Notes under the pieces: model-generated | The model's database searches: none | Seen by the model: only the letters and a program-made list of their open reading frames with translations | Told to the model about the DNA's origin: nothing | NCBI GenBank assembly: GCA_014360465.1 | Contig: JACIXQ010000008.1 | Span: forward strand, 1-46,508 | Length of the DNA: 46,508 bases | From: a bacterium | GTDB taxonomy: Bacteria; Armatimonadota; JACIXR01 | Direction of reading: 5' to 3' | Position numbers and translations under genes: made by a program | Shown: piece after piece, positions 1-46,508 of the stretch | How positions within the stretch are numbered: position 1 is the stretch's first letter | How the letters are laid out: every line of letters starts with the position of its first letter

Positions 1-102
1 CAGTACCTGTGGATTTTCTTGGAAATGAATTGAACGACCACAAAATTAAGGTAGAGAAAAATAATGTCTATTTAAAAATAAACCCTTGGAAAATCGTAAC
101 CC

Positions 103-939
103 TCAAATTGAAAGGCTCTTCTTTCGCTCCTTGAGCGCCAAGACTCTTTCGTAGCTCACTTTACACTGCTCAATAAGGAGGATATCCTTTTTAGAGTGGG
201 CGTCCGAGCCCCCGGTTGCAAGGAGGGAGTATGCCCTTACTATTTCCAGATAATGAAGTGAATCCTCGGGGCAATGTGAAGGATGCCATACTTCTATTCC
301 TAATATACCTTCCTTGACCATTTGAGGTATCAAATGATCGACAAAAGATTTCCCTGGATGAGCGAGAACAGCAATGCCACCCGCCTGATTTATTATTCTC
401 ACAGCCTCTTGCCAGAACATTGAATAACGGGGTACATAAGCTGGGCTATCCCTTTTCAACCACTTAGAGAAAGCCTCCTCTTTGCTTTCCGCATAGCCTT
501 TATCAACAAGCGTTTGGGCGATATGCGGTCTGCCTATTGACTCACCTTTAGCCCGCTCCAACACCTCTTCCAAAGTTAGTTTGAAACCAAGCTTTTTCAA
601 TCTTTTTATAATTTCTTCATTTCTCCGCAACCTTGCCTCCCTCTGTTTCTTAAGAGCCTTTAGAAGTTGAGGGTATTCAATATCAATATAATAGCCAAGG
701 ATGTGGATTTCCCTATCGTTGTAATCGGTATTAATCTCCACGGCGGGGATGAGTTCTATCCCCGCCGTGGAGGCTTCCTTCTCTGCCTTTGCTATTGCTG
801 ATACCGAATCATGGTCGGTAATCGCAATAGCCCGAAGTCCAAGCCTAACTACTTCCTGGATTATCTCCTGAGGGCTCCACTCTCCATCGGAAAATGACGA
901 ATGGATATGGAGGTCAGCCCATCCTTTAAGATTCCTCAT
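103..939 (-). CDS. PHP-domain (polymerase/histidinol-phosphatase-like) metal-dependent phosphoesterase
   Basis: N-terminus 'ADLHIHSSFSDG...AITDHD' is the classic PHP motif 1/2. The 278-aa ORF overlaps the upstream CCA gene by 14 nt on the same strand. Confidence 0.6.
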   Translation of the reverse strand: MRNLKGWADLHIHSSFSDGEWSPQEIIQEVVRLGLRAIAITDHDSVSAIAKAEKEASTAGIELIPAVEINTDYNDREIHILGYYIDIEYPQLLKALKKQREARLRRNEEIIKRLKKLGFKLTLEEVLERAKGESIGRPHIAQTLVDKGYAESKEEAFSKWLKRDSPAYVPRYSMFWQEAVRIINQAGGIAVLAHPGKSFVDHLIPQMVKEGILGIEVWHPSHCPEDSLHYLEIVRAYSLLATGGSDAHSKKDILLIEQCKVSYERVLALKERKKSLSI

Positions 940-2281
940 CTAAGAGGCGACGCACAAAATCCAAAGCCTCTTCTTTGGTGCTTATCAAACCCTCGGCATA
1001 GGCCTCTTCCGAGAGCCGCAGTAGCCTGCCAATTGTTGGACCAGGGAGCTGTCCGAATTCCTGCACTATATCTCTTCCACTCAATAGTCTTCTCGGTCGG
1101 CGACTCTCCTTCTTCGCTTCCTCTATAAGCTTCAAGGTAAGCTGTTTGTGCTTTTCCAGTTCCTCCTCGCTAACTTTCTTTGTAGCTAACCTATCGGCGT
1201 ATGAGAGTAGAAGCAACAGGATGGCATCCTCTTTAAGGTCCTGGAAGAAACGAAATACCACACGATGAGAGAGTTCACCAAAATGGCTGAGAAAGGCAGG
1301 ACGCAGGTGATGTCTGACCAATCTCCTTAGTGTCTTCACATCCTTTTTGGAAAGTCTCAAACGCCTTCCTATTTCCCGCATCATAGATTCGCCGAGAACA
1401 TCATGTCCGATGAACCTCACTGTTCCATCCGGCTCGGTTCTGCGTGTGGCAAACTTGCCCACATCGTGAATAAGAGCGCCAAGCTTGAGTATGAAGGCAT
1501 CCTTGCTATCAAGCTTTATATCGGCGAATCCCTCAGCCAGAAGGTTCTCGACTTCCTTTAGGGTGTTGACGGAATGCTCAAATACATCGTCCCCATCCTG
1601 CATAACTCCTTTCAAAGCCGAGAGCTCGGGGAGAATACCCATCAACAGCCCAAGTTCCTCCATAAGCAGGATGTAGGAATAACAAGGAGTAACCCGGGAC
1701 AGTAGGAAAAGCTCCTCTTTTACCCTTTCGGGAGGAGCCTGCGTTATAAGAGGTGCGTGTTTCCTGATTGCCTCCTTGGTTTGTTCCTCAATGGTGAAAC
1801 CCAGGACAGCTGCCAGCCTGATAGCTCTCAACATCCTTAAGGGATCCTCTACGAACGCCTCCTCGGATACCATCCTGAGGACCTTTTCCTCTATGTCCTT
1901 TTTGCCGTTGAATGGGTCTATCAAGGTATTTAGGTCATCAAGAGGAACCGCTAAGGCGTTAGCTGTAAAATCCCTTCTCGCCATATCCTCTTCCACTGTG
2001 CCAGTTAAACTGGATACATCCACCTGTATCCTGCCTGGGAGGAGGCACCTTATCACCCTATAGCCATTCATAACGATTATCTTGCCACCCAGCTGGGAGG
2101 CAATATCGTTAGCAAGGAGGAGCGGGTCCCCGTCGGTCGCAAGGTCTATGTCCTTAGTTTCTCTTTCCAACAACCAGTCCCTCACGAAGCCGCCGACGAG
2201 GTAAGCTTTCATATCATGCTCCCTGGCTATTTTTTCGACCTCTTCCAAAACGATTTTCGTCACGAGGTCAAGCTCTTTCAT
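926..2281 (-). CDS. cca: CCA tRNA nucleotidyltransferase / poly(A) polymerase family protein with HD domain
   Basis: 451 aa. 'GGFVRDWLL...DIDLAT' is the PolyA_pol head motif, and 'LIHDVGK' is an HD-domain motif. This is the typical bacterial CCA-adding enzyme architecture. Confidence 0.6.
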   Translation of the reverse strand: MKELDLVTKIVLEEVEKIAREHDMKAYLVGGFVRDWLLERETKDIDLATDGDPLLLANDIASQLGGKIIVMNGYRVIRCLLPGRIQVDVSSLTGTVEEDMARRDFTANALAVPLDDLNTLIDPFNGKKDIEEKVLRMVSEEAFVEDPLRMLRAIRLAAVLGFTIEEQTKEAIRKHAPLITQAPPERVKEELFLLSRVTPCYSYILLMEELGLLMGILPELSALKGVMQDGDDVFEHSVNTLKEVENLLAEGFADIKLDSKDAFILKLGALIHDVGKFATRRTEPDGTVRFIGHDVLGESMMREIGRRLRLSKKDVKTLRRLVRHHLRPAFLSHFGELSHRVVFRFFQDLKEDAILLLLLSYADRLATKKVSEEELEKHKQLTLKLIEEAKKESRRPRRLLSGRDIVQEFGQLPGPTIGRLLRLSEEAYAEGLISTKEEALDFVRRLLDEES

Positions 2282-3410
2282 ACAACATACCCCCTATCTT
2301 TAATATTTTTGCTATCTCCCTCGCTGTTGATTCCAAAAGCAAGGGAGTTTTTTTCATCGCTTGGCGCAAAGTCATAGGACCATTGACAATGGATAATGCG
2401 GAGGTAATCCCTAAAAGAGAAAGGTCCAATCCTTCCTCTACTTCTCCAGCAAGAGCGATAACGGGCTTACCTTGAGCTCGTCTTATCGCTCCAGAAATCG
2501 CCTTTCCATATGCAGTTTGCTTATCCAATTTTCCTTCACCAGTTATTATCAGGTCAGAGCCTTTGACTTTCTCGTCAAAATTTATGTAGTCCAGTACCGT
2601 GTCTATACCCGAGGAGGGGGTAGCATTCAAAAAAGCAACAAGACCCGCTCCTAACCCTCCAGCAGCGCCTCCGCCTGGCAAGTTTAACACATCCTTTCCG
2701 AGGCATCTCCTAACAACTTCAGCGAAACGCCTCAATCCCTCTTCCAAAAGGATTATATCCTCTGCCTTCGCTCCTTTTTGGGGAGCGTAGACACGCGCTG
2801 CGTCCAGGAGGGTGTTCTGGACATCTGATGCAATGATAATTTTAACATTTTGTAATCGTTTGTCCACTTCGTCTATCTCTATCTTTTCCATTTTTAAAAG
2901 TCCCTCCCCACCCAAGGGGACATCCTCTCCGTTTTCGTCTAATATCCTGAAGCCAATCGCTTGAGCCATACCAATCCCTGCGTCATTAGTCGCCGAACCT
3001 CCAATGCCTACTATTATCCTTTCAACTCCTTCGTCAAGAGCAAACTTTATTAGTTCACCAACACCATAAGTCGTTGTTTTAAGGGGATTCCTTTTCTTGG
3101 GTGGAACGAGGGAAAGTCCAGCTGCTTGGGCCATTTCCACCACGGCGGTTTTGCCATCCCCAAGCAGGGCAAAATGAGCGTTAACTTTTTCGCCAAGCGG
3201 TCCCGTTACTTTTTTTCTAATCAGTTTACCGTTTGTGGCTTTTGCCATAATAAAAGCGGTTCCCTCACCACCATCGGCAAGAGGAAGCTCTATCACTTCC
3301 GCCTCGGGAAGTTCACATCTCAAACCCTTAGAAATAGCTTCAGCAACTTGCCAAGCCGGAAGACTTCCTTTAAATGAATCGGGGCAAACTACAATTTTCA
3401 TCCCTGCCAA
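2268..3410 (-). CDS. glycerate kinase (GlxK/GarK family)
   Basis: 380 aa. 'MKIVVCPDSFKGSL' N-terminus and glycine-rich 'GGGAAGGLGAGL' C-terminal region are typical of the glycerate kinase family. Confidence 0.7.
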   Translation of the reverse strand: MAGMKIVVCPDSFKGSLPAWQVAEAISKGLRCELPEAEVIELPLADGGEGTAFIMAKATNGKLIRKKVTGPLGEKVNAHFALLGDGKTAVVEMAQAAGLSLVPPKKRNPLKTTTYGVGELIKFALDEGVERIIVGIGGSATNDAGIGMAQAIGFRILDENGEDVPLGGEGLLKMEKIEIDEVDKRLQNVKIIIASDVQNTLLDAARVYAPQKGAKAEDIILLEEGLRRFAEVVRRCLGKDVLNLPGGGAAGGLGAGLVAFLNATPSSGIDTVLDYINFDEKVKGSDLIITGEGKLDKQTAYGKAISGAIRRAQGKPVIALAGEVEEGLDLSLLGITSALSIVNGPMTLRQAMKKTPLLLESTAREIAKILKIGGMLYERA

Positions 3411-3634
3411 AGCTTCCTCAATTCCGCTTCTATTGCCTCTGCGGTTGTTCCGAAAATTACCTGCACCGCTTTACCCATCTTAACCACACCCAGAGCTCCC
3501 AATTGCCTGAGCCTCGCCTCGTTTACTTTACCAGCATCTTTGACCTCCAGGCGAAGACGGGTGATGCAGGCATCCATTTTCTCTATGTTTTCTTTGCCAC
3601 CTAATGCGATTAGTAATTCCTCAGCTCTCTCCAT
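3398..3634 (-). CDS. stand-alone PTS EIIB (glucose-family) domain protein
   Basis: 78 aa. 'LGGKENIEKMDACITRLRLEVKD...GVVKMGKAVQVIFG' matches the EIIB-Glc fold with the phospho-Cys in the C-I-T-R-L-R motif. It overlaps the glycerate kinase start by 13 nt. Confidence 0.6.
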   Translation of the reverse strand: MERAEELLIALGGKENIEKMDACITRLRLEVKDAGKVNEARLRQLGALGVVKMGKAVQVIFGTTAEAIEAELRKLWQG

Positions 3635-3744
3635 ATTTGACTAAATTATTTTAGCAAATAAATAAAAAACGGCAAATGATAATGTTTCCATCTTAAGCAA
3701 TTATTATCTCATCTACTTCACGGTGCTTTTAGCGAACCCGAATG

Positions 3745-3772
3745 TTCTCGTGTAGCTTGTGCGCCGGATAAT
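3745..3772 (+). promoter_or_regulatory. putative sigma70-type promoter upstream of the modA-like gene (-35 TTCTCG, 16-bp spacer, -10 GATAAT)
   Basis: Hexamers read directly from the sequence. The spacer contains GTAGCTTGTGC, which also occurs in the dnaE promoter region. Confidence 0.3.
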
Positions 3773-3999
3773 TTCAAATGTTAAGGAAATCTATTCAAAC
3801 TGTTTTTAGCTTCTAAAACGCAATTTATACATCTTCCCCACTCATTGTGCAGTATCACATCTCAAAATAGAGAGTGATTTATCCCTACTACGAACAAGTT
3901 TTTAAAATAGAGCGACAGCATTCAGTACAACCCAATTTGACACAAAAAATTCATTATATTGACACAGATAAAGTGTATAAGTTTTTTTGGTGAAGGAAA

Positions 4000-4812
4000 A
4001 TGAAAAAGCTTAACAATGCCTTCCTTATGTTTCTTATTTTGATACTTTCTCTTCCATCTCTTTCCACCTGTAAGGGTGTGAAAGGAGACAAACTTTTCGT
4101 CTATTGTGGAGCAGCAATTAGCCCCCCAATGTTGGAGATAGGCAAGGAATTTGAAAAACAATACGGAACAAAGGTTGAATTTACCTTTGCCGGCTCACCT
4201 TGCCTGTTGGCGCAGATAACATTTGCCAAAAGTGGCGACCTATATATGCCCGGCGAAGATTGGTATATGGACCAGGCTATTAAAAAAGGGTTAATTGAAA
4301 AATGGGCACCAGTCGCACTTTTCACCCCCGTTATAGCGGTTCAGAAAGGGAACCCCAAGAAGATCAAGTCAATACTTGATTTTCGCAGGGAAGACCTCAG
4401 AATAGGTTTAGGCAATAAGGAAGCTTGTGCTATAGGCAAAATTTCCGATGAGATATTCAAGAAAGCAGAAAAGGTACTTGGGGCTAAGGGATTGGCAGAA
4501 GCAATCTGGAAAAATACCAAGTATATGGCTATGCAAGAACCAGAGCTGGGGAATACAATAAAGCTGAAACATATTGACGCAACAATTATTTGGAACTCAA
4601 CGGCTTATAGAATCAGAAATTCTATAGATATCATCCCTATTGACCCACGCTACAGAATAGATTCCACAATTCCCCTTGGCGTTTTGAAATTCAGCAACAA
4701 TAAGGAACTCGCATATGCTTTCCTTGAGTTTGTCCAATCCAGTAAATCGCAGAGTATATTTAAAAAACATGGCTTCTCTATTCCAAATTCCTTGAAGAAT
4801 AAGAAGAAATGA
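4000..4812 (+). CDS. periplasmic substrate-binding protein, molybdate/tungstate/sulfate (ModA/WtpA-like) type
   Basis: Signal peptide with a Cys lipobox ('LSLPSLSTC'). 'VYCGAAISPPMLEIGKEFEKQYGTKVEFTFAGS' resembles the ModA N-lobe. A 4-nt ATGA overlap joins it to the permease gene. Confidence 0.55.
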   Translation: MKKLNNAFLMFLILILSLPSLSTCKGVKGDKLFVYCGAAISPPMLEIGKEFEKQYGTKVEFTFAGSPCLLAQITFAKSGDLYMPGEDWYMDQAIKKGLIEKWAPVALFTPVIAVQKGNPKKIKSILDFRREDLRIGLGNKEACAIGKISDEIFKKAEKVLGAKGLAEAIWKNTKYMAMQEPELGNTIKLKHIDATIIWNSTAYRIRNSIDIIPIDPRYRIDSTIPLGVLKFSNNKELAYAFLEFVQSSKSQSIFKKHGFSIPNSLKNKKK

Positions 4813-5615
4813 AAGTATCATCGGCAAGACGAAAAGAGCTCTTCTTCCAGACAACCACTTCCTCTCTCTTATTCATATACCTTTTCTATGTCATCGCTCT
4901 GATTTTAGCGGACGCAATTTATCCCAAGTTGGGCGATTTATGGCGGGCATTCCGCTCAGAAGAGATGCTCTTTGCGATAAAGCTTAGCATAATTACCTCC
5001 CTCGTCACTACATTCATCTCGGCGTTAATCGCTATTCCATCCGCTTATGCCCTCTCCCGTTTTCGGTTCCCCTTACCAACCCTGATAGATACAATCCTTG
5101 ATTTACCTATAGTCCTTCCTCCCCTCGTGGCAGGGATAAGCATACTGGTCTTCTTTGACACAGCGCTAGGTAGATGGATAGAAAAACTTGGCATCCACTT
5201 CGTCCATACGACCTATGGAATAATCCTCGCTCAATTCACCATCGCTGCAGCTTTCGCTGTCAGAGCTTGTAAAGCTGCATTTGACGATGTCTCCCCACGC
5301 TATGAAGATGTCGCCCGCTCGCTTGGCTGTAGTAGACCACTGGCATTCTGGAAAGTAACCCTTCCTCTCGCAAAGAATGGGATAATTGCGGGTATTATAA
5401 TGACCTGGGCAAGGGCAATGGGTGAATTCGCTCCTATAATTATTGTGGCAGGGGCAACTCCACTCAAAACCGAGGTTTTGCCAATCGCAATATTTATGAA
5501 TTTGAGCATAGGAAACATTGAAATAGCCCTTGCTGCCACTCTGATACTCGTCTTCATCTCCTTTATTACTCTCCTCCTTTTCAAACTATTAGGAGGAAAA
5601 CTTTATCTACGCTAA
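4809..5615 (+). CDS. ABC transporter permease, ModB/CysTW-like
   Basis: 268 aa, polytopic. The 'ARSLGCSRPLAFWKVTLPLAKNGIIAG...GEFAPIIIVAG' region is a ModB-type EAA loop. No ATPase gene is adjacent. Confidence 0.6.
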   Translation: MKVSSARRKELFFQTTTSSLLFIYLFYVIALILADAIYPKLGDLWRAFRSEEMLFAIKLSIITSLVTTFISALIAIPSAYALSRFRFPLPTLIDTILDLPIVLPPLVAGISILVFFDTALGRWIEKLGIHFVHTTYGIILAQFTIAAAFAVRACKAAFDDVSPRYEDVARSLGCSRPLAFWKVTLPLAKNGIIAGIIMTWARAMGEFAPIIIVAGATPLKTEVLPIAIFMNLSIGNIEIALAATLILVFISFITLLLFKLLGGKLYLR

Positions 5616-5850
5616 ATGTTATCCTAAATTAGACACAGCGAAGGTTAAAGCTGTAAATGCATCCAATTAGCTTTAATGCCCCCTTCCAATGGGATTAAAT
5701 ATATTTATGGGTTTCTACATCCTCCATAACATATGGTACTTCCCCCGAATCTATCCTAATTATTGAAACAGAAAAAAACAGCAGATTTTTTCCGGAACAT
5801 ATCAATTTCCTTTTCCAATACTACATCGCACTGTTAGTGGTAACGATTTC

Positions 5851-5879
5851 TTCACGGGTAGCTTGTGCAAATTTATAAT
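5851..5879 (+). promoter_or_regulatory. putative sigma70 promoter for dnaE (-35 TTCACG, 17-bp spacer, -10 TATAAT)
   Basis: Hexamers and spacing read directly; about 105 nt upstream of the dnaE start region. Confidence 0.35.
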
Positions 5880-5991
5880 TATCAATGTCTTTCTTAGGTT
5901 TTTCAATCCTTGCTTTTCCCCGTCCCCTCTAATATAATATTAACAATAAATCCCCACCTCAAAGGAGGGCTGAGAGCCTGCAATATGTCTT

Positions 5992-8900
5992 TTGTCCATC
6001 TCCTCGGAGTTCAGCCTATTGGATGGAATGTGTAGAATAGACGAGATAGTTGAGCACGCCGCACAATTGGATATGCCCGCTTTGGCTATCACAGACCATG
6101 GTGTCCTTTATGGTGTTATTCCCTTTTACCTCAAGTGCAAGGAGGTAGGCATAAAACCCATAATTGGCTGCGAGATGTATGTTGCTCAACGCAAAGCAAC
6201 AGATAGAGAAAGCTTGAAGGACTCATCTCCCTATCATCTCATTCTCCTCGCTAAAAATTTAAAAGGATATAAAAACCTCATTAAATTGGTTTCTTACGCA
6301 AACACTGAAGGTTTCTACTATAAACCGAGGGTTGATAAGGAGCTTCTTGCCAAGCATAGCGAGGGGTTGATAGCCCTTTCCAGCTGTCTTGTCGGGGAGA
6401 TATCTCGCAAGATACTTGAAAATGACTATGAGGGAGCTGAAAAGGCTGCCCTGGAATACAAGGAGATTTTCGGTGAGCGCAATTTCTATCTTGAGCTTCA
6501 GGACCACGGTCTTCCAGAGGAAAAGAAAACGCGAGAGGCATTGATAGAATTAAGCAAACGACTTTCCATTCCCCTTGTGGCAACAAATGATGTCCATTAT
6601 TGCCATAAAAAACAGGCTGATATTCACAATGTTCTGATCTGCATTGGCACAGGAAGCACCGTGAACAAACCGAAAAAAATCGGCTTCGGTACCCCCGAAT
6701 TTTACTTCAAAACTCCCAAGGAGATGAACGAGCTCTTTTACGATGTCCCAGAAGCGATAAACAACACACTTGAAATCGCCGCTAAATGTAATTTAGAACT
6801 CGAGTTAGGAACACCATATCTGCCCTATTTCCAGGTACCCGATGGATATACCTTAGATTTCTATTTGGAGAAAATTTGTTGGGACAATTTCCCCAAACGC
6901 TACCCAAACGGAGATGAAAAAGCAAAGGAACGTTTAAAATACGAGCTTTCAATCATCAAGGAAAAAGGATACTCCGGCTATTTCCTCATCGTTTGGGACA
7001 TAGTCAAAGCGGCCAAAGAAAGAGGTATTCCAGTCGGTCCGGGGAGAGGCTCGGCAGCCGGTAGTATAGTCTCATATGTCCTGGGAATAACCCAGTTAGA
7101 CCCCCTTAAATACGGACTGCTATTTGAGAGATTTCTCAATCCCGAGCGGGTGAGTATGCCCGATATAGATTTGGATTTCTGCGATGTTCGCCGTGAAGAG
7201 GTAATTAGATATGTCATAGATAAATACGGCAAGGATAAAGTAGCGCAAATAATCACTTTCGGAACGATGGCAGCGAGAGCTGCGATAAGGGACGCAGGCA
7301 GGGCTTTAGAAATTCCATTATCAACGGTTGATAGAATAGCTAAGCTCGTTCCTCAAGGCTCAACCATAAACGAGGCAATAGCAAATGATGCAAACTTGAG
7401 AGAATTCTATGAGACAGACGAGCAAATAAGGCGCCTGCTTGATACTGCCCGCGCTTTGGAGGGATTGTCTCGGCATGCAAGCACACACGCCGCGGGGGTT
7501 GTTATCGCTCCTGAACCGTTGGAAGAACTTGTGCCCCTCCAGCGATCCACAGAAGGTTTTGGACTGACAACACAGTTCGACAAAGACGCTTTGGAAAAAG
7601 TCGGTCTTCTCAAAATGGACCTTCTCGGATTAAGAACCCTAACCGTTGTTGAATCCTGCATTGAAAATGTTGCGAAAAGGAAAGGAGAAAAAATAGAGTT
7701 AAATAAAATTCCTTTGAACGATAAAAAAACATATAACTTGCTTTCAAAGGGCGAAACGGTAGGTGTCTTCCAGCTGGAAAGCAGTGGTATGAGGAAACTT
7801 TTACGGGATTCGAAACCCACGAGATTTGACGACCTCATAACCTTGCTCGCCCTTTATCGCCCCGGTCCACTTAGGTCTGGAATGGTGGATGAATTCATTA
7901 GGAATAAAAAAGAGAATACCAAGAACTATCTCCACCCAGTTTTGAAGGAAATCCTCGATGAAACGAGGGGGGTTCTTGTTTTCCAAGAACAGGTTATGCA
8001 GATAGCGGCAAAGCTCGCTGGCTTCACAATGGGACAAGCAGAAACGCTTATGAGGGCGATGAGCAAGAAAAAGGCTGATATGATGAATCAGATGAAACCG
8101 CTTTTCATAGAAGGTGCCCAAAAAAGAGGGGTGAAAAGGGAAGTAGCTGAGGAGATATTCGATCAGATGGCTAACTTCGCTTCCTACGGCTTTAACAAGT
8201 CGCACTCTGCCGTTTATGCGCTCCTCGCCTATCAAACTGCATACCTAAAAGCACATCATCCCCTTGAATATATGTCCGCCCTGCTCACAAGTCATATGGA
8301 GAATAAGGACAAACTTGCCTTCTTCGCTGAGGAATGCCGCGCAATGAACATCAAGCTACTACCCCCTGATATAAACAATAGCGAACTTTATTTCTCTGTT
8401 GAGGAGGATAGCATAAGGGTTCCCTTGACCGCGATAAAAGGAGTCTCTAAGGGGCAGGTTGCTGAGATTATTAAGGAAAGGGAAAGAGGTGGGAAATTCC
8501 GCTCCATCGAAGACTTCTGCATCAGAATGCAAGATGCGAAGCTTACACGTCCTGTACTGGAAGCTCTCATTAAAGCTGGAGCCTTCGACAGTTTAGGATA
8601 TAAACGCCAACAGCTTATGGCAGGCATAACCAATATCCTCAACGCCCTCCAACCAGAAGCAAAAGTTGGACAGTCAAGTCTCTTTGGAGAAAGCGAGGTA
8701 GCACCGCTGACGATAGAACTACCTTCCTGCGAAGAATATGCACAAGACAAGCTCCTGGCGATGGAGAAGGACCTTATCGGTGTATATCTCAGCGATCATC
8801 CTCTTGCCCAAATAAGCGATGCACTGGCAAGATACAATCCTTTGCCATCAACCACTCTTGAGGACTTGGAAGAGGGTCAGTCGGTTTGCCTGGCTGGGAT

Positions 8901-9405
8901 AATTACAAGGACAAAACTTCTAATTACCCAAAAAACCAATGAGAGGATGGCTTCCCTTGCTATGGAAGATAAACACGGTTCTTTCAGAGTGGTCGTTTTC
9001 CCCAATCTCTATAACGAATTCTCCCGCTTCCTTCAGAAAGATAGCATCCTCGTGGTCAGAGGTAGGGTGAGAAGAACGACACAGAATGGCGGAGAGGAAG
9101 AGGAAAAGGAGATAATAGCAGAGGACATAATCCCACTATCTGCGAGGGGCGAACCTTTGATATTATCAAATCATACCACAGTTCATATCAAAGTCAGCAG
9201 GGAACACAACAATCGCAATACACTTCAGAGGTTGAGGGAACTCTTCATTTTCCATAAAGGAAATGTGAAGGTTATCCTTCATTTGATTACGAAGGATGGG
9301 GAACACCGCTTCACCCTTGGCGATAAACTCAAAGTGAAGCCAACTGCTAACTTTATTGATGATATCTCCTATCTCCTTGGAAAGGATGCGATATGGCTTC
9401 AATAA
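5992..9405 (+). CDS. dnaE: DNA polymerase III alpha subunit (DnaE)
   Basis: 1137 aa with a PHP N-terminal domain ('SEFSLLDG...ALAITDHG'), the polymerase core, and the 'FNKSHSAVYALLAYQTAYLKAHHP' region. The annotated start is a TTG. An ATG at 5985 in another frame encodes 'MSFVHL' (see findings). Confidence 0.9.
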   Translation: MSISSEFSLLDGMCRIDEIVEHAAQLDMPALAITDHGVLYGVIPFYLKCKEVGIKPIIGCEMYVAQRKATDRESLKDSSPYHLILLAKNLKGYKNLIKLVSYANTEGFYYKPRVDKELLAKHSEGLIALSSCLVGEISRKILENDYEGAEKAALEYKEIFGERNFYLELQDHGLPEEKKTREALIELSKRLSIPLVATNDVHYCHKKQADIHNVLICIGTGSTVNKPKKIGFGTPEFYFKTPKEMNELFYDVPEAINNTLEIAAKCNLELELGTPYLPYFQVPDGYTLDFYLEKICWDNFPKRYPNGDEKAKERLKYELSIIKEKGYSGYFLIVWDIVKAAKERGIPVGPGRGSAAGSIVSYVLGITQLDPLKYGLLFERFLNPERVSMPDIDLDFCDVRREEVIRYVIDKYGKDKVAQIITFGTMAARAAIRDAGRALEIPLSTVDRIAKLVPQGSTINEAIANDANLREFYETDEQIRRLLDTARALEGLSRHASTHAAGVVIAPEPLEELVPLQRSTEGFGLTTQFDKDALEKVGLLKMDLLGLRTLTVVESCIENVAKRKGEKIELNKIPLNDKKTYNLLSKGETVGVFQLESSGMRKLLRDSKPTRFDDLITLLALYRPGPLRSGMVDEFIRNKKENTKNYLHPVLKEILDETRGVLVFQEQVMQIAAKLAGFTMGQAETLMRAMSKKKADMMNQMKPLFIEGAQKRGVKREVAEEIFDQMANFASYGFNKSHSAVYALLAYQTAYLKAHHPLEYMSALLTSHMENKDKLAFFAEECRAMNIKLLPPDINNSELYFSVEEDSIRVPLTAIKGVSKGQVAEIIKERERGGKFRSIEDFCIRMQDAKLTRPVLEALIKAGAFDSLGYKRQQLMAGITNILNALQPEAKVGQSSLFGESEVAPLTIELPSCEEYAQDKLLAMEKDLIGVYLSDHPLAQISDALARYNPLPSTTLEDLEEGQSVCLAGIITRTKLLITQKTNERMASLAMEDKHGSFRVVVFPNLYNEFSRFLQKDSILVVRGRVRRTTQNGGEEEEKEIIAEDIIPLSARGEPLILSNHTTVHIKVSREHNNRNTLQRLRELFIFHKGNVKVILHLITKDGEHRFTLGDKLKVKPTANFIDDISYLLGKDAIWLQ

Positions 9406-10181
9406 AAGTCGCCCATTTGGGAGAAGTAGTGGGGAGAAGCGGAAGGAAAGCACTGTTTAATTTCCTGAGCAATTTTGAAGAGCAGGATTTTTTACTCCTT
9501 AACGCGGAAAATGCCGCCGGTGGTTTCGGTTTGACTCCCCGCGTAGCTGAGGAATTTTTTTCTTGGGGGATAGACTGCCTCACTCTCGGTAATCACGCCT
9601 GGAGCAAAAAGGAAGGCGTGGAAATCATCGCTAATGATCCAAGAATCCTTCGCCCAGCGAACTATCCATCAGGAGTACCGGGGAGGGGAGCGAACATCTT
9701 TAACACGAAAAAAGGGGTCAAAATAGGGGTCATAAATCTTATGGGAAGGATTTTTATGGAGCCATTGGATTCGCCTTTTAGCGTAGGGGAAAGAATAGTT
9801 GAGGAGATGAGAAAGGAAACCCCTATAATCATAGTTGATTTCCATGCTGAGGCAACATCGGAGAAGGAAGCGCTCGCTAATTTCCTTGATGGAAAAGTCT
9901 CCGCTGTCATAGGCACCCATACGCATGTCCAGACAGCCGATGAGCGACTTCTCCCGGGAGGAACCGCCTTCATAACCGATATAGGGATGACTGGTCCGAT
10001 TAATTCAATAATAGGTGTCAAGAAAGAACAGGTCCTCCACAGGTTTCTTCATAGCACCCCAACGAAATTTGAAGTAGCGGAAGGACCTGCCGTTGTTTGC
10101 GTACTCTTTATGGAAATCGACGCTGAGAGCGGTAAAGCTGTTTCCCTAAAAAGAGTGAGGGTGTGCCCTTCAGATGAATAA
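9393..10181 (+). CDS. YmdB-family metallophosphoesterase (2',3'-cyclic-nucleotide phosphodiesterase-like)
   Basis: 262 aa. 'HLGEVVGRSGRKAL...LLNAENAAGGFG...GNHAW' matches the TIGR00282/YmdB pattern. It overlaps the dnaE stop. Confidence 0.6.
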   Translation: MASIKVAHLGEVVGRSGRKALFNFLSNFEEQDFLLLNAENAAGGFGLTPRVAEEFFSWGIDCLTLGNHAWSKKEGVEIIANDPRILRPANYPSGVPGRGANIFNTKKGVKIGVINLMGRIFMEPLDSPFSVGERIVEEMRKETPIIIVDFHAEATSEKEALANFLDGKVSAVIGTHTHVQTADERLLPGGTAFITDIGMTGPINSIIGVKKEQVLHRFLHSTPTKFEVAEGPAVVCVLFMEIDAESGKAVSLKRVRVCPSDE

Positions 10182-10794
10182 TTCAATCCCATTATATCAG
10201 ATCTTCCTCGCTTCTTTCACAGTTGCCTTCGTAGGAGCCGCTAGCCCCGGTCCACTTATGGTTGTGACCATTGCTAAATCATTAAAAGAAGGTATCAAAA
10301 CGCCATTCATAGTTGTGGGAGCACACGCGCTCCTTGAACTTCTAATGCTGTCCATTTTGCTTGTGGCCGCAAATGCAATAAAGGATAATCATTTACTTGT
10401 TTCTTTGATAGGCGTTGTTGGAGGTTTATGTCTTGCCTATTTGGGCTATGGGATGTGGAGAAGCGAAAGCTCGGTGGATGCTGATAATGAGAAACGAGGA
10501 CATTCTTTCGTTCTTGGAGCTGTAGCCACTATGTCAAATCCCTACTGGTTCCTCTGGTGGGCAACAATAGGTTTCACTTTCCTTTTAATGGGATGGCAGA
10601 GAGGGATTCTCGGCGTGCTGGTATTCTATATAGGGCATGAACTTGCAGACCTTGTATGGTATCTACTTGTTGGTGCTCTGACAGTGAGTGGAAAGAAGAA
10701 GTTGGAGAGATACAGTTCTCTAATAACACAAATTGGTGGCATCTTGCTGATTTTCCTCGGTGCCTATTTCTTCGCAAAGGGGCTATTCGGCTGA
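10174..10794 (+). CDS. LysE/RhtB-family amino-acid exporter
   Basis: 206 aa, six predicted TM segments. 'AASPGPLMV' is the LysE-family SPGP signature. Confidence 0.6.
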   Translation: MNNSIPLYQIFLASFTVAFVGAASPGPLMVVTIAKSLKEGIKTPFIVVGAHALLELLMLSILLVAANAIKDNHLLVSLIGVVGGLCLAYLGYGMWRSESSVDADNEKRGHSFVLGAVATMSNPYWFLWWATIGFTFLLMGWQRGILGVLVFYIGHELADLVWYLLVGALTVSGKKKLERYSSLITQIGGILLIFLGAYFFAKGLFG

Positions 10795-10804
10795 TTTATA
10801 AACT

Positions 10805-11125
10805 TCAAATCCGCAAAAAACGAGGATTTAATCTCCATCTTCTTGTTTTGGGTGCTGACCAAGTATCCTTATCAGCATCCTTCCATCCCACTCCTAAAAG
10901 CCATCCCTTCTTCGCAAGATTGCTAATTTGTTTACCTAAATACACATAGGGAGTATATCTTTTCCCACTTCCCCTTCCTCCTTCACACCCATAGCGCTCC
11001 ACCAGCTCCGAAAAATCGTCGCCGTAGCGGGCTCTGAATTCCATAATTATGTCATAGCTTGTTGCTTCTCCCCCCAAATCCCTGATGACATCCAGTATCT
11101 TTGCATACACATCCTCAACTAACAT
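10805..11125 (-). CDS. hypothetical 106-aa protein, last gene of the BMC operon
   Basis: Directly abuts the PduT-like gene (no gap) on the same strand. The basic C-terminus is 'KTRRWRLNPRFLRI'. No recognisable family. Confidence 0.4.
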   Translation of the reverse strand: MLVEDVYAKILDVIRDLGGEATSYDIIMEFRARYGDDFSELVERYGCEGGRGSGKRYTPYVYLGKQISNLAKKGWLLGVGWKDADKDTWSAPKTRRWRLNPRFLRI

Positions 11126-11677
11126 TCACCTCAAAACCCCCCATATATCTGGATGGGGAGAAGCAATTACAGAGGTGCCCACCAAAATGCCCTCTTTGGC
11201 TGCCTGTGCTGCTCCCGCTTCAACCGCTGATGTCACAGCGGAGACCTTGCCTGTCAGGGTGACGAAAGATTTTCCTCCTAAACCCCTCGCTACTCTTATC
11301 TCTATCAGCTGGACATTCGCCGATTTGGCAGCAGCATCCGCAGCCAGGATAGCCGAGGATATAGACCAGGTCTCTATTATCCCTATAGCTTCCCCTATCT
11401 CAAATTCCGTCGTGGCATTGAGGGCAGGGAAGACAGAAGGATGAAGGTTAGCAATTATCATTTTATCAATAACATTATCCTCACCAAAGGCTAAAGCTGA
11501 ATTCAAGGATGTCTCAACTTCTGCCACATCTCCACCGATTACTACGGTGAACTTGCCAGGGCAAAGTGGCGTAGCCACATAAAGGTTGACCTTTGCCGAT
11601 TTTAACATCAAATCCAGCGCCTCAACTCCCCTCGCTATGGAAACGAATTCAATAACTCCTAATGCATTCTGTGTCAT
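11126..11677 (-). CDS. pduT: tandem-BMC-domain shell protein, PduT-like (putative 4Fe-4S pore)
   Basis: 183 aa with two BMC repeats. 'ALGVIEFVSIARGVEALDLMLKSAKVNLYVATPLCPGKFTVVIGGDV' is closely similar to the Salmonella PduT N-terminus, including the cluster-ligating Cys in C-P-G-K-F. Confidence 0.8.
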   Translation of the reverse strand: MTQNALGVIEFVSIARGVEALDLMLKSAKVNLYVATPLCPGKFTVVIGGDVAEVETSLNSALAFGEDNVIDKMIIANLHPSVFPALNATTEFEIGEAIGIIETWSISSAILAADAAAKSANVQLIEIRVARGLGGKSFVTLTGKVSAVTSAVEAGAAQAAKEGILVGTSVIASPHPDIWGVLR

Positions 11678-12699
11678 CTCTCTCCTCCTTCCTGCATAAC
11701 AACAGGTATTGGCTCACCACAATTTGGACAGCGTCCATTCTTTATTTTAATTGAAAGAACCCTGAAAACATAGCGACTGATGAGACACATCCCACAGGAG
11801 GGACAGTATGTGTTCTCATAGCGATGCCCCGGTATATTCCCAATATAAACATATTTTACCCCTTTTCTTTTGGCTTCCCTGTAAGCCCACTCCATCTTTT
11901 CTATATCCGTAGGAGGGGCATGGAAATGATAGGCGGGGAAATAACGAGTAAAATGCAAAGGAACGGATTCTCCAGCGTATTTCAAATGTTGCTCAATCAC
12001 CCAATTGACAGCCTCTTCACTATCATTCACCGAGCTAACCATAAGGGAGACAATTTCAAGATGCATACCGAGTTCACGGGCTATCTTAGCATTTCGCCAG
12101 GGTATGTATGCATCCGCTTTGAGGAATTTCTCGTAACTCTCTGGGACACCCTTGATATCTATTTTTATCGCATCCAACCCCGCTTCTCTCAAACCTTCCA
12201 GAGCTTCAACCGTCATATATCCATTGGACACGATACAGGTATAAAGCATTTCTTTCTTTGCAAGCGGGAAGAGCTCAAAACAGTATTCGTAAAGAAGAGT
12301 TGGCTCGTTGAAGGAAACACAAATGCCCTGGTCCTTGCCTACAGCCATATTTATAACCTCTTGGGGTGAGATGAACCTCGTCTCCTCCACAACCTCTTTT
12401 GAAAGATGCCAGTTCTGACACCAGGGGCAGGGAAAGTTACAAGAATATGTTGAGATAGTTAGAGAAGATGTACCAGGATAAAAATGATAAAAGGGCTTAA
12501 TCTCTATAGGACGCGATTCTATAGCGCTTAGATTTCCATAAGAAAGAGTGAATAGCTCGCCATCTTTATTCACCCTCATCCGGCAGAACCCTCTTTTCCC
12601 CTCCTCTATGAGACAATGCCTTTCACATAGATGGCACTTGATGTTATTCCCCTCCACTCTCTCCCAGAGCAAAGCTCTTTTCATAGCAACTATTATCAT
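11674..12699 (-). CDS. radical SAM enzyme, AmmeMemoRadiSam (AmrS)/PflX-like family
   Basis: 341 aa. N-terminal 'CHLCERHCLIEEGKRGFC' followed by 'IEIKPFYHF...CNFPCPWCQNW' (CxxxCxxC), as in TIGR04337-type enzymes. The C-terminal cluster is 'CPSCGMC...CPNCG'. It overlaps both neighbours by 4 nt. Confidence 0.65.
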   Translation of the reverse strand: MIIVAMKRALLWERVEGNNIKCHLCERHCLIEEGKRGFCRMRVNKDGELFTLSYGNLSAIESRPIEIKPFYHFYPGTSSLTISTYSCNFPCPWCQNWHLSKEVVEETRFISPQEVINMAVGKDQGICVSFNEPTLLYEYCFELFPLAKKEMLYTCIVSNGYMTVEALEGLREAGLDAIKIDIKGVPESYEKFLKADAYIPWRNAKIARELGMHLEIVSLMVSSVNDSEEAVNWVIEQHLKYAGESVPLHFTRYFPAYHFHAPPTDIEKMEWAYREAKRKGVKYVYIGNIPGHRYENTYCPSCGMCLISRYVFRVLSIKIKNGRCPNCGEPIPVVMQEGGER

Positions 12700-14003
12700 T
12701 CTTTTCTAATCCTTATTTCCTGCGAAGTTATAGTGCTGATTACCCCATCTATAGAAGCGTGGATTCTCGCCCCAAGGGCTCCCTCCGGTATCTCTGCTAT
12801 CAAATCCCCTCTTTTCACCTTGTCCCCCACTTTCACAACGGGCTTTGCTGGCGCTCCAGCATGCTGTTTCAAAGGAAGTATCACCTCTTCCGGCTGATAA
12901 TCTACATCGCTTAGAGGTGCTGGAACATCGTAGATAGTGAGTCCGAGGCGAGATATCAGCCTGCTCGTGGGAACCCTTTTGGCGGAAAAGAGGGCTCTGG
13001 TTGAAGAAGGCTTATTTCTGTGAGGGTTGGGAATCTTATGTTCGCTAAGCTTCTGTTTTAGTGCCTGGATTATTCTCCTGGGGGAAAGTCCCATTGGGCA
13101 AGAATAATTCTCGCACAACCCACAATCGCAACAAAGGTAAGCCTCCGTCAATTTATCCTCCTCAGCGAGCCTCCAGGAAAGTACTTTCATTAAAAGGTGG
13201 GGCTCCATAGAATGTCCGAGGAGATAGCGGGGACACAATTCAGTGCATTCCCTGCAGTTACAGCAGGTTGATACTGCCCTACGGAGAACAGCGCTTAAAT
13301 CAGGCGAAAACTTCCCCCACAAAGGATGAGTTTTGGGGAAAACGAGGATACCTTTGGTAGTTTTCTGGATTGGGTAATCAAGCGAGGGGATCAACTTGCC
13401 CGTGTTCGGTCCACCTTCTACGATGAAGAACTCCTCAACGGTTGGACCTCCAGCGAGCTTCAGGGCATCCCTCACAGGAGTCCCAACTGGAAGCTTGAAG
13501 GTGCTTGGCTTCTGAACAGCTCCGCCCACTGTGACATATTTATCAACCACTGGTTGACCATCCATAGCTTTCCCAATGTTTATAACCGTCTCAACATTCA
13601 GGACGACGCAACCAACATCTAAAGGAATTCCACCTTCCGGCACGATTCTCTTGGTTACATCGTAGACAAGTATCTGCTCATCTCCTGCAGGGTAAAAATC
13701 TCCCAATATGAAAATCTCGTGCGGACCGCCGCCCTTCAACGCTTCAACAGCCTGTTTGTATTTTGCCTTCAGCGCAACGATGCCCTTCTTCGCCCTCACA
13801 GCTTCCATCGCCGCCTGCAACCCCCTGAGAAATATGGACTTCTCCCTGGGCAGGATTTGTTGGTCAACCCTCAGGAGCGGCTCGCATTCAGCTCCGTTAA
13901 CTATAAGGAACTCTGCTTGGGATGATAACTTTATATGGGTAGGGAAACCCGCTCCACCAGCTCCAACGATACCAGCTTCCCTTGCAACATCGGATAGCGC
14001 CAT
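12696..14003 (-). CDS. pduS: PduS-like RnfC-family flavin/Fe-S oxidoreductase
   Basis: 435 aa. 'GIVGAGGAGFPTHIKL' is the RnfC/PduS NADH-binding motif. It has two ferredoxin-type clusters, 'CCNCRECTELCP' and 'CCDCGLCENYSCP'. The stop overlaps the AldDH start. Confidence 0.75.
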   Translation of the reverse strand: MALSDVAREAGIVGAGGAGFPTHIKLSSQAEFLIVNGAECEPLLRVDQQILPREKSIFLRGLQAAMEAVRAKKGIVALKAKYKQAVEALKGGGPHEIFILGDFYPAGDEQILVYDVTKRIVPEGGIPLDVGCVVLNVETVINIGKAMDGQPVVDKYVTVGGAVQKPSTFKLPVGTPVRDALKLAGGPTVEEFFIVEGGPNTGKLIPSLDYPIQKTTKGILVFPKTHPLWGKFSPDLSAVLRRAVSTCCNCRECTELCPRYLLGHSMEPHLLMKVLSWRLAEEDKLTEAYLCCDCGLCENYSCPMGLSPRRIIQALKQKLSEHKIPNPHRNKPSSTRALFSAKRVPTSRLISRLGLTIYDVPAPLSDVDYQPEEVILPLKQHAGAPAKPVVKVGDKVKRGDLIAEIPEGALGARIHASIDGVISTITSQEIRIRKE

Positions 14004-15421
14004 CAGAGAATGCCACCGGTTAAAATAAACCTTCTCCTTCTACAGAAATCCCTTGGACGAGTTGGTCCCTCTCCTGTGGAGGCAACCGTCATAGCGAGGT
14101 AGCCTTCACCATCCGTGCCAACCGCTGCTGTGGAAGGTCCGTTGATTATGCAATAATTTGTATGCATCTCCTGGCGGAAACGAAGGATATTGGGTAAACT
14201 GCGAGAATGAAGTATAGATGTATGCTTGAAACCTTGTTCCGCTTTCTGAACAAGTCTCAACCCTTCCTCAAAGTTTCTTACCCGAACAAATGGGAGAACA
14301 GGAAGGAGTTGTTCCTCCATAACAAGTGGATGGTCTGTATCGCTTAGTTCTATAACGATTATCTTGGGTTCCTCTTGCGTTATAATTCCCGCCCGACGGA
14401 GGATTTCACCCGCGTCCAATCCCACCACTTCCCTCTTAATTTTGCCATCAGCAATTATCAGATTGATAATTCTCTCGGCTTCATCTCCTCTTGCTTCATA
14501 GGCTCCTTGCCTTTTCAGCTCGCGCATCAGGTTATCGGCTATGGAATCCACAGCGATGATAACCTTCTCGCCTATACAAAGGATATCATTATCGAAAGAT
14601 GCCCCCTTAATTATATCTGCCGCTGCCTTGGCTATATCAGCGGTCTCATCCACCAAAACCGGTGGATTGCCAGGACCCCCAACGATTGCCTTCTTCCCAC
14701 TTTGAAGAGCTGCTTGACAAACTCCCGGACCTCCTGCCGCCGTTACCATATCGACTTTCGGATGCTTCATCAACTCCTGAACAACTTCAATGGAGCTTTC
14801 GGCAACCGCTGTAACGAGGTTTGGAGGTCCACCCGCTTCCACAATCGCACGATTGATCACCCTTATTGCTTCCTTCGTGCACTCCTTCGCCTGGGGGTGT
14901 GGAGAGATAACAACGGCGTTACCGCCAGCTATCATCAAAATAGCGTGGCTGATAACGAAAGAAGTAGGATTGGTCATAGGGGTTATGGAGAGGATGACAC
15001 CAAAGGGCACATACTCTTGGATAGTAGTACCTTTTGGACCAACGATTATCTCCGGCTCCAGGTCTTCCATTCCAGGGGTTAGGAGGGCAGCTGCCTCGTT
15101 TTTCGCCACCTTGTGTTCCACTTTCCCCATCTTGGTTTCCTCCCTAGCCATCTCGGCAAGGCGACGGGCGTTCTTCAGGGCAGCTTGACGGATAGCTTCT
15201 ATAATCTGCCGCCTCTTATCCAGACCAAGGGCAAGGAGTTTTTTCTGCGCCTCAGCCGCCGCCTCAACAGCCTCATTTGGTGTCTGGAATATTCCATCAT
15301 CCCCTACCCTTGAAACCGGCTGGGCGCTCCTCTGGGAAATAGATGCTTGCCCTTCAAATAGCTCCTTTATAACTCTCTGAACCACTTCCCTTATTCTTTG
15401 CTCATCCAAAGCCATAGGCAA
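14003..15421 (-). CDS. CoA-acylating aldehyde dehydrogenase (PduP/EutE family) with N-terminal encapsulation peptide
   Basis: 472 aa. The amphipathic N-terminal helix is 'EQRIREVVQRVIKELF'. It has an ALDH fold with catalytic Cys in 'DNDILCIGEKV', the BMC-type AldDH family. Confidence 0.8.
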   Translation of the reverse strand: MPMALDEQRIREVVQRVIKELFEGQASISQRSAQPVSRVGDDGIFQTPNEAVEAAAEAQKKLLALGLDKRRQIIEAIRQAALKNARRLAEMAREETKMGKVEHKVAKNEAAALLTPGMEDLEPEIIVGPKGTTIQEYVPFGVILSITPMTNPTSFVISHAILMIAGGNAVVISPHPQAKECTKEAIRVINRAIVEAGGPPNLVTAVAESSIEVVQELMKHPKVDMVTAAGGPGVCQAALQSGKKAIVGGPGNPPVLVDETADIAKAAADIIKGASFDNDILCIGEKVIIAVDSIADNLMRELKRQGAYEARGDEAERIINLIIADGKIKREVVGLDAGEILRRAGIITQEEPKIIVIELSDTDHPLVMEEQLLPVLPFVRVRNFEEGLRLVQKAEQGFKHTSILHSRSLPNILRFRQEMHTNYCIINGPSTAAVGTDGEGYLAMTVASTGEGPTRPRDFCRRRRFILTGGIL

Positions 15422-15432
15422 CTACCTCCTTC

Positions 15433-15702
15433 TTATTTGCCAATATCAATGGAATCTATGATGCCCACTATAGAGGCATCAACTGGCGCCTCCGGGTTAT
15501 CAACCGCCAATCTTGCAGGAGACCCAAGAGCCACAACGACCATCTCACCGATACCAGCTCCAACAGTATCAACAGCAACAAACGGGTCGCCTCTTTGCTT
15601 ACCCTCTGGGGTAAGGGGCTGAACTACAAGGAGTTTGAAACCCTTAAGGTCCTCTTCCTTGCGAGTTGAGACGACCATACCTATTACCTTCGCTATTATC
15701 AA
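15433..15702 (-). CDS. BMC vertex pentamer (BMC-P; EutN/PduN/CcmL family)
   Basis: 89 aa. 'MIIAKVIGMVVSTRKEEDLKGFKLLVVQP...DTVGAGIGEMVVVALGS' is the typical EutN/CcmL fold sequence. Confidence 0.8.
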   Translation of the reverse strand: MIIAKVIGMVVSTRKEEDLKGFKLLVVQPLTPEGKQRGDPFVAVDTVGAGIGEMVVVALGSPARLAVDNPEAPVDASIVGIIDSIDIGK

Positions 15703-16322
15703 TTTCCTTCCTCCTCCTTTATTTGGATTCCTAATCTCTCCGCCAACTCACGTGCCATATCCGTCACGATCGAGCCCTGAGGAATTACCAAAACCTGTAA
15801 TCCCTTCTCTTTGCTCTCCCAGATGTCCTCCTGAGTTATTATCGTGCGTGGAGAAGGAGAGAGTGAGGACGCCGGTTTAGAAGCTTGGGGGGTTCTTATA
15901 CCGAGAGAGAGAATCTTCTCCCAGTGGCTTCTCAGGAGCTCTGCCAGCGCTTGAGGGCATTGGGGAGGAATGGTCAAAGGCTCAACTATTGGGGTTTTAC
16001 CCTGTAGAAGAAGATTCAGAACTGCCTCAAGCGGAGGGGTATCAAATAGTCCAAGGGATATTTTAGCCACATCCGCCCACTTGACATTCACCAGCCAGAT
16101 TTCCTCAAAAGCATCTATCGCCTGGTTTTTACTCCAAATTAAAGGGGATTTTCCCTCCCTTCTCAGCTTATCGAGGAAATCTTGGGGTGGTGAATTGTGG
16201 AGGGATATGACCAGGACCAGCTTTCCCTGGGAAGAAGGGACAGGAGGCGGGACCGCCTCCTGGTTCGTTAAGAGGCGACGAACCTCCGCCTCCACAAGTT
16301 GAACAAGGCGGTCTATATCCAC
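15699..16322 (-). CDS. hypothetical BMC-associated protein with N-terminal encapsulation-peptide-like helix
   Basis: 207 aa. N-terminal 'IDRLVQLVEAEVRRLL' amphipathic helix, then a Pro-rich linker 'PPPVPSSQG'. Its C-terminus, 'VLVIPQGSIVTDMARELAERLGIQI', matches no family that I can assign. It is not PduL (no HxH repeats). Confidence 0.45.
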   Translation of the reverse strand: MDIDRLVQLVEAEVRRLLTNQEAVPPPVPSSQGKLVLVISLHNSPPQDFLDKLRREGKSPLIWSKNQAIDAFEEIWLVNVKWADVAKISLGLFDTPPLEAVLNLLLQGKTPIVEPLTIPPQCPQALAELLRSHWEKILSLGIRTPQASKPASSLSPSPRTIITQEDIWESKEKGLQVLVIPQGSIVTDMARELAERLGIQIKEEEGN

Positions 16323-16363
16323 CCTGGCTTCCTTCCCTTAGTTTTTGATAAGGGAATCTCCTT

Positions 16364-16663
16364 TTATAGCTTGAACTTCTCCAACAGCTTCTCCAGGCTC
16401 TCGTGCGGTCGGGCAATGATGTGGACGGAAATGACCTCTCCTACTTTCTTGGCATTTGCAGCTCCGGCATCAACAGCAGCTCTGACAGCACCTACATCTC
16501 CTCTCACCATAACGGTCACATAAGCTGAACCAACCTTCTCATAGCCCACGAGGACAACATTAGCTGCCTTGACCATTGCATCGGCAGCCTCAATCGCACC
16601 TACAAGTCCTCGGGTTTCAATCATTCCTAATGCTTCCATTCTCACAGCGGGGGCTTCAGCCAC
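16364..16663 (-). CDS. BMC-H hexamer shell protein (PduA/J-like)
   Basis: 99 aa. '[32 protein letters not shown]' is the canonical BMC domain. Confidence 0.85.
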
Positions 16664-16708
16664 CCGAAATCACCTCCTTAAGGATTTTTGAATTGTTTTT
16701 GTATTTTC

Positions 16709-17026
16709 TCATTCTATTTCAAGAAATTTCTGCCTTTCAGAGCCTACGGTTTCCCTACTTTCTATTAGGAAAACGAGGCTCTCCACCGGGCGAGGTATAA
16801 TATGAAATGACACAACTTCACCTACCTTTTTCGCCTCAGCCACTCCAGCTTCCACCGCGGCCTGAACCGCCGCCACATCTCCAGCAAGTTTAATCACGAG
16901 CATCCCACCACCACCTTTCGCGAGCTCATATCCAATTAATCGGACAGAAGCAGCTTTACAAGCCGCATCAGCCGCAGTCAATCCAGCGGTCAAACCCTTA
17001 ACCTCTATCAGACCTATTGACTCCAT
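16709..17026 (-). CDS. BMC-H hexamer shell protein with short C-terminal extension
   Basis: 105 aa. 'IGLIEVKGLTAGLTAADAACKAASVRLIGYE' is a BMC domain. It overlaps the aldolase 3' end by 29 nt. Confidence 0.8.
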   Translation of the reverse strand: MESIGLIEVKGLTAGLTAADAACKAASVRLIGYELAKGGGGMLVIKLAGDVAAVQAAVEAGVAEAKKVGEVVSFHIIPRPVESLVFLIESRETVGSERQKFLEIE

Positions 17027-17768
17027 CCTTGTTCAATTCCTCCAGAACTTTCCTTGTTATCCTATCAACCAGTTTCTGCATATCTATATTTCCCAGAGCA
17101 CAGAGACCACAATCCTCGCAGATAGGATTTGAAGAGACCCTATTGCGGGATTGCAAAAGTTTTAACACCTCTTCAGTAGTAAGAACCCTCTCCCTTCCCA
17201 AGAGGCGAGCAAGTAGCGATATCTTTGCATAATGCTCCAGCGTCTCCATCCGGTAATAAGCCTGAATGGGGCTATCACCAACCGTAAAGGCACCGTGGTT
17301 TTCAAGAAGAACCGCGTTTCTGTTTTTTATATATGGTCTTATTGCCTCAACAAGCTCGGGAGTGCCCGGCGTTCCATAGGGAGAAAGAGGAACTCCGTCA
17401 AGATGAAGAATTGCTTCGGGAAGGATTGGATGTTCAAGGGAAATTCCTGCCACAGCGAAGGCAGTTGCGAAAGGAGGGTGGGCGTGAAGAACAGCTTTCA
17501 CATCGGGACGCTCCTTGTAAATCATCAGATGGACAAATATCTCCGATGATGGCTTCAGATAACCCTCGGTGGCGTTTCCGTCCATATCCACTTTCACTAT
17601 CATATCAGGAGTCATAAACCCCTTTGAGACACCGGTGGGGGTTGTGAGGACAAAATTATCGTCCAACCGGCAAGTGATGTTTCCATCGTTGGCTGCGACG
17701 AAACCCTTCTGCCAGAGCCGTCTGCCAACTTCTATTATTTCTTGTCTTAAAGCGCTTTCCTTTTCCAT
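16998..17768 (-). CDS. class II aldolase (L-fuculose/rhamnulose-1-phosphate aldolase family) with C-terminal Cys motif and encapsulation peptide
   Basis: 256 aa. It has an Aldolase_II fold ('GFVAANDGNITCRL', 'HAHPPFATAFA'). The C-terminal tail 'PICEDCGLCALGNIDMQKLVDRITRKVLEELNK' carries a CxxCxxC triad followed by an amphipathic helix. Confidence 0.8.
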   Translation of the reverse strand: MEKESALRQEIIEVGRRLWQKGFVAANDGNITCRLDDNFVLTTPTGVSKGFMTPDMIVKVDMDGNATEGYLKPSSEIFVHLMIYKERPDVKAVLHAHPPFATAFAVAGISLEHPILPEAILHLDGVPLSPYGTPGTPELVEAIRPYIKNRNAVLLENHGAFTVGDSPIQAYYRMETLEHYAKISLLARLLGRERVLTTEEVLKLLQSRNRVSSNPICEDCGLCALGNIDMQKLVDRITRKVLEELNKDGVNRSDRG

Positions 17769-17785
17769 TGGTTATTTTCGCTATT

Positions 17786-17814
17786 ATTTTACAGAGCTAT
17801 TTCGGCTGTGTCAA
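17786..17814 (-). promoter_or_regulatory. sigma70-type promoter for the BMC operon (minus strand: -35 TTGACA, 17-bp spacer, -10 TAAAAT)
   Basis: The reverse complement of 17786-17814 reads TTGACA-cagccgaaatagctctg-TAAAAT. The -10 element lies about 17 nt upstream of the aldolase ATG. Confidence 0.45.
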
Positions 17815-18080
17815 ATGTTATAATAACACATCTTTTTGTTTGGCGTAAAGAAATATTATCAGTGTTGCTATTTGGACAAGAACGCCTAAAATCTATACCC
17901 TTCCCCCGGTCGTTTTCTATTTGTTTCGTTGTTTTCTTTAACTGCTGGCATTCGCTTTTATTATTGCACGTTTGCTCTCAAGGGAGTATACTTCTTCCGG
18001 AATTGAGGCAAGCATCCTCATTATTTTAGAAATAGCGCAACATTGACTTACAAAATCTTTTTTACTAAACTTTTCATATA

Positions 18081-18109
18081 TTGACAAATGTATTTCCTTG
18101 TCTTATCCT
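18081..18109 (+). promoter_or_regulatory. putative sigma70 promoter for the M28/FtsX operon (-35 TTGACA, 17-bp spacer, -10 TATCCT)
   Basis: Hexamers read directly. Followed by RBS AAGGAAGGG and the ATG at 18154. Confidence 0.3.
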
Positions 18110-18153
18110 AATCTAATGAATAAAATTCTTGGGCAAAAGGAAGGGACCCCGAG

Positions 18154-21100
18154 ATGAAAAAATCGTTACTTATAGTAATGGTTGCTTTCCTGTCTATCTC
18201 TCTTTTGCGAGGACAGGAAAAGGTGAAATTGACCCCCGAATTGCGGAAGCTTTACGGGGAGCTGACCTCAGCTGTAAAGGAGGAAAACATCAGGGATGTA
18301 ATTACGAAGCTTTCCTCCTTCCCAAGCCGCGTCACAGGCTACCCCGGTTGCGATGAAGCAGCAAAATTCGTGAAACAGAGATTTGAAGAGCTGGGTCTCC
18401 AAGATGTCGTTATGGAGGAATTTACAATTCCCACCCCCTATGATAGGGGAGCTACCCTGGAGATTCCCTCCCGCAATATTAAGATGAGGATTTACCCCCT
18501 CTGGCCTAACGCTATAAGGACTCCTTCCCTTCCCCCTGAAGGTGTAAGAGGACCTCTGATCTATGCTGGTGACGGTCATCTCCAATTTTTTGATGGAAAG
18601 AAAGTAGAAGGTTCAATCGCCCTTTTGAAATTCAACTGTGGAGTCCGTTGGTTAAATGCCCCTCGTTTGGGTGTAAAAGTTGTTCTCTTTGAGGAACCCG
18701 ATATAACTATGAGAGGCGAAGCAGAGGCAAAATTCATTTCAATACCCATTGATATAGCTCGCTTCTGGGTTCGCAAGGAAGATGCCCAGGTCTTAAGGAA
18801 GATTATGTCCGAAGACCCATCGGTTGAAGCGATTGTGAAATGCTCCATGCCTTGGGAATTGAAAAAGGGTTACAATGTCATTGGTTTTTTGCCCGGTACG
18901 GATGAGAAATTGAAAAACCAACTGATAATCGTGGAATCATTCTTCGATTCCATCTCCATCGCTCCTTCTCTGGCTCCGGGAGCGGAAAGTGCTTCCGGCA
19001 TCGCCGCTCTCCTGGAAATAGCTCGCATTTTCAAAGAAAGACCACCAAAGAGGTCGGTTCTTTTCATCGCCACTTCCGGGCACTTTGAGGCGCTTAGCGG
19101 GATAAGGGCTTACTTTACAAAGCACTTCAAGGAATATGAAAAGCTCGGTCCTATGGAGAAGATAAAAGGATTCTTTGCACGTGTCTTCCATACCGGATAC
19201 AAGCCGCGAGAGATAAAGAAGGTTTACCTCTTCACGGGATTGGACCTCTCAAGCCAATCACAAGCTATCGGAATATTCTACAAATCTATGTTCTACGAGA
19301 TAAGGGAAGACCGCCAGAGGGATTTCTCCGATATTGCGAGGGTATGTAGAGAGAATGCAGAGAGGGTAGCGGAATTTATGAAGATTAAGCCCGAGCTTAT
19401 TTTCGCTGATGGTATTAATCCAATAGCGGGTAAGCCTTGGAGAACCTTCATTCCTGGAAAAGCCGCCCTTGATGCTGAGCTTTTTACTATGATGGGCGGC
19501 TATGGCGTTTCTTTCTTCACAATAAACGATTCCCGTTCCCTCGTTGATACTCCCTTTGATACAGTTGATAGGATGAACTTCCCCAATCTTATGAGACAGG
19601 TAAAGCTACTTGCTTGCCTATACCATCATATTTTCAATGACCCACCGCGTAAAGGGACGACCACCGCACTTCGCTTCCCGATAACTGAACCATCAAAGAT
19701 AGAACGCTTGGGCTTGATGAACGGGTTCGGCACATTAGCAGGTAGAGTTGTCTATTTCGACCCCAGGAAAAGCTTCATACCGGATGTCCCAATTCCCAAT
19801 TCAATAGTTATCCTCAAACATTGGAATAAGAGTATGATGGGTGTGAGGGGACATATGATAGAGATGACGGACAAAGATGGTAAATTTGAATTCAATGGAG
19901 TAGCTACCATAACGGCAATAGGATGGCGTAGACCGGCAACAGTAAATGCTTATAAATTAGATGATAAAACCGGAGAAATCATCTATGCACCCGACTTAGG
20001 TGCAATGGGTGCGGAGGCTTACCCAGTGGATGCGATGATGACTGTTGGGAAGAAGTATGTGACCGTCGTTGCTTTCCGCTGTGCTTCCCTTTCAATATTT
20101 GACCTCGTTGACCCTCAGGGATTGGCAATCCTTACAAATATTGCCATTCTTGATGGGATAACTGACGGTACACCCAGGATGTATGGACAGGCGATAAGCT
20201 TACCAGAAGCTTGGATGCCTCATGTGGATGACTGCGCCGTTATATTTGCTGAGCCAGGTAGCCGAATTAAGGTTATAATGGGCGCCGGTCCAGCGGCGAT
20301 AAGGTTCCTCCTTCTCCACGCAACTCCGAAAAACCCCAAGGGCGATGGCTATGAGGTTAAAGGTTCAGGGACTCTCTACTTTACCCCTTATAAAGTTGCT
20401 AAGGATATGTGGATCTGGGATGAATACCGTATGTCCAAGCTCCGCCGTTTCCGCATCATAAATGATGTGTTGGAAGACCTTCACAGAAGGGCAAAGGAAG
20501 AATTGGACAGAGCGGAAAAAGAATTAGCTCAACTTAATTATAGTCGGTTTTACGCTCACGCGAGAAGTGCTTGGGGCTATGAGACTAGGGCTTACCCCGT
20601 AGTAAGGAGCACGGGAGATGATGTAGTAAGGGGCGTAATCTTCTATATGGCGATAGTCATTCCATTCGCTTTCTTCCTTGAGAGATTGCTATTCGCCTTT
20701 CCGACTCTCATTCAGCAACTCGCTGGCTTGGGTGGGATATTCCTTGCAACCTTCGTCCTTTTCCGTTACCTCCATCCTGCCTTTGAAATCGCCCTCAACC
20801 CGCTCGTCATCCTCCTTTCCTTCGTGATGCTTGCTATGGCTGGGGCGGTCGCAGCTGTAGTCGTGGGTAAGTTCCAAGAGCAATTGAAACTCCTACATCG
20901 TTCCCTCACTGGTGTTCACAGAGTGGATATCGGTAGGTTCTCAATTGCTGCCTCGGCTCTATCACTTGGCATCTCCAATATGAGACGAAGAAAAGCGAGA
21001 ACAGCGTTGACCTGTATTACCTTGATAGTTCTGACATTTGCCGTGCTTGCTTTCACTTCCGTGAAGCCGGTGATGCGCTTCAATAAGGTACCAGGCAAGG

Positions 21101-22683
21101 GCGTGCCTGCATATCAAGGAGTTATGCTGAGAACTCCTATGTGGAGCGAATTACAGGAGGTTGCCTATAGGTTATTGCACGACGAGTTCACATCCAGGGG
21201 CTATAAAGTATCTCCTCGTATCTGGTTCTACACCTCCGCCTGGGATGAGCAATCCTTCGTTACGCTCGTTTCCGCAGCTAATCCGTCGGACACATATGAT
21301 GTCAAAGCTTTAATGGGGCTCGGACCCGAGGAATCAAGTATAACCAGACCACAAAAAGCGCTAAAAGCAGGGAGATGGATAGAGGCTAAAGATACGAATG
21401 TGTGTATTATTCCCGAAGGAGTGGCGAAGAAGCTGAAGATAAAGGTAACCGATGTTGGCAAAGCCCAAATACTCATCGGTGGAGTGAAATTCACGGTTAT
21501 AGGTATTTTAGATAATAATAAATTCAAGAAAATAAAAGACCTGGATAACGAACCTATCACTCCCGTTGACTTCGTAGCGATGCAGAAACAACAGCAGCAA
21601 GGGCAAACCAGCCAGCAAGCTGGTTTTAGAGAATACATCCATCTTGAACCCGATGCCGTTGCAATCATTCCCTACCAAACCCTACTTAATATGGGCGGGA
21701 CCCTTCGCTCCGTTGCTATTGACCTCGTTTCCGCTGAAGAAGTCAAGAGGGTTCTCGGCGACCTGATGCCTCGCTTAGCTTTAAATATGTACGCAGGTGA
21801 GGGCAACAAAATCTCCCGCTACTCCACCCTGGCAATTTCTGCACCCGTCGGTTGGACAGAGCTTGCTATTATAATCCTCATAGCTGTTCTCATCGTCTTG
21901 GATACGATGTTGGCAGCTGTATATGAAAGGGTCAGGGAGATAAGGATATTCGCTTCGCTGGGCTTAGCTCCTAACCACATTGCTATGCTTTTCTTCGCTG
22001 AAGCATTGGTATACGCCGTCATCGGTGCCATAGCCGGTTACATTGTGGGACAAACGGTCGTGAAAATCTTGATAGCAACCGGAAAGATTGGTCACCTCTA
22101 CCTCAACTTCTCCTCAATGTCCGCTGTTCTTGCCACCTTCGTCGTTGTTGCTGTGACACTTCTCTCTACAATCTACCCCGCAAGAAAAGCTTCCGAGGTT
22201 GCCACCCCGGCACTCGAGAGAACCTGGACATTACCCGAACCAGAAGGTGATGTCTGGAACATTACCCTGCCCTTCTCCGTTACTGGTGAGCAATCCCGCG
22301 GTTTAGCTGGTTTCTTGAAAGAATGGCTTGAAGCTTACGAGGAATATTCGGTAGGTGATTTCGTAACCGCGGATGTTAAAGCTCATACTTTTGTCAAATA
22401 CGATATGAAGGGCTACCAGATTGATTTTATGACCTGGCTCGCACCCTTCGACCTCGGTGTTAGCCAGAGGGTGAGTATGATCATTGACCCAACGACTATC
22501 AAAGATGTTTACGACATAAAGATGGTGATAAAGAGGGAAAGCGGCGATGTTGCCAACTGGAAGAGAGTCAACCGCCGGTTCCTCAATACAATTAGAAAAC
22601 AATTCCTTATCTGGCGCACGATAAGCGTCGCCGATAGGGAAAGGTATGTGAAGATGTCCGAAGAAATAGCCGAACTCGCTTAA
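18154..22683 (+). CDS. giant fusion protein: secreted M28-like peptidase/PA ectodomain + FtsX/MacB-type (ABC3) permease domain + C-terminal cytoplasmic domain of unknown function
   Basis: 1509 aa. Signal peptide, then M28-family signatures ('NVIGFLPG', 'GAESASGIAALLEIARIF', 'LFIATSGHFEALSG') in which canonical Zn/catalytic residues appear substituted. There are multiple TM helices and a typical FtsX motif, 'AAVYERVREIRIFASLGLAP'. The permease module begins at 'MRRRKARTALTCITLIVLTFAVLAFTSV'. Confidence 0.6.
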   Translation: MKKSLLIVMVAFLSISLLRGQEKVKLTPELRKLYGELTSAVKEENIRDVITKLSSFPSRVTGYPGCDEAAKFVKQRFEELGLQDVVMEEFTIPTPYDRGATLEIPSRNIKMRIYPLWPNAIRTPSLPPEGVRGPLIYAGDGHLQFFDGKKVEGSIALLKFNCGVRWLNAPRLGVKVVLFEEPDITMRGEAEAKFISIPIDIARFWVRKEDAQVLRKIMSEDPSVEAIVKCSMPWELKKGYNVIGFLPGTDEKLKNQLIIVESFFDSISIAPSLAPGAESASGIAALLEIARIFKERPPKRSVLFIATSGHFEALSGIRAYFTKHFKEYEKLGPMEKIKGFFARVFHTGYKPREIKKVYLFTGLDLSSQSQAIGIFYKSMFYEIREDRQRDFSDIARVCRENAERVAEFMKIKPELIFADGINPIAGKPWRTFIPGKAALDAELFTMMGGYGVSFFTINDSRSLVDTPFDTVDRMNFPNLMRQVKLLACLYHHIFNDPPRKGTTTALRFPITEPSKIERLGLMNGFGTLAGRVVYFDPRKSFIPDVPIPNSIVILKHWNKSMMGVRGHMIEMTDKDGKFEFNGVATITAIGWRRPATVNAYKLDDKTGEIIYAPDLGAMGAEAYPVDAMMTVGKKYVTVVAFRCASLSIFDLVDPQGLAILTNIAILDGITDGTPRMYGQAISLPEAWMPHVDDCAVIFAEPGSRIKVIMGAGPAAIRFLLLHATPKNPKGDGYEVKGSGTLYFTPYKVAKDMWIWDEYRMSKLRRFRIINDVLEDLHRRAKEELDRAEKELAQLNYSRFYAHARSAWGYETRAYPVVRSTGDDVVRGVIFYMAIVIPFAFFLERLLFAFPTLIQQLAGLGGIFLATFVLFRYLHPAFEIALNPLVILLSFVMLAMAGAVAAVVVGKFQEQLKLLHRSLTGVHRVDIGRFSIAASALSLGISNMRRRKARTALTCITLIVLTFAVLAFTSVKPVMRFNKVPGKGVPAYQGVMLRTPMWSELQEVAYRLLHDEFTSRGYKVSPRIWFYTSAWDEQSFVTLVSAANPSDTYDVKALMGLGPEESSITRPQKALKAGRWIEAKDTNVCIIPEGVAKKLKIKVTDVGKAQILIGGVKFTVIGILDNNKFKKIKDLDNEPITPVDFVAMQKQQQQGQTSQQAGFREYIHLEPDAVAIIPYQTLLNMGGTLRSVAIDLVSAEEVKRVLGDLMPRLALNMYAGEGNKISRYSTLAISAPVGWTELAIIILIAVLIVLDTMLAAVYERVREIRIFASLGLAPNHIAMLFFAEALVYAVIGAIAGYIVGQTVVKILIATGKIGHLYLNFSSMSAVLATFVVVAVTLLSTIYPARKASEVATPALERTWTLPEPEGDVWNITLPFSVTGEQSRGLAGFLKEWLEAYEEYSVGDFVTADVKAHTFVKYDMKGYQIDFMTWLAPFDLGVSQRVSMIIDPTTIKDVYDIKMVIKRESGDVANWKRVNRRFLNTIRKQFLIWRTISVADRERYVKMSEEIAELA

Positions 22684-22699
22684 AAGGAGGTGCAAAGGC

Positions 22700-24670
22700 T
22701 TGGAAGTAACGAGAGAAGAAATCCCTGAAGCGGTAGGAGAAGTTAGACAATTCGAAGAGGGTTTTACATGGAAAACGGTATTAGGGACTTTCTTCGTGGG
22801 TATAGTTATTATGCCCGCTGCCATATATGTGGGATTAGTAGCAGGAACAGCTGTCGGAGCTGCCGCTCAATGGATGACCATTATCGTTTTCAACGAGGTT
22901 GCAAGGCGCTCATTCATTCCACTTAAGAAGCAGGAGCTCTACCTGCTCTACTATGTCGCCGGTGGCTTGGCCGGAATGGTCGGAACAGCTCTCGCTGGTG
23001 GTCCATTCGCTTGGTGGATTTGGAACCAGTACTTCGCCAATTCTACCGCTGCTAAACAATTTGGTATCTACGGCAAGATTCCTACCTGGGTCGTCCCTCC
23101 ACCCGGAAGTCCAGCAATAATCAATCGCACCTTCCTGGATTCTGCCTGGCTTGTTCCCCTTTACCTTTTGCTTGCCTACCAGGTAATAGGACGTCTGACC
23201 TGGATTGGTATGGGCTACAGTCTATTCCGTCTTACCTCCGATATAGAACGGCTCCCCTTCCCACTCGCTCCCATAGCAGCTGCTGGTGCTACAGCCCTTG
23301 CAGAAGTTGGTAGGAAAGAGGAAACCTGGCGCTGGCAGGTCTTCTCCGTAGGAGCGGTTCTCGGCTTGATATGGGGGTTTTTCTATGTAGGTATACCGGC
23401 TATCTCAAGCGCCTTTATGGTCAAACCCCTTCAGCTTATCCCGATTCCCTATATTGACCTCACCCCCACAACCGAGTCCTTTCTCCCTTCAGCCCCAATT
23501 GGGCTGGTGGGCGACCTTGGGCTTTTGATAACGGGTTTCGTCCTTCCTTTCCCAATTGTCTTAGGTAACCTCATCGGCTCGGTTCTTTGCCAGGGCATCG
23601 CCAATCCAGTCCTTTATCATATGGGTTATATACCCACCTGGCGCCCAGGGATGACGATAATCTACACCCAATTCGCTACATCATTTGATGTCTGGATAAG
23701 CGTTGGCGCTGGCTTCGCAGGTGCCGTAGCTATAATCGGATTCTATAGTATGGGCAAACTACTCGCCACGGCAAGAAAACAATACGGGGGAAGAGGCAGA
23801 GGAAGCCTTGCGCCACCACCAGGACGAGGTGACTTTCCTATAAGCCTTGCATTGGGAATGTGGTTCTTTGCCACACTCGCCTCAGTAATCATCTGCCATA
23901 AACTCGTTCCCAAGTTTCCCTTATGGATACTCGTCTTCTTCGCCTTCATCTGGACACCTTTGAACTCATACATTTCGGCAAGAATGATTGGTTTCGGTGG
24001 CTTCTTTCCCGGCATACCTTACCTTAAAGAAGCCACAATTATACTGAGCGGATATAAGAATGTGGATATCTGGTTCGCTCCAATTCCACTTGCCGATTAC
24101 GGTGGCACCGCCCAGTTCTTCCGGGAAGTGGAGTTAACCGGAACCAAATTCACAAGTATACTTAAAGCCGAAGCCCTTATGTTCTTTGTAATTCTCGGCT
24201 TCTCCTTCCTTTACTGGCAATACATTTGGAAACTACGCCCTATCCCTGACCCAGCCTATCCTTATGCCCAGAAAATGTGGCCTCTCAACGCTATGAACAG
24301 CGCTTTAATTATGACCGCCAACCTTTCCCCTGAGCAAGCCTGGCTCTTGAAAGCACTTAAGTTCAAAGTAATTGGGGCAAGCTTTGGAATAGGGTTACTT
24401 ATTTATATTCTTATGAACTATTTCGGTCTCCCTCCAATGCTATTCTATGGCTTTGTTGGCGGCGTAACCGGTCTCCCTGCAAACACCCTTGTTATCTTTA
24501 TCGGCGCGTTGCTTGGCAGATATTACTTCTCAAAAAGATTTGGAGAACATAGATGGCGCGCTTATACCCCGGTTTTAGCTGCAGGTTATGGGTGTGGGTT
24601 TGGCTTGGTCAGTATGATTTGCATCGCTTTGACTCTCATTGCTAAATCGGTAAGCTATATGCCCTATTAG
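22700..24670 (+). CDS. polytopic membrane protein, probable OPT-family oligopeptide transporter
   Basis: 656 aa with at least 14 hydrophobic segments. The N-terminal region 'FTWKTVLGTFFVGIVIMPAAIYVGLVAGTAVGAAAQWMTIIVFNEVAR' resembles the conserved OPT N-terminal block. RBS AAGGAGG lies 17 nt after the previous stop. Confidence 0.45.
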   Translation: MEVTREEIPEAVGEVRQFEEGFTWKTVLGTFFVGIVIMPAAIYVGLVAGTAVGAAAQWMTIIVFNEVARRSFIPLKKQELYLLYYVAGGLAGMVGTALAGGPFAWWIWNQYFANSTAAKQFGIYGKIPTWVVPPPGSPAIINRTFLDSAWLVPLYLLLAYQVIGRLTWIGMGYSLFRLTSDIERLPFPLAPIAAAGATALAEVGRKEETWRWQVFSVGAVLGLIWGFFYVGIPAISSAFMVKPLQLIPIPYIDLTPTTESFLPSAPIGLVGDLGLLITGFVLPFPIVLGNLIGSVLCQGIANPVLYHMGYIPTWRPGMTIIYTQFATSFDVWISVGAGFAGAVAIIGFYSMGKLLATARKQYGGRGRGSLAPPPGRGDFPISLALGMWFFATLASVIICHKLVPKFPLWILVFFAFIWTPLNSYISARMIGFGGFFPGIPYLKEATIILSGYKNVDIWFAPIPLADYGGTAQFFREVELTGTKFTSILKAEALMFFVILGFSFLYWQYIWKLRPIPDPAYPYAQKMWPLNAMNSALIMTANLSPEQAWLLKALKFKVIGASFGIGLLIYILMNYFGLPPMLFYGFVGGVTGLPANTLVIFIGALLGRYYFSKRFGEHRWRAYTPVLAAGYGCGFGLVSMICIALTLIAKSVSYMPY

Positions 24671-24694
24671 TTCTTTAGAAAGGAGGAGAGAAGT

Positions 24695-25864
24695 ATGCGG
24701 ACGATAAAAGCTGGAATTATTGGAACAGGCTTCATCGGACCAGCCCATATTGAGGCAGCCAGGCGTCTCGGATTCGTTGATATCGTTGCCCTTGCCGAGG
24801 TGGACCTGGAGACGGCGGAAAGAAAGGCTAAGGCATTGAATATTCCACGATATTATGGAAGTTACGAGGAGATGTTGGAAAAGGAGAAGGAAATAGAGGT
24901 AATTCATAACTGCACCCCTAACTCCCTGCATTACGAGATAAGCAAGGTTTGCCTTTCTATGGGAAAGCATGTTATTTCCGAGAAACCGCTTGCGATGAAC
25001 TCCAAGGAATCAAGGGAGCTTGTCCTGCTGGCAAGGGAAAAAGGATTGGTAAACGCGGTTGACTTCAATTACCGCCATTATCCCCTCGTCCAACAAGCGA
25101 AAGCAATGGTCGAGAAGGGCGAAGTGGGTAAGATATATGGCATATTCGGCACTTATGAACAGGATTGGCTTTATCTTGATACGGATTATAACTGGAGGAT
25201 TGAGCCCGAGCTTGGGGGTGAGTCCCGAGCAGTAGCTGACATAGGCACACACTGGTGCGATACCGCACAGTTTATAAGCGGCTTGCGTATCAAAGAAGTA
25301 TTTGCCGATATGGCTATAATCCATAAGACGAGAAAGAAACCCAAGAAGCCGATAGAAACCTACGCGGGCAAAGAGCTTACTCCAGAGGATTACGAAGAAG
25401 TTCCTGTGAAGACGGAGGACTATGCGACGGTTCTCATCCATTTCGAGGGAGGAGCTGTAGGAGTCTTCACCGTCTGCCAGGTATTCGCGGGAAGGAAAAA
25501 CAGATTGTATATAGAGATAACGGGTTCAAAGTGCGCCCTCGTCTGGGACCAGGAAGACCCGGAAAGGCTGTGGATTGGCAGGAGGGAAGCCCCCAATCAG
25601 ATCTTGATGCGCGACCCATCTTTGCTTCATAAAGAAGCAAAAGACTATTGCCACTATCCAGGCGGACATCCTGAGGGCTATCCTGACGGGTTGAAGAACT
25701 TCCTGCGTAATGTCTACAGATTCATCGCCGAAGGGAAGAACCCAAACCAGGACCCTTGCGACTTCCCAACTTTCTTGGATGGACACTACGAGATACTTAT
25801 GGTTGAAGCTGTTCTCAAGAGTGCCAGAGAAGGAAGATGGGTTGAGATAAATTACGACCTATAA
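24695..25864 (+). CDS. Gfo/Idh/MocA-family NAD(P)-dependent oxidoreductase
   Basis: 389 aa. 'IKAGIIGTGFIGPAHIEAARRL' Rossmann motif and 'EKPLAMN' motif. Confidence 0.75.
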   Translation: MRTIKAGIIGTGFIGPAHIEAARRLGFVDIVALAEVDLETAERKAKALNIPRYYGSYEEMLEKEKEIEVIHNCTPNSLHYEISKVCLSMGKHVISEKPLAMNSKESRELVLLAREKGLVNAVDFNYRHYPLVQQAKAMVEKGEVGKIYGIFGTYEQDWLYLDTDYNWRIEPELGGESRAVADIGTHWCDTAQFISGLRIKEVFADMAIIHKTRKKPKKPIETYAGKELTPEDYEEVPVKTEDYATVLIHFEGGAVGVFTVCQVFAGRKNRLYIEITGSKCALVWDQEDPERLWIGRREAPNQILMRDPSLLHKEAKDYCHYPGGHPEGYPDGLKNFLRNVYRFIAEGKNPNQDPCDFPTFLDGHYEILMVEAVLKSAREGRWVEINYDL

Positions 25865-25931
25865 GAAACAAAACCTGCAGTTTTTCGTCTAAAAATAGTA
25901 GAAGCAAATAGATAATGGACAGTGATGCGAT

Positions 25932-27029
25932 GTGAGGAAGTTATGTTGGTTGCTATTATTTGCCCTTCTGCTGGTTCCCTTCCTTGCTTATCCTCTAACG
26001 AGAGAGGAAGAGATACAAATTGGTAGAGAAGCGGCAGCTGAGGTAGAGAAAGAATACAAGTTAAGCGACGATAAAGACCTTTTGGATAAGGTAGACAAAA
26101 TAGGCAAAACGATAGCCGCTGTCTCGGAAGACCCATCGCTACCTTGGACGTTCAAGGTGGTCGTCTCCGATGAAGTGAACGCTTTTACTCTGCCCGGTGG
26201 TTTTATTTACATAACCACCGGGCTACTAAATTTTGTAAGAACCGACGACGAATTGGCGGGAGTAATAGCACACGAGATTGCCCACGCCGCAAGGCATCAT
26301 TTCATCAAGCTTGCCGAGCAACAAGCTAAAACGGAAAGACAATTGGCACCATTTCTTTTAGCGGCTCTCCTTGGCACACAAGGAAGCGATTTGGAAAACA
26401 TCTATTTGGGTCTTCAGCTCGTGGAGATAGCCAAAATGCATAGCTACGGGCAAGCTCTTGAAGAAGATGCGGATTTAGCTGGCGCAAGATACCTGATTTT
26501 ATCGAAAAAATATAATCCCGCAGGCATATTAACTTTCCTCCAAAGATTAGCGAGAATGGAGGAAAGAGGAGTTAAACAAGAACTTGGCATTTTACAAACT
26601 CACCCATATGCCAAAGAAAGAACCGCTAACTTGCTTACCTTCCTCCGCAGCACGGGAAGCGAATTCAATGAACGGAAGGCAGCTGGTTTGTACAAGCTAT
26701 CTGTTCGCCCCCAAGGGGTGGATGTCACTGCTGTATATATTGACGACCAACTAATTGCCCAGTTCACAGGAGAAAACGGCAAACGAGCAGGCGAAATATT
26801 AGCTGAGAATTTGGACCAATTGTTGGACCAGAACCTTCGCGTTTGGGAAGTAAGTGCCAAATTATTGCCAAATGGGAATCCAGCAGTAGTAGCAAGGAAT
26901 AAAGTCCTGATAGAAATTACCACCGATATACTTCCCGATAAAGGCAAGGACCCCTTAACCTACGCTCAGACAATTGCTGGGAATATAAGACAACGGCTTC
27001 TGAAAGAATTTATAAACCAAATATATTAA
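25932..27029 (+). CDS. secreted M48-family (Ste24/BepA-like) zinc metallopeptidase
   Basis: 365 aa. Signal peptide, 'HEIAHAARHH' HExxH motif and downstream 'EEDADLAG' glutamate. Confidence 0.7.
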   Translation: MRKLCWLLLFALLLVPFLAYPLTREEEIQIGREAAAEVEKEYKLSDDKDLLDKVDKIGKTIAAVSEDPSLPWTFKVVVSDEVNAFTLPGGFIYITTGLLNFVRTDDELAGVIAHEIAHAARHHFIKLAEQQAKTERQLAPFLLAALLGTQGSDLENIYLGLQLVEIAKMHSYGQALEEDADLAGARYLILSKKYNPAGILTFLQRLARMEERGVKQELGILQTHPYAKERTANLLTFLRSTGSEFNERKAAGLYKLSVRPQGVDVTAVYIDDQLIAQFTGENGKRAGEILAENLDQLLDQNLRVWEVSAKLLPNGNPAVVARNKVLIEITTDILPDKGKDPLTYAQTIAGNIRQRLLKEFINQIY

Positions 27030-27084
27030 AATGCTTTGAATACTCACTTCCTTTAGGAATCCGCAACAGGTGAGAGCTCTTCTT

Positions 27085-29208
27085 TCATTTATCTGTTAAT
27101 GCTATTTTTCTTTCGGATTTTCCCTCTCTTCCCGCCATCCATTTTCTTGCTAACTCAACTGGCACTTCCTCAATCAAAATTACTGCAATCACGGGCATTA
27201 AAAGAAAAACACTCGCTACAACTCCTGAGTCATTAAAAATAAATGCCACTATTGTGCATATTAAAACCGTCTTCAGCCACAACGAGCTATCTTTTTTAGC
27301 TAAGTAAAACCTCAATATATAATAAAGAAATAGCAAAATGCACTCGCCTATGAGAGTAACAGTCCAATCGCTATAGCGAAGGAGTCTTACATTTGTCATT
27401 ATCTTTCTCTGGACTATTTCAAATAGAATATCAGCTTTCCCCAAAAGGAGGTTTCGGAAAGCCAAACCAATATGTGTGCCGCGAGTTAGTGTATCAAAAA
27501 TGACGGGCAAGCACACCATCATTATAAAGATAGCGACCAAGTAGAGCTTCACCCTACCCCTGTGTCTTAAATGGTTGATTGAAAGATAAATAAAACCAGC
27601 TAAAAGGGTAATCAATCCACCCCAATTAGCACCCCACCATGGAGCACCGACGAGAATGGCATAGATGAGCCAAAGGAAACGCTGAAGGAAATTGTTTCCA
27701 TAATGGTATAAAAGAACCAGTAGATAACCAACAAGCAGTCCCATAAACTCGTTTCCAATACCGTAATATCTCGCCCCTTCCTCAACGGAGTGCCCTATCC
27801 CAGAAGAAGCCATAAGCTGGCTTCCGTGTAATAAATCAAAACTAAGAAAAACGATTGTAGCTATTGTTATATAAAGAAGAGACTTTGAGGGATAGAAAGA
27901 ACAGATAAAAAACAGAAGAATGGTTAGGATGCTCAAGGAAAATATAAGGGGTAACTCAGTAAGGGATAAAGGCGCAAGCAAGAGAAGGGCAAAGGGGAAA
28001 AGCAGGGGGATCAAAATTAATAAGCGATAAAAGGGGTTAAGTAAAGGTAAAATGAAACCGAGCAAAAGGAAAGTAAGGGTAAGGGCTACAATATGAGCAC
28101 TTATAATTTTGTGTATTGTCCAGCTTCTCCAACTCCGCTCCCTAATACGCAGGATAGTTTTAATTGGTTCATCAATAGATTTAGAATAAAATGTTTTTCC
28201 CAAAAAAAGACGTTTAGGTCCGCCAAAAAAAGAGGCTATCGTGGGAGAGAAATCATAATGGGAAACTACCCCCAATGTTTTTGTTGTCCCGGAGGTAAGC
28301 AACCCCTTTAACCCGTTCCCCATCGCTATTACTGGCGATAAATTTCTCCCTTCCTTTAGTGCCCATCGCCCAGGATAAGGTGCCGTTATAATGAATAAAT
28401 CTTCATCGCTCAAATAATGAAGGATAAATCCAACCATATCGTCTACCCTACTGAGAAACTCACCTATTAAGGTTTCCCTTCTATTCTCGTTTAAATAAGG
28501 ATATTGGAGGTCTATCCTCAAAGAGTCACCCGTCTCAATGATGAGCACTATATTATCTAACTGCAAATATTTTCTCAAAGCATCCTTTAAAGCAGAGAAA
28601 TTCGTCCGCACCCCACCGGGGAAGCAAGGGTCCAGCACCAACAGTTTATCGCTTACATCTCCTCCCTTTACAATTCCCCGAGAATCAACCAAGGCTAAAC
28701 TTGCCTCCCTGTGAGGTTCTCCTAAAATATCCCCGTTTCCCAAAAGTATCGTTTTTATCCCTTTTTCAACCAATAAATCTCCTAAAAGATGATAATCAGT
28801 TTTCCCTTTTAAACTTTGATTTGCCTCCACAAGTGAAGGAAAACCTATATGTAAAAGAGCATCTGGAGGTGGGGAGACACCCCAAAGCCTTTCAAACTGT
28901 ATATCAGCTTTTGTTCCCTTATAGAATTCATCCGCTCCAAAGCAAAGACGCGCTTCTTCCCCACCCTTAATCATCCTTGCCGTTCCCATTGCTAAATATG
29001 CCGATTCCGAAGGATATTTTTTGTATAACCGACAATTCGCGAGCCCTACTGCTCCCCTCTCAGCTACAAATAATATGTTCTTATATTGACTATTGTAAAG
29101 CTCCTCAGGCGTTATTCCTGGGAGTGATACAATTACTGCCTTACGAGCAAAAAGTGTATAACTAAATAATAGAAAGAGGAAAATAATTATCCTTTTCATA
29201 TTAGCCAT
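27085..29208 (-). CDS. membrane protein: N-terminal extracytoplasmic alkaline-phosphatase-superfamily-like domain + C-terminal polytopic TM domain
   Basis: 707 aa. Signal/anchor, then 'VVSHYDFSPTIASFFG' (sulfatase/LtaS/EptA-like terminal motif), then about 10 hydrophobic helices. Its topology is reversed relative to LtaS/EptA. Confidence 0.4.
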   Translation of the reverse strand: MANMKRIIIFLFLLFSYTLFARKAVIVSLPGITPEELYNSQYKNILFVAERGAVGLANCRLYKKYPSESAYLAMGTARMIKGGEEARLCFGADEFYKGTKADIQFERLWGVSPPPDALLHIGFPSLVEANQSLKGKTDYHLLGDLLVEKGIKTILLGNGDILGEPHREASLALVDSRGIVKGGDVSDKLLVLDPCFPGGVRTNFSALKDALRKYLQLDNIVLIIETGDSLRIDLQYPYLNENRRETLIGEFLSRVDDMVGFILHYLSDEDLFIITAPYPGRWALKEGRNLSPVIAMGNGLKGLLTSGTTKTLGVVSHYDFSPTIASFFGGPKRLFLGKTFYSKSIDEPIKTILRIRERSWRSWTIHKIISAHIVALTLTFLLLGFILPLLNPFYRLLILIPLLFPFALLLLAPLSLTELPLIFSLSILTILLFFICSFYPSKSLLYITIATIVFLSFDLLHGSQLMASSGIGHSVEEGARYYGIGNEFMGLLVGYLLVLLYHYGNNFLQRFLWLIYAILVGAPWWGANWGGLITLLAGFIYLSINHLRHRGRVKLYLVAIFIMMVCLPVIFDTLTRGTHIGLAFRNLLLGKADILFEIVQRKIMTNVRLLRYSDWTVTLIGECILLFLYYILRFYLAKKDSSLWLKTVLICTIVAFIFNDSGVVASVFLLMPVIAVILIEEVPVELARKWMAGREGKSERKIALTDK

Positions 29209-29322
29209 TACTTGAATTTTACAAATATCAAATCATTAATTAATTATATATTCGTTTTAAGTAATTGACAGATGTCCTTTATTATGGTAAATATACATAC
29301 TACTTGAAAGGAGGTACTTCCA

Positions 29323-30456
29323 GTGGAAATAGAAATAGGAAGAAACCGCAAGGCTTATTGGACTTTCGGTCTTGACGAGATATCACTTATCCCTTCCGAG
29401 GAAACCGTTGATGTTGACGAAGTAGATGTTAGTTTTCAGTTAGGAGAATACACTTTTCCTTTGCCGGTTCTCGCCTCGGCGATGGATGGAGCTGTAGATG
29501 TAAGAATCTGCTCAATCCTTGGGAAACTGGGAGGATTAGCTGTTTTGAATCTTGAAGGGGTCCAGACGAGATACGAGAATCCCGAGGAAGCAATAGAAAA
29601 AATCATTACGGCTCCCAAGGAAAAAGTCATTGATGTGATAAAAGAGGTTTACAGAGAACCGATAAAGGAAGAACTTATAGAGAAAAGGATTAAACAAATC
29701 AAAGCGGAGGGCGTTATCGCTGCAGCTTCCGTAACCCCTGCCAATGCTGAAAGATTTTTCCCTATCTGCTTGAAAGCTGGATTAGATATTTTCGTCTTGC
29801 AATCCACCCTTACAACTGTAAGGCATAAGTCTTCAAAATATAAACTTGATATCCCTAATTTCTGCGAGAAATCACCCATTCCCATCATCATCGGCAATTG
29901 CGTAACCTATGAGGGCGCACTTGAGCTTATGGAAGCTGGCGCGAGTGCGGTTCTTGTCGGAGTAGGTCCAGGAGCCGCCTGTACAACTCGCCAGGTTCTT
30001 GGAATCGGTGTTCCCCAGGTCACAGCCATTGCCGACGCATCAGCGGCAAGGGATGATTATTTCCGCAGAACCGGAAGGTATGTGCCGGTTATAGCCGATG
30101 GCGGAATGAGAAGAGGTAGCGATATAGCTAAAGCAATCGCCTGTGGAGCGGACGCCGTTATGATTGGTTCCCCCATCGCCTCAGCAGAGGAGGCTCCAGG
30201 AAAGGGTTACCACTGGGGAATGGCTTCCTTCCACCCTCTTCTTCCCCGTGGGACGAGGATATATGTGGGAATATTGGGAACTCTAAAGGAAATCCTCCTC
30301 GGTGAAGCGAAAAGGGACGATGGGACAATGAACCTCATTGGTGCATTAAAGCTTTCAATGAGCTCCTGCGGAGCCCAAAATATTAAGGAAATGCAGAAGG
30401 TCAGAATAGCCTACGCCCCTGCCATTCCAACAGAGGGCAAAGCCTTACAGAGGTGA
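29323..30456 (+). CDS. IMP dehydrogenase-family protein lacking CBS domains (GuaB3-type)
   Basis: 377 aa. '[13 protein letters not shown]' and catalytic loop '[11 protein letters not shown]' (cf. IMPDH GIGPGSICTTR). No CBS pair. Confidence 0.65.
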
Positions 30457-30460
30457 TAGA

Positions 30461-31477
30461 TTGTCGGGTGAAAAACTCGCTTGCGGGAAGCTACCTCACC
30501 AGCTTTTAGAGAAACTCCTCAAAATTATAGAAGAGAGGAAAGATGATAAACTAATAATAGGACCCGGAATCGGTGTTGATTCCGCCGTCGTTTCCTGGGA
30601 TGGTAAGCTTCTCGTAGTCACGAGCGACCCTATCACATTCACGAGCGATCTTATCGGCTGGTATACCGTGATGGTTAACGCTAACGATATAGCGGTTATG
30701 GGTGCGTCACCTCGTTATCTGCTCGTGACCCTACTTCTACCTATGAATTGTTCCTCCGAGCTCCCCCTTAAAATTATGCAGCAAATAGAGGAAGCCTGCA
30801 GAAAACTTTCAATAACAGTCATCGGCGGGCATACGGAGATAGCGCCAGGTTTGGAACGCCCAATATCTATTGGGACTATGCTTGGGGAGACGGATAGGGT
30901 TATCCGTCCTTTAGCACAAGAAGGGGACCTGATTTGTTTGACAAAGGGCATCGCCATTGAAGGAACCGCCATTTTAGCGAGGGAATTTCCCGACCTTCTA
31001 ATTTCCCTTGGAATAGAAAAAGATGTTCTGGATAGAGCAAAAAACTTCATAAACGAGCCAGGAATATCCGTGGTTGAAGAAGCACTCGCCATCAGGGATT
31101 TGGTTACATCTATGCACGACCCAACTGAAGGTGGTCTGGCAACAGCGATTTACGAGTTTTCTATCTCCAATGATAAAGGGGCGTTGATTTATGAGGATTC
31201 CATCCCCATATTGCCCGAATGTAAATTGATATGTGAGAAATTAGGGTTGAATCCACTTGGGCTCATTGCATCGGGAGCTTTGCTCTTCACGATTTCAGCG
31301 GATAAAGTAGAAATGGCTAAATATGAGTTGGAGAAAAAGGGAATCAAGTGTTGGGCTATAGGGGAAGTAAAAAGCAAGGATTTCGGCTTAAAGCTTATGC
31401 GGAATGGCTCACTCATCCCCCTTCCCTACTTTGAGAGGGATGAACTGGCAAGACTTGAGGAAGAATGGGCAGAGTAA
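30461..31477 (+). CDS. AIR-synthase-related (PurM/HypE/SelD superfamily) protein
   Basis: 338 aa. 'GPGIGVDSAVV...SDPITF' N-domain and 'GGHTEIAPG' motif. Immediately downstream of the GuaB3-like gene. Confidence 0.55.
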   Translation: MSGEKLACGKLPHQLLEKLLKIIEERKDDKLIIGPGIGVDSAVVSWDGKLLVVTSDPITFTSDLIGWYTVMVNANDIAVMGASPRYLLVTLLLPMNCSSELPLKIMQQIEEACRKLSITVIGGHTEIAPGLERPISIGTMLGETDRVIRPLAQEGDLICLTKGIAIEGTAILAREFPDLLISLGIEKDVLDRAKNFINEPGISVVEEALAIRDLVTSMHDPTEGGLATAIYEFSISNDKGALIYEDSIPILPECKLICEKLGLNPLGLIASGALLFTISADKVEMAKYELEKKGIKCWAIGEVKSKDFGLKLMRNGSLIPLPYFERDELARLEEEWAE

Positions 31478-33159
31478 TAATACTTGATGAGGAAACAATA
31501 GGTAAAATAGCAGCAGGCGAGGTTATTGAAAGACCAGCTTCTGTGGTTAAAGAGCTGGTAGAGAACTCTCTTGATGCTGAGGCAAAACACATCCTCGTGG
31601 AGATAGTTGAAGGAGGGAGGAAACTTATCCGCGTAGTTGATGATGGCATAGGTATGAGCAAGGAAGATGCCGTTCTCGCCTTGCAGAAACACTCAACTTC
31701 AAAGATACATTCTGCAGAAGACCTCTACAATATAACCACCCTCGGATTCAGGGGAGAAGCACTTCCATCCATCGCCGCGGTCTCCCAGATGAGGCTTTTG
31801 ACCAAAAGCCAGGAAGATGCCTCAGGCGTTGAGATAAAAGTGGAAGCGGGTATCATAAGGGAAATGAGGGAAATCGGACTTCCTCAAGGAACGACGGTTA
31901 TCGTGGAAAACCTTTTCTTCAACACGCCTGCTCGTCTCAAATTTCTCCGCTCACCCCAGACAGAACTTGCCTACATCCTTTCCTGGCTTCAACGATTTGC
32001 CCTTTCCCACCACGATGTCTCTTTCCGCGCCCTTTCGGCAGATAGAGAAATCTTCAATCACATATCAACCGATGACCTCCTGGAAGCGATAGCCTCCATT
32101 ATGGGAGAGGAGATTGCTTCTCAGATGCTTCCTGTAGAGGCAGAAGAAGGAGAAGTAAGGATTTATGGTTTCATTAGCCGTCCCCCTATAAGCCGAGCTA
32201 CAAGGCAAGAGGAGTATTTCTTCGTCAATCGCAGATTTGTCAGGTCGCGCCTGTTAAATATCGCTATTGATGAAGCGATGATAAGTGCCGTGCCAAGTGG
32301 TCGTTATCCAATCTGCGTTCTCTTCGTTGATATTCCTCCATATCTCGTGGATGTCAATGTGCATCCGATGAAGTTAGAGGTTAAGTTCGTCAGGGAAAAG
32401 GAGATTTTCTCATTTCTCAGAAACGCAATCGCTAAAGCCATCTCTCAGCCAGTCTCCACCACCTTCTCCCTTCCAAATAGGCAATACAAAACCTCTATTC
32501 CCTCGTCTAAAACAACCAAGGGATATCCTGAAATGGAAGAAACGGAGGCAGAAACCCCTACTTTACCTTTTGAGGAAAAGACCGAAGTTTACCCAAGGAT
32601 ATTGGGACATATTGCGAAAACCTATATCGTAGTTGAATGGCAGAATGAACTAATGCTCGTTGACCAGCATGCCGCTCACGAAAGGATAATCTTCGAGAAA
32701 CTGCTTAAGAGAAAGAAATTAAGCATAAGGGAATCCTCGCAGGAAGCTGTCTTTCCCCTAATCCTTCATCTTTCACCAGCGCAGTTCAGACTGGTTTCCC
32801 AGTGGCTTCCTCTATTTGAAGAACTTGGCTTCCAGGTGGAACTGTTTGGAAAACAGTCAATAATCGTGAGGTCGGCACCAGGAGAGCTTGAGGGAAAGAA
32901 CATTGAAGAAGTGGTGCGGGATATAATTGATGAACTCACAGAAACCCCAGAAAGGGAAGCAAAGATAGGTTTGGAGGAGATCGCCGCCACTACATCTTGT
33001 AAATTAGCCATAAAAGCAGGCGATAGGCTGGAGAAAGAGGAAATGAAAAAGCTAATAGAAGAACTCCTCAATTGTGAAAACCCCAGTATATGCCCCCATG
33101 GAAGACCAACTTATATCATTTTCCCCTTTAGCGATTTAGAAAGGAGGTTCAAGCGATGA
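31465..33159 (+). CDS. mutL: DNA mismatch repair protein MutL
   Basis: 564 aa. 'ETIGKIAAGEVIERPASVVKELVENSLDA' is the GHKL ATPase N-terminus. MutL C-terminal dimerisation domain present. Confidence 0.85.
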   Translation: MGRVIILDEETIGKIAAGEVIERPASVVKELVENSLDAEAKHILVEIVEGGRKLIRVVDDGIGMSKEDAVLALQKHSTSKIHSAEDLYNITTLGFRGEALPSIAAVSQMRLLTKSQEDASGVEIKVEAGIIREMREIGLPQGTTVIVENLFFNTPARLKFLRSPQTELAYILSWLQRFALSHHDVSFRALSADREIFNHISTDDLLEAIASIMGEEIASQMLPVEAEEGEVRIYGFISRPPISRATRQEEYFFVNRRFVRSRLLNIAIDEAMISAVPSGRYPICVLFVDIPPYLVDVNVHPMKLEVKFVREKEIFSFLRNAIAKAISQPVSTTFSLPNRQYKTSIPSSKTTKGYPEMEETEAETPTLPFEEKTEVYPRILGHIAKTYIVVEWQNELMLVDQHAAHERIIFEKLLKRKKLSIRESSQEAVFPLILHLSPAQFRLVSQWLPLFEELGFQVELFGKQSIIVRSAPGELEGKNIEEVVRDIIDELTETPEREAKIGLEEIAATTSCKLAIKAGDRLEKEEMKKLIEELLNCENPSICPHGRPTYIIFPFSDLERRFKR

Positions 33160-33250
33160 AGAAATTACTAAAGCTCAAACTAATAAAGAAAAAAGAGCTT
33201 AAAAAAGACGGCAGATACATAATCTATTACACTTTTGAGGAGAAGAAATA

Positions 33251-34234
33251 ATGTCCGAGCTTCGCTGGCATCCTCTGCGAAGAGAATGGGTTATCACCGC
33301 TACCCATCGGATGGAACGAACTTTCCTTCCTCCACCATCCGAATGTCCTCTTTGCCCCAGTAGAGAAGGAAAAGAAACCGAAATACCTAGCGAAACATTT
33401 GACATAGTTGTCTTCGAAAATCGTTTCCCCTCGCTTTTCCCTCATCCTCCCGAACCGGCGATCAGCTCTTCAAACCTCTATAGGGTCAAACCTTCCAGGG
33501 GAGTTTGTGAGGTCGTCGTCTATACACCAGTGCATACAGGCAGTCTCACCACCCAGAGTTTGGAAAGAATATACAAGCTACTTCTGGTCTGGCAGGACAG
33601 GTTTATAGAACTTTCCCATCTTCCCTATGTGCGTTATGTCTACATATTTGAGAACAAAGGAAAAGAGGTAGGCGTAACCTTACATCACCCCCATGGACAA
33701 ATATATGCATTTCCCTTTATTCCGCCCATCATTCGGAACGAGATTATTTCTATGAAGGAACACAAAAGAAAAACTGGTAATTGTCTGATATGCGATATAC
33801 TGGCAAGGGAACAGGCAGAGGGCAGGGTGATAATACAATCGCCATCCCATCTCGCCTTCGTCCCATTCTTCGCTCGGTGGCCTTACGAGGTTTTCATCGT
33901 CCCCAAAAACCACTTAACTGGCTTAGATGAATATGACGACGACACCCTCGTTGATTTAGCCTATATCCTCAAAGCAGTTCTATTGAAATACGACAACCTT
34001 TTTTCCTTTTCCTTGCCCTATATGATGGTGATGCACCAGCGCCCCTCAAAAGATAAATCGGGATTATTCCACTACCATATAGAATTCTATCCACCTTATA
34101 GGAGCAAAGATAAGCTTAAATATTTAGCTAGTGTTGAATCCGGGGCAGGAAACTTCATCAATGACTCCCTTCCCGAGGAAAAAGCGAAAGAATTGAGAGA
34201 CCTGCCCCCTCATAATATTGAGGAGGTGGAATGA
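33251..34234 (+). CDS. galT: galactose-1-phosphate uridylyltransferase (HIT-like GalT)
   Basis: 327 aa. 'CPLCP' zinc motif and 'HPHGQIYAF' HxHxQ active site. Confidence 0.8.
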   Translation: MSELRWHPLRREWVITATHRMERTFLPPPSECPLCPSREGKETEIPSETFDIVVFENRFPSLFPHPPEPAISSSNLYRVKPSRGVCEVVVYTPVHTGSLTTQSLERIYKLLLVWQDRFIELSHLPYVRYVYIFENKGKEVGVTLHHPHGQIYAFPFIPPIIRNEIISMKEHKRKTGNCLICDILAREQAEGRVIIQSPSHLAFVPFFARWPYEVFIVPKNHLTGLDEYDDDTLVDLAYILKAVLLKYDNLFSFSLPYMMVMHQRPSKDKSGLFHYHIEFYPPYRSKDKLKYLASVESGAGNFINDSLPEEKAKELRDLPPHNIEEVE

Positions 34235-35376
34235 ATATGCCAGAGGAAATCTTCATTGAAAAATTTAAGGAGATCTTCGCCCATTACCCAAGGTATTTCA
34301 TTCGTGCCCCTGGACGCGTTAACCTCATCGGAGAGCATACCGATTACAACGAGGGCTTCGTTCTGCCCATCGCTATAGAAAGGGGCATATCTTACCTTGT
34401 TTCTCCACGAGATGACGACAGGGTTTGTCTATTTTCGTTCAATTTCAGTGAATACGATGAATTCTCGTTATCCGACATCCAAAGAAGCAAGAAAGGATGG
34501 AGCAACTATGTCAGAGGGGTAGCCAAATTTCTTGTTGAGAAAACTGGCGGATTGCGGGGTCTAAACGCCCTTATATATGGAGACCTACCTATAGGAGCGG
34601 GGCTCTCCTCTTCAGCGGCTATGGAGGTGGGAGCAGCTCTTTCCTTTCAGGCGGTCAATGCTTTCCAAATAGATAAGAAGGAGCTTGGGCTTATCTGTCA
34701 GAGAGCCGAAAACGAGTTCGTGGGTATGCGGTGTGGAATTATGGACCAGTTCGCCTCTTTGTTATCCGAGGAAGGAATGGCTCTCTTTTTGGATTGCAGA
34801 ACACTTGAGACCAAGAACATTCCACTTCCCAGGGGGCACCTCATCGCCATATGTGATTCCAAAGTGAGAAGGGAACTTGTCTCTTCCGAGTATAATAAGA
34901 GACGACAGGAATGCGAGACAGCAGCAAAAATTCTTGTTGTAAAATCACTTAGAGATGCAACTCCCGAAATGCTGGATAGGGAGAAATTGGGGGAAACGGT
35001 CTATAAAAGAGCAAAGCATGTTGTGGAGGAAAACTTGAGGGTCCTACAGGCAATAGAAGCCCTACAGAAAGGAAATGTTGCTCTATTTGGTGAGCTGATG
35101 AAGGCATCCCACATATCCCTCCGAGACCTGTATGAAGTCTCCTGTCGTGAATTAGACATACTCGTTGATATCGCATTGAGCGTTCAAGGCGTTCTTGGAG
35201 CGAGATTGACCGGTGCAGGCTTCGGCGGTTGTACAGTGAACCTACTCAAAGAGGATTCAAGAAATACCTTTGAACAAACGATTAAGAAAAATTACAAGGA
35301 AGCAACAGGATTTGAGACAGAGATTTGGTTCACCCATCCAGCCCAGGGTGGATTTATAATCTCCTTAGGGAAATAA
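34231..35376 (+). CDS. galK: galactokinase
   Basis: 381 aa. 'RAPGRVNLIGEHTDYNEGFVLP' is the GHMP kinase/galactokinase signature. A 4-nt overlap joins it to galT. Confidence 0.85.
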   Translation: MNMPEEIFIEKFKEIFAHYPRYFIRAPGRVNLIGEHTDYNEGFVLPIAIERGISYLVSPRDDDRVCLFSFNFSEYDEFSLSDIQRSKKGWSNYVRGVAKFLVEKTGGLRGLNALIYGDLPIGAGLSSSAAMEVGAALSFQAVNAFQIDKKELGLICQRAENEFVGMRCGIMDQFASLLSEEGMALFLDCRTLETKNIPLPRGHLIAICDSKVRRELVSSEYNKRRQECETAAKILVVKSLRDATPEMLDREKLGETVYKRAKHVVEENLRVLQAIEALQKGNVALFGELMKASHISLRDLYEVSCRELDILVDIALSVQGVLGARLTGAGFGGCTVNLLKEDSRNTFEQTIKKNYKEATGFETEIWFTHPAQGGFIISLGK

Positions 35377-35538
35377 AAGCTTTAAGAAGAACTTCTCCCT
35401 ATAAACGAACACCCTTGCAGGAAAGCAACTTCGTTTCTTTGTACCGTGTATCATCTACTCCACGAGAAAATCATAGACCGCAAAACGAATAGATAATATA
35501 ATCTATCAAAATGAATTCTCCTCATAGAGGTGATAAGT

Positions 35539-38500
35539 ATGCAATTGCCTATGTTCCTATTTGCCTGCATTCTTCTGCTCACGATTCAGTTATCCGCTTT
35601 TGACCCTCCTATAGATACCGCCGGTCCATTAACCGCCCGCATAGATGGTCCTACCGAGGTACAATCCATAGATAAACCATTCAATGTGTCCGTCGTTCTC
35701 CAAAACGATGGCGATGAGTCCATAAGCGGAGAGGTAAAGATTGGGCTAATAGATGAATGGAAAGCTGAACCCCAACATTCCAGCTTCAACATAGAGGCTA
35801 AAAGCAAGAAAACTTTGGAATTCAAAATAATTCCTTCCAGAGAGACATACAATGCACATTATCCAATTCACGCCTTTATTGACTTTCACTATAAGGGAAA
35901 ATCCTTCCAGGCTCATCCCATCCTGATTTTGAAAACGAACATACCCAATCCACCCAAACCGAAGATAGATATCCCCTGGAAACCGTTTGAGGTTCACCCT
36001 AATAGTGCCATTGCCATTTGGCGGCTCCCAGTTTATAGGGCGGTTTTGAGGGTCTTCGGCGAAAAGCCAGAGGTTCAGCCGGTAGGCTTAAGTGGAGTTG
36101 ACCCACAAACGAAAGCTAGCTGGAGTATCGGGGACAGGGTGCTTCGGGGCGACATAAGGGAAACAATAGGTATGCACCCACCTTGGTTCAATAACCAAGT
36201 GGGCACGATTTTCCTTGAATTTCCCTTGAAACTACCGAAAGCGAAGAAAATTATCCTTCGTTTTGCCAATGCTATAAGGGACAACACCGCTGAAGAGCCA
36301 CCCAGCGATGGAGTAACATTTCGCGTAAGGGTTGTTCCCTTCACAGCAAGAGATGGAGAGGAAGGGGAGATAGTTTACGAGAAACATACTTTAGCTAAAG
36401 TATGGGCTGAAGGAGAAGCAGATTTGAGCAGATTCGCCGGGCAAACAATTCGTATTCAACTGGAATCTCATCCTGGTCCCAAAAATGATACCACCTGCGA
36501 CCAATCATATTGGGCAGAACCAACCCTTTTAGTCGGTGATCCACCTCAAAAACCCGTTTTTCCTCCCTCTTTGACAGCTCCCCACAGAAAGCTTGGCAAC
36601 ATCCAGATAGACGGTAGTAATTATGAGGTGAGAATCTGGGAGGGCAAAAGGGGAATTTTGGATTCAACGATTGGCTTTATCAGCGATTCAAAAATACTTC
36701 TCTTCAACGGATTTAAGGTCAAAGTGCTTGGAGATGACCTAAGCGATTGGCGTTCCACCTGCTCCCTTAAAAGTGTCAAGAAAGAGGAAAAAGATGGTCA
36801 TCTTATTTACACCCATAACTTCACCAGCTGGTTGGGCGATTTGTCGCTTCTCAGCGATATCTGGCTGGAAAACGGAGCTCTCCGAGTGAAATTCGTTCTA
36901 AATAATGTCCCTCCCTCCCGTCCTTGGATTGTAGCTTATATAGAAGATGTATCACTTGGCGAATGGAATGAGGAAGCAATAAGGGTTTACGCAGGCGATG
37001 GAAATATTCTCGTTGAACCGCAAGCCTTCAACCTCTGGTTTGATGGACATCAGCTTTCCACTTCTTTTGTCGGTTTTGACTTTGCCAACGGTGTATCGCT
37101 CGTTGAAGGCGTTGATTCCCCTCCGAGCTACCTTGAATTCACTCCACAGGCACATATCTACACTCTTCATACCCCTCACTCACAGACGATTTCCCTCATC
37201 CCTGCAAAAAGCAGCTGGGAAGCAGCGAAGGTATGGAGAAACATAAACGGGTTAAAGCCAGCTGGTGGAGTCCCCAAGCTTGCGGGACGCTTCGTGTTTG
37301 ACCTATGGGGTGGCACTTACAAAGGAACTGCCGAAGCTTTGGAAAGAGCGTTTCGCTACGGTTTAACCGATTCCATAGTGGTCTGGCATAATTGGCAGAG
37401 ATGGGGTTACGACTATCGCTTGCCCGATATCTTCCCACCCAATCCACAATTCGGCACATTAGATGAGTTCCTCCAGCTGGTAGAGACTTGTAAGCGCTAT
37501 GGAGTCCTCTTTGCACCACATGACAATTACATAGATTTTTATCCTGATGCCGAGGGCTTCTCCTATAAAAGAATCGCATTTAATAGGGATAGAACACCAG
37601 TTCCTGCCTGGTTCAATGAAGGAAGAAAAGCACAATCCTATCGTTGGAGAGCTGACCAGCTAATGCCTTTCCTTAGAAGGAATTTACATCTGATAAAGGA
37701 AAGCTTCGCTCCCACAGCATATTTCATAGATGTATGGTCTTCAATATGCCCTTACGATTACTGGACTGATGATGGAAAATTTTTCACGCGAATCTACACA
37801 AGAGATGTTTGGCGAAATGCTTTCGCCTGGATAAGAGATTTTCTTGGCGATAATGCTCCCCAGATTTCCGAAAGCGGGCATGACCAGTTGATTGGCTGGC
37901 TGGATGGTGGGCAAACCAATCACTTGAGAGTTGATATCCCACCACCGGGTTATTACTCCTGGGCTGTCTGGCCTATTAGATGCCAAGACGCCGAACGAAT
38001 TCCTTGGTATGACACGGCACATCATAGCAAATTTATACTTCACGGAGCAGGCTACGAACCAAGATATGCGTCCGGTCAGGATACCCGACTCCACGGCATC
38101 TATAGCGATGACTATATCGCCACTGAGGTCTTAACAGGGCATCCCGCAATGGTGCCCGCTCCCTTCGGAAGGGATGTTGTCCGCAAATATTATCTTCTCC
38201 ACGATTTCGCTCGTGCTCTCGCCCTGAAAGATATTGAGAATGTTGAGTTCTACCAAGGTGATATCCACAAGCAGGTTGTTAAATGGAACAATGGTGGTCT
38301 TGTATGGGTGAATAGGGGTAAAGAGGATTGGACAATAGAAGGGCACATACTTCCACAATATGGCGTTTATGCTCGTATCCCTTCAGATGCAGGATTGGTT
38401 GAGGTTAGCATTGAACGAAAAGATGGCGTTATCGTCGAGTGGTCACGCTCACCTTCAAGCATATATGTCAACGCACGCCCTGTTGTAAGCGAAAGGCTAC

Positions 38501-39210
38501 CAGTAAAAGTCAGCGTTTCCTCCCTCAAGTATAAAGGCAATAGGGAAGGTGAAATTGAACTTCGCTGGGAAGCCTCCAAGCCCCTGCCCAAAGAAATGAT
38601 GGTTTTCGTCCATTTCGTTGATAAATCTGGCGAGATAATTTTCCAGGCTGACCATACCCCAACGATTCCAACAACCCAATGGCAGGGCATCATCAATACA
38701 AAAGGAAAATTCACTATCCCAGATAAGTATAAGGGTGGAGATGAATTTGAGATAAGGGTTGGGCTTTGGAGTCCCAGTTCGGGAGAGAGAGCTCTACTTG
38801 AAGGTTATGATGATGGCACAGCTCGTATAAGACTTGGAAAATTACAACTTGAAAGACAGGGTTCAGATATCACCTCTATCAGCTTTCAGCCGCTTGAGGA
38901 GAAAGAAGACCCCGTTTTAGCCCGCATGAATCCACAGGGTAAGATGATTGATTTCAACGGTATAATAACCAATGGCGCCTTCAAGCTAACAAAGGAGAAA
39001 GACGGTCTACACCTCGTTCCTCTACCTAACAGCCCTGAATTTGAGGCGAGAATCCACTGGAGCTCCTTACCCTGGCAAGTTGCCAAAGCACAAATTGTGG
39101 AGGAGATAGGCGAAACTGGAGAAGTTCTTAGAAGCTATCCTCTAAAGTGGGAAGGCGATTACGCAGTTTTGACGCATAACCCAGGAATATTCGCTTATAT
39201 TTTGAAATAA
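35539..39210 (+). CDS. very large secreted protein of unknown function (possible glycoside-hydrolase-like central region)
   Basis: The ORF track starts at GTG 35530. The ATG at 35539 with RBS AGAGG gives 'MQLPMFLFACILLLTIQLSAF', a signal peptide. About 1223 aa. No confident family. It sits directly downstream of galTK. Confidence 0.5.
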   Translation: MQLPMFLFACILLLTIQLSAFDPPIDTAGPLTARIDGPTEVQSIDKPFNVSVVLQNDGDESISGEVKIGLIDEWKAEPQHSSFNIEAKSKKTLEFKIIPSRETYNAHYPIHAFIDFHYKGKSFQAHPILILKTNIPNPPKPKIDIPWKPFEVHPNSAIAIWRLPVYRAVLRVFGEKPEVQPVGLSGVDPQTKASWSIGDRVLRGDIRETIGMHPPWFNNQVGTIFLEFPLKLPKAKKIILRFANAIRDNTAEEPPSDGVTFRVRVVPFTARDGEEGEIVYEKHTLAKVWAEGEADLSRFAGQTIRIQLESHPGPKNDTTCDQSYWAEPTLLVGDPPQKPVFPPSLTAPHRKLGNIQIDGSNYEVRIWEGKRGILDSTIGFISDSKILLFNGFKVKVLGDDLSDWRSTCSLKSVKKEEKDGHLIYTHNFTSWLGDLSLLSDIWLENGALRVKFVLNNVPPSRPWIVAYIEDVSLGEWNEEAIRVYAGDGNILVEPQAFNLWFDGHQLSTSFVGFDFANGVSLVEGVDSPPSYLEFTPQAHIYTLHTPHSQTISLIPAKSSWEAAKVWRNINGLKPAGGVPKLAGRFVFDLWGGTYKGTAEALERAFRYGLTDSIVVWHNWQRWGYDYRLPDIFPPNPQFGTLDEFLQLVETCKRYGVLFAPHDNYIDFYPDAEGFSYKRIAFNRDRTPVPAWFNEGRKAQSYRWRADQLMPFLRRNLHLIKESFAPTAYFIDVWSSICPYDYWTDDGKFFTRIYTRDVWRNAFAWIRDFLGDNAPQISESGHDQLIGWLDGGQTNHLRVDIPPPGYYSWAVWPIRCQDAERIPWYDTAHHSKFILHGAGYEPRYASGQDTRLHGIYSDDYIATEVLTGHPAMVPAPFGRDVVRKYYLLHDFARALALKDIENVEFYQGDIHKQVVKWNNGGLVWVNRGKEDWTIEGHILPQYGVYARIPSDAGLVEVSIERKDGVIVEWSRSPSSIYVNARPVVSERLPVKVSVSSLKYKGNREGEIELRWEASKPLPKEMMVFVHFVDKSGEIIFQADHTPTIPTTQWQGIINTKGKFTIPDKYKGGDEFEIRVGLWSPSSGERALLEGYDDGTARIRLGKLQLERQGSDITSISFQPLEEKEDPVLARMNPQGKMIDFNGIITNGAFKLTKEKDGLHLVPLPNSPEFEARIHWSSLPWQVAKAQIVEEIGETGEVLRSYPLKWEGDYAVLTHNPGIFAYILK

Positions 39211-39215
39211 AAAAG

Positions 39216-39249
39216 GGGGGCGGGCACTCTCCAAAGAGTGCCCGCCCAA
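39216..39249. terminator. bidirectional rho-independent terminator between convergent giant genes
   Basis: Perfect 12-bp stem GGGCGGGCACTC/GAGTGCCCGCCC with a 6-nt loop, flanked by an A-run on one side and a T-run on the other strand. Confidence 0.7.
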
Positions 39250-39253
39250 AATT

Positions 39254-42193
39254 CTATTTAGACACTATTTGCCAGAGGTCTATGCAATCTACAGCCACCG
39301 CTACTTTGCCATTCCAAAACACCCTTGTTTCAACAGCCCCACCAGGATGTTCAAAGGTTAAGCCGAATCGCCTGAACTGATTTAGCGGAAGTTTATCTAC
39401 AGAAAGAACACTTGAGCTGGTAACAGGGTTGCCACCCCCTACACAGGTATCAAGAGTTACCACTTCTCCCTGCCCCTCGCCCGTCCGCTTCAAGCGATAG
39501 AGAGCCAGATATCGTCCCTTATTCAGCGGCATATAGGGACCGAACACTATGTATATCCCACCAGCATCTCCGGGTTTTGCTGCCCAAACCGCTCCATTGC
39601 TTGCTTCAGGGTCGCTTTCCTTTCTGCCCGAATTATGAGCTAAATCCTCTGCTTCCAGATGGCGGACAAATTTCAAAGTCGCCCCGTGGGCTAAAGGAGT
39701 TGCTATTTCACTTGCTTTTATAAGCTGGATGGGAAATTTTTCTTCTATGGAAACATCCTTTCCTTTAACAACCAGCTTCAAATTCTCCCCCACCGGGGTT
39801 CCTTGAATTTCCACAGTCTGGGATTGAGCGGCCGAAAGGGAAAACCTTGTTTTGGATATCCTTAAATTCTTCAAGCCCTCTACACTTATCTCTCCCGACA
39901 AAGCGCTCTGGGATACATTCTGAAAAACTACGGAGAAAAGAAGAGGTTGCCCTTCTATGGCAACGAGAGTAGATGGTGCACGAATTAGAAGTTTCTCCTC
40001 TTCGCAATATCTCTTGTATAGAGAGGCAAGATGGTCTGGTCTTACCGCTACATACTCCGGTCCGAGTTGCTTGAGTATTTCCTCAAGCATCGGCAAATCA
40101 AAGAACCAGTTGCAGATAAATATATGTAGGAAAGCAGGACGCTCGGGAGGAGTTATGGAACGAACCTGTGCTACTATATTGGCTATCTGTTCCTCCCTCG
40201 TGGCGTTCTCACGCCAGCTTGTTACGGCATGGAAGACAGGCACATTTTTAGCTGTCATATACACTGCCTCGCTATACTCACTCAATCTCCTCCCGTAATC
40301 GGGGAAGATGGCTTTCAGATTGGGGATTCTTTCTGCATATCTGCTTATTAGCTCAGGGCGTGTCACACCCATTATCCACGCCATATCCAATCCCATCTTG
40401 TTCATATGCTCGGCGGTGATATCAAGAAACTCATCGTATACTTTAGCCCTCTCCCTGTAGCGTGTTGCATAGCTATCGGGATAGCAATAACCCACGCCGG
40501 ATACCGCAGCAAGAAAGCTATCATTGGGAGTAGCAGTTGAGTAATAGTAATCAACAACTGCAGGAATGAGAATGTGCGCGGAAGGAGAAATAGTCCAACC
40601 TATAGGGAATTGACCCCTCATTTTATCCTGCCAAAGCTGGGGGAAATTACCAACCGTTAAAACAGGCAGATTATCACCATCTGATATTATGAAAGAAACA
40701 TAAACCTTGTCCCTCTGGAGTTGGGGCACAGGAGGTGGAACCTGTTGAGCGAATTTCTGGTCGGGTATCCCTGAATGAACGCTCAAATTGGAACAATTTA
40801 TTGAACCGACAAGGAATTTGGCGAACTCCGAAAAGAGCGTGACACCTGGTCCTTCTCCCATTCCTACATCAACTCCTGCCCAGGGATAACCCATTATCGG
40901 TATGTTTGGAGGTGCCTTGGCCAGAAGGTTTTCAGCGAATCGCACCTCCTCTTCCGTGTTGGCGTAGGGCTCTGCTCCATCTATCCTGCCAGATATCCAG
41001 AAGATGAAAACCTTATTCTCAACGAGATAATCCCTCAACCACAAGTGGTCTGGATAGAGACAAGCGAGGACTTGATGGTTCATTTTATCCCACAGATTAT
41101 CAAGAGCCCATCTATAAGCGGAGACATTCGTCTTCCAGTGCCCTCGCAAATCCTCAACAATGGGTAGGTTCAACTCCTTAGATAAACGCGGGGAGACCAC
41201 CACCGCGTCCTCCAAGCTTGCCAGCATCGTCGCTATATTCTTCGTTGCGGGAAGACGCGGGTCAGTTATAATCATCCCTTTTATTCTCTCTGCAAATCGG
41301 TTTAAAAGCTCTTTTGGGTCGTCCACACCTTCTTTGCCCTTTATCCAACCACGCTTAATCATCCATTCCAGCCATTGCTCGTCTGTAGGATTCAAGAGAA
41401 GATATATTTTTGGCTTTTCCCTGTTCACTATACCTTGAAGAGTCACGAGCGCTAACTGCCAATCGCTGGAAAGCCTGCTTGCATCGCAGACGATTAGCGT
41501 TTCATCTGGCTGGGCGGAACGAGGAAAGAGCTGTGGGAAGGGACTATGTTTGGGAATGAAGACAAGATTGCGGGGTTCACCCGAGGGAACGGGCTGAGGA
41601 GCAAGTTTTCTCTGAAAGTCAGAAGGGTTACCACCTTCAACTTTATAAATATCTATCCTATCAACACGTAAGGGAGCGCTTCCATTCCAGCTAACTCGCC
41701 ATTCCAGCTTGCCGCCCTTATAGGAAAATGGTAAAGAAAAGAACCTATAACGGTTGATGGGAATGTCGGAACCATAGATAAGCTTGCTATTCAGTATGGT
41801 ACGGGCATAATCAACGCAAACATCAATGGTCGCCACTACCTCATCATCTGCATCTTCCAGCACCTTGAGACGGTAAAAGGCGACATAATCCCCTGGCGTG
41901 AGCTCAAGATATGGACCGAAAACGACCTGCTGACCTGTGTTTGAGTTCAGGGGATTAGCCTCCCAAGCCTTACCCTTGCTCGCTTCCTCATCCGAGACAG
42001 CCATACCACCATTATGTGAAAAGTCGCTCTCTGCTTCCAGAGACCTAATAAGGAGATATTTGCCCGCGGGAATGGCTTGGTTGGGAGCAAGCTCATCAAA
42101 GATAAATTGGGGCAATCCCTCTTCTGCAAAAGAAATAGCACCAAATAACAGCAAAATGATTCCAAGAAGAAAACGCTCTACCTTCATCGTCAA
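39254..42193 (-). CDS. large secreted protein with homologous N- and C-terminal about 150-aa domains flanking a central domain of unknown function
   Basis: 979 aa with a signal peptide. N-terminal 'VVFGPYLELTPGDYVAFYRLKV...RVDRIDIYKV' and C-terminal 'IVFGPYMPLNKGRYLALYRLKR...AVDCIDLWQI' are clearly paralogous. Confidence 0.55.
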   Translation of the reverse strand: MTMKVERFLLGIILLLFGAISFAEEGLPQFIFDELAPNQAIPAGKYLLIRSLEAESDFSHNGGMAVSDEEASKGKAWEANPLNSNTGQQVVFGPYLELTPGDYVAFYRLKVLEDADDEVVATIDVCVDYARTILNSKLIYGSDIPINRYRFFSLPFSYKGGKLEWRVSWNGSAPLRVDRIDIYKVEGGNPSDFQRKLAPQPVPSGEPRNLVFIPKHSPFPQLFPRSAQPDETLIVCDASRLSSDWQLALVTLQGIVNREKPKIYLLLNPTDEQWLEWMIKRGWIKGKEGVDDPKELLNRFAERIKGMIITDPRLPATKNIATMLASLEDAVVVSPRLSKELNLPIVEDLRGHWKTNVSAYRWALDNLWDKMNHQVLACLYPDHLWLRDYLVENKVFIFWISGRIDGAEPYANTEEEVRFAENLLAKAPPNIPIMGYPWAGVDVGMGEGPGVTLFSEFAKFLVGSINCSNLSVHSGIPDQKFAQQVPPPVPQLQRDKVYVSFIISDGDNLPVLTVGNFPQLWQDKMRGQFPIGWTISPSAHILIPAVVDYYYSTATPNDSFLAAVSGVGYCYPDSYATRYRERAKVYDEFLDITAEHMNKMGLDMAWIMGVTRPELISRYAERIPNLKAIFPDYGRRLSEYSEAVYMTAKNVPVFHAVTSWRENATREEQIANIVAQVRSITPPERPAFLHIFICNWFFDLPMLEEILKQLGPEYVAVRPDHLASLYKRYCEEEKLLIRAPSTLVAIEGQPLLFSVVFQNVSQSALSGEISVEGLKNLRISKTRFSLSAAQSQTVEIQGTPVGENLKLVVKGKDVSIEEKFPIQLIKASEIATPLAHGATLKFVRHLEAEDLAHNSGRKESDPEASNGAVWAAKPGDAGGIYIVFGPYMPLNKGRYLALYRLKRTGEGQGEVVTLDTCVGGGNPVTSSSVLSVDKLPLNQFRRFGLTFEHPGGAVETRVFWNGKVAVAVDCIDLWQIVSK

Positions 42194-42244
42194 TCATCTC
42201 CTTTTTTCAATTTTAAAGCCACAATAAAAAGCATTTCAAGGAAA

Positions 42245-43648
42245 CGCTCTTCCTCAAAAATAATTTACTCGAAAAGGGGTAGTTTCCTCAATAATAATGA
42301 TGACAAGAGGCAATCATCTCCTACAATTTATTCCTATAATGAACTTTCTAAAAGGAGGTGTAAGAAGATGATTGCCTCTATTCCGAAAGAAGTATACTCC
42401 CTTGAGAGTAAACGTGCAATAATAAAAGCGAATGCCAGCAGGTACAGACAAGCAACAAAGAAAGAGAAGACGCTTTTACTTAATGAGTTATGTACAATCC
42501 TATACTTGTCACGCTCTTATACTGCACGGCTCTTGAGGGGATGCGGTAAAGTGATATACTTCAAAGGGGTAAGATTTTTAGCGGAATGGGATAGCAGAAG
42601 TATACACAGGAGGGGAAGAAAAAAGATTTACTCGGAAGAGATAGTCCCTTATCTTTTGAAAATATGGAGAGTAGCGGGATACATCTCCTCTAAGCACTTA
42701 AGGGTTTACATTTCTGCAAACAGCGATAAGTTATTCTCCCATCCTGAATTAGTGTCCGCATCGGAGGAGATAAAGGAGAAACTACTGAAAATAAGTCCCG
42801 CTACAATAGATAGATTGCTCAAACCACATAGGTGGAAATTGAGAGCAAAGGGGAAATACAAAAGCAATCCCTTCAGCTCAAATGTTAAAAGAGCCGTTCC
42901 CACGGAAAGCTATTTTGATAAGAAAAAGGAAACCGGGGATATGGAAGTAGACATCCTCTACCATAGTGGGGAATCAGCAAAAGGAGAATTTTTCTTCACG
43001 CTTACCGCCACGGAGGTGACCACGGATTGGACAGAGTTGCGCCTTTTAAAGAATAAAGCTATGGTGTGGACTGTAGAGGCTTTGAAGAGCATCGTCAGTG
43101 ATATGCCTATAAATGTAAAGAGTATACACACGGATAACGGTTCAGAATTCTTGAACCATCATATGTATAGATTTTGCCAAGAGAAGGGTATAAAGTTTAG
43201 GCGTTCTCGTCCCTATCGCAAGAATGATGCTCCCTATGTAGAGAGCAAGAATTGGTCACTTGTTAGGCGTTATACAGGGTGGCGGCGATATGATTCGGAA
43301 GAAGAAGGCGAGATACTGAGAACACTTCTTTACCTTCTAAGTTTGAGGCACAACATTTTTACTCCTACGATAAAGACAAAGGGCAAGGTAAAGGAAGGTA
43401 ATAAGGTAAGAGTGCAAAAAGATATCAACACGCCATACAATAGGGTGTTAGAACTTTCCGAGGTGTCGGAGGAGACGAAAGAAAAACTAAAGGCAATGAG
43501 AGCTAATATAGACTTATTCGAACTATCAGAACGGATTGAGATGTTGGAAAAAAGACTTGACAAAGCATATCAAATAAAGGTAAGGAGGTATAACAATGAA
43601 TAAACGGAACAAGCTTTCAAAGCAATTTATTTTTGAGGAAAGACGAAT
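42245..43648 (+). mobile_element. insertion sequence (about 1.4 kb) with about 30-bp imperfect terminal inverted repeats and a single DDE transposase ORF
   Basis: Left end 42251-42277 is TCCTCAAAAATAATTTACTCGAAAAGG. The reverse complement of 43613-43639 is TCCTCAAAAATAAATTGCTTTGAAAGC. Similarity extends a few bp outward on both sides. Confidence 0.5.
42368..43603 (+). CDS. DDE (rve/integrase-core) transposase
   Basis: 411 aa with an N-terminal HTH-like region and 'IHTDNGSEF' in the integrase catalytic core. Strong RBS AAAGGAGG. Confidence 0.7.
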   Translation: MIASIPKEVYSLESKRAIIKANASRYRQATKKEKTLLLNELCTILYLSRSYTARLLRGCGKVIYFKGVRFLAEWDSRSIHRRGRKKIYSEEIVPYLLKIWRVAGYISSKHLRVYISANSDKLFSHPELVSASEEIKEKLLKISPATIDRLLKPHRWKLRAKGKYKSNPFSSNVKRAVPTESYFDKKKETGDMEVDILYHSGESAKGEFFFTLTATEVTTDWTELRLLKNKAMVWTVEALKSIVSDMPINVKSIHTDNGSEFLNHHMYRFCQEKGIKFRRSRPYRKNDAPYVESKNWSLVRRYTGWRRYDSEEEGEILRTLLYLLSLRHNIFTPTIKTKGKVKEGNKVRVQKDINTPYNRVLELSEVSEETKEKLKAMRANIDLFELSERIEMLEKRLDKAYQIKVRRYNNE

Positions 43649-43836
43649 TATGTAAAATCCCAAGCGCATTTGAGCAATAAAAAGATTATCAAATTCGTTC
43701 AATCACTATATTCATATTATACGCTCCTCTGGTATTGCCTGTTTTAACCTCTTCTTTATCTTCCTCATAGCCGAATACCCCTAAGAAATTCTGGCAAATA
43801 TGTCTATTAAAACATCTCAAATTATGAAGGATTAAT

Positions 43837-43865
43837 TTGACTTTTTTTCCCTTTAGTGCTACTAT
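43837..43865 (+). promoter_or_regulatory. putative sigma70 promoter for the DUF1559 pseudopilin gene (-35 TTGACT, 17-bp spacer, -10 TACTAT)
   Basis: Hexamers and spacing read directly. Followed by RBS AAGGAGGA and the GTG start. Confidence 0.35.
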
Positions 43866-43898
43866 TTTTCAAAAAATAACACAAAGGAGGAAGTATTT

Positions 43899-44630
43899 GT
43901 GAAGAGAAATGGCTTCACCCTCATAGAGCTCTTGGTAGTAATAGCTATAATCGCCATCCTTGCAGCGATCCTTTTTCCCGTTTTCAGCAAGGCAAGGGAA
44001 AAAGCGAGGGAGGTTAACTGCACGAGCAATATGCGCCAAGTTGGTTTGGCTCTTAGAATGTATCTTCAGGATTGGGATGAGCGATATCCACCTGCTTCTC
44101 TATGGAAAACCCGTCTTCAACCCTATATGAAAAGCACCGATTTATTCCGTTGCCCCAGCAGACCTCAGTTACCCTGGTATTACGGGCACGGCTATAATAT
44201 CGGATATGCTGGAGTTTATCCACCTGTCTATGGCTTTGTAGAGTTGACATCCATTTTACCCAATGGCATTCCAAATCCAAACGCACCGGGCAGAAGCGAT
44301 GCCTCTATTGTTTCACCTTCAATGAAGATATTCGCTCCAGAATGGGATAGATGCAATTCTGGACCACCAGTTGGTCCGGTAGGGCTTTTTCACGGAGGGG
44401 CAACATCCTACTGGGCTGTCTGCCGTGTGCACAATGGTGGGTCAAATGTTCTTTTCGCTGATGGACATGTTAAATGGATGAGACCAGAACAGTATCATAG
44501 TAGAGCTGACCATATAGATGCTAATGGCATTCCAGTAGATGAAAATGGCAATCCCATAGGTCCCGAGGCTGTAGTTCCGGAAAATATTTGGAGAACCTAT
44601 TGGGACACAAACTACGAACCTGTCCAATGA
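43899..44630 (+). CDS. prepilin-type N-terminal cleavage/methylation domain protein with DUF1559 (H-X9-DG) domain
   Basis: 243 aa, GTG start. '[29 protein letters not shown]' is a class III signal peptide. The C-terminal '[14 protein letters not shown]' is the H-X9-DG motif. Confidence 0.8.
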
Positions 44631-45136
44631 AAGCATTCCAATGGTCTGTTAGAGAAATAGCAAGAGCGAGTTTCTTAGCCGCTTTGGGGATTGCCCTTCC
44701 CTATCTTTTCCATCTTATTGGCGCGGGAAAGATATTCCTTCCAATGCATATCCCCATTGCCCTTGGTGGATTTCTTTTGCCTCCCACCCTTGCTGGCTTC
44801 CTTGGAGGAGTCGTCCCCTTTCTTTCCTCCGTCTTAACCGGAATGCCTCCCATCGTTCCGACAATGCCCCTGATGGTGCTTGAATTAACTGGATTAGGTT
44901 TTACAACTTCTATACTCTATAGACGGTTGAAAGCTGGTATTTGGTTAAGCCTTATAGGCGGATTAATTGGTGATAGGATTGTACTTGGCTTTGCTGCCTT
45001 TCTTTTAGGGAAATGGCTTGAAATCAAATCCCCCATTGGTTATGTCGCTGGTGCAGTAGCTACAGGCTTCCCCGGCATCCTTTTGCAACTCATTCTTATA
45101 CCTCCTATAATTTATTACTATGAGAAGCGAAACTGA
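44627..45136 (+). CDS. ECF-transporter substrate-specific (S) component-like small membrane protein
   Basis: The ATG at 44627 overlaps the pseudopilin stop (ATGA); the ORF track extends upstream to 44588. About 170 aa, 5-6 TM helices. Directly upstream of the EcfT-EcfA gene. Confidence 0.4.
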
Positions 45137-46406
45137 TAAACCACCCATATATTTCCTCGCTTTGCCTTTTTTCCTGCTCATCCCGTTCCTTCTTCCCCTT
45201 CCAATGGAATTAATCCTCTTTTTTCTCTTCTTTTCCGCCGGCTGGGTCATCGTTTACGGTGTGAGATGGGAATGGCTCAAGAAAAGACTCGTTCCATTTC
45301 TCATATCTCTCGCTTCTTTGACCGTTTTCTCCCTTTTACTTGGTGCTGATATCAACAAATCGCTCGAACTCGCCGTCCGTTGTTTAGGGGCTTTTCTTGC
45401 TTTTTCCTTGCTCACTGCCCGCATTACCCCGAACGATGTGCTGAAACTTTTTTCTAAAGATAGAAAACCCTCCGCCTTTGCCTTATTTTTTTATTTGATT
45501 TATCGTTACCTCTTTCTTGTAGTGGAGGAAGGAGAGAAGATGTTGCGCTCAGCTCGGGCAAGAGGAGGTGGTCGGAAAAGCTTTTTAGGAAAACCTTTGA
45601 AGCTGTTCATTAACTATATCTTGAGAGTATTGCGAAGGAGCGAGAGAGTGGCATTGGCGATTGAAGCGAAAGGTTGGGAAGGTACAGATTCAACCTCCTT
45701 ACTCAAAGACGATATTCTATTAGAAAATGTTTCCTATACCTATCCAGATGGAAAGCAAGCGCTGAAGGGAATAAATATAAGAATTCAAAGAGGAGAAAAA
45801 ATCGCCATTTTAGGAGCAAATGGAGCGGGCAAATCCACACTCCTATGGATATTAGGTGGCTTTCTAACACCACTGGGCAAAGTCGAGATCTTCGGAGTGG
45901 AAGTCAAAAAAGAGAACCTTCCATATCTTAGAAAAATTGTGGGAATCGTATTTGAAGACCCTGATGACCAGTTATTGATGCCAACCGTTCTTGAGGATAT
46001 AGCCTTCGGTCTATTAAATCTGGGGTACAAAAGAATGGAAGCAGAGCAATTGGCGAAGGAGCAACTGAAAATTTTCGGTCTTGAAGGTTACGAGTATAGC
46101 CATCCTCATAACCTATCGCAAGGAGAAAAAAGAAAAGCAACCCTTGCTGGAGTGCTTGTTATGAAACCAAAGCTTCTCCTTCTGGACGAACCAAGCGCAA
46201 ACTTGGATGCTATAGCTCGAAAAGAGTTGATAGAGATACTTAGTAAAATTGACACAACCAGCCTCATAGCTACTCACGACATTGAACTTGTAAGCAAAAT
46301 CTGTGATAGAGCAATCGTTCTCCAAAAGGGCGAGGTCGTTTACGATGGTTCAATGGATGCTTTACTCAAGGAAAGGAAAAAACTTGAAGATTGGGGGATA
46401 ATATAG
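45120..46406 (+). CDS. fused ECF transporter T component (CbiQ/EcfT) + ABC ATPase (CbiO/EcfA)
   Basis: 428 aa. The N-terminal half is hydrophobic, with an 'ARARGGG' EcfT-type loop. The C-terminal half has Walker A 'GANGAGKST', signature 'LSQGEKRK' and Walker B 'LLLLDEP'. Confidence 0.65.
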   Translation: MRSETDKPPIYFLALPFFLLIPFLLPLPMELILFFLFFSAGWVIVYGVRWEWLKKRLVPFLISLASLTVFSLLLGADINKSLELAVRCLGAFLAFSLLTARITPNDVLKLFSKDRKPSAFALFFYLIYRYLFLVVEEGEKMLRSARARGGGRKSFLGKPLKLFINYILRVLRRSERVALAIEAKGWEGTDSTSLLKDDILLENVSYTYPDGKQALKGINIRIQRGEKIAILGANGAGKSTLLWILGGFLTPLGKVEIFGVEVKKENLPYLRKIVGIVFEDPDDQLLMPTVLEDIAFGLLNLGYKRMEAEQLAKEQLKIFGLEGYEYSHPHNLSQGEKRKATLAGVLVMKPKLLLLDEPSANLDAIARKELIEILSKIDTTSLIATHDIELVSKICDRAIVLQKGEVVYDGSMDALLKERKKLEDWGII

Positions 46407-46423
46407 ATATAATCAATAGTGTT

Positions 46424-46508
46424 ATGAAAGAGAAAGTTGTTAGATTCAGCGTATCTGTGTATCCTGAATTATTGAAGAAATTTGACAAATTTATCGAAGA
46501 AAAGGGTT
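46424..46508 (+). CDS. NikR-like ribbon-helix-helix nickel-responsive regulator (5' fragment, truncated by window end)
   Basis: 'MKEKVVRFSVSVYPELLKKFDKFIEEKG' matches the NikR N-terminal RHH ('RFSVSLPxxLLxxFD'). Confidence 0.4.
   Translation, partial: MKEKVVRFSVSVYPELLKKFDKFIEEKG

Follow-up and report, generated by a model that had tools for sequence, protein, structure and literature searches.

Organization and conservation of the operon

The window, which is the whole 46,508-nt stretch of DNA that was analysed, carries ten genes that all run in the same direction on the minus strand between positions 10805 and 17768 and are overlapping or closely spaced (Table 1). A sequence-only reading of this DNA had described ten tightly packed genes behind a near-consensus promoter. 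All ten are present at their positions, the promoter is found as described, and the family assignments agree with the Pfam and NCBIfam models. The gene order of that reading was slightly off, as the 207-aa protein with an encapsulation peptide (EP) precedes both BMC-P and the aldehyde dehydrogenase (AldDh). The actual order is aldolase, BMC-H, BMC-H, 207-aa protein, BMC-P, AldDh, PduS, radical SAM enzyme (rSAM), PduT and 106-aa protein. Five junctions between these genes are overlaps of 29, 4, 1, 4 and 4 nt, one is of 0 nt and the others are gaps of 11 to 45 nt. The ten genes are probably a single transcription unit. The promoter is the top-scoring site within positions 10000-18600, and both of its hexamers are kept in six of seven related loci, while the DNA around them is otherwise unalignable. 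Scanning the window for Rfam families and tRNAs gave no match, and no riboswitch was detected upstream of the operon.

Table 1. Promoter and genes of the operon, listed in the direction of transcription
Feature	Position	Strand	Length	Assignment
Promoter, sigma-70-type	17786..17814	-		TTGACA-17 nt-TAAAAT; 11/12 consensus positions
Class II (FucA-type) aldolase, probable signature enzyme	16998..17768	-	256 aa	PF00596 (Aldolase_II) 8e-54
BMC-H 1, atypical (KAAS, PRPV motifs, C-terminal tail)	16709..17026	-	105 aa	PF00936 2e-26
BMC-H 2, canonical (KAAN, ARPH motifs)	16364..16663	-	99 aa	PF00936 5e-29
Clade-specific EP-bearing protein	15699..16322	-	207 aa	directly upstream of BMC-P, 4-nt overlap
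BMC-P pentamer (vertex) protein	15433..15702	-	89 aa	EutN_CcmL PF03319 2e-33
CoA-acylating AldDh (EutE/PduP class), N-terminal EP	14003..15421	-		Aldedh (PF00171); PRK15398/NF011927 550 bits (cutoff 403)
PduS homologue (MNdh, metabolosome NADH dehydrogenase)	12696..14003	-	435 aa	PF01512, PF10531, PF13534, PF13375
AmrS-type radical SAM enzyme (AmmeMemoRadiSam rSAM; also PflX-like)	11674..12699	-	341 aa	Radical_SAM; TIGR04337
PduT-type tandem-domain shell protein, BMC-T(SE)	11126..11677	-		two PF00936 domains, 3e-44
Clade-specific protein, invariably last gene of the block	10805..11125	-	106 aa	winged-helix-like

With its gene order unchanged, the block is found on 12 contigs, the window and 11 related ones. 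One of these (JACIXR010000009.1) comes from an oilfield sample and belongs to the GTDB placeholder phylum JACIXR01, a name for which the literature yielded a nomenclature review alone. Besides this contig, the locus tags H5T87 and H5T88 support the assignment to the taxon. The flanks of the block vary, with at least three different downstream and two different upstream. In comparisons with three relatives, dN is between 0.01 and 0.45 for all ten genes and dS is saturated. Since synonymous sites are saturated and the flanks differ, the block has been kept by selection, and the low dN at saturated dS indicates that the ten genes are real and not chance open reading frames. A pseudogenised remnant is rejected on the basis of this purifying selection and of the intact motifs described below.

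Shell proteins and enzymes

The shell set is complete in both folds, with two BMC-H proteins, one tandem PduT-type BMC-T and one BMC-P. Within the clade, BMC-H 2 sequences share 96-98% identity, and dN/dS is about 0.01. The single copies of BMC-P and BMC-T, pointed out in the earlier reading, are borne out by Pfam and are ordinary. Three of the proteins carry an EP: the aldolase at its C-terminal end, and AldDh and the 207-aa protein at their N-terminal ends.

The metal ligands of the aldolase are intact, with an HAH zinc motif at residues 95-97, and a CEDC motif is present at 217-220. Its C-terminal extension consists of a CxxC pair and the EP helix, LVDRITRKVLEELNK, which aligns with the EP of aldolases from GRM5-type loci (44-50% identical). 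Among PDB entries, the closest to it are FucA-like or OtnC-like proteins, with scores of about 100 bits; the structure of DrdA, a 5-deoxyribulose-1-phosphate aldolase (6BTD), scores 93 bits versus 94 bits for true FucA structures. The protein is below every NCBIfam equivalog cutoff, the top model being the OtnC decarboxylase (149 of 250 bits), and no fucose or rhamnose catabolic genes are seen among the large open reading frames of the window. Judged from its sequence, the aldolase is probably the aldehyde-generating signature enzyme, its substrate and aldehyde product being proposed on the same basis. AldDh probably begins at the ATG at 15415. Its N-terminal EP (DEQRIREVVQRVIKELF), an amphipathic helix with a linker after it, can be aligned to those of BMC AldDhs, and a catalytic-type Cys is found at position 282.

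The 207-aa protein begins with its EP helix, which a Pro-rich linker joins to an alpha/beta domain; a second linker leads to a 45-aa C-terminal motif, which also matches the N-terminus of EutQ and the C-terminus of PduM. The alpha/beta domain is modelled with an HFCD-flavoprotein-like fold. At E<=10, none of the 18 members of this family matched PF02441 or PduM in Pfam, so the link to flavoproteins stays at the fold level. Because PTAC holds the position before BMC-P in GRM5 loci, a degenerate PduL was considered for this protein. PduL has a beta-barrel fold, and the idea was rejected on the modelled alpha/beta Rossmann-like domain and the failure of PF06130 to match.

The 106-aa protein has an invariant Gly-rich loop, which raised the idea of a glycyl-radical carrier or rSAM substrate. 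It was rejected, as the protein has no RVxG[FWY]-type motif, while the winged-helix character and the fusion of distant relatives to HNH favour DNA binding. More speculatively, the protein is a candidate DNA-binding regulator.

The PduS/PduT module and the radical SAM enzyme

The PduS homologue has the domain order of its family, Complex1_51K, SLBB, Fer4_17 and RnfC_N, with a GAGGAGF motif at residues 14-20 and tetracysteine motifs at 247-257 and 291-302. PduT has the pore motif CPGKF at 39-43, which fits the published patterns C-[PSA]-G-[KRS]-[YF] and CP(G/S)K and whose cysteine would serve a [4Fe-4S] cluster. All predicted cofactor motifs of the PduS/MNdh and BMC-T(SE) pair are intact, and the Fe-S module seen in the earlier reading is confirmed by both domains and motifs. 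By analogy with the proteins described in PMC11626177, the 435-aa PduS homologue would function as MNdh. The use of this module in place of an alcohol dehydrogenase (ADH) is already published and common: MNdh/BMC-T(SE) regenerates NAD+, a role with both experimental and bioinformatic support, and 361 loci carry the pair without ADH (PMC11626177). EUT2B and EUT2D likewise have the pair without ADH. The four-domain PduS, the tetracysteine motifs and the CPGK pore motif are all shared with the module of Sutter et al. 2024, and the operon is an ADH-less locus with AldDh, as is known for that module. Elsewhere, however, pduS and pduT are described as consistently adjacent (PMC11626177), while here the 341-aa rSAM gene intervenes in every clade contig that covers the site.

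The rSAM enzyme, recognized in the earlier reading as a PflX/AmrS-type protein embedded between PduS and PduT, scores 224.5 bits on TIGR04337 (cutoff 220). In contrast, it scores 19.4 bits on the glycyl radical enzyme (GRE) activase model TIGR02494 (cutoff 174), and with the GRE-AE models in general it reaches just 19-50 bits, where the cutoffs lie at 131-250. Its sequence identity is 52-58% to AmrS proteins from archaea and bacteria and 21-24% to the GRM5 activase. The protein is full length, keeps all AmrS Cys motifs, namely CNFPCPWC at 87-94 (CX3CX2C) and three more CxxC pairs, and has no EP-like extension. Its gene overlaps the pduS stop and the pduT start by 4 nt each and is translationally coupled to both; it occupies this place in 9 of the 9 clade contigs that cover the position, out of 12 in total.

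The TIGR04337 family is defined by co-occurrence with AmrA (AMMECR1-like) and AmrB (Memo-like), while this member lies in a BMC operon instead; the large open reading frames of the window and the clade loci with Pfam annotation show neither AmrA (AMMECR1) nor AmrB (Memo). NCBIfam labels the family a hypothetical equivalog, a literature search for AmmeMemoRadiSam, or for AMMECR1, Memo and radical SAM together, found no functional study, and the function of the family appears uncharacterised. No PDB sequence relatives of the enzyme were found at E<=1e-3. AmrS is widespread, with 4939 matches at E<1e-20, and the close non-BMC homologues occur in varied, unrelated housekeeping contexts. Since the enzyme has no EP, is an ordinary AmrS and has homologues in such contexts, its link to the compartment comes from gene order in a single lineage. 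The only radical-SAM HMM in the catalogue of Sutter et al. 2021 is that of the GRE activase. What is new here is a canonical AmrS gene coupled between pduS and pduT, together with the two clade-specific accessory proteins of 207 and 106 aa and the phylum itself.

Relationship to known microcompartments

[quoted passage not shown] The claim that the operon matches no known BMC type agrees with the Sutter 2021 catalogue, in which no type has this gene set. MUF3 shares the aldolase, AldDh, the single BMC-P and PduS/PduT with the operon. However, MUF3 has an adjacent PduS/PduT pair, PTAC and acetate kinase, has no radical SAM enzyme and occurs in Clostridiales and Thermoanaerobacterales (Sutter et al. 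2021), while in the operon, from another taxon, PTAC and AckA are missing and AmrS is present, as are the 207-aa and 106-aa proteins.

In pattern-seeded AldDh scans, the closest relatives outside the clade, a Poribacteria fragment aside, are the GRM5/PVM-like loci of Firmicutes, with identities of 44-50% for the aldolase, 38-42% for AldDh, 33-44% for PduS and 40-45% for PduT, and with homologous EP helices. A full GRM5-type locus (L007) has the aldolase, AldDh, PduS, PduT, GRE and GRE-AE in one cluster. Such loci also have PTAC, Zn-ADH, acetate kinase, PduV and at least four BMC-H proteins; the operon has neither these nor the GRE and its activase. GRM5 is recognized by a GRE (PF02901 and PF01228) with its cognate activase, and no GRE match is found in the clade DNA. 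The operon resembles PVM in its aldolase signature enzyme and AldDh, and the 207-aa protein resembles the PF02441 flavoprotein PvmL at the fold level. PVM, however, has a BMC-P triplet, PTAC, acetate kinase and lactaldehyde reductase and occurs in Planctomycetes and Verrucomicrobia alone, while the operon has a single BMC-P, neither PTAC nor AckA, and belongs to the taxon JACIXR01.

The absence of PduL, ADH and GRE from the operon and its surroundings, as first read, holds in the window and in the 11 related contigs. No PduL, Fe- or Zn-ADH, GRE or acetate kinase is found among the large open reading frames of the 46.5-kb window, and PTAC, ADH, GRE, AckA and PduV give no tblastn match in about 205 kb of clade DNA, so that the cofactor-recycling core of PTAC (PF06130) and ADH is found in neither. 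With tblastn, PTAC and ADH are present in 28 outgroup loci, and the nearest of these, GRM5-type loci from Clostridia, have PduL, ADH, GRE and acetate kinase. The absence of ADH is explained in the literature by NAD+ regeneration through MNdh/BMC-T(SE) (PMC11626177), and loci without PTAC, for example SPU2, HO, MIC7 and ACI, are common in the catalogue.

Proposed function

The favoured explanation, drawn from the sequence and held with somewhat better than even confidence as a whole, the role of rSAM included, is that the operon encodes a functional catabolic class II aldolase metabolosome of an uncultured JACIXR01 bacterium. A ketose-1-phosphate would enter the shell, L-fuculose-1-phosphate or L-rhamnulose-1-phosphate being most likely because the nearest aldolases belong to GRM5-type fucose/rhamnose loci. 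The aldolase would cleave it to DHAP and an aldehyde, probably lactaldehyde, and AldDh would convert aldehyde, CoA and NAD+ to acyl-CoA and NADH. MNdh would re-oxidise the NADH inside the shell, and the electrons would leave via the pore of BMC-T(SE) with its [4Fe-4S] cluster, which would make an alcohol dehydrogenase dispensable. Since PTAC is not encoded with the shell, acyl-CoA may leave and CoA may enter through the shell, or PTAC may be encoded elsewhere in the genome. The 207-aa protein may, more speculatively, be cargo with a structural or accessory role like PduM or PvmL, and the 106-aa protein a DNA-binding regulator.

The part assigned to AmrS is also more speculative. It would probably take the electron for SAM cleavage from the Fe-S chain of MNdh, either within the lumen or while docked to the pore of BMC-T(SE). 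Its role would be that of a maturase or activase for some target and not that of a bulk electron sink. It has been hypothesized in print (PMC6325248) that PduS supplies electrons to encapsulated radical SAM activases. The midpoint potential of a PduT cluster quoted there, +99 mV, would be too high for such a cluster to reduce that of rSAM from across the shell. A tentative suggestion, rather less likely than not, is that AmrS is connected both physically and in function to the NADH-driven Fe-S chain from MNdh to BMC-T(SE), with aldehyde oxidation powering radical SAM chemistry.

The operon could instead be an ordinary PVM-like or GRM5-derived fucose/rhamnose metabolosome that has its PTAC, ADH and possibly GRE in satellite loci, with AmrS as an unconnected housekeeping gene. 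Satellites are common in the catalogue (the AldDh of ACI, the aldolase of HO, and the MNdh/T(SE) of PVM in 18 of 20 cases, PMC11626177), and an AmrS that is canonical, full length and without an EP, from a widespread family whose non-BMC genes sit in varied housekeeping contexts, speaks for this explanation. Against it, the position of the rSAM gene and both 4-nt overlaps are constant in the covering clade contigs despite saturated dS and changing flanks, the genes on either side are adjacent elsewhere, and PTAC, ADH and GRE are not found in the clade DNA, which together make it unlikely. A dispersed GRM5-type system, combining the aldolase with a GRE diol dehydratase encoded elsewhere for which the rSAM enzyme would be the activase, is highly improbable. 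Even though the nearest outgroup loci have GRE and GRE-AE in their cluster and the JGI annotation of the clade rSAM reads 'pyruvate formate lyase activating enzyme', the enzyme passes its own TIGR04337 cutoff and falls far below those of the GRE-AE models, is closer to archaeal AmrS than to the GRM5 activase, and has no GRE beside it on any clade contig.

The aldehyde may also differ from lactaldehyde. The DHAP shunt, which handles radical-SAM by-products, yields acetaldehyde, a classic metabolosome intermediate. Acetaldehyde could thus arise from 5-deoxyribulose-1-phosphate or methylthioribulose-1-phosphate, and the rSAM gene would then be the sign of a metabolic and not an electron-transfer link; glycolaldehyde from a pentulose-1-phosphate is the other case. 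The FucA family includes DrdA, whose structure scores nearly as well as true FucA, and the aldolase passes no equivalog cutoff. However, MtnA, MtnK and MtnP-like genes are not seen in the Pfam lists of the clade loci, the aldolase is closest to those of GRM5 loci, and the by-product stream would be too small to justify an organelle, all of which makes another aldehyde quite improbable.

As a catabolic aldolase metabolosome, the operon adds a microcompartment locus type that has no entry in the catalogue, from a candidate phylum whose biology is almost undescribed. Since its ADH-less design fits the proposed electron-export mode, it would be a natural minimal example of NAD+ recycling in that mode, with an aldolase, AldDh, MNdh, T(SE) and four or five shell genes. 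The inserted AmrS is a testable candidate both for the electron recipient of MNdh/BMC-T(SE) and for the role of AmmeMemoRadiSam rSAMs. If AmrS is indeed wired to the MNdh/BMC-T(SE) chain, a microcompartment would for the first time have a radical SAM enzyme of a non-GRE kind, the chain would gain its first named physiological partner, and the AmmeMemoRadiSam rSAM family its first functional context. The ten-gene operon is compact enough for synthesis and heterologous expression.

Gene content and organization

The ten ORFs of the operon encode, in order, the aldolase, two BMC-H proteins, a 207-aa protein, a BMC-P protein, the CoA-acylating aldehyde dehydrogenase (AldDh), PduS, an AmrS-type radical SAM enzyme, PduT and a 106-aa protein. 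The sequence-only reading had recognized all ten genes but placed them in a slightly different order from that given by the ORF coordinates. Five junctions are overlaps (29, 4, 1, 4 and 4 nt), one is of zero nt, and the remaining gaps are 11-45 nt. Pfam and NCBIfam models assign eight of the ten ORFs to families; the 207-aa and the 106-aa ORF are left without one. The aldolase has an Aldolase_II domain (8e-54, Pfam), while the AldDh is of the EutE/PduP class (NF011927, 550 bits; cutoff 403). Two single-domain BMC proteins and one EutN_CcmL protein are recognized by Pfam, the PduT-like protein is a tandem-domain BMC protein, and the PduS-type protein carries Complex1_51K, SLBB, Fer4_17 and RnfC_N domains. 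The HAH motif of the aldolase, Cys282 of AldDh, GAGGAGF and the two tetracysteine motifs of PduS, and the CPGKF pore motif of PduT are all intact. The aldolase and AldDh each have an encapsulation peptide (EP) helix that aligns with that of the Clostridial proteins. The shell set is complete, three proteins bear EPs, and the PduS/PduT pair, since renamed MNdh/BMC-T(SE) (Sutter et al. 2024, PMC11626177), is intact. In the aldolase, the linker between the core and the encapsulation helix has a conserved Cys pair, a potential metal or redox site; Cys-rich linkers occupy the equivalent place in aldolases of GRM5 loci.

The 207-aa protein belongs to a family of 21 members, all inside the clade. In its AF2 model (pLDDT 81.6), an N-terminal helix (residues 3-19) is followed by a disordered Pro-rich linker, a predicted arrangement typical of an EP, and a second linker precedes a 45-aa C-terminal unit. 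This unit weakly matches the N terminus of EutQ, the C terminus of PduM and TIGR02536. The gene lies directly 5' of the BMC-P gene. In the same way, pduM precedes pduN. Flavoproteins of PF02441, such as PvmL, are recurrent BMC accessories; since no member of the 207-aa family has a PF02441 sequence match, the protein is treated as a putative structural or accessory cargo.

The top promoter-like site of the region, TTGACA-17-TAAAAT, matches 11 of 12 positions. Both hexamers are kept in six of seven related loci, and the DNA around them is otherwise unalignable. In five relatives (L001, L002, L031, L035 and L037), only 7 nt separate the end of the conserved -10 hexamer from the aldolase ATG, suggesting that the mRNA there has no leader or almost none. 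The spacing in the window is 17 nt (17768-17786), and no Shine-Dalgarno sequence before the aldolase is evident by eye.

Positions of the operon, its neighbours and the compared loci
Feature	Sequence	Position (strand)	Description
BMC operon	window	10805-17768 (-)	ten ORFs
Promoter-like site	window	17814-17786	
Aldolase gene	window	16998-17768 (-)	Cys pair NPxCE[DE]C at residues 215-222
M28-FtsX protein	window	18154-22683 (+)	1509 aa; M28 peptidase, MacB periplasmic core, FtsX permease
Large ORF	window	22700-24670 (+)	656 aa
Large ORF	window	27085-29208 (-)	707 aa
Integrase-core (rve) ORF	window	42368-43603 (+)	411 aa
DUF1559 protein	window	43899-44630 (+)	
DUF1559 protein	L031	15962-16603	
Extra ORF in operon	L001	8128-8691 (+)	187 aa
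104-aa/cmk junction	L031	11575-12551	
104-aa/cmk junction	L035	15219-16195	
104-aa/cmk junction	L037	15066-16042	
Mini-locus, Poribacteria MAG JAJRTO010000015.1	L004	6278-9995	220-aa ORF without family, aldolase, BMC-H, AldDh, acylphosphatase
Full GRM5-type cluster, Clostridial	L007		RpiR, AckA, aldolase, AldDh, Zn-ADH, BMC-H, PTAC, BMC-P; also PduS, PduT, GRE, GRE-AE, PduV
AmrS locus without BMC, Deltaproteobacteria MAG JAFDHG010000040.1	L034	1-3951	

Conservation of the block

An AldDh-seeded scan of species-representative genomes gave three MAGs with the block (L001-L003), while L031 and L035-L041 came from protein look-ups and a metagenome scan. Synteny in related genomes had been proposed as a check; with the window included, the block is found on 12 contigs, in identical order except for two versus three BMC-H genes. 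Downstream, some contigs have LysE/YmdB/DnaE and others Cmk/acyltransferase; upstream, some have an M28-FtsX protein and others Band_7/GH123. Since the neighbours differ, and synonymous sites are saturated with dN of only 0.01-0.45 for all ten genes, the block is maintained as a unit by selection. Beyond the clade, the scans gave the Poribacteria mini-locus L004, whose AldDh is 50% identical to that of the window, followed by Clostridial loci with about 40%. An acylphosphatase adjoining a BMC AldDh, as in L004, is unusual; a split PEP-utilising enzyme follows it.

Comparison with known microcompartment types

As the sequence-only reading held, PduL phosphotransacylase (PTAC), alcohol dehydrogenase (ADH) and glycyl radical enzyme (GRE) genes are missing: the window contains no PduL/PTAC, Fe-ADH, Zn-ADH, GRE, acetate kinase or PduV, nor does about 205 kb of clade DNA contain PduL/PTAC, ADH, GRE, acetate kinase or PduV. 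The same queries matched 12-28 outgroup loci. PF00596 aldolases occur in PVM, PVM-like, GRM5, ACI, HO, MIC3, MIC4, MUF2 and MUF3 loci (Supplementary Data 2, Sutter et al. 2021, PMC8217296). MUF3 is the nearest type by composition, with an EP-bearing aldolase and AldDh, one BMC-P, and PduS adjoining PduT; however, it has the PTAC and acetate kinase that the window locus lacks. No type in that catalogue has exactly this gene set, which bears out the claim that the complement matches no known BMC type.

The missing ADH is unsurprising, because MNdh/BMC-T(SE) regenerates NAD+ via electron export, according to bioinformatic, structural-modelling, spectroscopic and electrochemical evidence, and 361 loci have the pair without ADH (PMC11626177). 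Loci without PTAC are frequent (SPU2, HO, MIC7, ACI; PMC8217296), and in SPU the acetyl-CoA has been proposed to pass out across the shell. Published work covers half of the apparent anomaly (no ADH, no PTAC, one BMC-P). The interpretation as a variant aldolase BMC operon is essentially right and the finding is real; what is new is the AmrS insertion, two clade-specific proteins and the phylum.

The radical SAM gene and a possible pathway

The enzyme encoded between PduS and PduT passes the AmmeMemoRadiSam model TIGR04337 (224.5 against a cutoff of 220), and its scores on models of glycyl-radical activases are only 19-50 bits, in agreement with its earlier description as PflX/AmrS-type. The one radical SAM model in the catalogue HMM table is that of the GRE activase (PMC8217296). 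The CX3CX2C motif and three CxxC pairs are intact. Identity is 66-77% to nine clade homologues and drops to 52-58% for AmrS proteins from archaea and bacteria, which number in the thousands. The enzyme aligns with them end to end, with every cysteine motif conserved, and has no EP-like extension. No PDB relative was found by sequence, neither the window nor the annotated clade loci showed AMMECR1 or Memo genes, and a literature search found no functional study of the AmmeMemoRadiSam radical SAM. Nothing else in the locus is as unusual as this conserved, translationally coupled insertion, since pduS and pduT are otherwise reported to be consistently adjacent (PMC11626177). An earlier proposal was that PduS could feed electrons to encapsulated radical SAM activases (Ferlez et al. 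2019, PMC6325248); judged by gene order, the window locus would be a natural example of it.

In the pathway we infer, the aldolase would split a ketose-1-phosphate into DHAP and an aldehyde. Its similarity to aldolases of GRM5 loci favours L-fuculose-1-P or L-rhamnulose-1-P as the most likely substrate; another aldehyde, for example acetaldehyde from 5-deoxy-pentulose phosphates, is improbable. A GRM5 system dispersed over the genome is a further reading, which the lack of a GRE in about 205 kb of clade DNA leaves with very little probability. AldDh would produce acyl-CoA and NADH, MNdh would re-oxidise NADH with electrons passing the T(SE) pore cluster, and acyl-CoA would exit the shell or be handled by a PTAC encoded elsewhere. 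More speculatively, AmrS could draw a reducing electron from the MNdh/T(SE) Fe-S chain and serve as a catalytic maturase or activase. A role as the bulk electron sink is excluded, because SAM is consumed at each turnover.

Alternatively, AmrS might only be hitch-hiking, with the core genes in satellite loci. Three AmrS homologue loci without BMC genes have unrelated housekeeping contexts, and the enzyme resembles AmrS proteins at large; it is nevertheless found in every clade contig spanning its position, and this alternative is a minor, though real, possibility. In L034, the AmrS gene lies about 2.3 kb 3' of an IF-2B/MtnA-like isomerase gene and of one resembling SAM hydroxide adenosyltransferase (PF01887), a context that hints at a tie to SAM or 5'-deoxyadenosine metabolism.

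Flanking genes and the host phylum

JACIXR01 is a GTDB placeholder phylum with two genomes (2.55-2.69 Mb, 44.9-46.0% GC) from the Shengli oilfield (2024 review, PMC11382960), and the window composition agrees with these values. A literature search found no account of JACIXR01 biology. L035 is JACIXR010000009.1 of GCA_014360495.1, with H5T88 locus tags; window proteins are tagged H5T87.

The window operon terminates against a convergent LysE gene. The 104-aa gene that ends the block in three relatives shares about 34 nt with the 5' end of cmk (cytidylate kinase), which is followed by an acyltransferase gene, so that the operon may read through into housekeeping genes there. The extra ORF between the BMC-H genes of L001 has no counterpart in the window; its N-terminal segment is hydrophobic, a charged repeat occurs about five times in near-identical form (RRTQELIEEGRRSTQELIEAMERRAEEG), and Pfam gives only sub-threshold phasin-like matches. 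The M28-FtsX protein, divergent from the operon, is at the same position in L001-L003, L031 and L035 and not in L037. The two large ORFs have no Pfam domain, and the 656-aa one is 79-91% conserved in L001-L003. The rve ORF points to a transposase or mobile element; G+C is lower there, about 39-42%. Planctomycetes and other PVC-like lineages typically have proteins with DUF1559 and an N-terminal methylation motif, and the occurrence of such proteins in the window and L031 hints at the affinities of the phylum.

Follow-up and report, generated by a model that had tools for sequence, protein, structure and literature searches.

Introduction

The systems closest to the locus studied here are microcompartments that carry homologues of PduS and PduT, two proteins that were renamed MNdh and BMC-T^SE, respectively, when NADH-driven electron export was shown by means of a purified complex, EPR and voltammetry (Sutter et al., PNAS 2024, PMC11626177). 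The purified Clostridium botulinum complex was reported to oxidize NADH at catabolic rates with generic acceptors (PMC11626177). The idea of export had been raised earlier (Axen 2014; Ferlez 2019, PMC6325248). In the same work of 2024, a census of 2,172 MNdh loci, including those of the PVM, ACI, SPU and GRM types, identified 361 loci that encode an aldehyde dehydrogenase (AldDH) but no alcohol dehydrogenase. The MNdh and BMC-T^SE genes have one gene between them in 1.8% of loci (39 loci), and the census names no specific co-occurring redox partner (PMC11626177).

For GRM microcompartments, PduS has been proposed to act as the reductase of a radical SAM activase (Ferlez 2019, PMC6325248). Potentials cited in that paper are +99 mV for the PduT cluster and -150 to -262 mV for the PduS FMN. 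Radical SAM enzymes also include the AmmeMemoRadiSam family, which received only incidental mentions in a full-text literature search; Memo-AMMECR1 systems are credited to Burroughs et al. (2019), as cited in PMC7159879.

Results and Discussion

Organization of the locus

We analyzed a 46.5 kb stretch of bacterial DNA, referred to here as the window. A first-pass annotation had described a PduS/PduT electron-transfer pair at positions 11126-14003. Both genes proved to be intact, but the interval holds three genes, the third being a radical SAM gene that lies between the other two. The genes for PduS, PduT, a class II aldolase, AldDH and the shell proteins form one operon, the features of which are listed below from its upstream end:

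17786-17814, minus strand: promoter-like candidate site upstream of the operon, TTGACA-17-TAAAAT (pattern match only, 11 of 12 consensus positions)
16998-17768, minus strand: class II aldolase, 256 aa, signature enzyme (PF00596, E = 8.2e-54)
16709-17026, minus strand: BMC-H shell protein, 105 aa (PF00936, E = 2.2e-26)
16364-16663, minus strand: BMC-H shell protein, 99 aa (PF00936, E = 5e-29)
15699-16322, minus strand: 207-aa protein with an encapsulation-peptide-like N-terminal helix, a putative flavoprotein-like domain and a C-terminal motif shared with EutQ and PduM
15433-15702, minus strand: BMC-P vertex protein, 89 aa (PF03319, E = 2.1e-33)
14003-15421, minus strand: BMC-type (CoA-acylating) aldehyde dehydrogenase, 472 aa from TTG (470 aa from an ATG two codons downstream; PRK15398)
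12696-14003, minus strand: PduS/MNdh homologue, 435 aa (four Pfam domains, Gly-rich motif, eight cluster Cys)
11674-12699, minus strand: AmmeMemoRadiSam-type radical SAM enzyme, 341 aa (336 aa from the second ATG; TIGR04337, PF04055)
11126-11677, minus strand: PduT/BMC-T^SE homologue, 183 aa, tandem BMC-domain shell trimer (two BMC domains, pore Cys C39)
10805-11125, minus strand: 106-aa clade-restricted protein, start codon directly after the pduT stop (TGAATG)

Within the region, no other site comes as close to the consensus as the promoter-like one. No tRNAs or riboswitches were found in the 46.5 kb window.

The signature enzyme is the class II aldolase, as the first-pass annotation had proposed, and no B12 enzyme is encoded in the window. 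The aldolase reached the cut-off of no NCBIfam equivalog, with best scores of 149 bits for OtnC and ~114 bits for FucA-type models. Its C-terminal extension comprises a conserved CxxC motif ('C-[ES]-[ED]-C') followed by an amphipathic helix, LVDRITRKVLEEL, both of which are conserved in the clade, and the helix looks like an encapsulation peptide. AldDH, which scored 550 bits against NF011927 (PRK15398; cut-off 403), possesses a clade-conserved and encapsulation-peptide-like helix, IREVVQRVIKELF, at its N-terminus. Encapsulation, like the substrate of the aldolase, is a matter that we infer. The 99-aa BMC-H protein is 97-98% identical across the clade.

Judged by gene content, the locus resembles PVM-like loci. 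As in PVM, PVM-like and ACI loci (Axen 2014; Sutter 2021), a PF00596 aldolase with an encapsulation-peptide-like helix is found together with AldDH, BMC-H and BMC-P. In contrast to PVM and ACI loci, however, a single BMC-P is present instead of a triplet, and the operon is devoid of PduL, acetate kinase (AckA), lactaldehyde reductase, a DeoR regulator and 2-hydroxyacid dehydrogenase. Furthermore, the main locus itself encodes MNdh and BMC-T^SE, which in the case of PVM reside mostly in satellite loci (PMC11626177). A class II aldolase gene was present nearby in at least 12 of the 79 other PduS loci of our own sample. The locus extends aldolase-type microcompartments to a barely sampled lineage that appears to be the placeholder phylum JACIXR01.

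The PduS and PduT homologues

The PduS homologue matches Pfam Complex1_51K (residues 8-143, E = 5.7e-40), SLBB (156-190), Fer4_17 (4Fe-4S dicluster, 247-307) and a C-terminal RnfC_N (370-430). All four domains of MNdh are thus present, and they occur in the circularly permuted order given for PduS/MNdh by Sutter et al. (2024; PMC11626177). Solved RnfC chains align to the protein (7zc6_C, E = 1.9e-53), with an alignment in two segments that reveals the permutation. The Gly-rich NADH/FMN motif is found at residues 11-21 (G11-IVGAGGAGFP-21). With respect to the cluster ligands, Cys247, Cys250, Cys253, Cys257, Cys291, Cys294 and Cys297 are invariant in all 76 aligned homologues, and Cys302 is conserved in 75 of them. 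PduS is therefore predicted, from its sequence, to be a flavo-iron-sulfur protein that binds FMN/NADH and two [4Fe-4S] clusters.

PduT contains two BMC (PF00936) domains (E = 3.3e-44) and aligns over its full length to the solved PduT structures 3nwg, 3pac and 3n79 (E = 3e-49 to 8e-44). Its pore motif, C39-P-G-K-F, conforms to the C-P-(G/S)-K pattern that, together with the tandem PF00936 domains, characterizes BMC-T^SE; the Cys, Gly and Lys are invariant in 65 of 65 homologues. The protein scored 123.5 bits against the NCBIfam equivalog TIGR02526 (eut_PduT), below the cut-off of 250.3. By these comparisons, PduT is a divergent homologue that nevertheless has the structure and motif expected of the family. 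The first-pass annotation had considered the NADH-binding GxGGAGFP motif and the two ferredoxin clusters of PduS, as well as the CPGKF cysteine of PduT, to be intact, and alignment to homologues and to solved RnfC and PduT structures confirmed these motifs.

The locus accordingly shares with described MNdh/BMC-T^SE loci (PMC11626177) the permuted four-domain PduS, the Gly-rich motif, the eight Cys and the pore CP(G/S)K, as well as a B12-independent compartment in which AldDH is present and the alcohol dehydrogenase is missing. It differs from typical ones in that a radical SAM gene with overlapping junctions separates the two genes. The AldDH gene lies directly upstream of pduS, and pduT is one gene away and not adjoining; in our own sample, pduS and pduT adjoin in 64 of 66 other loci.

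Absence of B12-dependent enzymes and alcohol dehydrogenase

The operon holds no alcohol dehydrogenase, PduL, PduO/EutT or B12 enzyme, and an alcohol dehydrogenase was missing from the operon in eight of eight related loci. By Pfam, the 24 other long ORFs of the window, which lie outside the operon, encode no B12-dependent enzyme, B12-binding domain, alcohol dehydrogenase or PduL. The window and the Pfam-annotated flanks of related loci contain neither diol dehydratase (PduCDE) or EutBC nor the adenosyltransferases PduO/EutT, and within the same bounds nothing places the locus among the B12-dependent PDU or EUT types. Nor does it fall among GRM loci, as none of the ORFs scanned in the window encodes a PFL-like or Gly_radical domain.

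These results bear on the classical view of PduS, according to which it would be the cobalamin reductase of a B12-dependent enzyme whose gene lies in another part of the genome. Such a role goes back to the original assignment of Salmonella PduS, as cited in PMC6325248, and the window does encode a transporter of the ECF type whose T component belongs to the CbiQ family (44588-46406), but that family serves the uptake of vitamins and metals in general. In the window and the related Pfam-annotated flanks, PduS is accompanied by neither a B12 enzyme nor a B12-binding domain nor PduO/EutT, and the window has no cobalamin riboswitch (Rfam). Moreover, the MNdh structure leaves little room for cobalamin, as argued in PMC11626177. 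We regard a cobalamin reductase function as highly improbable here.

A probable electron-export module

Taken together, the data suggest that the locus is probably an NAD+-recycling electron-export module of an aldolase-type catabolic microcompartment without alcohol dehydrogenase, to which we would add a radical SAM branch. AldDH would oxidize an aldehyde to acyl-CoA, with production of NADH, and PduS would take two electrons from NADH onto its FMN. Single electrons would then pass through the two [4Fe-4S] clusters of PduS and on to the cluster of the same type that lines the way out through the PduT pore, before leaving for a cytosolic acceptor. We observed gene content, motifs, operon structure, conservation and purifying selection in the present sequences, and the electron path is taken from the literature on the homologous Clostridium botulinum complex. 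By this analogy, and given the motifs, gene content and conservation, an export role for PduS and PduT is likely. The first-pass annotation had likewise envisaged export of electrons from AldDH-derived NADH where no alcohol dehydrogenase is encapsulated, and the intact motifs, the upstream AldDH gene and the operons of eight loci devoid of alcohol dehydrogenase support that proposal. It is the published model, of which this locus provides one more example, and not a new one.

A radical SAM gene between pduS and pduT

The gene wedged between those for PduS and PduT is, however, an unreported detail in a little-known bacterial lineage. It is 1026 bp long and has 4-bp ATGA overlaps with both neighbours, at the stop codon of pduS and the start codon of pduT. 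The encoded enzyme is a full-length match to TIGR04337 that passes marginally (224.5 bits, cut-off 220), and also matches PF04055 (E = 4e-19). As in other AmmeMemoRadiSam radical SAM enzymes (TIGR04337), all three Cys motifs of the family are conserved, i.e., an N-terminal CxxCxxxCx9C, the radical SAM motif CxxxCxxC (C87-NFP-C91-PW-C94) and a C-terminal CxxC...CxxC. Weaker matches were obtained with the NrdG2 (E = 3e-13) and PFLA (E = 2.5e-9) models, and the GRE-activase models TIGR02493 and TIGR02494 gave only 37 and 19 bits, respectively, far under their cut-offs. No solved structure was related to the enzyme at E <= 0.001, and no recognizable encapsulation peptide was found in its sequence.

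Homologues from archaea and other bacteria share 52-58% identity with the enzyme. We considered horizontal transfer of the gene from archaea, given that the best hits outside the clade come from thermophilic archaea (56-58% identity), but set it aside since bacterial homologues are nearly as close (52-53%). Unlike AmmeMemoRadiSam systems, the gene is embedded in a microcompartment operon, and neither the window nor the Pfam-annotated flanks of related loci (±10 kb) showed AMMECR1/Memo partner genes. Such adjoining partners were also missing at the two unrelated members of the radical SAM family that were checked.

The order pduS, radical SAM gene, pduT and 106-aa gene is kept in eight of eight distinct loci of the clade, despite saturation of synonymous sites, with ATGA overlaps at both radical SAM junctions in every one. 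By comparison, the combination of pduS with the radical SAM gene is absent from the 79 other PduS loci that we sampled, and 77 other sampled loci of the radical SAM family have no BMC, PduS or PduT genes nearby. This conserved order and its absence elsewhere argue against a purely accidental association of the radical SAM gene with the pair. Within the clade, dN/dS values of ~0.05 for PduS, ~0.08 for the radical SAM enzyme (dS saturated) and ~0.09 for the 106-aa protein are rough, synonymous sites being saturated for most pairs, and indicate strong purifying selection only.

All eight loci belong to one lineage, probably the GTDB phylum JACIXR01, and conservation of the gene order could therefore be inherited without functional coupling. 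The radical SAM gene might then be a passenger, namely a housekeeping AmmeMemoRadiSam enzyme that was inserted in the ancestor of the lineage and is co-transcribed with, yet functionally unrelated to, a PduS/PduT pair engaged in NAD+ recycling only. The protein is indeed a typical full-length family member with 52-58% identity to outsiders and no clade-specific extension or insertion, and a flanking 1,500-aa M28/FtsX gene common to all these loci points to one lineage and a single insertion event. Unrelated genes also occur between pduS and pduT elsewhere, i.e., those for a membrane protein (locus L106) and a TPR protein (locus L161), in keeping with the published 1.8% class (PMC11626177). Nevertheless, the overlap of stop and start codons persists at both junctions in every locus, and the radical SAM gene has held its place although the flanks downstream of the operon have changed, with LysE, YmdB and DnaE in some loci and cytidylate kinase or GlmS in others. 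Undisrupted insertion into a pair that adjoins in 97% of loci suggests, furthermore, that co-expression is at least tolerated and perhaps favoured. A passenger gene is a serious possibility, albeit one that we place below an even chance.

The presence of the gene inside the pair suggests that the electrons are also put to another use. In this lineage, the radical SAM enzyme may obtain from PduS the single low-potential electron needed for SAM cleavage, either directly or via the 207-aa protein. The latter has an encapsulation-peptide-like helix at its N-terminus and a middle domain for which fold and profile searches suggest a flavoprotein-like (HFCD/UbiX) fold. Direct Pfam scans of the 207-aa clade returned noise only, and canonical FMN-binding motifs were not obvious on direct reading of the sequence; its C-terminal motif is common to the EutQ N-terminus and the PduM C-terminus. 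The potentials of the PduT cluster and of the PduS FMN are far above those typical of radical SAM clusters. Electrons would therefore have to move uphill to reach the radical SAM enzyme, and PduT could not be their route. Transfer of electrons from PduS to the radical SAM enzyme is a tentative proposal, to which we assign roughly one chance in three.

This branch carries over to the present locus the hypothesis, made for GRM microcompartments, that PduS is the electron source for a radical SAM cluster. As in GRM loci (Ferlez 2019, PMC6325248), a PflA-related radical SAM enzyme occurs together with PduS and PduT in a B12-independent compartment. Unlike GRM loci, this one has no glycyl radical enzyme, and its radical SAM enzyme belongs to AmmeMemoRadiSam (TIGR04337) and not to the GRE-activase families. 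Taken to its extreme, the hypothesis would have PduS and PduT mainly power the radical SAM enzyme, as proposed for GRM activases, leaving bulk NAD+ recycling to shell cofactor exchange or to an unrecognized reductase. The tight gene order with its ATGA overlaps, the precedent proposed for GRM loci and the relationship of the enzyme to PflA/NrdG-type activases are all compatible with such a division of labour. However, MNdh and BMC-T^SE occur in thousands of loci without a radical SAM gene (PMC11626177), none of the 79 other PduS loci of our sample has one, and an AldDH without alcohol dehydrogenase would still require an NAD+ sink. In addition, the operon contains neither a glycyl radical enzyme nor another obvious protein substrate; domain scans and direct reading of the C-termini revealed no glycyl-radical motif. 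We consider it improbable that powering the radical SAM enzyme is the main task of PduS and PduT.

A further idea is that of a dedicated, shell-anchored machine, formed by PduS, the radical SAM enzyme and PduT, perhaps with the 106-aa protein, in which NADH of the compartment would drive reductive activation of the radical SAM enzyme, possibly via the 207-aa protein. Such a machine appears somewhat unlikely. Were it real, MNdh/BMC-T^SE would for the first time be seen in nature with a specific redox client to which it is linked genetically. The machine would also give direct genomic support to the long-standing proposal that PduS homologues reduce radical SAM enzymes in microcompartments, and would offer a handle on the function of the AmmeMemoRadiSam family. 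The lineage with a radical SAM gene between pduS and pduT is in any case a natural test system, including for this uncharacterized family.

The 106-aa protein

The 106-aa protein has only nine homologues among 5.8 billion proteins. It was considered as a recognizable partner or substrate, a candidacy that was dropped for lack of a domain or fold match: no Pfam or NCBIfam model matched, and Foldseek against the PDB returned nothing below E = 3. Its AF2 model is helical (pLDDT 66), and 48 columns are invariant in an alignment of eight sequences. On every contig examined, the homologues sit in the same operon, directly after pduT.

A radical SAM gene separates pduS from pduT in an aldolase microcompartment operon

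The interval 11126-14003 lies within one minus-strand operon which, judging from gene calls and the consensus pattern of a promoter-like site, extends from that site (17814-17786) to position 10805. The features of the operon are as follows.

17786-17814, minus strand: promoter-like site upstream of the operon
16998-17768, minus strand: class II aldolase (PF00596, E 8e-54)
16709-17026, minus strand: BMC-H shell gene 1
16364-16663, minus strand: BMC-H shell gene 2
15699-16322, minus strand: 207-aa protein without a Pfam match
15433-15702, minus strand: BMC-P
14003-15421, minus strand: aldehyde dehydrogenase, AldDH (PRK15398, 550 bits against a cut-off of 403)
12696-14003, minus strand: PduS homologue (Complex1_51K, SLBB, Fer4_17 and C-terminal RnfC_N)
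11674-12699, minus strand: radical SAM enzyme, 341 aa (TIGR04337, 224.5 bits against a cut-off of 220)
11126-11677, minus strand: PduT homologue with two BMC domains
10805-11125, minus strand: 106-aa protein

The first-pass annotation had described this interval as a PduS/PduT pair. Both genes are present, but the interval spans three genes rather than two, the radical SAM gene having been overlooked. The three are tightly coupled: the pduS stop and radical SAM start overlap by 4 bp (ATGA), as do the radical SAM stop and pduT start, the latter overlap being preceded by AGGAGG, and the start of the 106-aa gene abuts the pduT stop (TGAATG). On their profile matches, the aldolase and AldDH assignments are clear, which bears out the earlier proposal that a class II aldolase is the signature enzyme beside the pair. 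PduL, acetate kinase and alcohol dehydrogenase were encoded in the operon at none of eight loci (the window and related loci L003-L009, L169 and L170).

The intervening gene product passes the threshold of the AmmeMemoRadiSam family, with much weaker matches to NrdG- and PflA-type activases. It retains the family motif CxxxCxxC (C87/C91/C94), the N-terminal CxxCxxxCx9C and the C-terminal CxxC...CxxC. The family alignment revealed no extension suited to acting as an encapsulation peptide. A search at E ≤ 0.001 found no solved structural relative. By clade alignments and direct reading, conserved amphipathic helices of the pattern (L/I)V(D/E)R(I/V)xxxV(L/M)xEL were located at the N-termini of AldDH and the 207-aa protein and at the C-terminus of the aldolase, and clade alignments showed none of this type in PduS, PduT or the radical SAM enzyme. 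The lack of such a helix in PduS fits the published view that PduS binds PduT directly (PMC6325248). A Cys-x-x-Cys motif (NP[ILV]C[ES][ED]C), conserved across the clade, was also observed within aldolase residues ~205-256 (16998-17200, minus strand), in the linker that joins the aldolase domain to the C-terminal encapsulation-peptide-like helix; most clade members, including that of the window, carry a third linker cysteine. The motif may form a site for metal binding or redox chemistry.

The electron-transfer proteins are intact and fit a published model

Two permuted segments of the PduS homologue aligned with solved RnfC subunits (7zc6_C, E 1.9e-53), and the entire PduT homologue could be matched to the PduT crystal structures 3nwg, 3pac and 3n79 (E values from 3e-49 to 8e-44). 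The NADH motif, GIVGAGGAGFP, occupies PduS residues 11-21. When the window protein was aligned with 75 metagenomic homologues, seven of its eight cluster cysteines (C247/250/253/257 and C291/294/297) proved invariant, and the eighth, C302, was present in 75 of the 76 sequences. Within the PduT pore motif C39-P-G-K-F, the Cys, Gly and Lys are shared by all 65 homologues. The NADH site, both ferredoxin clusters and the pore cysteine are thus intact, as had been claimed. The PduT homologue scored 123.5 bits against the TIGR02526 equivalog cut-off of 250.3, and is therefore a divergent member.

The system was also said to have no B12-dependent enzyme, and this holds for the window and for those flanks of related loci that carry Pfam annotation. 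When the 24 other long window ORFs outside the operon were scanned against Pfam, housekeeping and sugar-related genes alone were identified; B12-dependent enzymes, B12-binding domains, adenosyltransferases, alcohol dehydrogenases and PduL were all absent, and Rfam detected no riboswitch of any kind in the window.

Axen et al. (2014, PMC4207490) had already noted PduS/PduT at B12-independent loci of the GRM1, GRM5 and MUF types, at SPU loci of Atribacteria and, in Latescibacteria, at SPU-like loci that carry a class II aldolase. Two alternative roles were then put forward by Ferlez et al. (2019, PMC6325248): the proteins might export NADH electrons via PduT, or they might reduce radical SAM activating enzymes. 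Sutter et al. (2024, PMC11626177), who renamed the proteins MNdh and BMC-T^SE, recorded them in 2,172 of >7,000 loci, including PVM, ACI, SPU and GRM types; 361 loci have AldDh and MNdh without AlcDh. Work on a purified complex in that study, together with EPR and voltammetry, backs transfer from NADH through FMN and Fe-S to BMC-T^SE. Our own sample of 79 more distant PduS loci agrees with this picture, with AldDH at 43 and, at no fewer than 12, a class II aldolase no more than 8 kb away. The earlier observation of the pair is therefore confirmed and its interpretation, NADH-electron export across the shell, is supported; as the B12-independent role and such loci are already in the literature, the pair so described is an ordinary example of a published kind. 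It probably performs the MNdh/BMC-T^SE function: PduS would re-oxidise NADH made by AldDH, and electrons would exit via the PduT pore cluster to some cytosolic acceptor, replacing the missing alcohol dehydrogenase.

The pduS-rSAM-pduT order is conserved within one lineage

It is the conserved order pduS, radical SAM gene (rSAM), pduT and 106-aa gene that sets the locus as a whole apart from the known module; this appears to be a new conserved arrangement, in a seemingly almost unstudied phylum. By analogy with the logic applied to GRM activases (Ferlez et al., 2019, PMC6325248), we tentatively suggest that the radical SAM enzyme might draw its catalytic electron from PduS, directly or via the flavoprotein-like 207-aa protein. 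As one SAM would be spent per electron, it cannot be the bulk electron sink. Radical SAM clusters require potentials far lower than +99 mV. As this is the value measured for the PduT cluster in a Pdu homologue (PMC6325248), feeding of the enzyme from PduT is unlikely. Were the enzyme a dedicated client of the electron module, the significance of the locus would rise.

Exact and homologue look-ups placed the radical SAM gene in the identical slot at eight distinct loci, i.e., the window (= L001/L002), L003, L004/L008, L005/L006/L009, L007, L087, L169 (contig JACIXR010000009.1, GCA_014360495.1) and L170. The radical SAM enzymes are 66-77% identical to that of the window, the PduS proteins 75-82% and the PduT proteins 78-86%. 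These loci form one lineage, since a 1,500-aa M28/FtsX gene lies upstream wherever that flank was recovered; downstream flanks vary, with LysE/YmdB/DnaE in some loci and cytidylate kinase or GlmS in others. The main rival to electron supply by PduS, and a possibility of about equal weight, is that a single fixation event in the ancestor of this lineage left the radical SAM gene as a co-transcribed passenger. The radical SAM gene has a dN/dS of ~0.08 and the 106-aa gene one of ~0.09, as against 0.03-0.05 for pduT, pduS and AldDH, with synonymous sites saturated; such low values indicate that both genes are maintained by selection.

Outside the lineage, the counts cover the best 80 matches of each search and are not a census. 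There, this radical SAM family was found within 8 kb of none of 79 other PduS loci (≤53% identity; tblastn, E ≤ 1e-5), and no PduS, PduT or shell gene lay within 10 kb at 77 other loci, mostly archaeal, that encode a member of the radical SAM family. Where a downstream pduT was detectable, pduS and pduT were directly adjacent at 64 of 66 loci. The two exceptions carry different inserts, a 326-aa polytopic membrane protein at L106 (9245-10222) and a TPR-repeat protein at L161 (9291-9998), so loci with one intervening gene are a heterogeneous class. Two separate PduS-PduT pairs were seen on some loci or contigs. At L093 the pairs lie at 2569-4375 and 8001-9811, and the same 12 kb also hold three BMC-P genes and an aldolase; L131 and L156 are both on contig Ga0268360_1000159.

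Two further operon proteins

The 106-aa protein has only nine homologues among 5.8 billion sequences, found directly after pduT in this operon on every contig examined. Eight sequences share 48 invariant positions, with the core ERYGCEGG.GSG.RYTP, and the predicted helical model (pLDDT 66) gave no fold or family match.

Close homologues of the 207-aa protein (21 proteins) are limited to this clade. In its model, built from a 16-sequence alignment (pLDDT 80.8), an N-terminal amphipathic helix (residues 3-19) precedes a Rossmann-like domain (33-140), and the chain ends in a small alpha/beta unit. When 1.84 billion representatives were searched with a profile, 494 relatives were retrieved; all ten scanned match TIGR02536 (BMC-associated "eut" family) under its cut-off, one exceeds the PF02441 Flavoprotein threshold and another weakly matches archaeoflavoprotein AfpA. 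Profile and model together point to a putative, divergent flavoprotein-like member. Sutter et al. (2024, PMC11626177) remark that operons encoding MNdh often include PF02441 flavoproteins, which might act as electron acceptors.

Host lineage and surroundings

'Candidatus Hacexiota', the phylum-level lineage to which GTDB gives the placeholder JACIXR01, comprises two genomes (2.55-2.69 Mb, 44.9-46.0% GC) from the Shengli oilfield (PMC11382960). GC content and synteny of the window fit this lineage, its locus tags (H5T87_) come next to those of the MAG that contains L169 (H5T88_), and the operon appears to belong to this phylum. The M28/FtsX gene of the window (18154-22683, plus strand; 1,509 aa, with M28 peptidase, MacB-like and FtsX permease domains) is divergent from the BMC operon and followed by a 656-aa protein without a Pfam match. 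GC content is lowest (39%) at 42-44 kb of the window, where a 411-aa protein carrying an rve integrase core domain is encoded (42368-43603, plus strand); this is probably an insertion sequence. Proteins combining an N-terminal prepilin-type methylation motif with DUF1559, typical of Planctomycetota and allied phyla, are encoded in the window (43899-44630, plus strand) and at L003 (15962-16603), and hint at the affinities of the lineage.

Follow-up and report, generated by a model that had tools for sequence, protein, structure and literature searches.

A cysteine motif between the catalytic domain and the putative encapsulation helix of class II aldolases from BMC loci

A Cys triad in the C-terminal tail of a class II aldolase is, as judged from sequence comparisons, a local and frequent form of a junction motif that BMC aldolases with an encapsulation peptide (EP) share in general. 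That this Cys element is selected, aldolase-specific, and associated with encapsulation is regarded as established. As to its role, a Cys-based metal clasp (Fe-S or Zn), located where the catalytic domain passes into the linker, is tentatively preferred. The aldolase is encoded in a window of 46,508 nt, i.e., the whole stretch of DNA that was analyzed.

The aldolase gene is the first gene of a minus-strand BMC operon (Table 1). The first-pass annotation had placed the enzyme in a BMC and EP context, and this was borne out by two BMC-H proteins, a BMC-P protein, a BMC-T protein, and an AldDH encoded in the same locus. The clustering of the aldolase gene with BMC-H, BMC-P, BMC-T, and AldDH genes and the gene order were conserved in the syntenic loci L081 and L083-L089. 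The BMC-T protein contains the pore motif CPGKF, the Fe-S pore motif of PduT reads C-P/S/A-G-K/R/S-Y/F (PMC6325248), and thus, the compartment is redox-equipped. For the conserved 207-aa protein, no Pfam match was obtained, and the NCBIfam model TIGR02536 ("eut_hyp") matched weakly with an E-value of 3.5e-7, far under its cutoff. The 106-aa protein at the end of the locus had no match in Pfam or NCBIfam.

The aldolase falls into a known class, that of the BMC aldolases with an EP. Like the representatives from PVM, PVM-like, GRM5, ACI, and SPU-like BMCs, it is composed of a FucA-like domain, a linker, and an amphipathic helix of about 18 aa, and, like theirs, its gene adjoins BMC-H/P/T shell genes and the gene for an acylating AldDH (Axen 2014, PMC4207490; Aussignargues 2015, PMC4594438; Sutter 2021, PMC8217296; see also Erbilgin 2014). 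Two differences were observed. The linker has the published minimal length of 23 aa and, in contrast to its published description as unconserved, is dominated by CxxCGxC. Furthermore, unlike the catalogued EP-aldolase loci, the locus lacks PTAC and AlcDH and contains the gene for an AmmeMemoRadiSam-type radical SAM (rSAM) enzyme.

Table 1. Features of the aldolase gene and of the BMC operon (coordinates of the window)
Feature	Position (nt)	Strand	Basis or remark
Class II (FucA-like) aldolase, 256 aa, signature enzyme of the BMC locus	16998..17768	-	Pfam Aldolase_II, E = 8e-54
Catalytic domain, aa 1-206	17151..17768	-	phmmer versus PDB; AF2 pLDDT mostly >90
Linker, aa 207-229, SRNRVSSNPICEDCGLCALGNID	17082..17150	-	Alignment offset to FucA; starts at the mobile C-terminal tail of FucA
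Cys triad, C217-E-D-C220-G-L-C223	17100..17120	-	Direct reading of the sequence
Predicted amphipathic helix, aa 230-249, MQKLVDRITRKVLEELNKDG, putative EP	17022..17081	-	AF2 and alignment
Terminal fragment, aa 250-256, and stop codon	16998..17021	-	Overlaps the 5′ end of the following BMC-H gene
GGAGGA Shine-Dalgarno motif of the downstream BMC-H gene	17038..17043	-	Inside the EP codons L242-E243-E244
BMC-H shell protein, 105 aa	16709..17026	-	Pfam BMC, E = 2e-26
BMC-H shell protein, 99 aa	16364..16663	-	Pfam BMC, E = 5e-29
Conserved protein, 207 aa, EP-like N-terminal helix	15699..16322	-	Present in all syntenic loci
BMC-P (EutN/CcmL) vertex protein	15433..15702	-	Pfam, E = 2e-33
Acylating AldDH, EP-like N-terminal helix	14003..15421	-	Pfam Aldedh; NF011927, 550 bits (cutoff 403)
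PduS/RnfC-like flavo-iron-sulfur protein	12696..14003	-	Pfam Complex1_51K, SLBB, Fer4_17, RnfC_N; TIGR01945
AmmeMemoRadiSam-type rSAM enzyme	11674..12699	-	Pfam Radical_SAM; TIGR04337, 224.5 bits (cutoff 220)
PduT-like BMC-T shell protein, pore motif C-P-G-K-F	11126..11677	-	Pfam, two BMC domains; PLCPGKF in the translation
Conserved protein, 106 aa, end of the locus	10805..11125	-	Gene for 96-106 aa at this site in all syntenic loci

The catalytic domain is a typical member of the class II aldolase/adducin family. Residues 9-184 matched nearly the complete profile PF00596 (positions 1-182 of 183; E = 8.2e-54), and in a phmmer search of the PDB, residues 5-206 aligned with residues 4-204 of E. 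coli FucA (1fua). The AlphaFold2 (AF2) model of the aldolase had a mean pLDDT of 88.7. When it was used as a Foldseek query, structures of YgbL and FucA came out on top, with E-values of about 1e-19, a target TM of about 0.9, and an rmsd of 1.5-2.0 Å over about 205 residues, and the domain has the FucA fold. Residues E76, H95, H97, and H158 were invariant in an alignment of 56 sequences. On the basis of a pairwise alignment, we take them to be the counterparts of FucA E73, H92, H94, and H155, i.e., the catalytic Glu and the Zn-binding His triad. With regard to the substrate (fuculose-1-P or rhamnulose-1-P), all NCBIfam equivalog models scored below their cutoffs, the best being OxoTetrPhDc with 149 bits versus a cutoff of 250.

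The minus strand of positions 16998-17135, the 3′ end of the aldolase ORF, is translated to SSNPICEDCGLCALGNIDMQKLVDRITRKVLEELNKDGVNRSDRG, followed by the stop codon. The CxxCxxC triad that had been noted in this tail could be read directly (codons TGC GAG GAT TGT GGT CTC TGT). Its sequence context is NPI-C217-ED-C220-GL-C223-ALGNID, and it was rightly described as lying immediately before the EP helix, as only the six residues ALGNID separate C223 from the helix of the AF2 model. The aldolase has four Cys residues in all (33, 217, 220, and 223), and when four Cys are distributed at random over 256 positions, a CxxCxxC arises with a probability of about 3.6e-4. On the AF2 model, the tail has the form of an EP as defined in PMC4594438, with an amphipathic helix of 15-20 aa and a separating linker. 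The helix was predicted with a pLDDT of about 75 and was matched in the alignment by the C-terminal helix in every long-tailed homologue, and the pLDDT in the linker was below 50 at residues 218-222 and 225-227. Physical encapsulation would be mediated by this putative EP helix.

The aldolase extends about 50 aa past the end of FucA. According to the offset of the phmmer alignment, C217 falls at about position 215 of E. coli FucA, i.e., its last residue, and therefore, the Cys motif begins at the very point at which the canonical enzyme, with its mobile lid, comes to an end. The C-terminal tail of FucA, including Tyr209, lies within the active site, which is made by adjacent subunits (PMC5434028). 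The alignment places the counterpart of Tyr209 six to nine residues upstream of the junction Cys, and thus, an equivalence of the two residues was ruled out. Foldseek and sequence searches of the PDB retrieved no solved aldolase structure that spans such a tail, and PDB sequence searches with two of the tails yielded chance matches only.

The conservation within the lineage was quantified with 11 sequences, comprising eight database proteins with identities of 78-100% and the proteins from three further loci. C217 and C220 were present in all 11 sequences and were the sole invariant residues within aa 209-232. C223 was retained in 8 of the 11; it was replaced by Tyr in P0004 and by Arg in P0005 and L086, and the aldolase of L086 reads CEECALR. 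The alignments indicate that the Cys motif is under selection. According to the first-pass annotation, absence of the triad from close orthologues would have argued against a role of the motif. This applied to the third Cys, which was lost in 3 of the 11 sequences, but not to the CxxC, which was kept in all of them. C33 was ruled out as a fourth ligand, as it is replaced by Tyr in L087 and by Val in most homologues.

For a broader survey, the 120 best matches from a database clustered at 90%, 150 representatives of a clustering at 50%, and 80 genomic loci drawn from GTDB species representatives were pooled. This yielded 308 non-redundant tails, and after exclusion of six tails of more than 140 aa, 232 long and 70 short tails were counted. 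A Cys at the junction was found in 198 of the 232 long tails (85%) versus 10 of the 70 short tails (14%). For CxxC, which mostly occurred as CxxCG, the numbers were 114 long tails (49%) versus three short tails, and for the full CxxCxxC, 56 long tails (24%) versus a single short tail. A fourth Cys within one to six residues of CxxCxxC was present in 16 long and in none of the short tails. Cys made up 6.6% of the residues in the linkers and 1.1% of those in the catalytic domains; for the terminal helix/EP, the value was 0.4%. The triad was spread over at least 11 separate clusters (60% domain identity). It is not peculiar to the window aldolase, and Cys-rich junctions are usual in aldolases with an EP.

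The motif was closely linked to the BMC context. Among the 80 loci, all 65 aldolases encoded adjacent to shell genes had at least one linker Cys (63 parsed genes plus L060 and L075), and the 63 parsed ones were all long-tailed. Among the aldolases of the 14 loci without shell genes, six were short forms and four had a long tail devoid of Cys. The short forms have 207-230 aa and no C-terminal extension, and all six that occurred among the 80 loci were outside of BMC loci. An extension that such non-BMC relatives lack is expected for an EP-bearing aldolase.

The Cys patterns were found to be clade-specific and tightly kept. Neomoorella shares HPGCxxCGxC with many other Firmicutes, gut Clostridia have LC-x9-11-CHxCGGxC, Acidobacteria have PIC-x8-20-CQV, and a single linker Cys is found in Ignavibacteria and Melioribacter. 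A published table lists Cys contents of 5.5% for the linkers of aldolases, 1% for AldDH, 0% for CcmN, and 2.8% for EutC (Aussignargues 2015, PMC4594438), and among the EP-bearing cargo proteins in that table, Cys-rich linkers appear to be specific for the aldolases. The linker is described as being without conservation of composition or sequence, and that paper nowhere uses the word "cysteine" (PMC4594438). In the BMC papers that were searched, the junction Cys motif is not discussed either. EP linkers have been treated as passive, unconserved spacers, but the aldolase junction has a positionally conserved Cys or CxxC(G)(xC). Its occurrence in every sampled shell-adjacent gene, together with its absence from most of the non-encapsulated relatives, suggests an unrecognized functional element. 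The element, which bears on the packaging and control of signature enzymes, might bind a metal, act as a redox switch, or serve as a latch on activity. For engineering, it is relevant that EP tails copied from aldolases bring the motif along.

A metal or Fe-S center and a redox-sensitive tether, both suggested in the first-pass annotation, are viable as roles of the motif. The best explanation, which we put forward with less than even confidence, is that the motif forms a metal clasp. Metal binding was favored because of the CxxCG knuckle, the ferredoxin-like spacing, and the sub-threshold matches to Fe-S models of Pfam. CxxC followed by Gly is a signature of the metal sites of rubredoxin and zinc knuckles and of ferredoxin (CxxCGxC). 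In the pooled sample, Gly directly followed CxxC in 72 of 116 occurrences, and the aldolase of the window contains the turn as C217-E-D-C220-G221. The spacing CxxC(G)xC is identical to that of the ferredoxin motif CxxCxxCxxxCP and of the CxxCxxC...C motif at the N3 cluster of NuoF ([4Fe-4S]), and three homologues (P0040, P0044, and P0099) have the exact ferredoxin spacing CxxCxxCxxxC. In contrast to ferredoxin and NuoF, the aldolase tail has three Cys, no fourth Cys (classically as CP), and no ferredoxin fold, and a fourth Cys was found only in some homologues. When isolated tails were compared with Pfam, the tails of homologues matched Fer4 models weakly and below the curated cutoffs, and the tail of the window aldolase reached 16.3 bits with NADH_4Fe-4S versus a cutoff of 23.5. 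The knuckle is also shared with rubredoxin-type sites and zinc knuckles, at least by analogy. A single knuckle per chain, as in inter-chain zinc hooks, e.g., of Rad50, needs a partner chain for a tetrahedral site. The aldolase has no second knuckle and no two further ligands in cis, as C223 is the sole Cys after the knuckle and His is absent from the tail; a metal-mediated pairing of tails would be analogous to the zinc hooks.

BMC components with Cys motifs have precedents. Cys-ligated Fe-S sites have been described for PduT and GrpU, and PduK has a C-terminal extension with four Cys (PMC6325248). The Cys motif of the aldolase resembles these motifs, which have been proposed or shown to be Fe-S ligands, and in PduK the motif is likewise located on a C-terminal extension. 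However, these are shell proteins, whereas the aldolase is a cargo enzyme without redox chemistry and has three Cys only.

The metal clasp might have evolved from an ancestral core, a junction Cys that usually has grown to a CxxC(G) knuckle, and individual clades would have elaborated this core, either to CxxCGxC as in the window aldolase or to a motif with at least four Cys. The thiolates would bind a metal center, which we infer to be either a Cys3-ligated or inter-chain Fe-S center in anaerobic lineages such as that of the host, or Zn. The clasp could fix an otherwise disordered segment that begins at the FucA end, at the mobile lid beside the active site, and it could thereby determine how the tetrameric enzyme and its encapsulation helix are positioned relative to each other, or it could cross-link tails. 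AF2 did not predict a structured mini-domain at the motif, neither for the window protein nor for the four-Cys homologue P0040 (pLDDT <50). The number of Cys varies between clades from one to more than six, and thus, a uniform cofactor stoichiometry cannot account for all clades. Because of this variability, the missing fourth ligand, the loss of C223 in 3 of 11 lineage sequences, and the disorder in the AF2 model, the cofactor is not firmly assigned. A coupling to PduS/PduT electron transfer as a requirement was ruled out, as the two features occur separately: the triad is found without PduS/PduT in P0013 and P0036, and L004, L015, L039, L054, and L058 have PduS/PduT together with one-Cys tails.

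A more far-reaching, though rather doubtful, reading is that the Cys junction is a cofactor-bearing or redox-sensitive latch in the targeting tail, which couples activity or cargo coalescence to encapsulation. Such a latch may consist of an oxygen- or redox-labile Fe-S cluster or of a thiolate that reaches the catalytic Zn. If true, no functional element would have been recognized in an EP "linker" before this one, which aldolase-based BMCs (PVM-like, GRM5, ACI, and SPU-like) would have in common.

A thiol/disulfide redox switch, in which reversible intra- or inter-chain disulfides would alter the linker or cross-link the cargo depending on the redox state of the lumen, is an unlikely alternative to the metal clasp. 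CxxC is the classical motif of redox-active dithiols, forms with two Cys at a spacing of 8-20 residues dominate in the aerobic Acidobacteria (PIC...CQV), and disulfides would suit a variable number of Cys better than one defined cofactor. However, many carriers, e.g., Neomoorella and gut Clostridia, live strictly anaerobically and have a reducing cytoplasm, the number of Cys is odd (one or three) in many clades, and the strong preference for Gly after CxxC is typical of metal knuckles.

Slightly less probable still is a Cys switch that acts on the active site. The junction Cys would coordinate or shield the catalytic Zn, and the aldolase would become active only once its EP has engaged the shell or core, with the consequence that lactaldehyde would be set free only inside the compartment. 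The alignment of C217 with the last residue of FucA and the location of the FucA tail with Tyr209 in the active site (PMC5434028) are in accordance with such a switch. The single junction Cys is, moreover, the most widely conserved element (85% of the long tails and all 65 genes in BMC context), and it is specific for aldolases among the EP-bearing cargo of the published table. Nevertheless, the proposal is purely inferential, and it leaves the CxxCG knuckles and the forms with four to six Cys unexplained. We know of no Cys-switch regulation of this kind in class II aldolases.

That the Cys residues have no specific role and represent compositional drift in a disordered linker is improbable. 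The published description of the linker as unconserved in sequence and composition (PMC4594438), the disorder in the AF2 model, and the variation of Cys number and spacing between clades would agree with drift. In contrast, Cys is six-fold enriched over the catalytic domain, the junction position is occupied far more often in long than in short tails, the CxxC is invariant in the lineage while neighboring residues vary, and the triad has the low chance probability given above.

The first-pass annotation had also suggested that the Cys-rich tail is a substrate of the co-encoded rSAM enzyme, which might, e.g., install a thioether or a Cα radical. The rSAM enzyme is a conserved member of the locus that was present in every close relative recovered (L081 and L083-L089), and its gene lies between those of the PduS-like and PduT-like proteins, like the activase genes in glycyl-radical BMCs (PMC6325248). 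However, all homologues with 66-77% identity were encoded in this same syntenic BMC locus. The next relatives, with identities of at most 58%, are archaeal AmmeMemoRadiSam enzymes. Phmmer searches and an HMM of 120 rSAM homologues detected the type in 0 of the 80 other aldolase loci, and among the aldolase loci, it is thus restricted to the lineage of the window. A scan for CxxxCxxC revealed other rSAM genes in these loci. In 11 loci of gut Clostridia (GRM5-type), GRE-activase-like genes lie 1.7-4.9 kb upstream of the aldolase gene, in ten of them at a distance of about 1.7 kb, and in about 19 loci of Acidobacteria, QueE-like genes were found. In L006, the one locus that was checked, the QueE-like gene adjoins QueC and is thus a housekeeping gene.

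Conversely, triad-bearing aldolases were found in BMC loci without rSAM (P0013, P0044, P0036, L001, L002, and L007), and no rSAM was present within 10 kb of CxxCxxC aldolases in Neomoorella, other Firmicutes, and SPU-like loci. The locus L086 contains the rSAM gene together with an aldolase that lacks the third Cys, and a co-occurrence of motif and rSAM across homologues was not observed. Therefore, the triad is older than the rSAM enzyme and independent of it, and the rSAM enzyme does not require the triad. Triads in non-BMC aldolases without linkage to rSAM had been named as a finding that would contradict the proposal; triads without rSAM turned out to be common, but in BMC aldolases. Pfam and NCBIfam revealed only PF04055 in the rSAM enzyme and no SPASM/twitch domain as would be expected of a maturase. 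Modification of the tail by the rSAM enzyme is thus highly improbable.

The oddity of the locus is the presence of an AmmeMemoRadiSam-type rSAM gene inside a BMC operon, an observation that is separate from the triad. The BMC catalogues that were searched contain no mention of such an enzyme, the titles and abstracts of the papers retrieved for "AmmeMemoRadiSam" do not address its function, and neither AMMECR1 nor Memo is encoded within the window. The Cys motif provides no clue to the target of this BMC-embedded enzyme.

A minor observation concerns the 3′ end of the aldolase gene, which is overlapped by 29 nt by the ORF of the downstream BMC-H gene (16709-17026). The ATG of the BMC-H gene is located at positions 17024-17026, 11 nt downstream of the GGAGGA motif that lies inside the EP codons.

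The 3′ end of the class II aldolase gene overlaps the start of the BMC-H gene by 29 nt (window 16998-17045, minus strand), and the GGAGGA Shine-Dalgarno motif of BMC-H (17038-17043) coincides with codons L242-E243-E244 of the encapsulation helix of the aldolase. Because this motif is embedded in the helix codons, the sequence '...EEL(N/S)KDG' may owe some of its conservation to translational coupling and not to the function of the encapsulation peptide (EP). In L088 (GCA_964452465.1), one of the close relatives with a syntenic BMC locus, the gene call yields an aldolase product of 189 aa that has no Pfam match. A real truncation was rejected, because an N run at about 5350-5360 interrupts the aldolase gene and splits the gene call, so that the short product is an assembly artefact.

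The ACI-type aldolase linkers, found in L005, L006, L011, L017 and some 25 further loci of Acidobacteria, are not unconserved: they have PIC-x8-20-CQ(V/A)(L/V)xAP(S/A)xxxxRLV in common, upstream of an 'EIRLTYxEL(T/S)ALIE(D/E)A' helix. The GRM5-type aldolases of gut Clostridia (L022, L030, L041, L043-L045, L059, L062, L063, L067 and L070) tightly keep LC-x9-11-CHxCGGxC(xC), with four to six Cys and a His, and in all of these loci except L045 a radical SAM gene resembling those of glycyl-radical enzyme (GRE) activases is situated 1.7-4.9 kb upstream, mostly at about 1.7 kb. Four further aldolases, L016, L018, L078 (Neobacillus vireti) and L080 (Paenibacillus alvei), have long, EP-like helical tails devoid of Cys, and no shell genes were found within 10 kb of them. 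Such tails may direct the enzymes to a more remote BMC locus, or they may have another role.

The radical SAM gene of the window is placed between the PduS-like and PduT-like genes (Table), which is the same place that the GRE activases hold in glycyl-radical BMCs. Genes for a GRE, AMMECR1 or Memo were not found in the window. The closest relatives of the enzyme outside the lineage are archaeal, with identities of at most 58%, and the BMC catalogues searched make no mention of a BMC locus with a radical SAM enzyme of this type. From the pore motif PLCPGKF, the trimer pore of the neighboring BMC-T protein is predicted to carry a [4Fe-4S] cluster.

Table. Features of the BMC operon and its flanks
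Feature	Position	Strand	Remarks
106-aa protein	10805-11125	-	no family match
BMC-T shell protein	11126-11677	-	PduT-type pore motif
AmmeMemoRadiSam-type radical SAM enzyme	11674-12699	-	conserved operon member, also in L081, L083-L089
207-aa protein	15699-16322	-	no Pfam match
1509-aa Peptidase_M28-MacB_PCD-FtsX fusion protein	within 18154-27029	+	
656-aa membrane protein	within 18154-27029	+	no Pfam match
GFO/IDH/MocA oxidoreductase	within 18154-27029	+	
M48 peptidase	within 18154-27029	+	
ORF with rve integrase core domain	42368-43603	+	probably IS element or transposase

Two operon proteins have no family assignment. The 207-aa protein is conserved at the same place in each of the syntenic loci. 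Its N-terminal helix, MDIDRLVQLVEAEVRRLL, is EP-like, and it resembles TIGR02536 'eut_hyp' and the N-terminus of EutQ weakly, with scores below threshold. The other, the 106-aa protein, is encoded by the last gene of the operon in every related locus, with lengths of 96-106 aa. The block at 18154-27029 is transcribed divergently from the BMC operon and is syntenic with it in L081 and L083-L087, the related loci with a long enough flank.

Follow-up and report, generated by a model that had tools for sequence, protein, structure and literature searches.

A giant M28/PA-FtsX fusion protein of the Armatimonadota as the candidate large subunit of a previously uncharacterised ABC envelope machine

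The stretch of Armatimonadota DNA analysed here (46,508 nt; "the window") contains a giant gene whose product is best read, at slightly better than even odds (about 0.55), as the large signature subunit of a type VII (MacB/FtsX/LolCDE-type) ABC envelope mechanotransducer, which would drive a fused peptide-handling head and be coupled to an OPT-like permease. The protein places an M28+PA head outside the cytoplasmic membrane, atop beta-sandwich domains and a helical stalk, which leads into three extra TM helices; after these comes a canonical four-TM module of MacB type that includes both coupling helices and a periplasmic core domain (Table 1). An earlier note on this DNA, made from the sequence alone, had proposed a secreted M28/PA ectodomain joined through extra TM helices to an ABC3/MacB permease with a cytoplasmic tail of about 150 aa; Pfam, hydropathy, and AF2 agree with this layout, and the note's mechanotransducing envelope machine is still the best description of the protein.

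Table 1. Features of the giant gene, its upstream region, and the adjacent OPT-like gene (nucleotide positions in the window; residues of the giant protein).
Feature	Position (nt)	Strand	Residues	Details and basis
Sigma-70-like promoter candidate	18081..18109	+		TTGACA-17-TATCCT; ~45 nt 5' of start codon; consensus match
Giant gene	18154..22683	+		1509 aa, ATG start; ORF, Pfam, full-length homologs
Signal peptide or signal anchor (predicted)	18154..18213	+	1-20	MKKSLLIVMVAFLSISLLRG; hydropathy and sequence; lipobox cysteine absent
M28 aminopeptidase fold, complete, with PA (apical) insert	18262..19638	+	~37-495
PA (apical) insert of M28 head	18451..18858	+	~100-235
All-beta region (beta-sandwich domains) between head and stalk	19711..20388	+	~520-745	AF2 secondary structure, high pLDDT
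Stalk, three long helices entering first extra TM helix	20383..20622	+	744-823	AF2
Three extra TM helices, N-terminal of FtsX module	20623..20862	+	824-903	Hydropathy and AF2 helices
Cytoplasmic linker with major coupling helix	20863..21006	+	904-951	…SLGISNMRRRKAR…; conservation and AF2
FtsX TM1, then MacB-type periplasmic core domain	21007..21849	+	952-1232
FtsX TM2-TM4, including minor coupling helix ERVREIRIF	21850..22188	+	1233-1345
Cytoplasmic C-terminal domain, helix-grip fold	22207..22680	+	1352-1509
OPT-like partner gene	22700..24670	+		656 aa, ~14-16 TM helices; 17 nt 3' of giant gene

The giant gene is a real gene, spread across the phylum Armatimonadota. More than 120 full-length homologs were returned (46-89% identity), and a relative is encoded in at least 578 GTDB species genomes, several of which are closed chromosomes. 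Conservation is unbroken across the junction at 20500-21000, and in the AF2 model the stalk helix passes straight into a TM helix. A purine-rich, RBS-like aaggaagg lies a few bases 5' of the ATG; the promoter candidate fits the consensus at 10 of 12 positions, which as a consensus match alone is weak evidence. Some homologs carry additional domains: one (P0098) has a parvulin PPIase insert, while distant variants have LysM plus NMB0315 domain I, or discoidin accessory domains, which are more in keeping with glycan or peptidoglycan than with free peptides.

Pfam finds three domains in the protein: Peptidase_M28 (residues 241-325, 3e-10, 40.6 bits, cut-off 21.3, with the match limited to positions 1-81 of the 193 in the profile), MacB_PCD (1047-1140, 27.4 bits, cut-off 27), and FtsX (1237-1347, 1.2e-13). 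Hydropathy and AF2 give concordant topologies (signal 1-20, extra TM helices 824-903, TM1 952-970, TM2-4 1233-1345, soluble domain 1352-1509), and the ectodomain is modelled with a pLDDT of 93.4 and pTM of 0.92. The stalk helices span residues 744-765, 771-792, and 796-822; the all-beta region preceding them has no family match by Pfam or PDB sequence search. Conservation along the protein is highest in the coupling helices and the C-terminal domain. The major coupling segment (926-950; AF2 helix 928-945) is among the most conserved of all, at 0.89, and the minor coupling motif ERVREIRIF (1258-1266) is present, as the earlier note had seen.

In relatives, the giant gene heads a cluster of six: giant, OPT-like permease, a protein of about 300 aa (p300), a PqqD-like protein, a small four-TM FtsX, and a LolD/MacB-type ATPase. 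All five partners follow in this order in 51 of 58 informative species-level loci, and likewise in four of four distant genomes; a Desantisbacteria-labelled MAG has the same gene set in permuted order. Neighboring cluster genes frequently overlap by 4 nt. The ATPase gene, sixth in the cluster and with four genes between it and the giant gene, encodes a protein of LolD/MacB/FtsE type (TIGR02211, 2.8e-69); of 49 copies, 46 preserve the Walker A, signature, and Walker B motifs. The small FtsX consists of four TM helices and lacks a periplasmic domain. The PqqD-like protein matches PF05402 at 1e-9 but scores below the NCBIfam cut-offs, and p300, cytoplasmic and with Cys/His residues, is a probable Zn protein.

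The OPT-like gene, tightly linked just downstream of the giant gene, did not figure in the earlier note. A homolog follows the giant gene in 59 related loci, and these two genes are the pair that stays linked when the cluster splits. The window protein has no Pfam match even at E ≤5 and no PDB sequence match; within the family, 3 of 37 members match PF03169 (best E 1.5e-9), and several homologs have it as a precomputed annotation, some of them under the NCBI name "peptide transporter." By this remote similarity, the product appears to be a divergent OPT superfamily permease, resembling PF03169 proteins in size (about 650 aa) and helix number, but forming a deep, distinct branch linked to the giant gene.

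The window retains only these first two genes of the cluster. A tblastn search of its 46.5 kb with the family's partner proteins found no cognate ATPase, small FtsX, PqqD, or p300, and its sole ABC ATPase is part of an ECF-type CbiQ-ABC fusion (45120-46406). The earlier observation that no ABC ATPase accompanies the gene thus holds for the window, but not as a family trait. The four missing partners were also sought elsewhere in the window's lineage and were not located there. The window probably lacks the ATPase through local rearrangement, the gene having either relocated or disappeared in this lineage; presumably the last four cluster genes, detached here, sit elsewhere in the genome.

The giant protein shares with the type VII ABC systems (MacB, LolCDE, FtsEX, HrtBA, YtrEF, YbbAP-TesA) the four-TM FtsX fold, the periplasmic core domain between TM1 and TM2, and both coupling helices, and LolC/LolE provides a precedent for an asymmetric pair of different FtsX subunits. 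It differs from them in having an effector-like head covalently attached at the N-terminus through three extra TM helices, a helix-grip cytoplasmic domain after TM4, a partner small FtsX wholly without a periplasmic domain, and OPT-like, PqqD-like, and Zn partners not known from those systems. According to two reports on FtsEX-EnvC/PcsB and YbbAP-TesA, the ATP cycle in these systems controls a periplasmic hydrolase (PMC7668044, PMC12646458). One alternative, an unlikely one, is a peptidoglycan or envelope remodeller analogous to FtsEX-EnvC/-PcsB/-CwlO, in which the ATPase would switch the head on stem peptides and the OPT-like permease recycle them. The NCBIfam models do not favor this: the FtsX equivalogs miss the giant protein and score the small FtsX below threshold, the best matches being lolCE, ADOP, and MacB, and equivalog scores lie far under their cut-offs (lolCE, for instance, 29 bits against 362). 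There are no conserved division or cell-wall genes beside the cluster, the PqqD-like, p300, and OPT-like parts have no FtsEX counterpart, and no M28 enzyme is known to act as a cell-wall hydrolase.

The motifs singled out in the earlier note, GAESASG (276-282) and SGHFEALSG (308-316), are present, and the canonical zinc and catalytic residues are indeed substituted: H97 to Y/F, D117 to E, E151 to H (in 120 of 121), E152 to F, and H256 to D (119 of 121). The canonical D99 and D179 are retained and invariant in the family, and the remodelled metal site consists of F263, D265, E278, H310, F311, D364, and D465. The same substituted pattern recurs in 79 distant long representatives, none of which has the canonical site. 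Judged from these alignments, the M28 metal site is not decayed but is replaced, family-wide, by an equally conserved residue set. The near-invariance of the replacement residues, even in distant representatives, speaks for a pocket re-purposed for binding or catalysis and against a dead one. M28+PA aminopeptidases (Aneurinibacillus AM-1, 2ek8; B. subtilis YwaD, 6hc6; P. aeruginosa PaAP) and the M28B proteins (GCPII/PSMA, transferrin receptor) differ from the giant protein in that, of its five co-catalytic zinc ligand positions, all but Asp179 are changed, together with the catalytic Glu; TfR, nicastrin, and nicalin differ in that its replacements are invariant. Unlike TfR/GCPII, it has no helical dimerisation domain and continues C-terminally with beta-sandwiches, a three-helix stalk, and the membrane machine.

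A catalytic, membrane-tethered metallo-exopeptidase with an unconventional carboxylate/His site, feeding the OPT-like importer for nutrition while the FtsX part mainly anchors or gates it, would account for the preserved M28 fold and substrate cleft, the five potential ligand or catalytic residues kept family-wide (D265, E278, H310, D364, D465), the persistent linkage of the giant and OPT-like genes in split clusters, and the "peptide transporter" naming of the latter. It is nonetheless quite doubtful: the two His ligands have given way to Y/F and D, and the catalytic Glu151/Glu152 pair to H and F, and no characterised M28 enzyme is known to function with such a site. An ABC motor and PqqD-like and Zn proteins would be superfluous for a nutritional peptidase, and about 50% identity phylum-wide would be unusual in nutrient scavenging.

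An ATPase-independent, receptor-like machine, with FtsX as a passive scaffold or transducer for a non-catalytic ectodomain like that of the transferrin receptor, is improbable as well. The loss of the canonical M28 ligands fits it, as do the window and its 89%-identical relatives, which lack the cognate ATPase for at least 20 kb, and five further loci, one from a closed genome (L027), with no partner gene within 10 kb. But the cluster has split at least four times independently, on separate branches, so an unlinked ATPase is not the same as an absent one; since 51 of 58 relatives also carry an ATPase gene and one for another FtsX within the cluster, the giant protein is not an ATPase-less FtsX design. 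Within the split lineage, moreover, selection on the coupling helices, which contact the ATPase, and on the C-terminal domain is strongly purifying (pN 0.035-0.051, pS about 0.7; for the major coupling linker, pN 0.051 against pS 0.74), and the invariant pocket residues are unlike those of a decayed site. The site is substituted, as the earlier note saw, but not simply degenerate in the manner of the transferrin receptor.

The C-terminal domain, of unknown function in the earlier note, is cytoplasmic and, at 158 aa, close to the length given there, but can now be described as a beta-alpha-beta4-alpha2 helix-grip fold (Bet v 1/START/AHSA1-like), the hallmark of a family with more than 1000 clusters. 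Helix-grip folds typically bind a lipid or small hydrophobic ligand, not a peptide. Two PADLOC profiles match the protein, PDLC01991 ("CARF_m8--CARF_LolE_TM") over residues 777-1491 (2.2e-65) and PDLC01990 (6.3e-35), and the C-terminal domain alone aligns to profile positions 546-683; the stalk, TM, periplasmic core, FtsX, and C-terminal chassis is clearly homologous to that of the PADLOC-DB families "CARF_m8 / CARF_LolE_TM" and "CARF_Beta-galactosidase_LolE_TM." The profile names reportedly come from the 2020 census of CARF proteins by Makarova et al. (NAR 48:8828). A membrane effector of nucleotide-second-messenger defence, its chassis belonging to this group of CRISPR type III-associated CARF families, is a very improbable reading. 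The giant protein stops about 127 profile positions short of the model end, and the domain behind the CARF label is therefore probably missing. In addition, its tail is helix-grip-like rather than Rossmann-like, its head M28/PA rather than beta-galactosidase-like, and its locus has no defence context.

That an M28 peptidase gene and an adjacent FtsX permease gene were falsely joined in assembly or annotation, a possibility raised in the earlier note, can be rejected almost entirely, because of the full-length homologs and the many genomes, closed chromosomes included, and given the continuous junction and stalk-TM helix; the one related contig in which the protein is in pieces (L090; frames 3, 1, 2, 2, 1) is a frameshifted long-read assembly.

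In the ABC mechanotransducer favored here, the FtsX module of the giant protein and the small FtsX would form an asymmetric heterodimer, by analogy with LolC/LolE, and its conserved coupling helices would hold two copies of the ATPase. By way of the TM and stalk helices, ATP binding and hydrolysis would act on the periplasmic core domain and on the fused head, much as FtsEX acts on EnvC/PcsB, and would so alter the binding or cleavage of a peptide or protein N-terminus by the conserved acidic/His pocket of the head. The OPT-like permease would then carry the peptide across the membrane, with the PqqD-like and Zn proteins working on the cytoplasmic side, perhaps docked on the helix-grip domain. 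The peptide theme of this envelope machine, not previously characterised, rests on the aminopeptidase-derived pocket, the OPT-like partner, the PqqD-like protein, and the PPIase insert in P0098.

The 1509-aa protein with an M28/PA head and a MacB/FtsX module (the giant) contains every motif quoted for it in the earlier note. The layout proposed there, with an ectodomain, extra transmembrane (TM) helices, a permease and a cytoplasmic tail, agrees with hydropathy and with AF2 model topologies, and Pfam searches find both the M28-like and the FtsX domains it suggested (see table). As in other FtsX/MacB-type (type VII ABC, or ABC3) permeases, a TM2-TM4 FtsX domain scores above the curated threshold, and there is a four-TM fold in which TM1 and TM2 are separated by a large periplasmic core domain.

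Features of the giant gene and protein, pocket residues of its head against the reference M28 aminopeptidase (AAP), and partner genes in the cluster of distant genomes
Feature	Position	Strand	Basis or remark
Giant ORF	18154-22683	+	ATG start, encodes 1509 aa
Purine-rich RBS-like stretch	immediately 5' of giant ATG	+	sequence
Promoter-like TTGACA-17-TATCCT	18081-18109	+	sequence match
Signal peptide or anchor	residues 1-20		hydropathy, AF2 models
Exported region, ~800 aa	after N-terminal signal/anchor		hydropathy, AF2 models
Peptidase_M28	residues 241-325		Pfam 3e-10; covers first 81 of 193 profile positions
Extra TM helices (three)	residues 824-903		hydropathy, AF2 models
Short cytoplasmic linker with coupling helix	between extra TM helices and FtsX TM1		hydropathy, AF2
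FtsX TM1, then periplasmic core domain	residues 952-970 (TM1)		hydropathy, AF2
MacB_PCD	residues 1047-1140		Pfam, score barely at gathering cut-off
FtsX TM2-4	residues 1233-1345		hydropathy, AF2 models
FtsX PF02687	residues 1237-1347		Pfam 1.2e-13, 51.6 bits (cut-off 25.5)
Soluble C-terminal domain (tail)	residues 1352-1509		hydropathy, AF2 models
AAP His97, zinc ligand	F263		family Y or F; His 3/121
AAP Asp99, supports His97	D265		family invariant
AAP Asp117, bridging zinc ligand	E278		family 105 Glu, 15 Asp
AAP Glu151, catalytic base	H310		His 120/121
AAP Glu152, zinc ligand	F311		family mainly Phe
AAP Asp179, zinc ligand	D364		family invariant
AAP His256, zinc ligand	D465		Asp 119/121
Polytopic protein, ~660 aa	cluster gene 2		distant genomes
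p300, ~300 aa	cluster gene 3		distant genomes; no known family
PqqD-like, ~145 aa	cluster gene 4		PF05402 at 1e-9
Small FtsX, ~210 aa	cluster gene 5		PF02687 at 6e-19
ABC ATPase, ~246 aa	cluster gene 6		best LolD TIGR02211 2.8e-69, then MacB, DarD, DevA, FtsE

More than 120 full-length homologs (1437-1830 aa, 46-89% identity) carry labels that say merely "FtsX-like permease family protein," "M28 family peptidase" or hypothetical. In a scan of one genome per species, at least 578 genomes encode a relative. Several of the best 80 are closed chromosomes, and among these 80 essentially every named case is from the Armatimonadota (Chthonomonas calidirosea, Armatimonas, Fimbriimonadales, Capsulimonadaceae, HRbin15); a single locus, L068, bears the label "Candidatus Hebobacteria." The MAG CALITO01 holds the closest relative (89% identity). 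The concern in the earlier note that two adjacent ORFs had been fused by mis-assembly is ruled out by these comparative data, there being full-length homologs across this many genomes and no break in conservation over the proposed junction (20500-21000). A giant in four ORFs, the last joined to the downstream OPT-like gene, is found at L090 (588-7860); since its pieces lie in frames 3, 1, 2, 2, and 1, it was rejected as a naturally split architecture and is read as a frameshift-ridden long-read assembly or a pseudogene. A literature search found no description of the architecture or its gene cluster, and the family has so far been annotated generically only.

The head has both the fold and the Pfam domain of MEROPS M28. 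The family profile matches 2ek8 at 2.1e-23, as well as YwaD, TfR1, and nicalin; 2ek8 aligns with the head across 355 residues, PA domain included, and TfR1 and GCPII over about 352-355 residues. As in M28B and the transferrin receptor, a PA (apical) domain is inserted within the protease-like domain: the profile matches TfR1 over giant residues 39-179, and PF02225 is precomputed in four homologs. The likeness ends there, in that the helical TFR_dimer dimerization domain is absent (no Pfam or PDB sequence match past residue 340); in its place, the AF2 model has beta-sandwiches (~230 residues) and then a three-helix stalk (744-822) continuing into the first TM helix.

Pocket residues were assigned by alignment to AAP, 2ek8, and YwaD, with column counts in 121 family members. 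Just one of the five co-catalytic zinc ligands is kept, the Asp179 equivalent, and the general base characteristic of M28 is replaced by histidine. The identical pattern occurs in 79 long, distant representatives, none of them canonical. This is therefore no di-zinc aminopeptidase site, and the near-invariance of the substituted positions in both sets argues equally against a decayed one; the pocket is best read as re-purposed, a strongly constrained arrangement of Asp, Glu and His that may bind a metal, a peptide amine, or both. The earlier note was thus right that canonical zinc and catalytic positions are replaced, while the near-invariance of the replacements speaks against loss.

The membrane half is also set apart from characterized relatives. 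Tested against the NCBIfam equivalogs for LolCDE, FtsEX, and MacB, the giant has no match to an FtsX model, and its other scores fall well below the cut-offs (29 bits against 362 for lolCE, 20.8 against 473 for LolC, 28.2 against 622 for ADOP). The tail, a helix-grip fold, is widespread: a search with it alone against 1.84 billion proteins gave 1458 cluster representatives, 1096 of them at E ≤ 1e-10, and it nearly always forms the very end of proteins that are 1450-3053 aa long. Sampled variants keep a constant core of M28, FtsX, and tail, to which other domains are added: LysM repeats with NMB0315 domain I (in a cluster that includes a Candidatus Poribacteria-labelled member), Big_5 Ig-like domains, a discoidin domain, or a parvulin PPIase domain.

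A role in CARF-linked defence was prompted by PADLOC, whose profiles "CARF_m8--CARF_LolE_TM" (giant residues 777-1491, 2.2e-65) and "CARF_m8--CARF_Beta-galactosidase_LolE_TM" (6.3e-35) both match. The tail alone corresponds to positions 546-683 of the 810 in the former, so that the giant stops ~127 positions short of the model end. It probably has no Rossmann-like CARF ligand-sensor domain, the tail is not CARF-like, and no defence-like context was seen among the loci examined; the defence reading was rejected on these grounds. We argue instead that the giant has the chassis (the membrane half from stalk to tail) of the PADLOC CARF_m8 group without its CARF sensor. What "CARF_m8" denotes is reportedly set out in the 2020 CARF census of Makarova et al., in which this chassis appears to be catalogued already.

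The giant is the first gene of the same six-gene cluster in all four distant genomes compared. Among 80 loci taken, 58 had enough downstream DNA for cluster content to be judged; all five partners follow in fixed order in 51, the polytopic gene alone is retained in two (the window's lineage and L055), and five have no partner within 10 kb. These exceptions fall on at least four separate branches of a neighbour-joining tree; the closed genome AP024673.1 represents the clade in which the giant stands alone. Overlaps of 4 nt between neighbouring cluster genes are frequent. The small FtsX spans the membrane four times, with just ~25 residues in its outside loop, whereas p300 and the PqqD-like protein have no TM segment. 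Of 49 cluster copies of the ATPase, 46 have intact motifs.

A MAG labelled Candidatus Desantisbacteria has the same genes in permuted order (PqqD, small FtsX, and ABC, then a DUF6785 protein, the giant, and the OPT-like gene), with a truncated 245-aa gene ahead of PqqD that may be p300; the linkage thus outlives rearrangement. This MAG (MNUP01000003; L088 1-12802, and L089) has two additional components, a 660-aa DUF6785/DUF6784 polytopic protein adjoining the giant on its upstream side and a Laminin_G_3 protein downstream, and its giant bears a discoidin (F5/F8 type C) insert. Elsewhere, metagenomic fragment P0496 fuses FtsX and tail to DUF6785. The DUF6785/DUF6784 protein was considered as a paralog of the OPT-like protein, and is unrelated (hhalign probability 0.2%). 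Five Chthonomonadales loci (L035, L038, L041, L047, L006) have a lineage-specific seventh gene between the OPT-like gene and p300; it encodes a ~278-aa membrane protein that begins with several TM helices and ends in a DUF1559-like ("H-X9-DG" pseudopilin-associated) domain. Inserts between giant and OPT-like gene in some Chthonomonadales (a methylase, an S9-like peptidase, an AAA protein) are heterogeneous, and were therefore set aside as unrelated insertions.

These comparisons change the meaning of an observation made from the window, that no ABC ATPase lies near the giant. It is correct that the window has no MacB-type ATPase: its sole ABC ATPase, which is also its sole Walker-A protein, is a CbiQ (ECF T-component)-ABC fusion in one ORF (45120-46406, +) 22 kb from the giant, unrelated to the cluster ATPase (~32% identity), and tblastn of the window found none of p300, PqqD, small FtsX, or cluster ATPase. 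As a property of the family it does not hold, given the ATPase found in the cluster at most related loci. Detached copies of these four genes in the window's lineage were sought by an exact look-up of a protein from the window's end and among p300 homologs, and not found: the look-up gave no match, and two p300 homologs with source patterns resembling those of the sister MAG belong to other organisms. Three results suggest, short of proof, that the ATPase interface of the giant is still in use. Conservation in the giant is highest in its two coupling helices (926-950 and 1251-1275) and its C-terminal domain; of 337 positions with at least 95% conservation among other members, the window's copy keeps 320, and its changes are mostly conservative; and between the window and its sister MAG, which has the same split arrangement, non-synonymous divergence is 0.035-0.051 in the tail, TM2-4, and coupling helix, with synonymous sites saturated (pS ~0.7-0.8). 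A split of the operon in this one lineage best accounts for the striking claim of an FtsX protein without ATPase.

The polytopic partner is the one that the window retains. Its gene (22700-24670) begins 17 nt downstream of the giant and encodes 656 aa with ~14-16 TM segments. Neither a Pfam search nor a profile search of the PDB gave a match for it. Its family comprises 1951 matches, several with PF03169 (OPT) and some named "peptide transporter" by NCBI; among 37 sampled homologs of ~50% identity, three match PF03169 directly (best E 1.5e-9). Through these homologs the partner can be placed, by transitive homology, as a deep branch of the OPT superfamily.

For p300 there is less to go on. It has no match in Pfam, NCBIfam, PADLOC, or PDB sequences, and a profile search returned 159 proteins, of which the 120 listed have no functional annotation; the few of these named by organism are from Armatimonadota. 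Within the family (for example L014 16602-17501), Cys110, Cys270, Cys299, and His300 are invariant and Cys113 and His143 nearly so. It has the look of an internal two-fold repeat, with a probable Zn site.

The rest of the window offers some observations of its own. Downstream of the giant/OPT-like pair are a GFO/IDH/MocA oxidoreductase and an M48 (BepA/LoiP-like) periplasmic protease (24695-27029, +; gaps of 24 and 67 nt), an arrangement seen in the window's lineage only; no terminator-like site separates these genes, which makes a lineage-specific operon of all four possible. Divergent from the giant is a bacterial microcompartment locus (10805-17768, -) with a class II aldolase (16998-17768), BMC-H shell genes (16709-17026 and 16364-16663), an 89-aa ORF (15433-15702; its counterpart in L003 has EutN/CcmL), an aldehyde dehydrogenase (14003-15421), an RnfC/Nuo51-like flavoprotein (12696-14003), a radical-SAM protein (11674-12699), and a tandem-BMC protein (11126-11677). 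It looks like a sugar-phosphate/aldehyde (PVM-like) type, here in an Armatimonadota MAG. A second ABC system with its ATPase unlinked is found at 4000-5615 (+), where SBP_bac_11 and BPD_transp_1 genes (molybdate/tungstate/sulfate importer type) have no adjoining ATPase gene and are followed by dnaE. Three large, uncharacterized genes are probably related to carbohydrate metabolism: one of 707 aa with no Pfam match (27085-29208, -), one of 1226 aa with weak DUF5696 and DUF6259 matches only (35530-39210, +), and a 979-aa putative glycoside hydrolase of the GxGYxYP family (39254-42193, -).

The giant machine is best read as a variant form of type VII ABC mechanotransducer, and a working model can be proposed for it and its partners, to which we would assign a probability of about 0.55. 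It builds on results in hand: the architecture, folds, and topology of the giant, the gene set, the type of ATPase, the conserved ATPase-contacting helices, and the remodelled pocket. The small FtsX would pair with the FtsX module of the giant in a LolC/LolE-like heterodimer with two copies of the ATPase, whose ATP cycle would shift the TM helices, stalk helices, and periplasmic core domain; this movement might then gate binding or cleavage by the fused head. The logic would be that of FtsEX-EnvC, except that here the effector is fused to the motor. The OPT-like permease could move a peptide ligand or product across the membrane, with PqqD and p300 working in the cytoplasm, possibly at the helix-grip tail.

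The peptide theme is drawn from the descent of the pocket from an aminopeptidase, from the parvulin insert, and from the partners that resemble OPT and PqqD proteins. Variants with LysM or discoidin domains, and a tail whose fold is of lipid type, call for caution here, as the true substrate could be cell-wall or lipid-linked instead.

Beyond the mechanotransducer model, a wider and distinctly more doubtful reading takes all of this jointly. The giant and its five conserved partners might constitute an undescribed envelope pathway with a motor-driven, rebuilt M28 head, near-universal in Armatimonadota and present in Poribacteria- and Desantisbacteria-labelled MAGs. On the same tentative footing, the metal/catalytic site would have been rebuilt as an invariant Asp/Glu/His centre of a new type; the role of the pathway would be a novel ATP-gated step of periplasmic peptide or protein-terminus processing, or of export maturation; and this step would be coupled to an OPT-like permease, a cytoplasmic PqqD-type (RiPP-recognition-like) chaperone, and a novel Zn protein. 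These phyla could require such a pathway to build their envelopes.

Type VII ABC systems (FtsEX, LolCDE, MacB, YbbAP) serve as the paradigm for mechanical work that is done in the periplasm and driven by ATP hydrolysis in the cytoplasm. To our knowledge, the effector is a separate protein in every characterized case. With an effector-like head fused to the motor subunit, the coupling path through stalk, extra TM helices, and FtsX lies within one polypeptide, and the very high AF2 confidence for the head makes it attractive for structural work on mechanotransmission. For scans of single windows there is a caution, in that "no ATPase nearby" reflected rearrangement in one lineage and was no design feature. 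The points of interest that are left are the fused head, with an M28 site re-purposed rather than lost; the unusual asymmetric FtsX pair; the unexpected company of the ABC motor, namely an OPT-like permease and a PqqD-like peptide-binding protein; and conservation throughout the phylum. As the cluster is kept throughout a little-studied phylum that has cultured members, its function is directly testable, and a lineage-specific essential envelope process may come to light through it.
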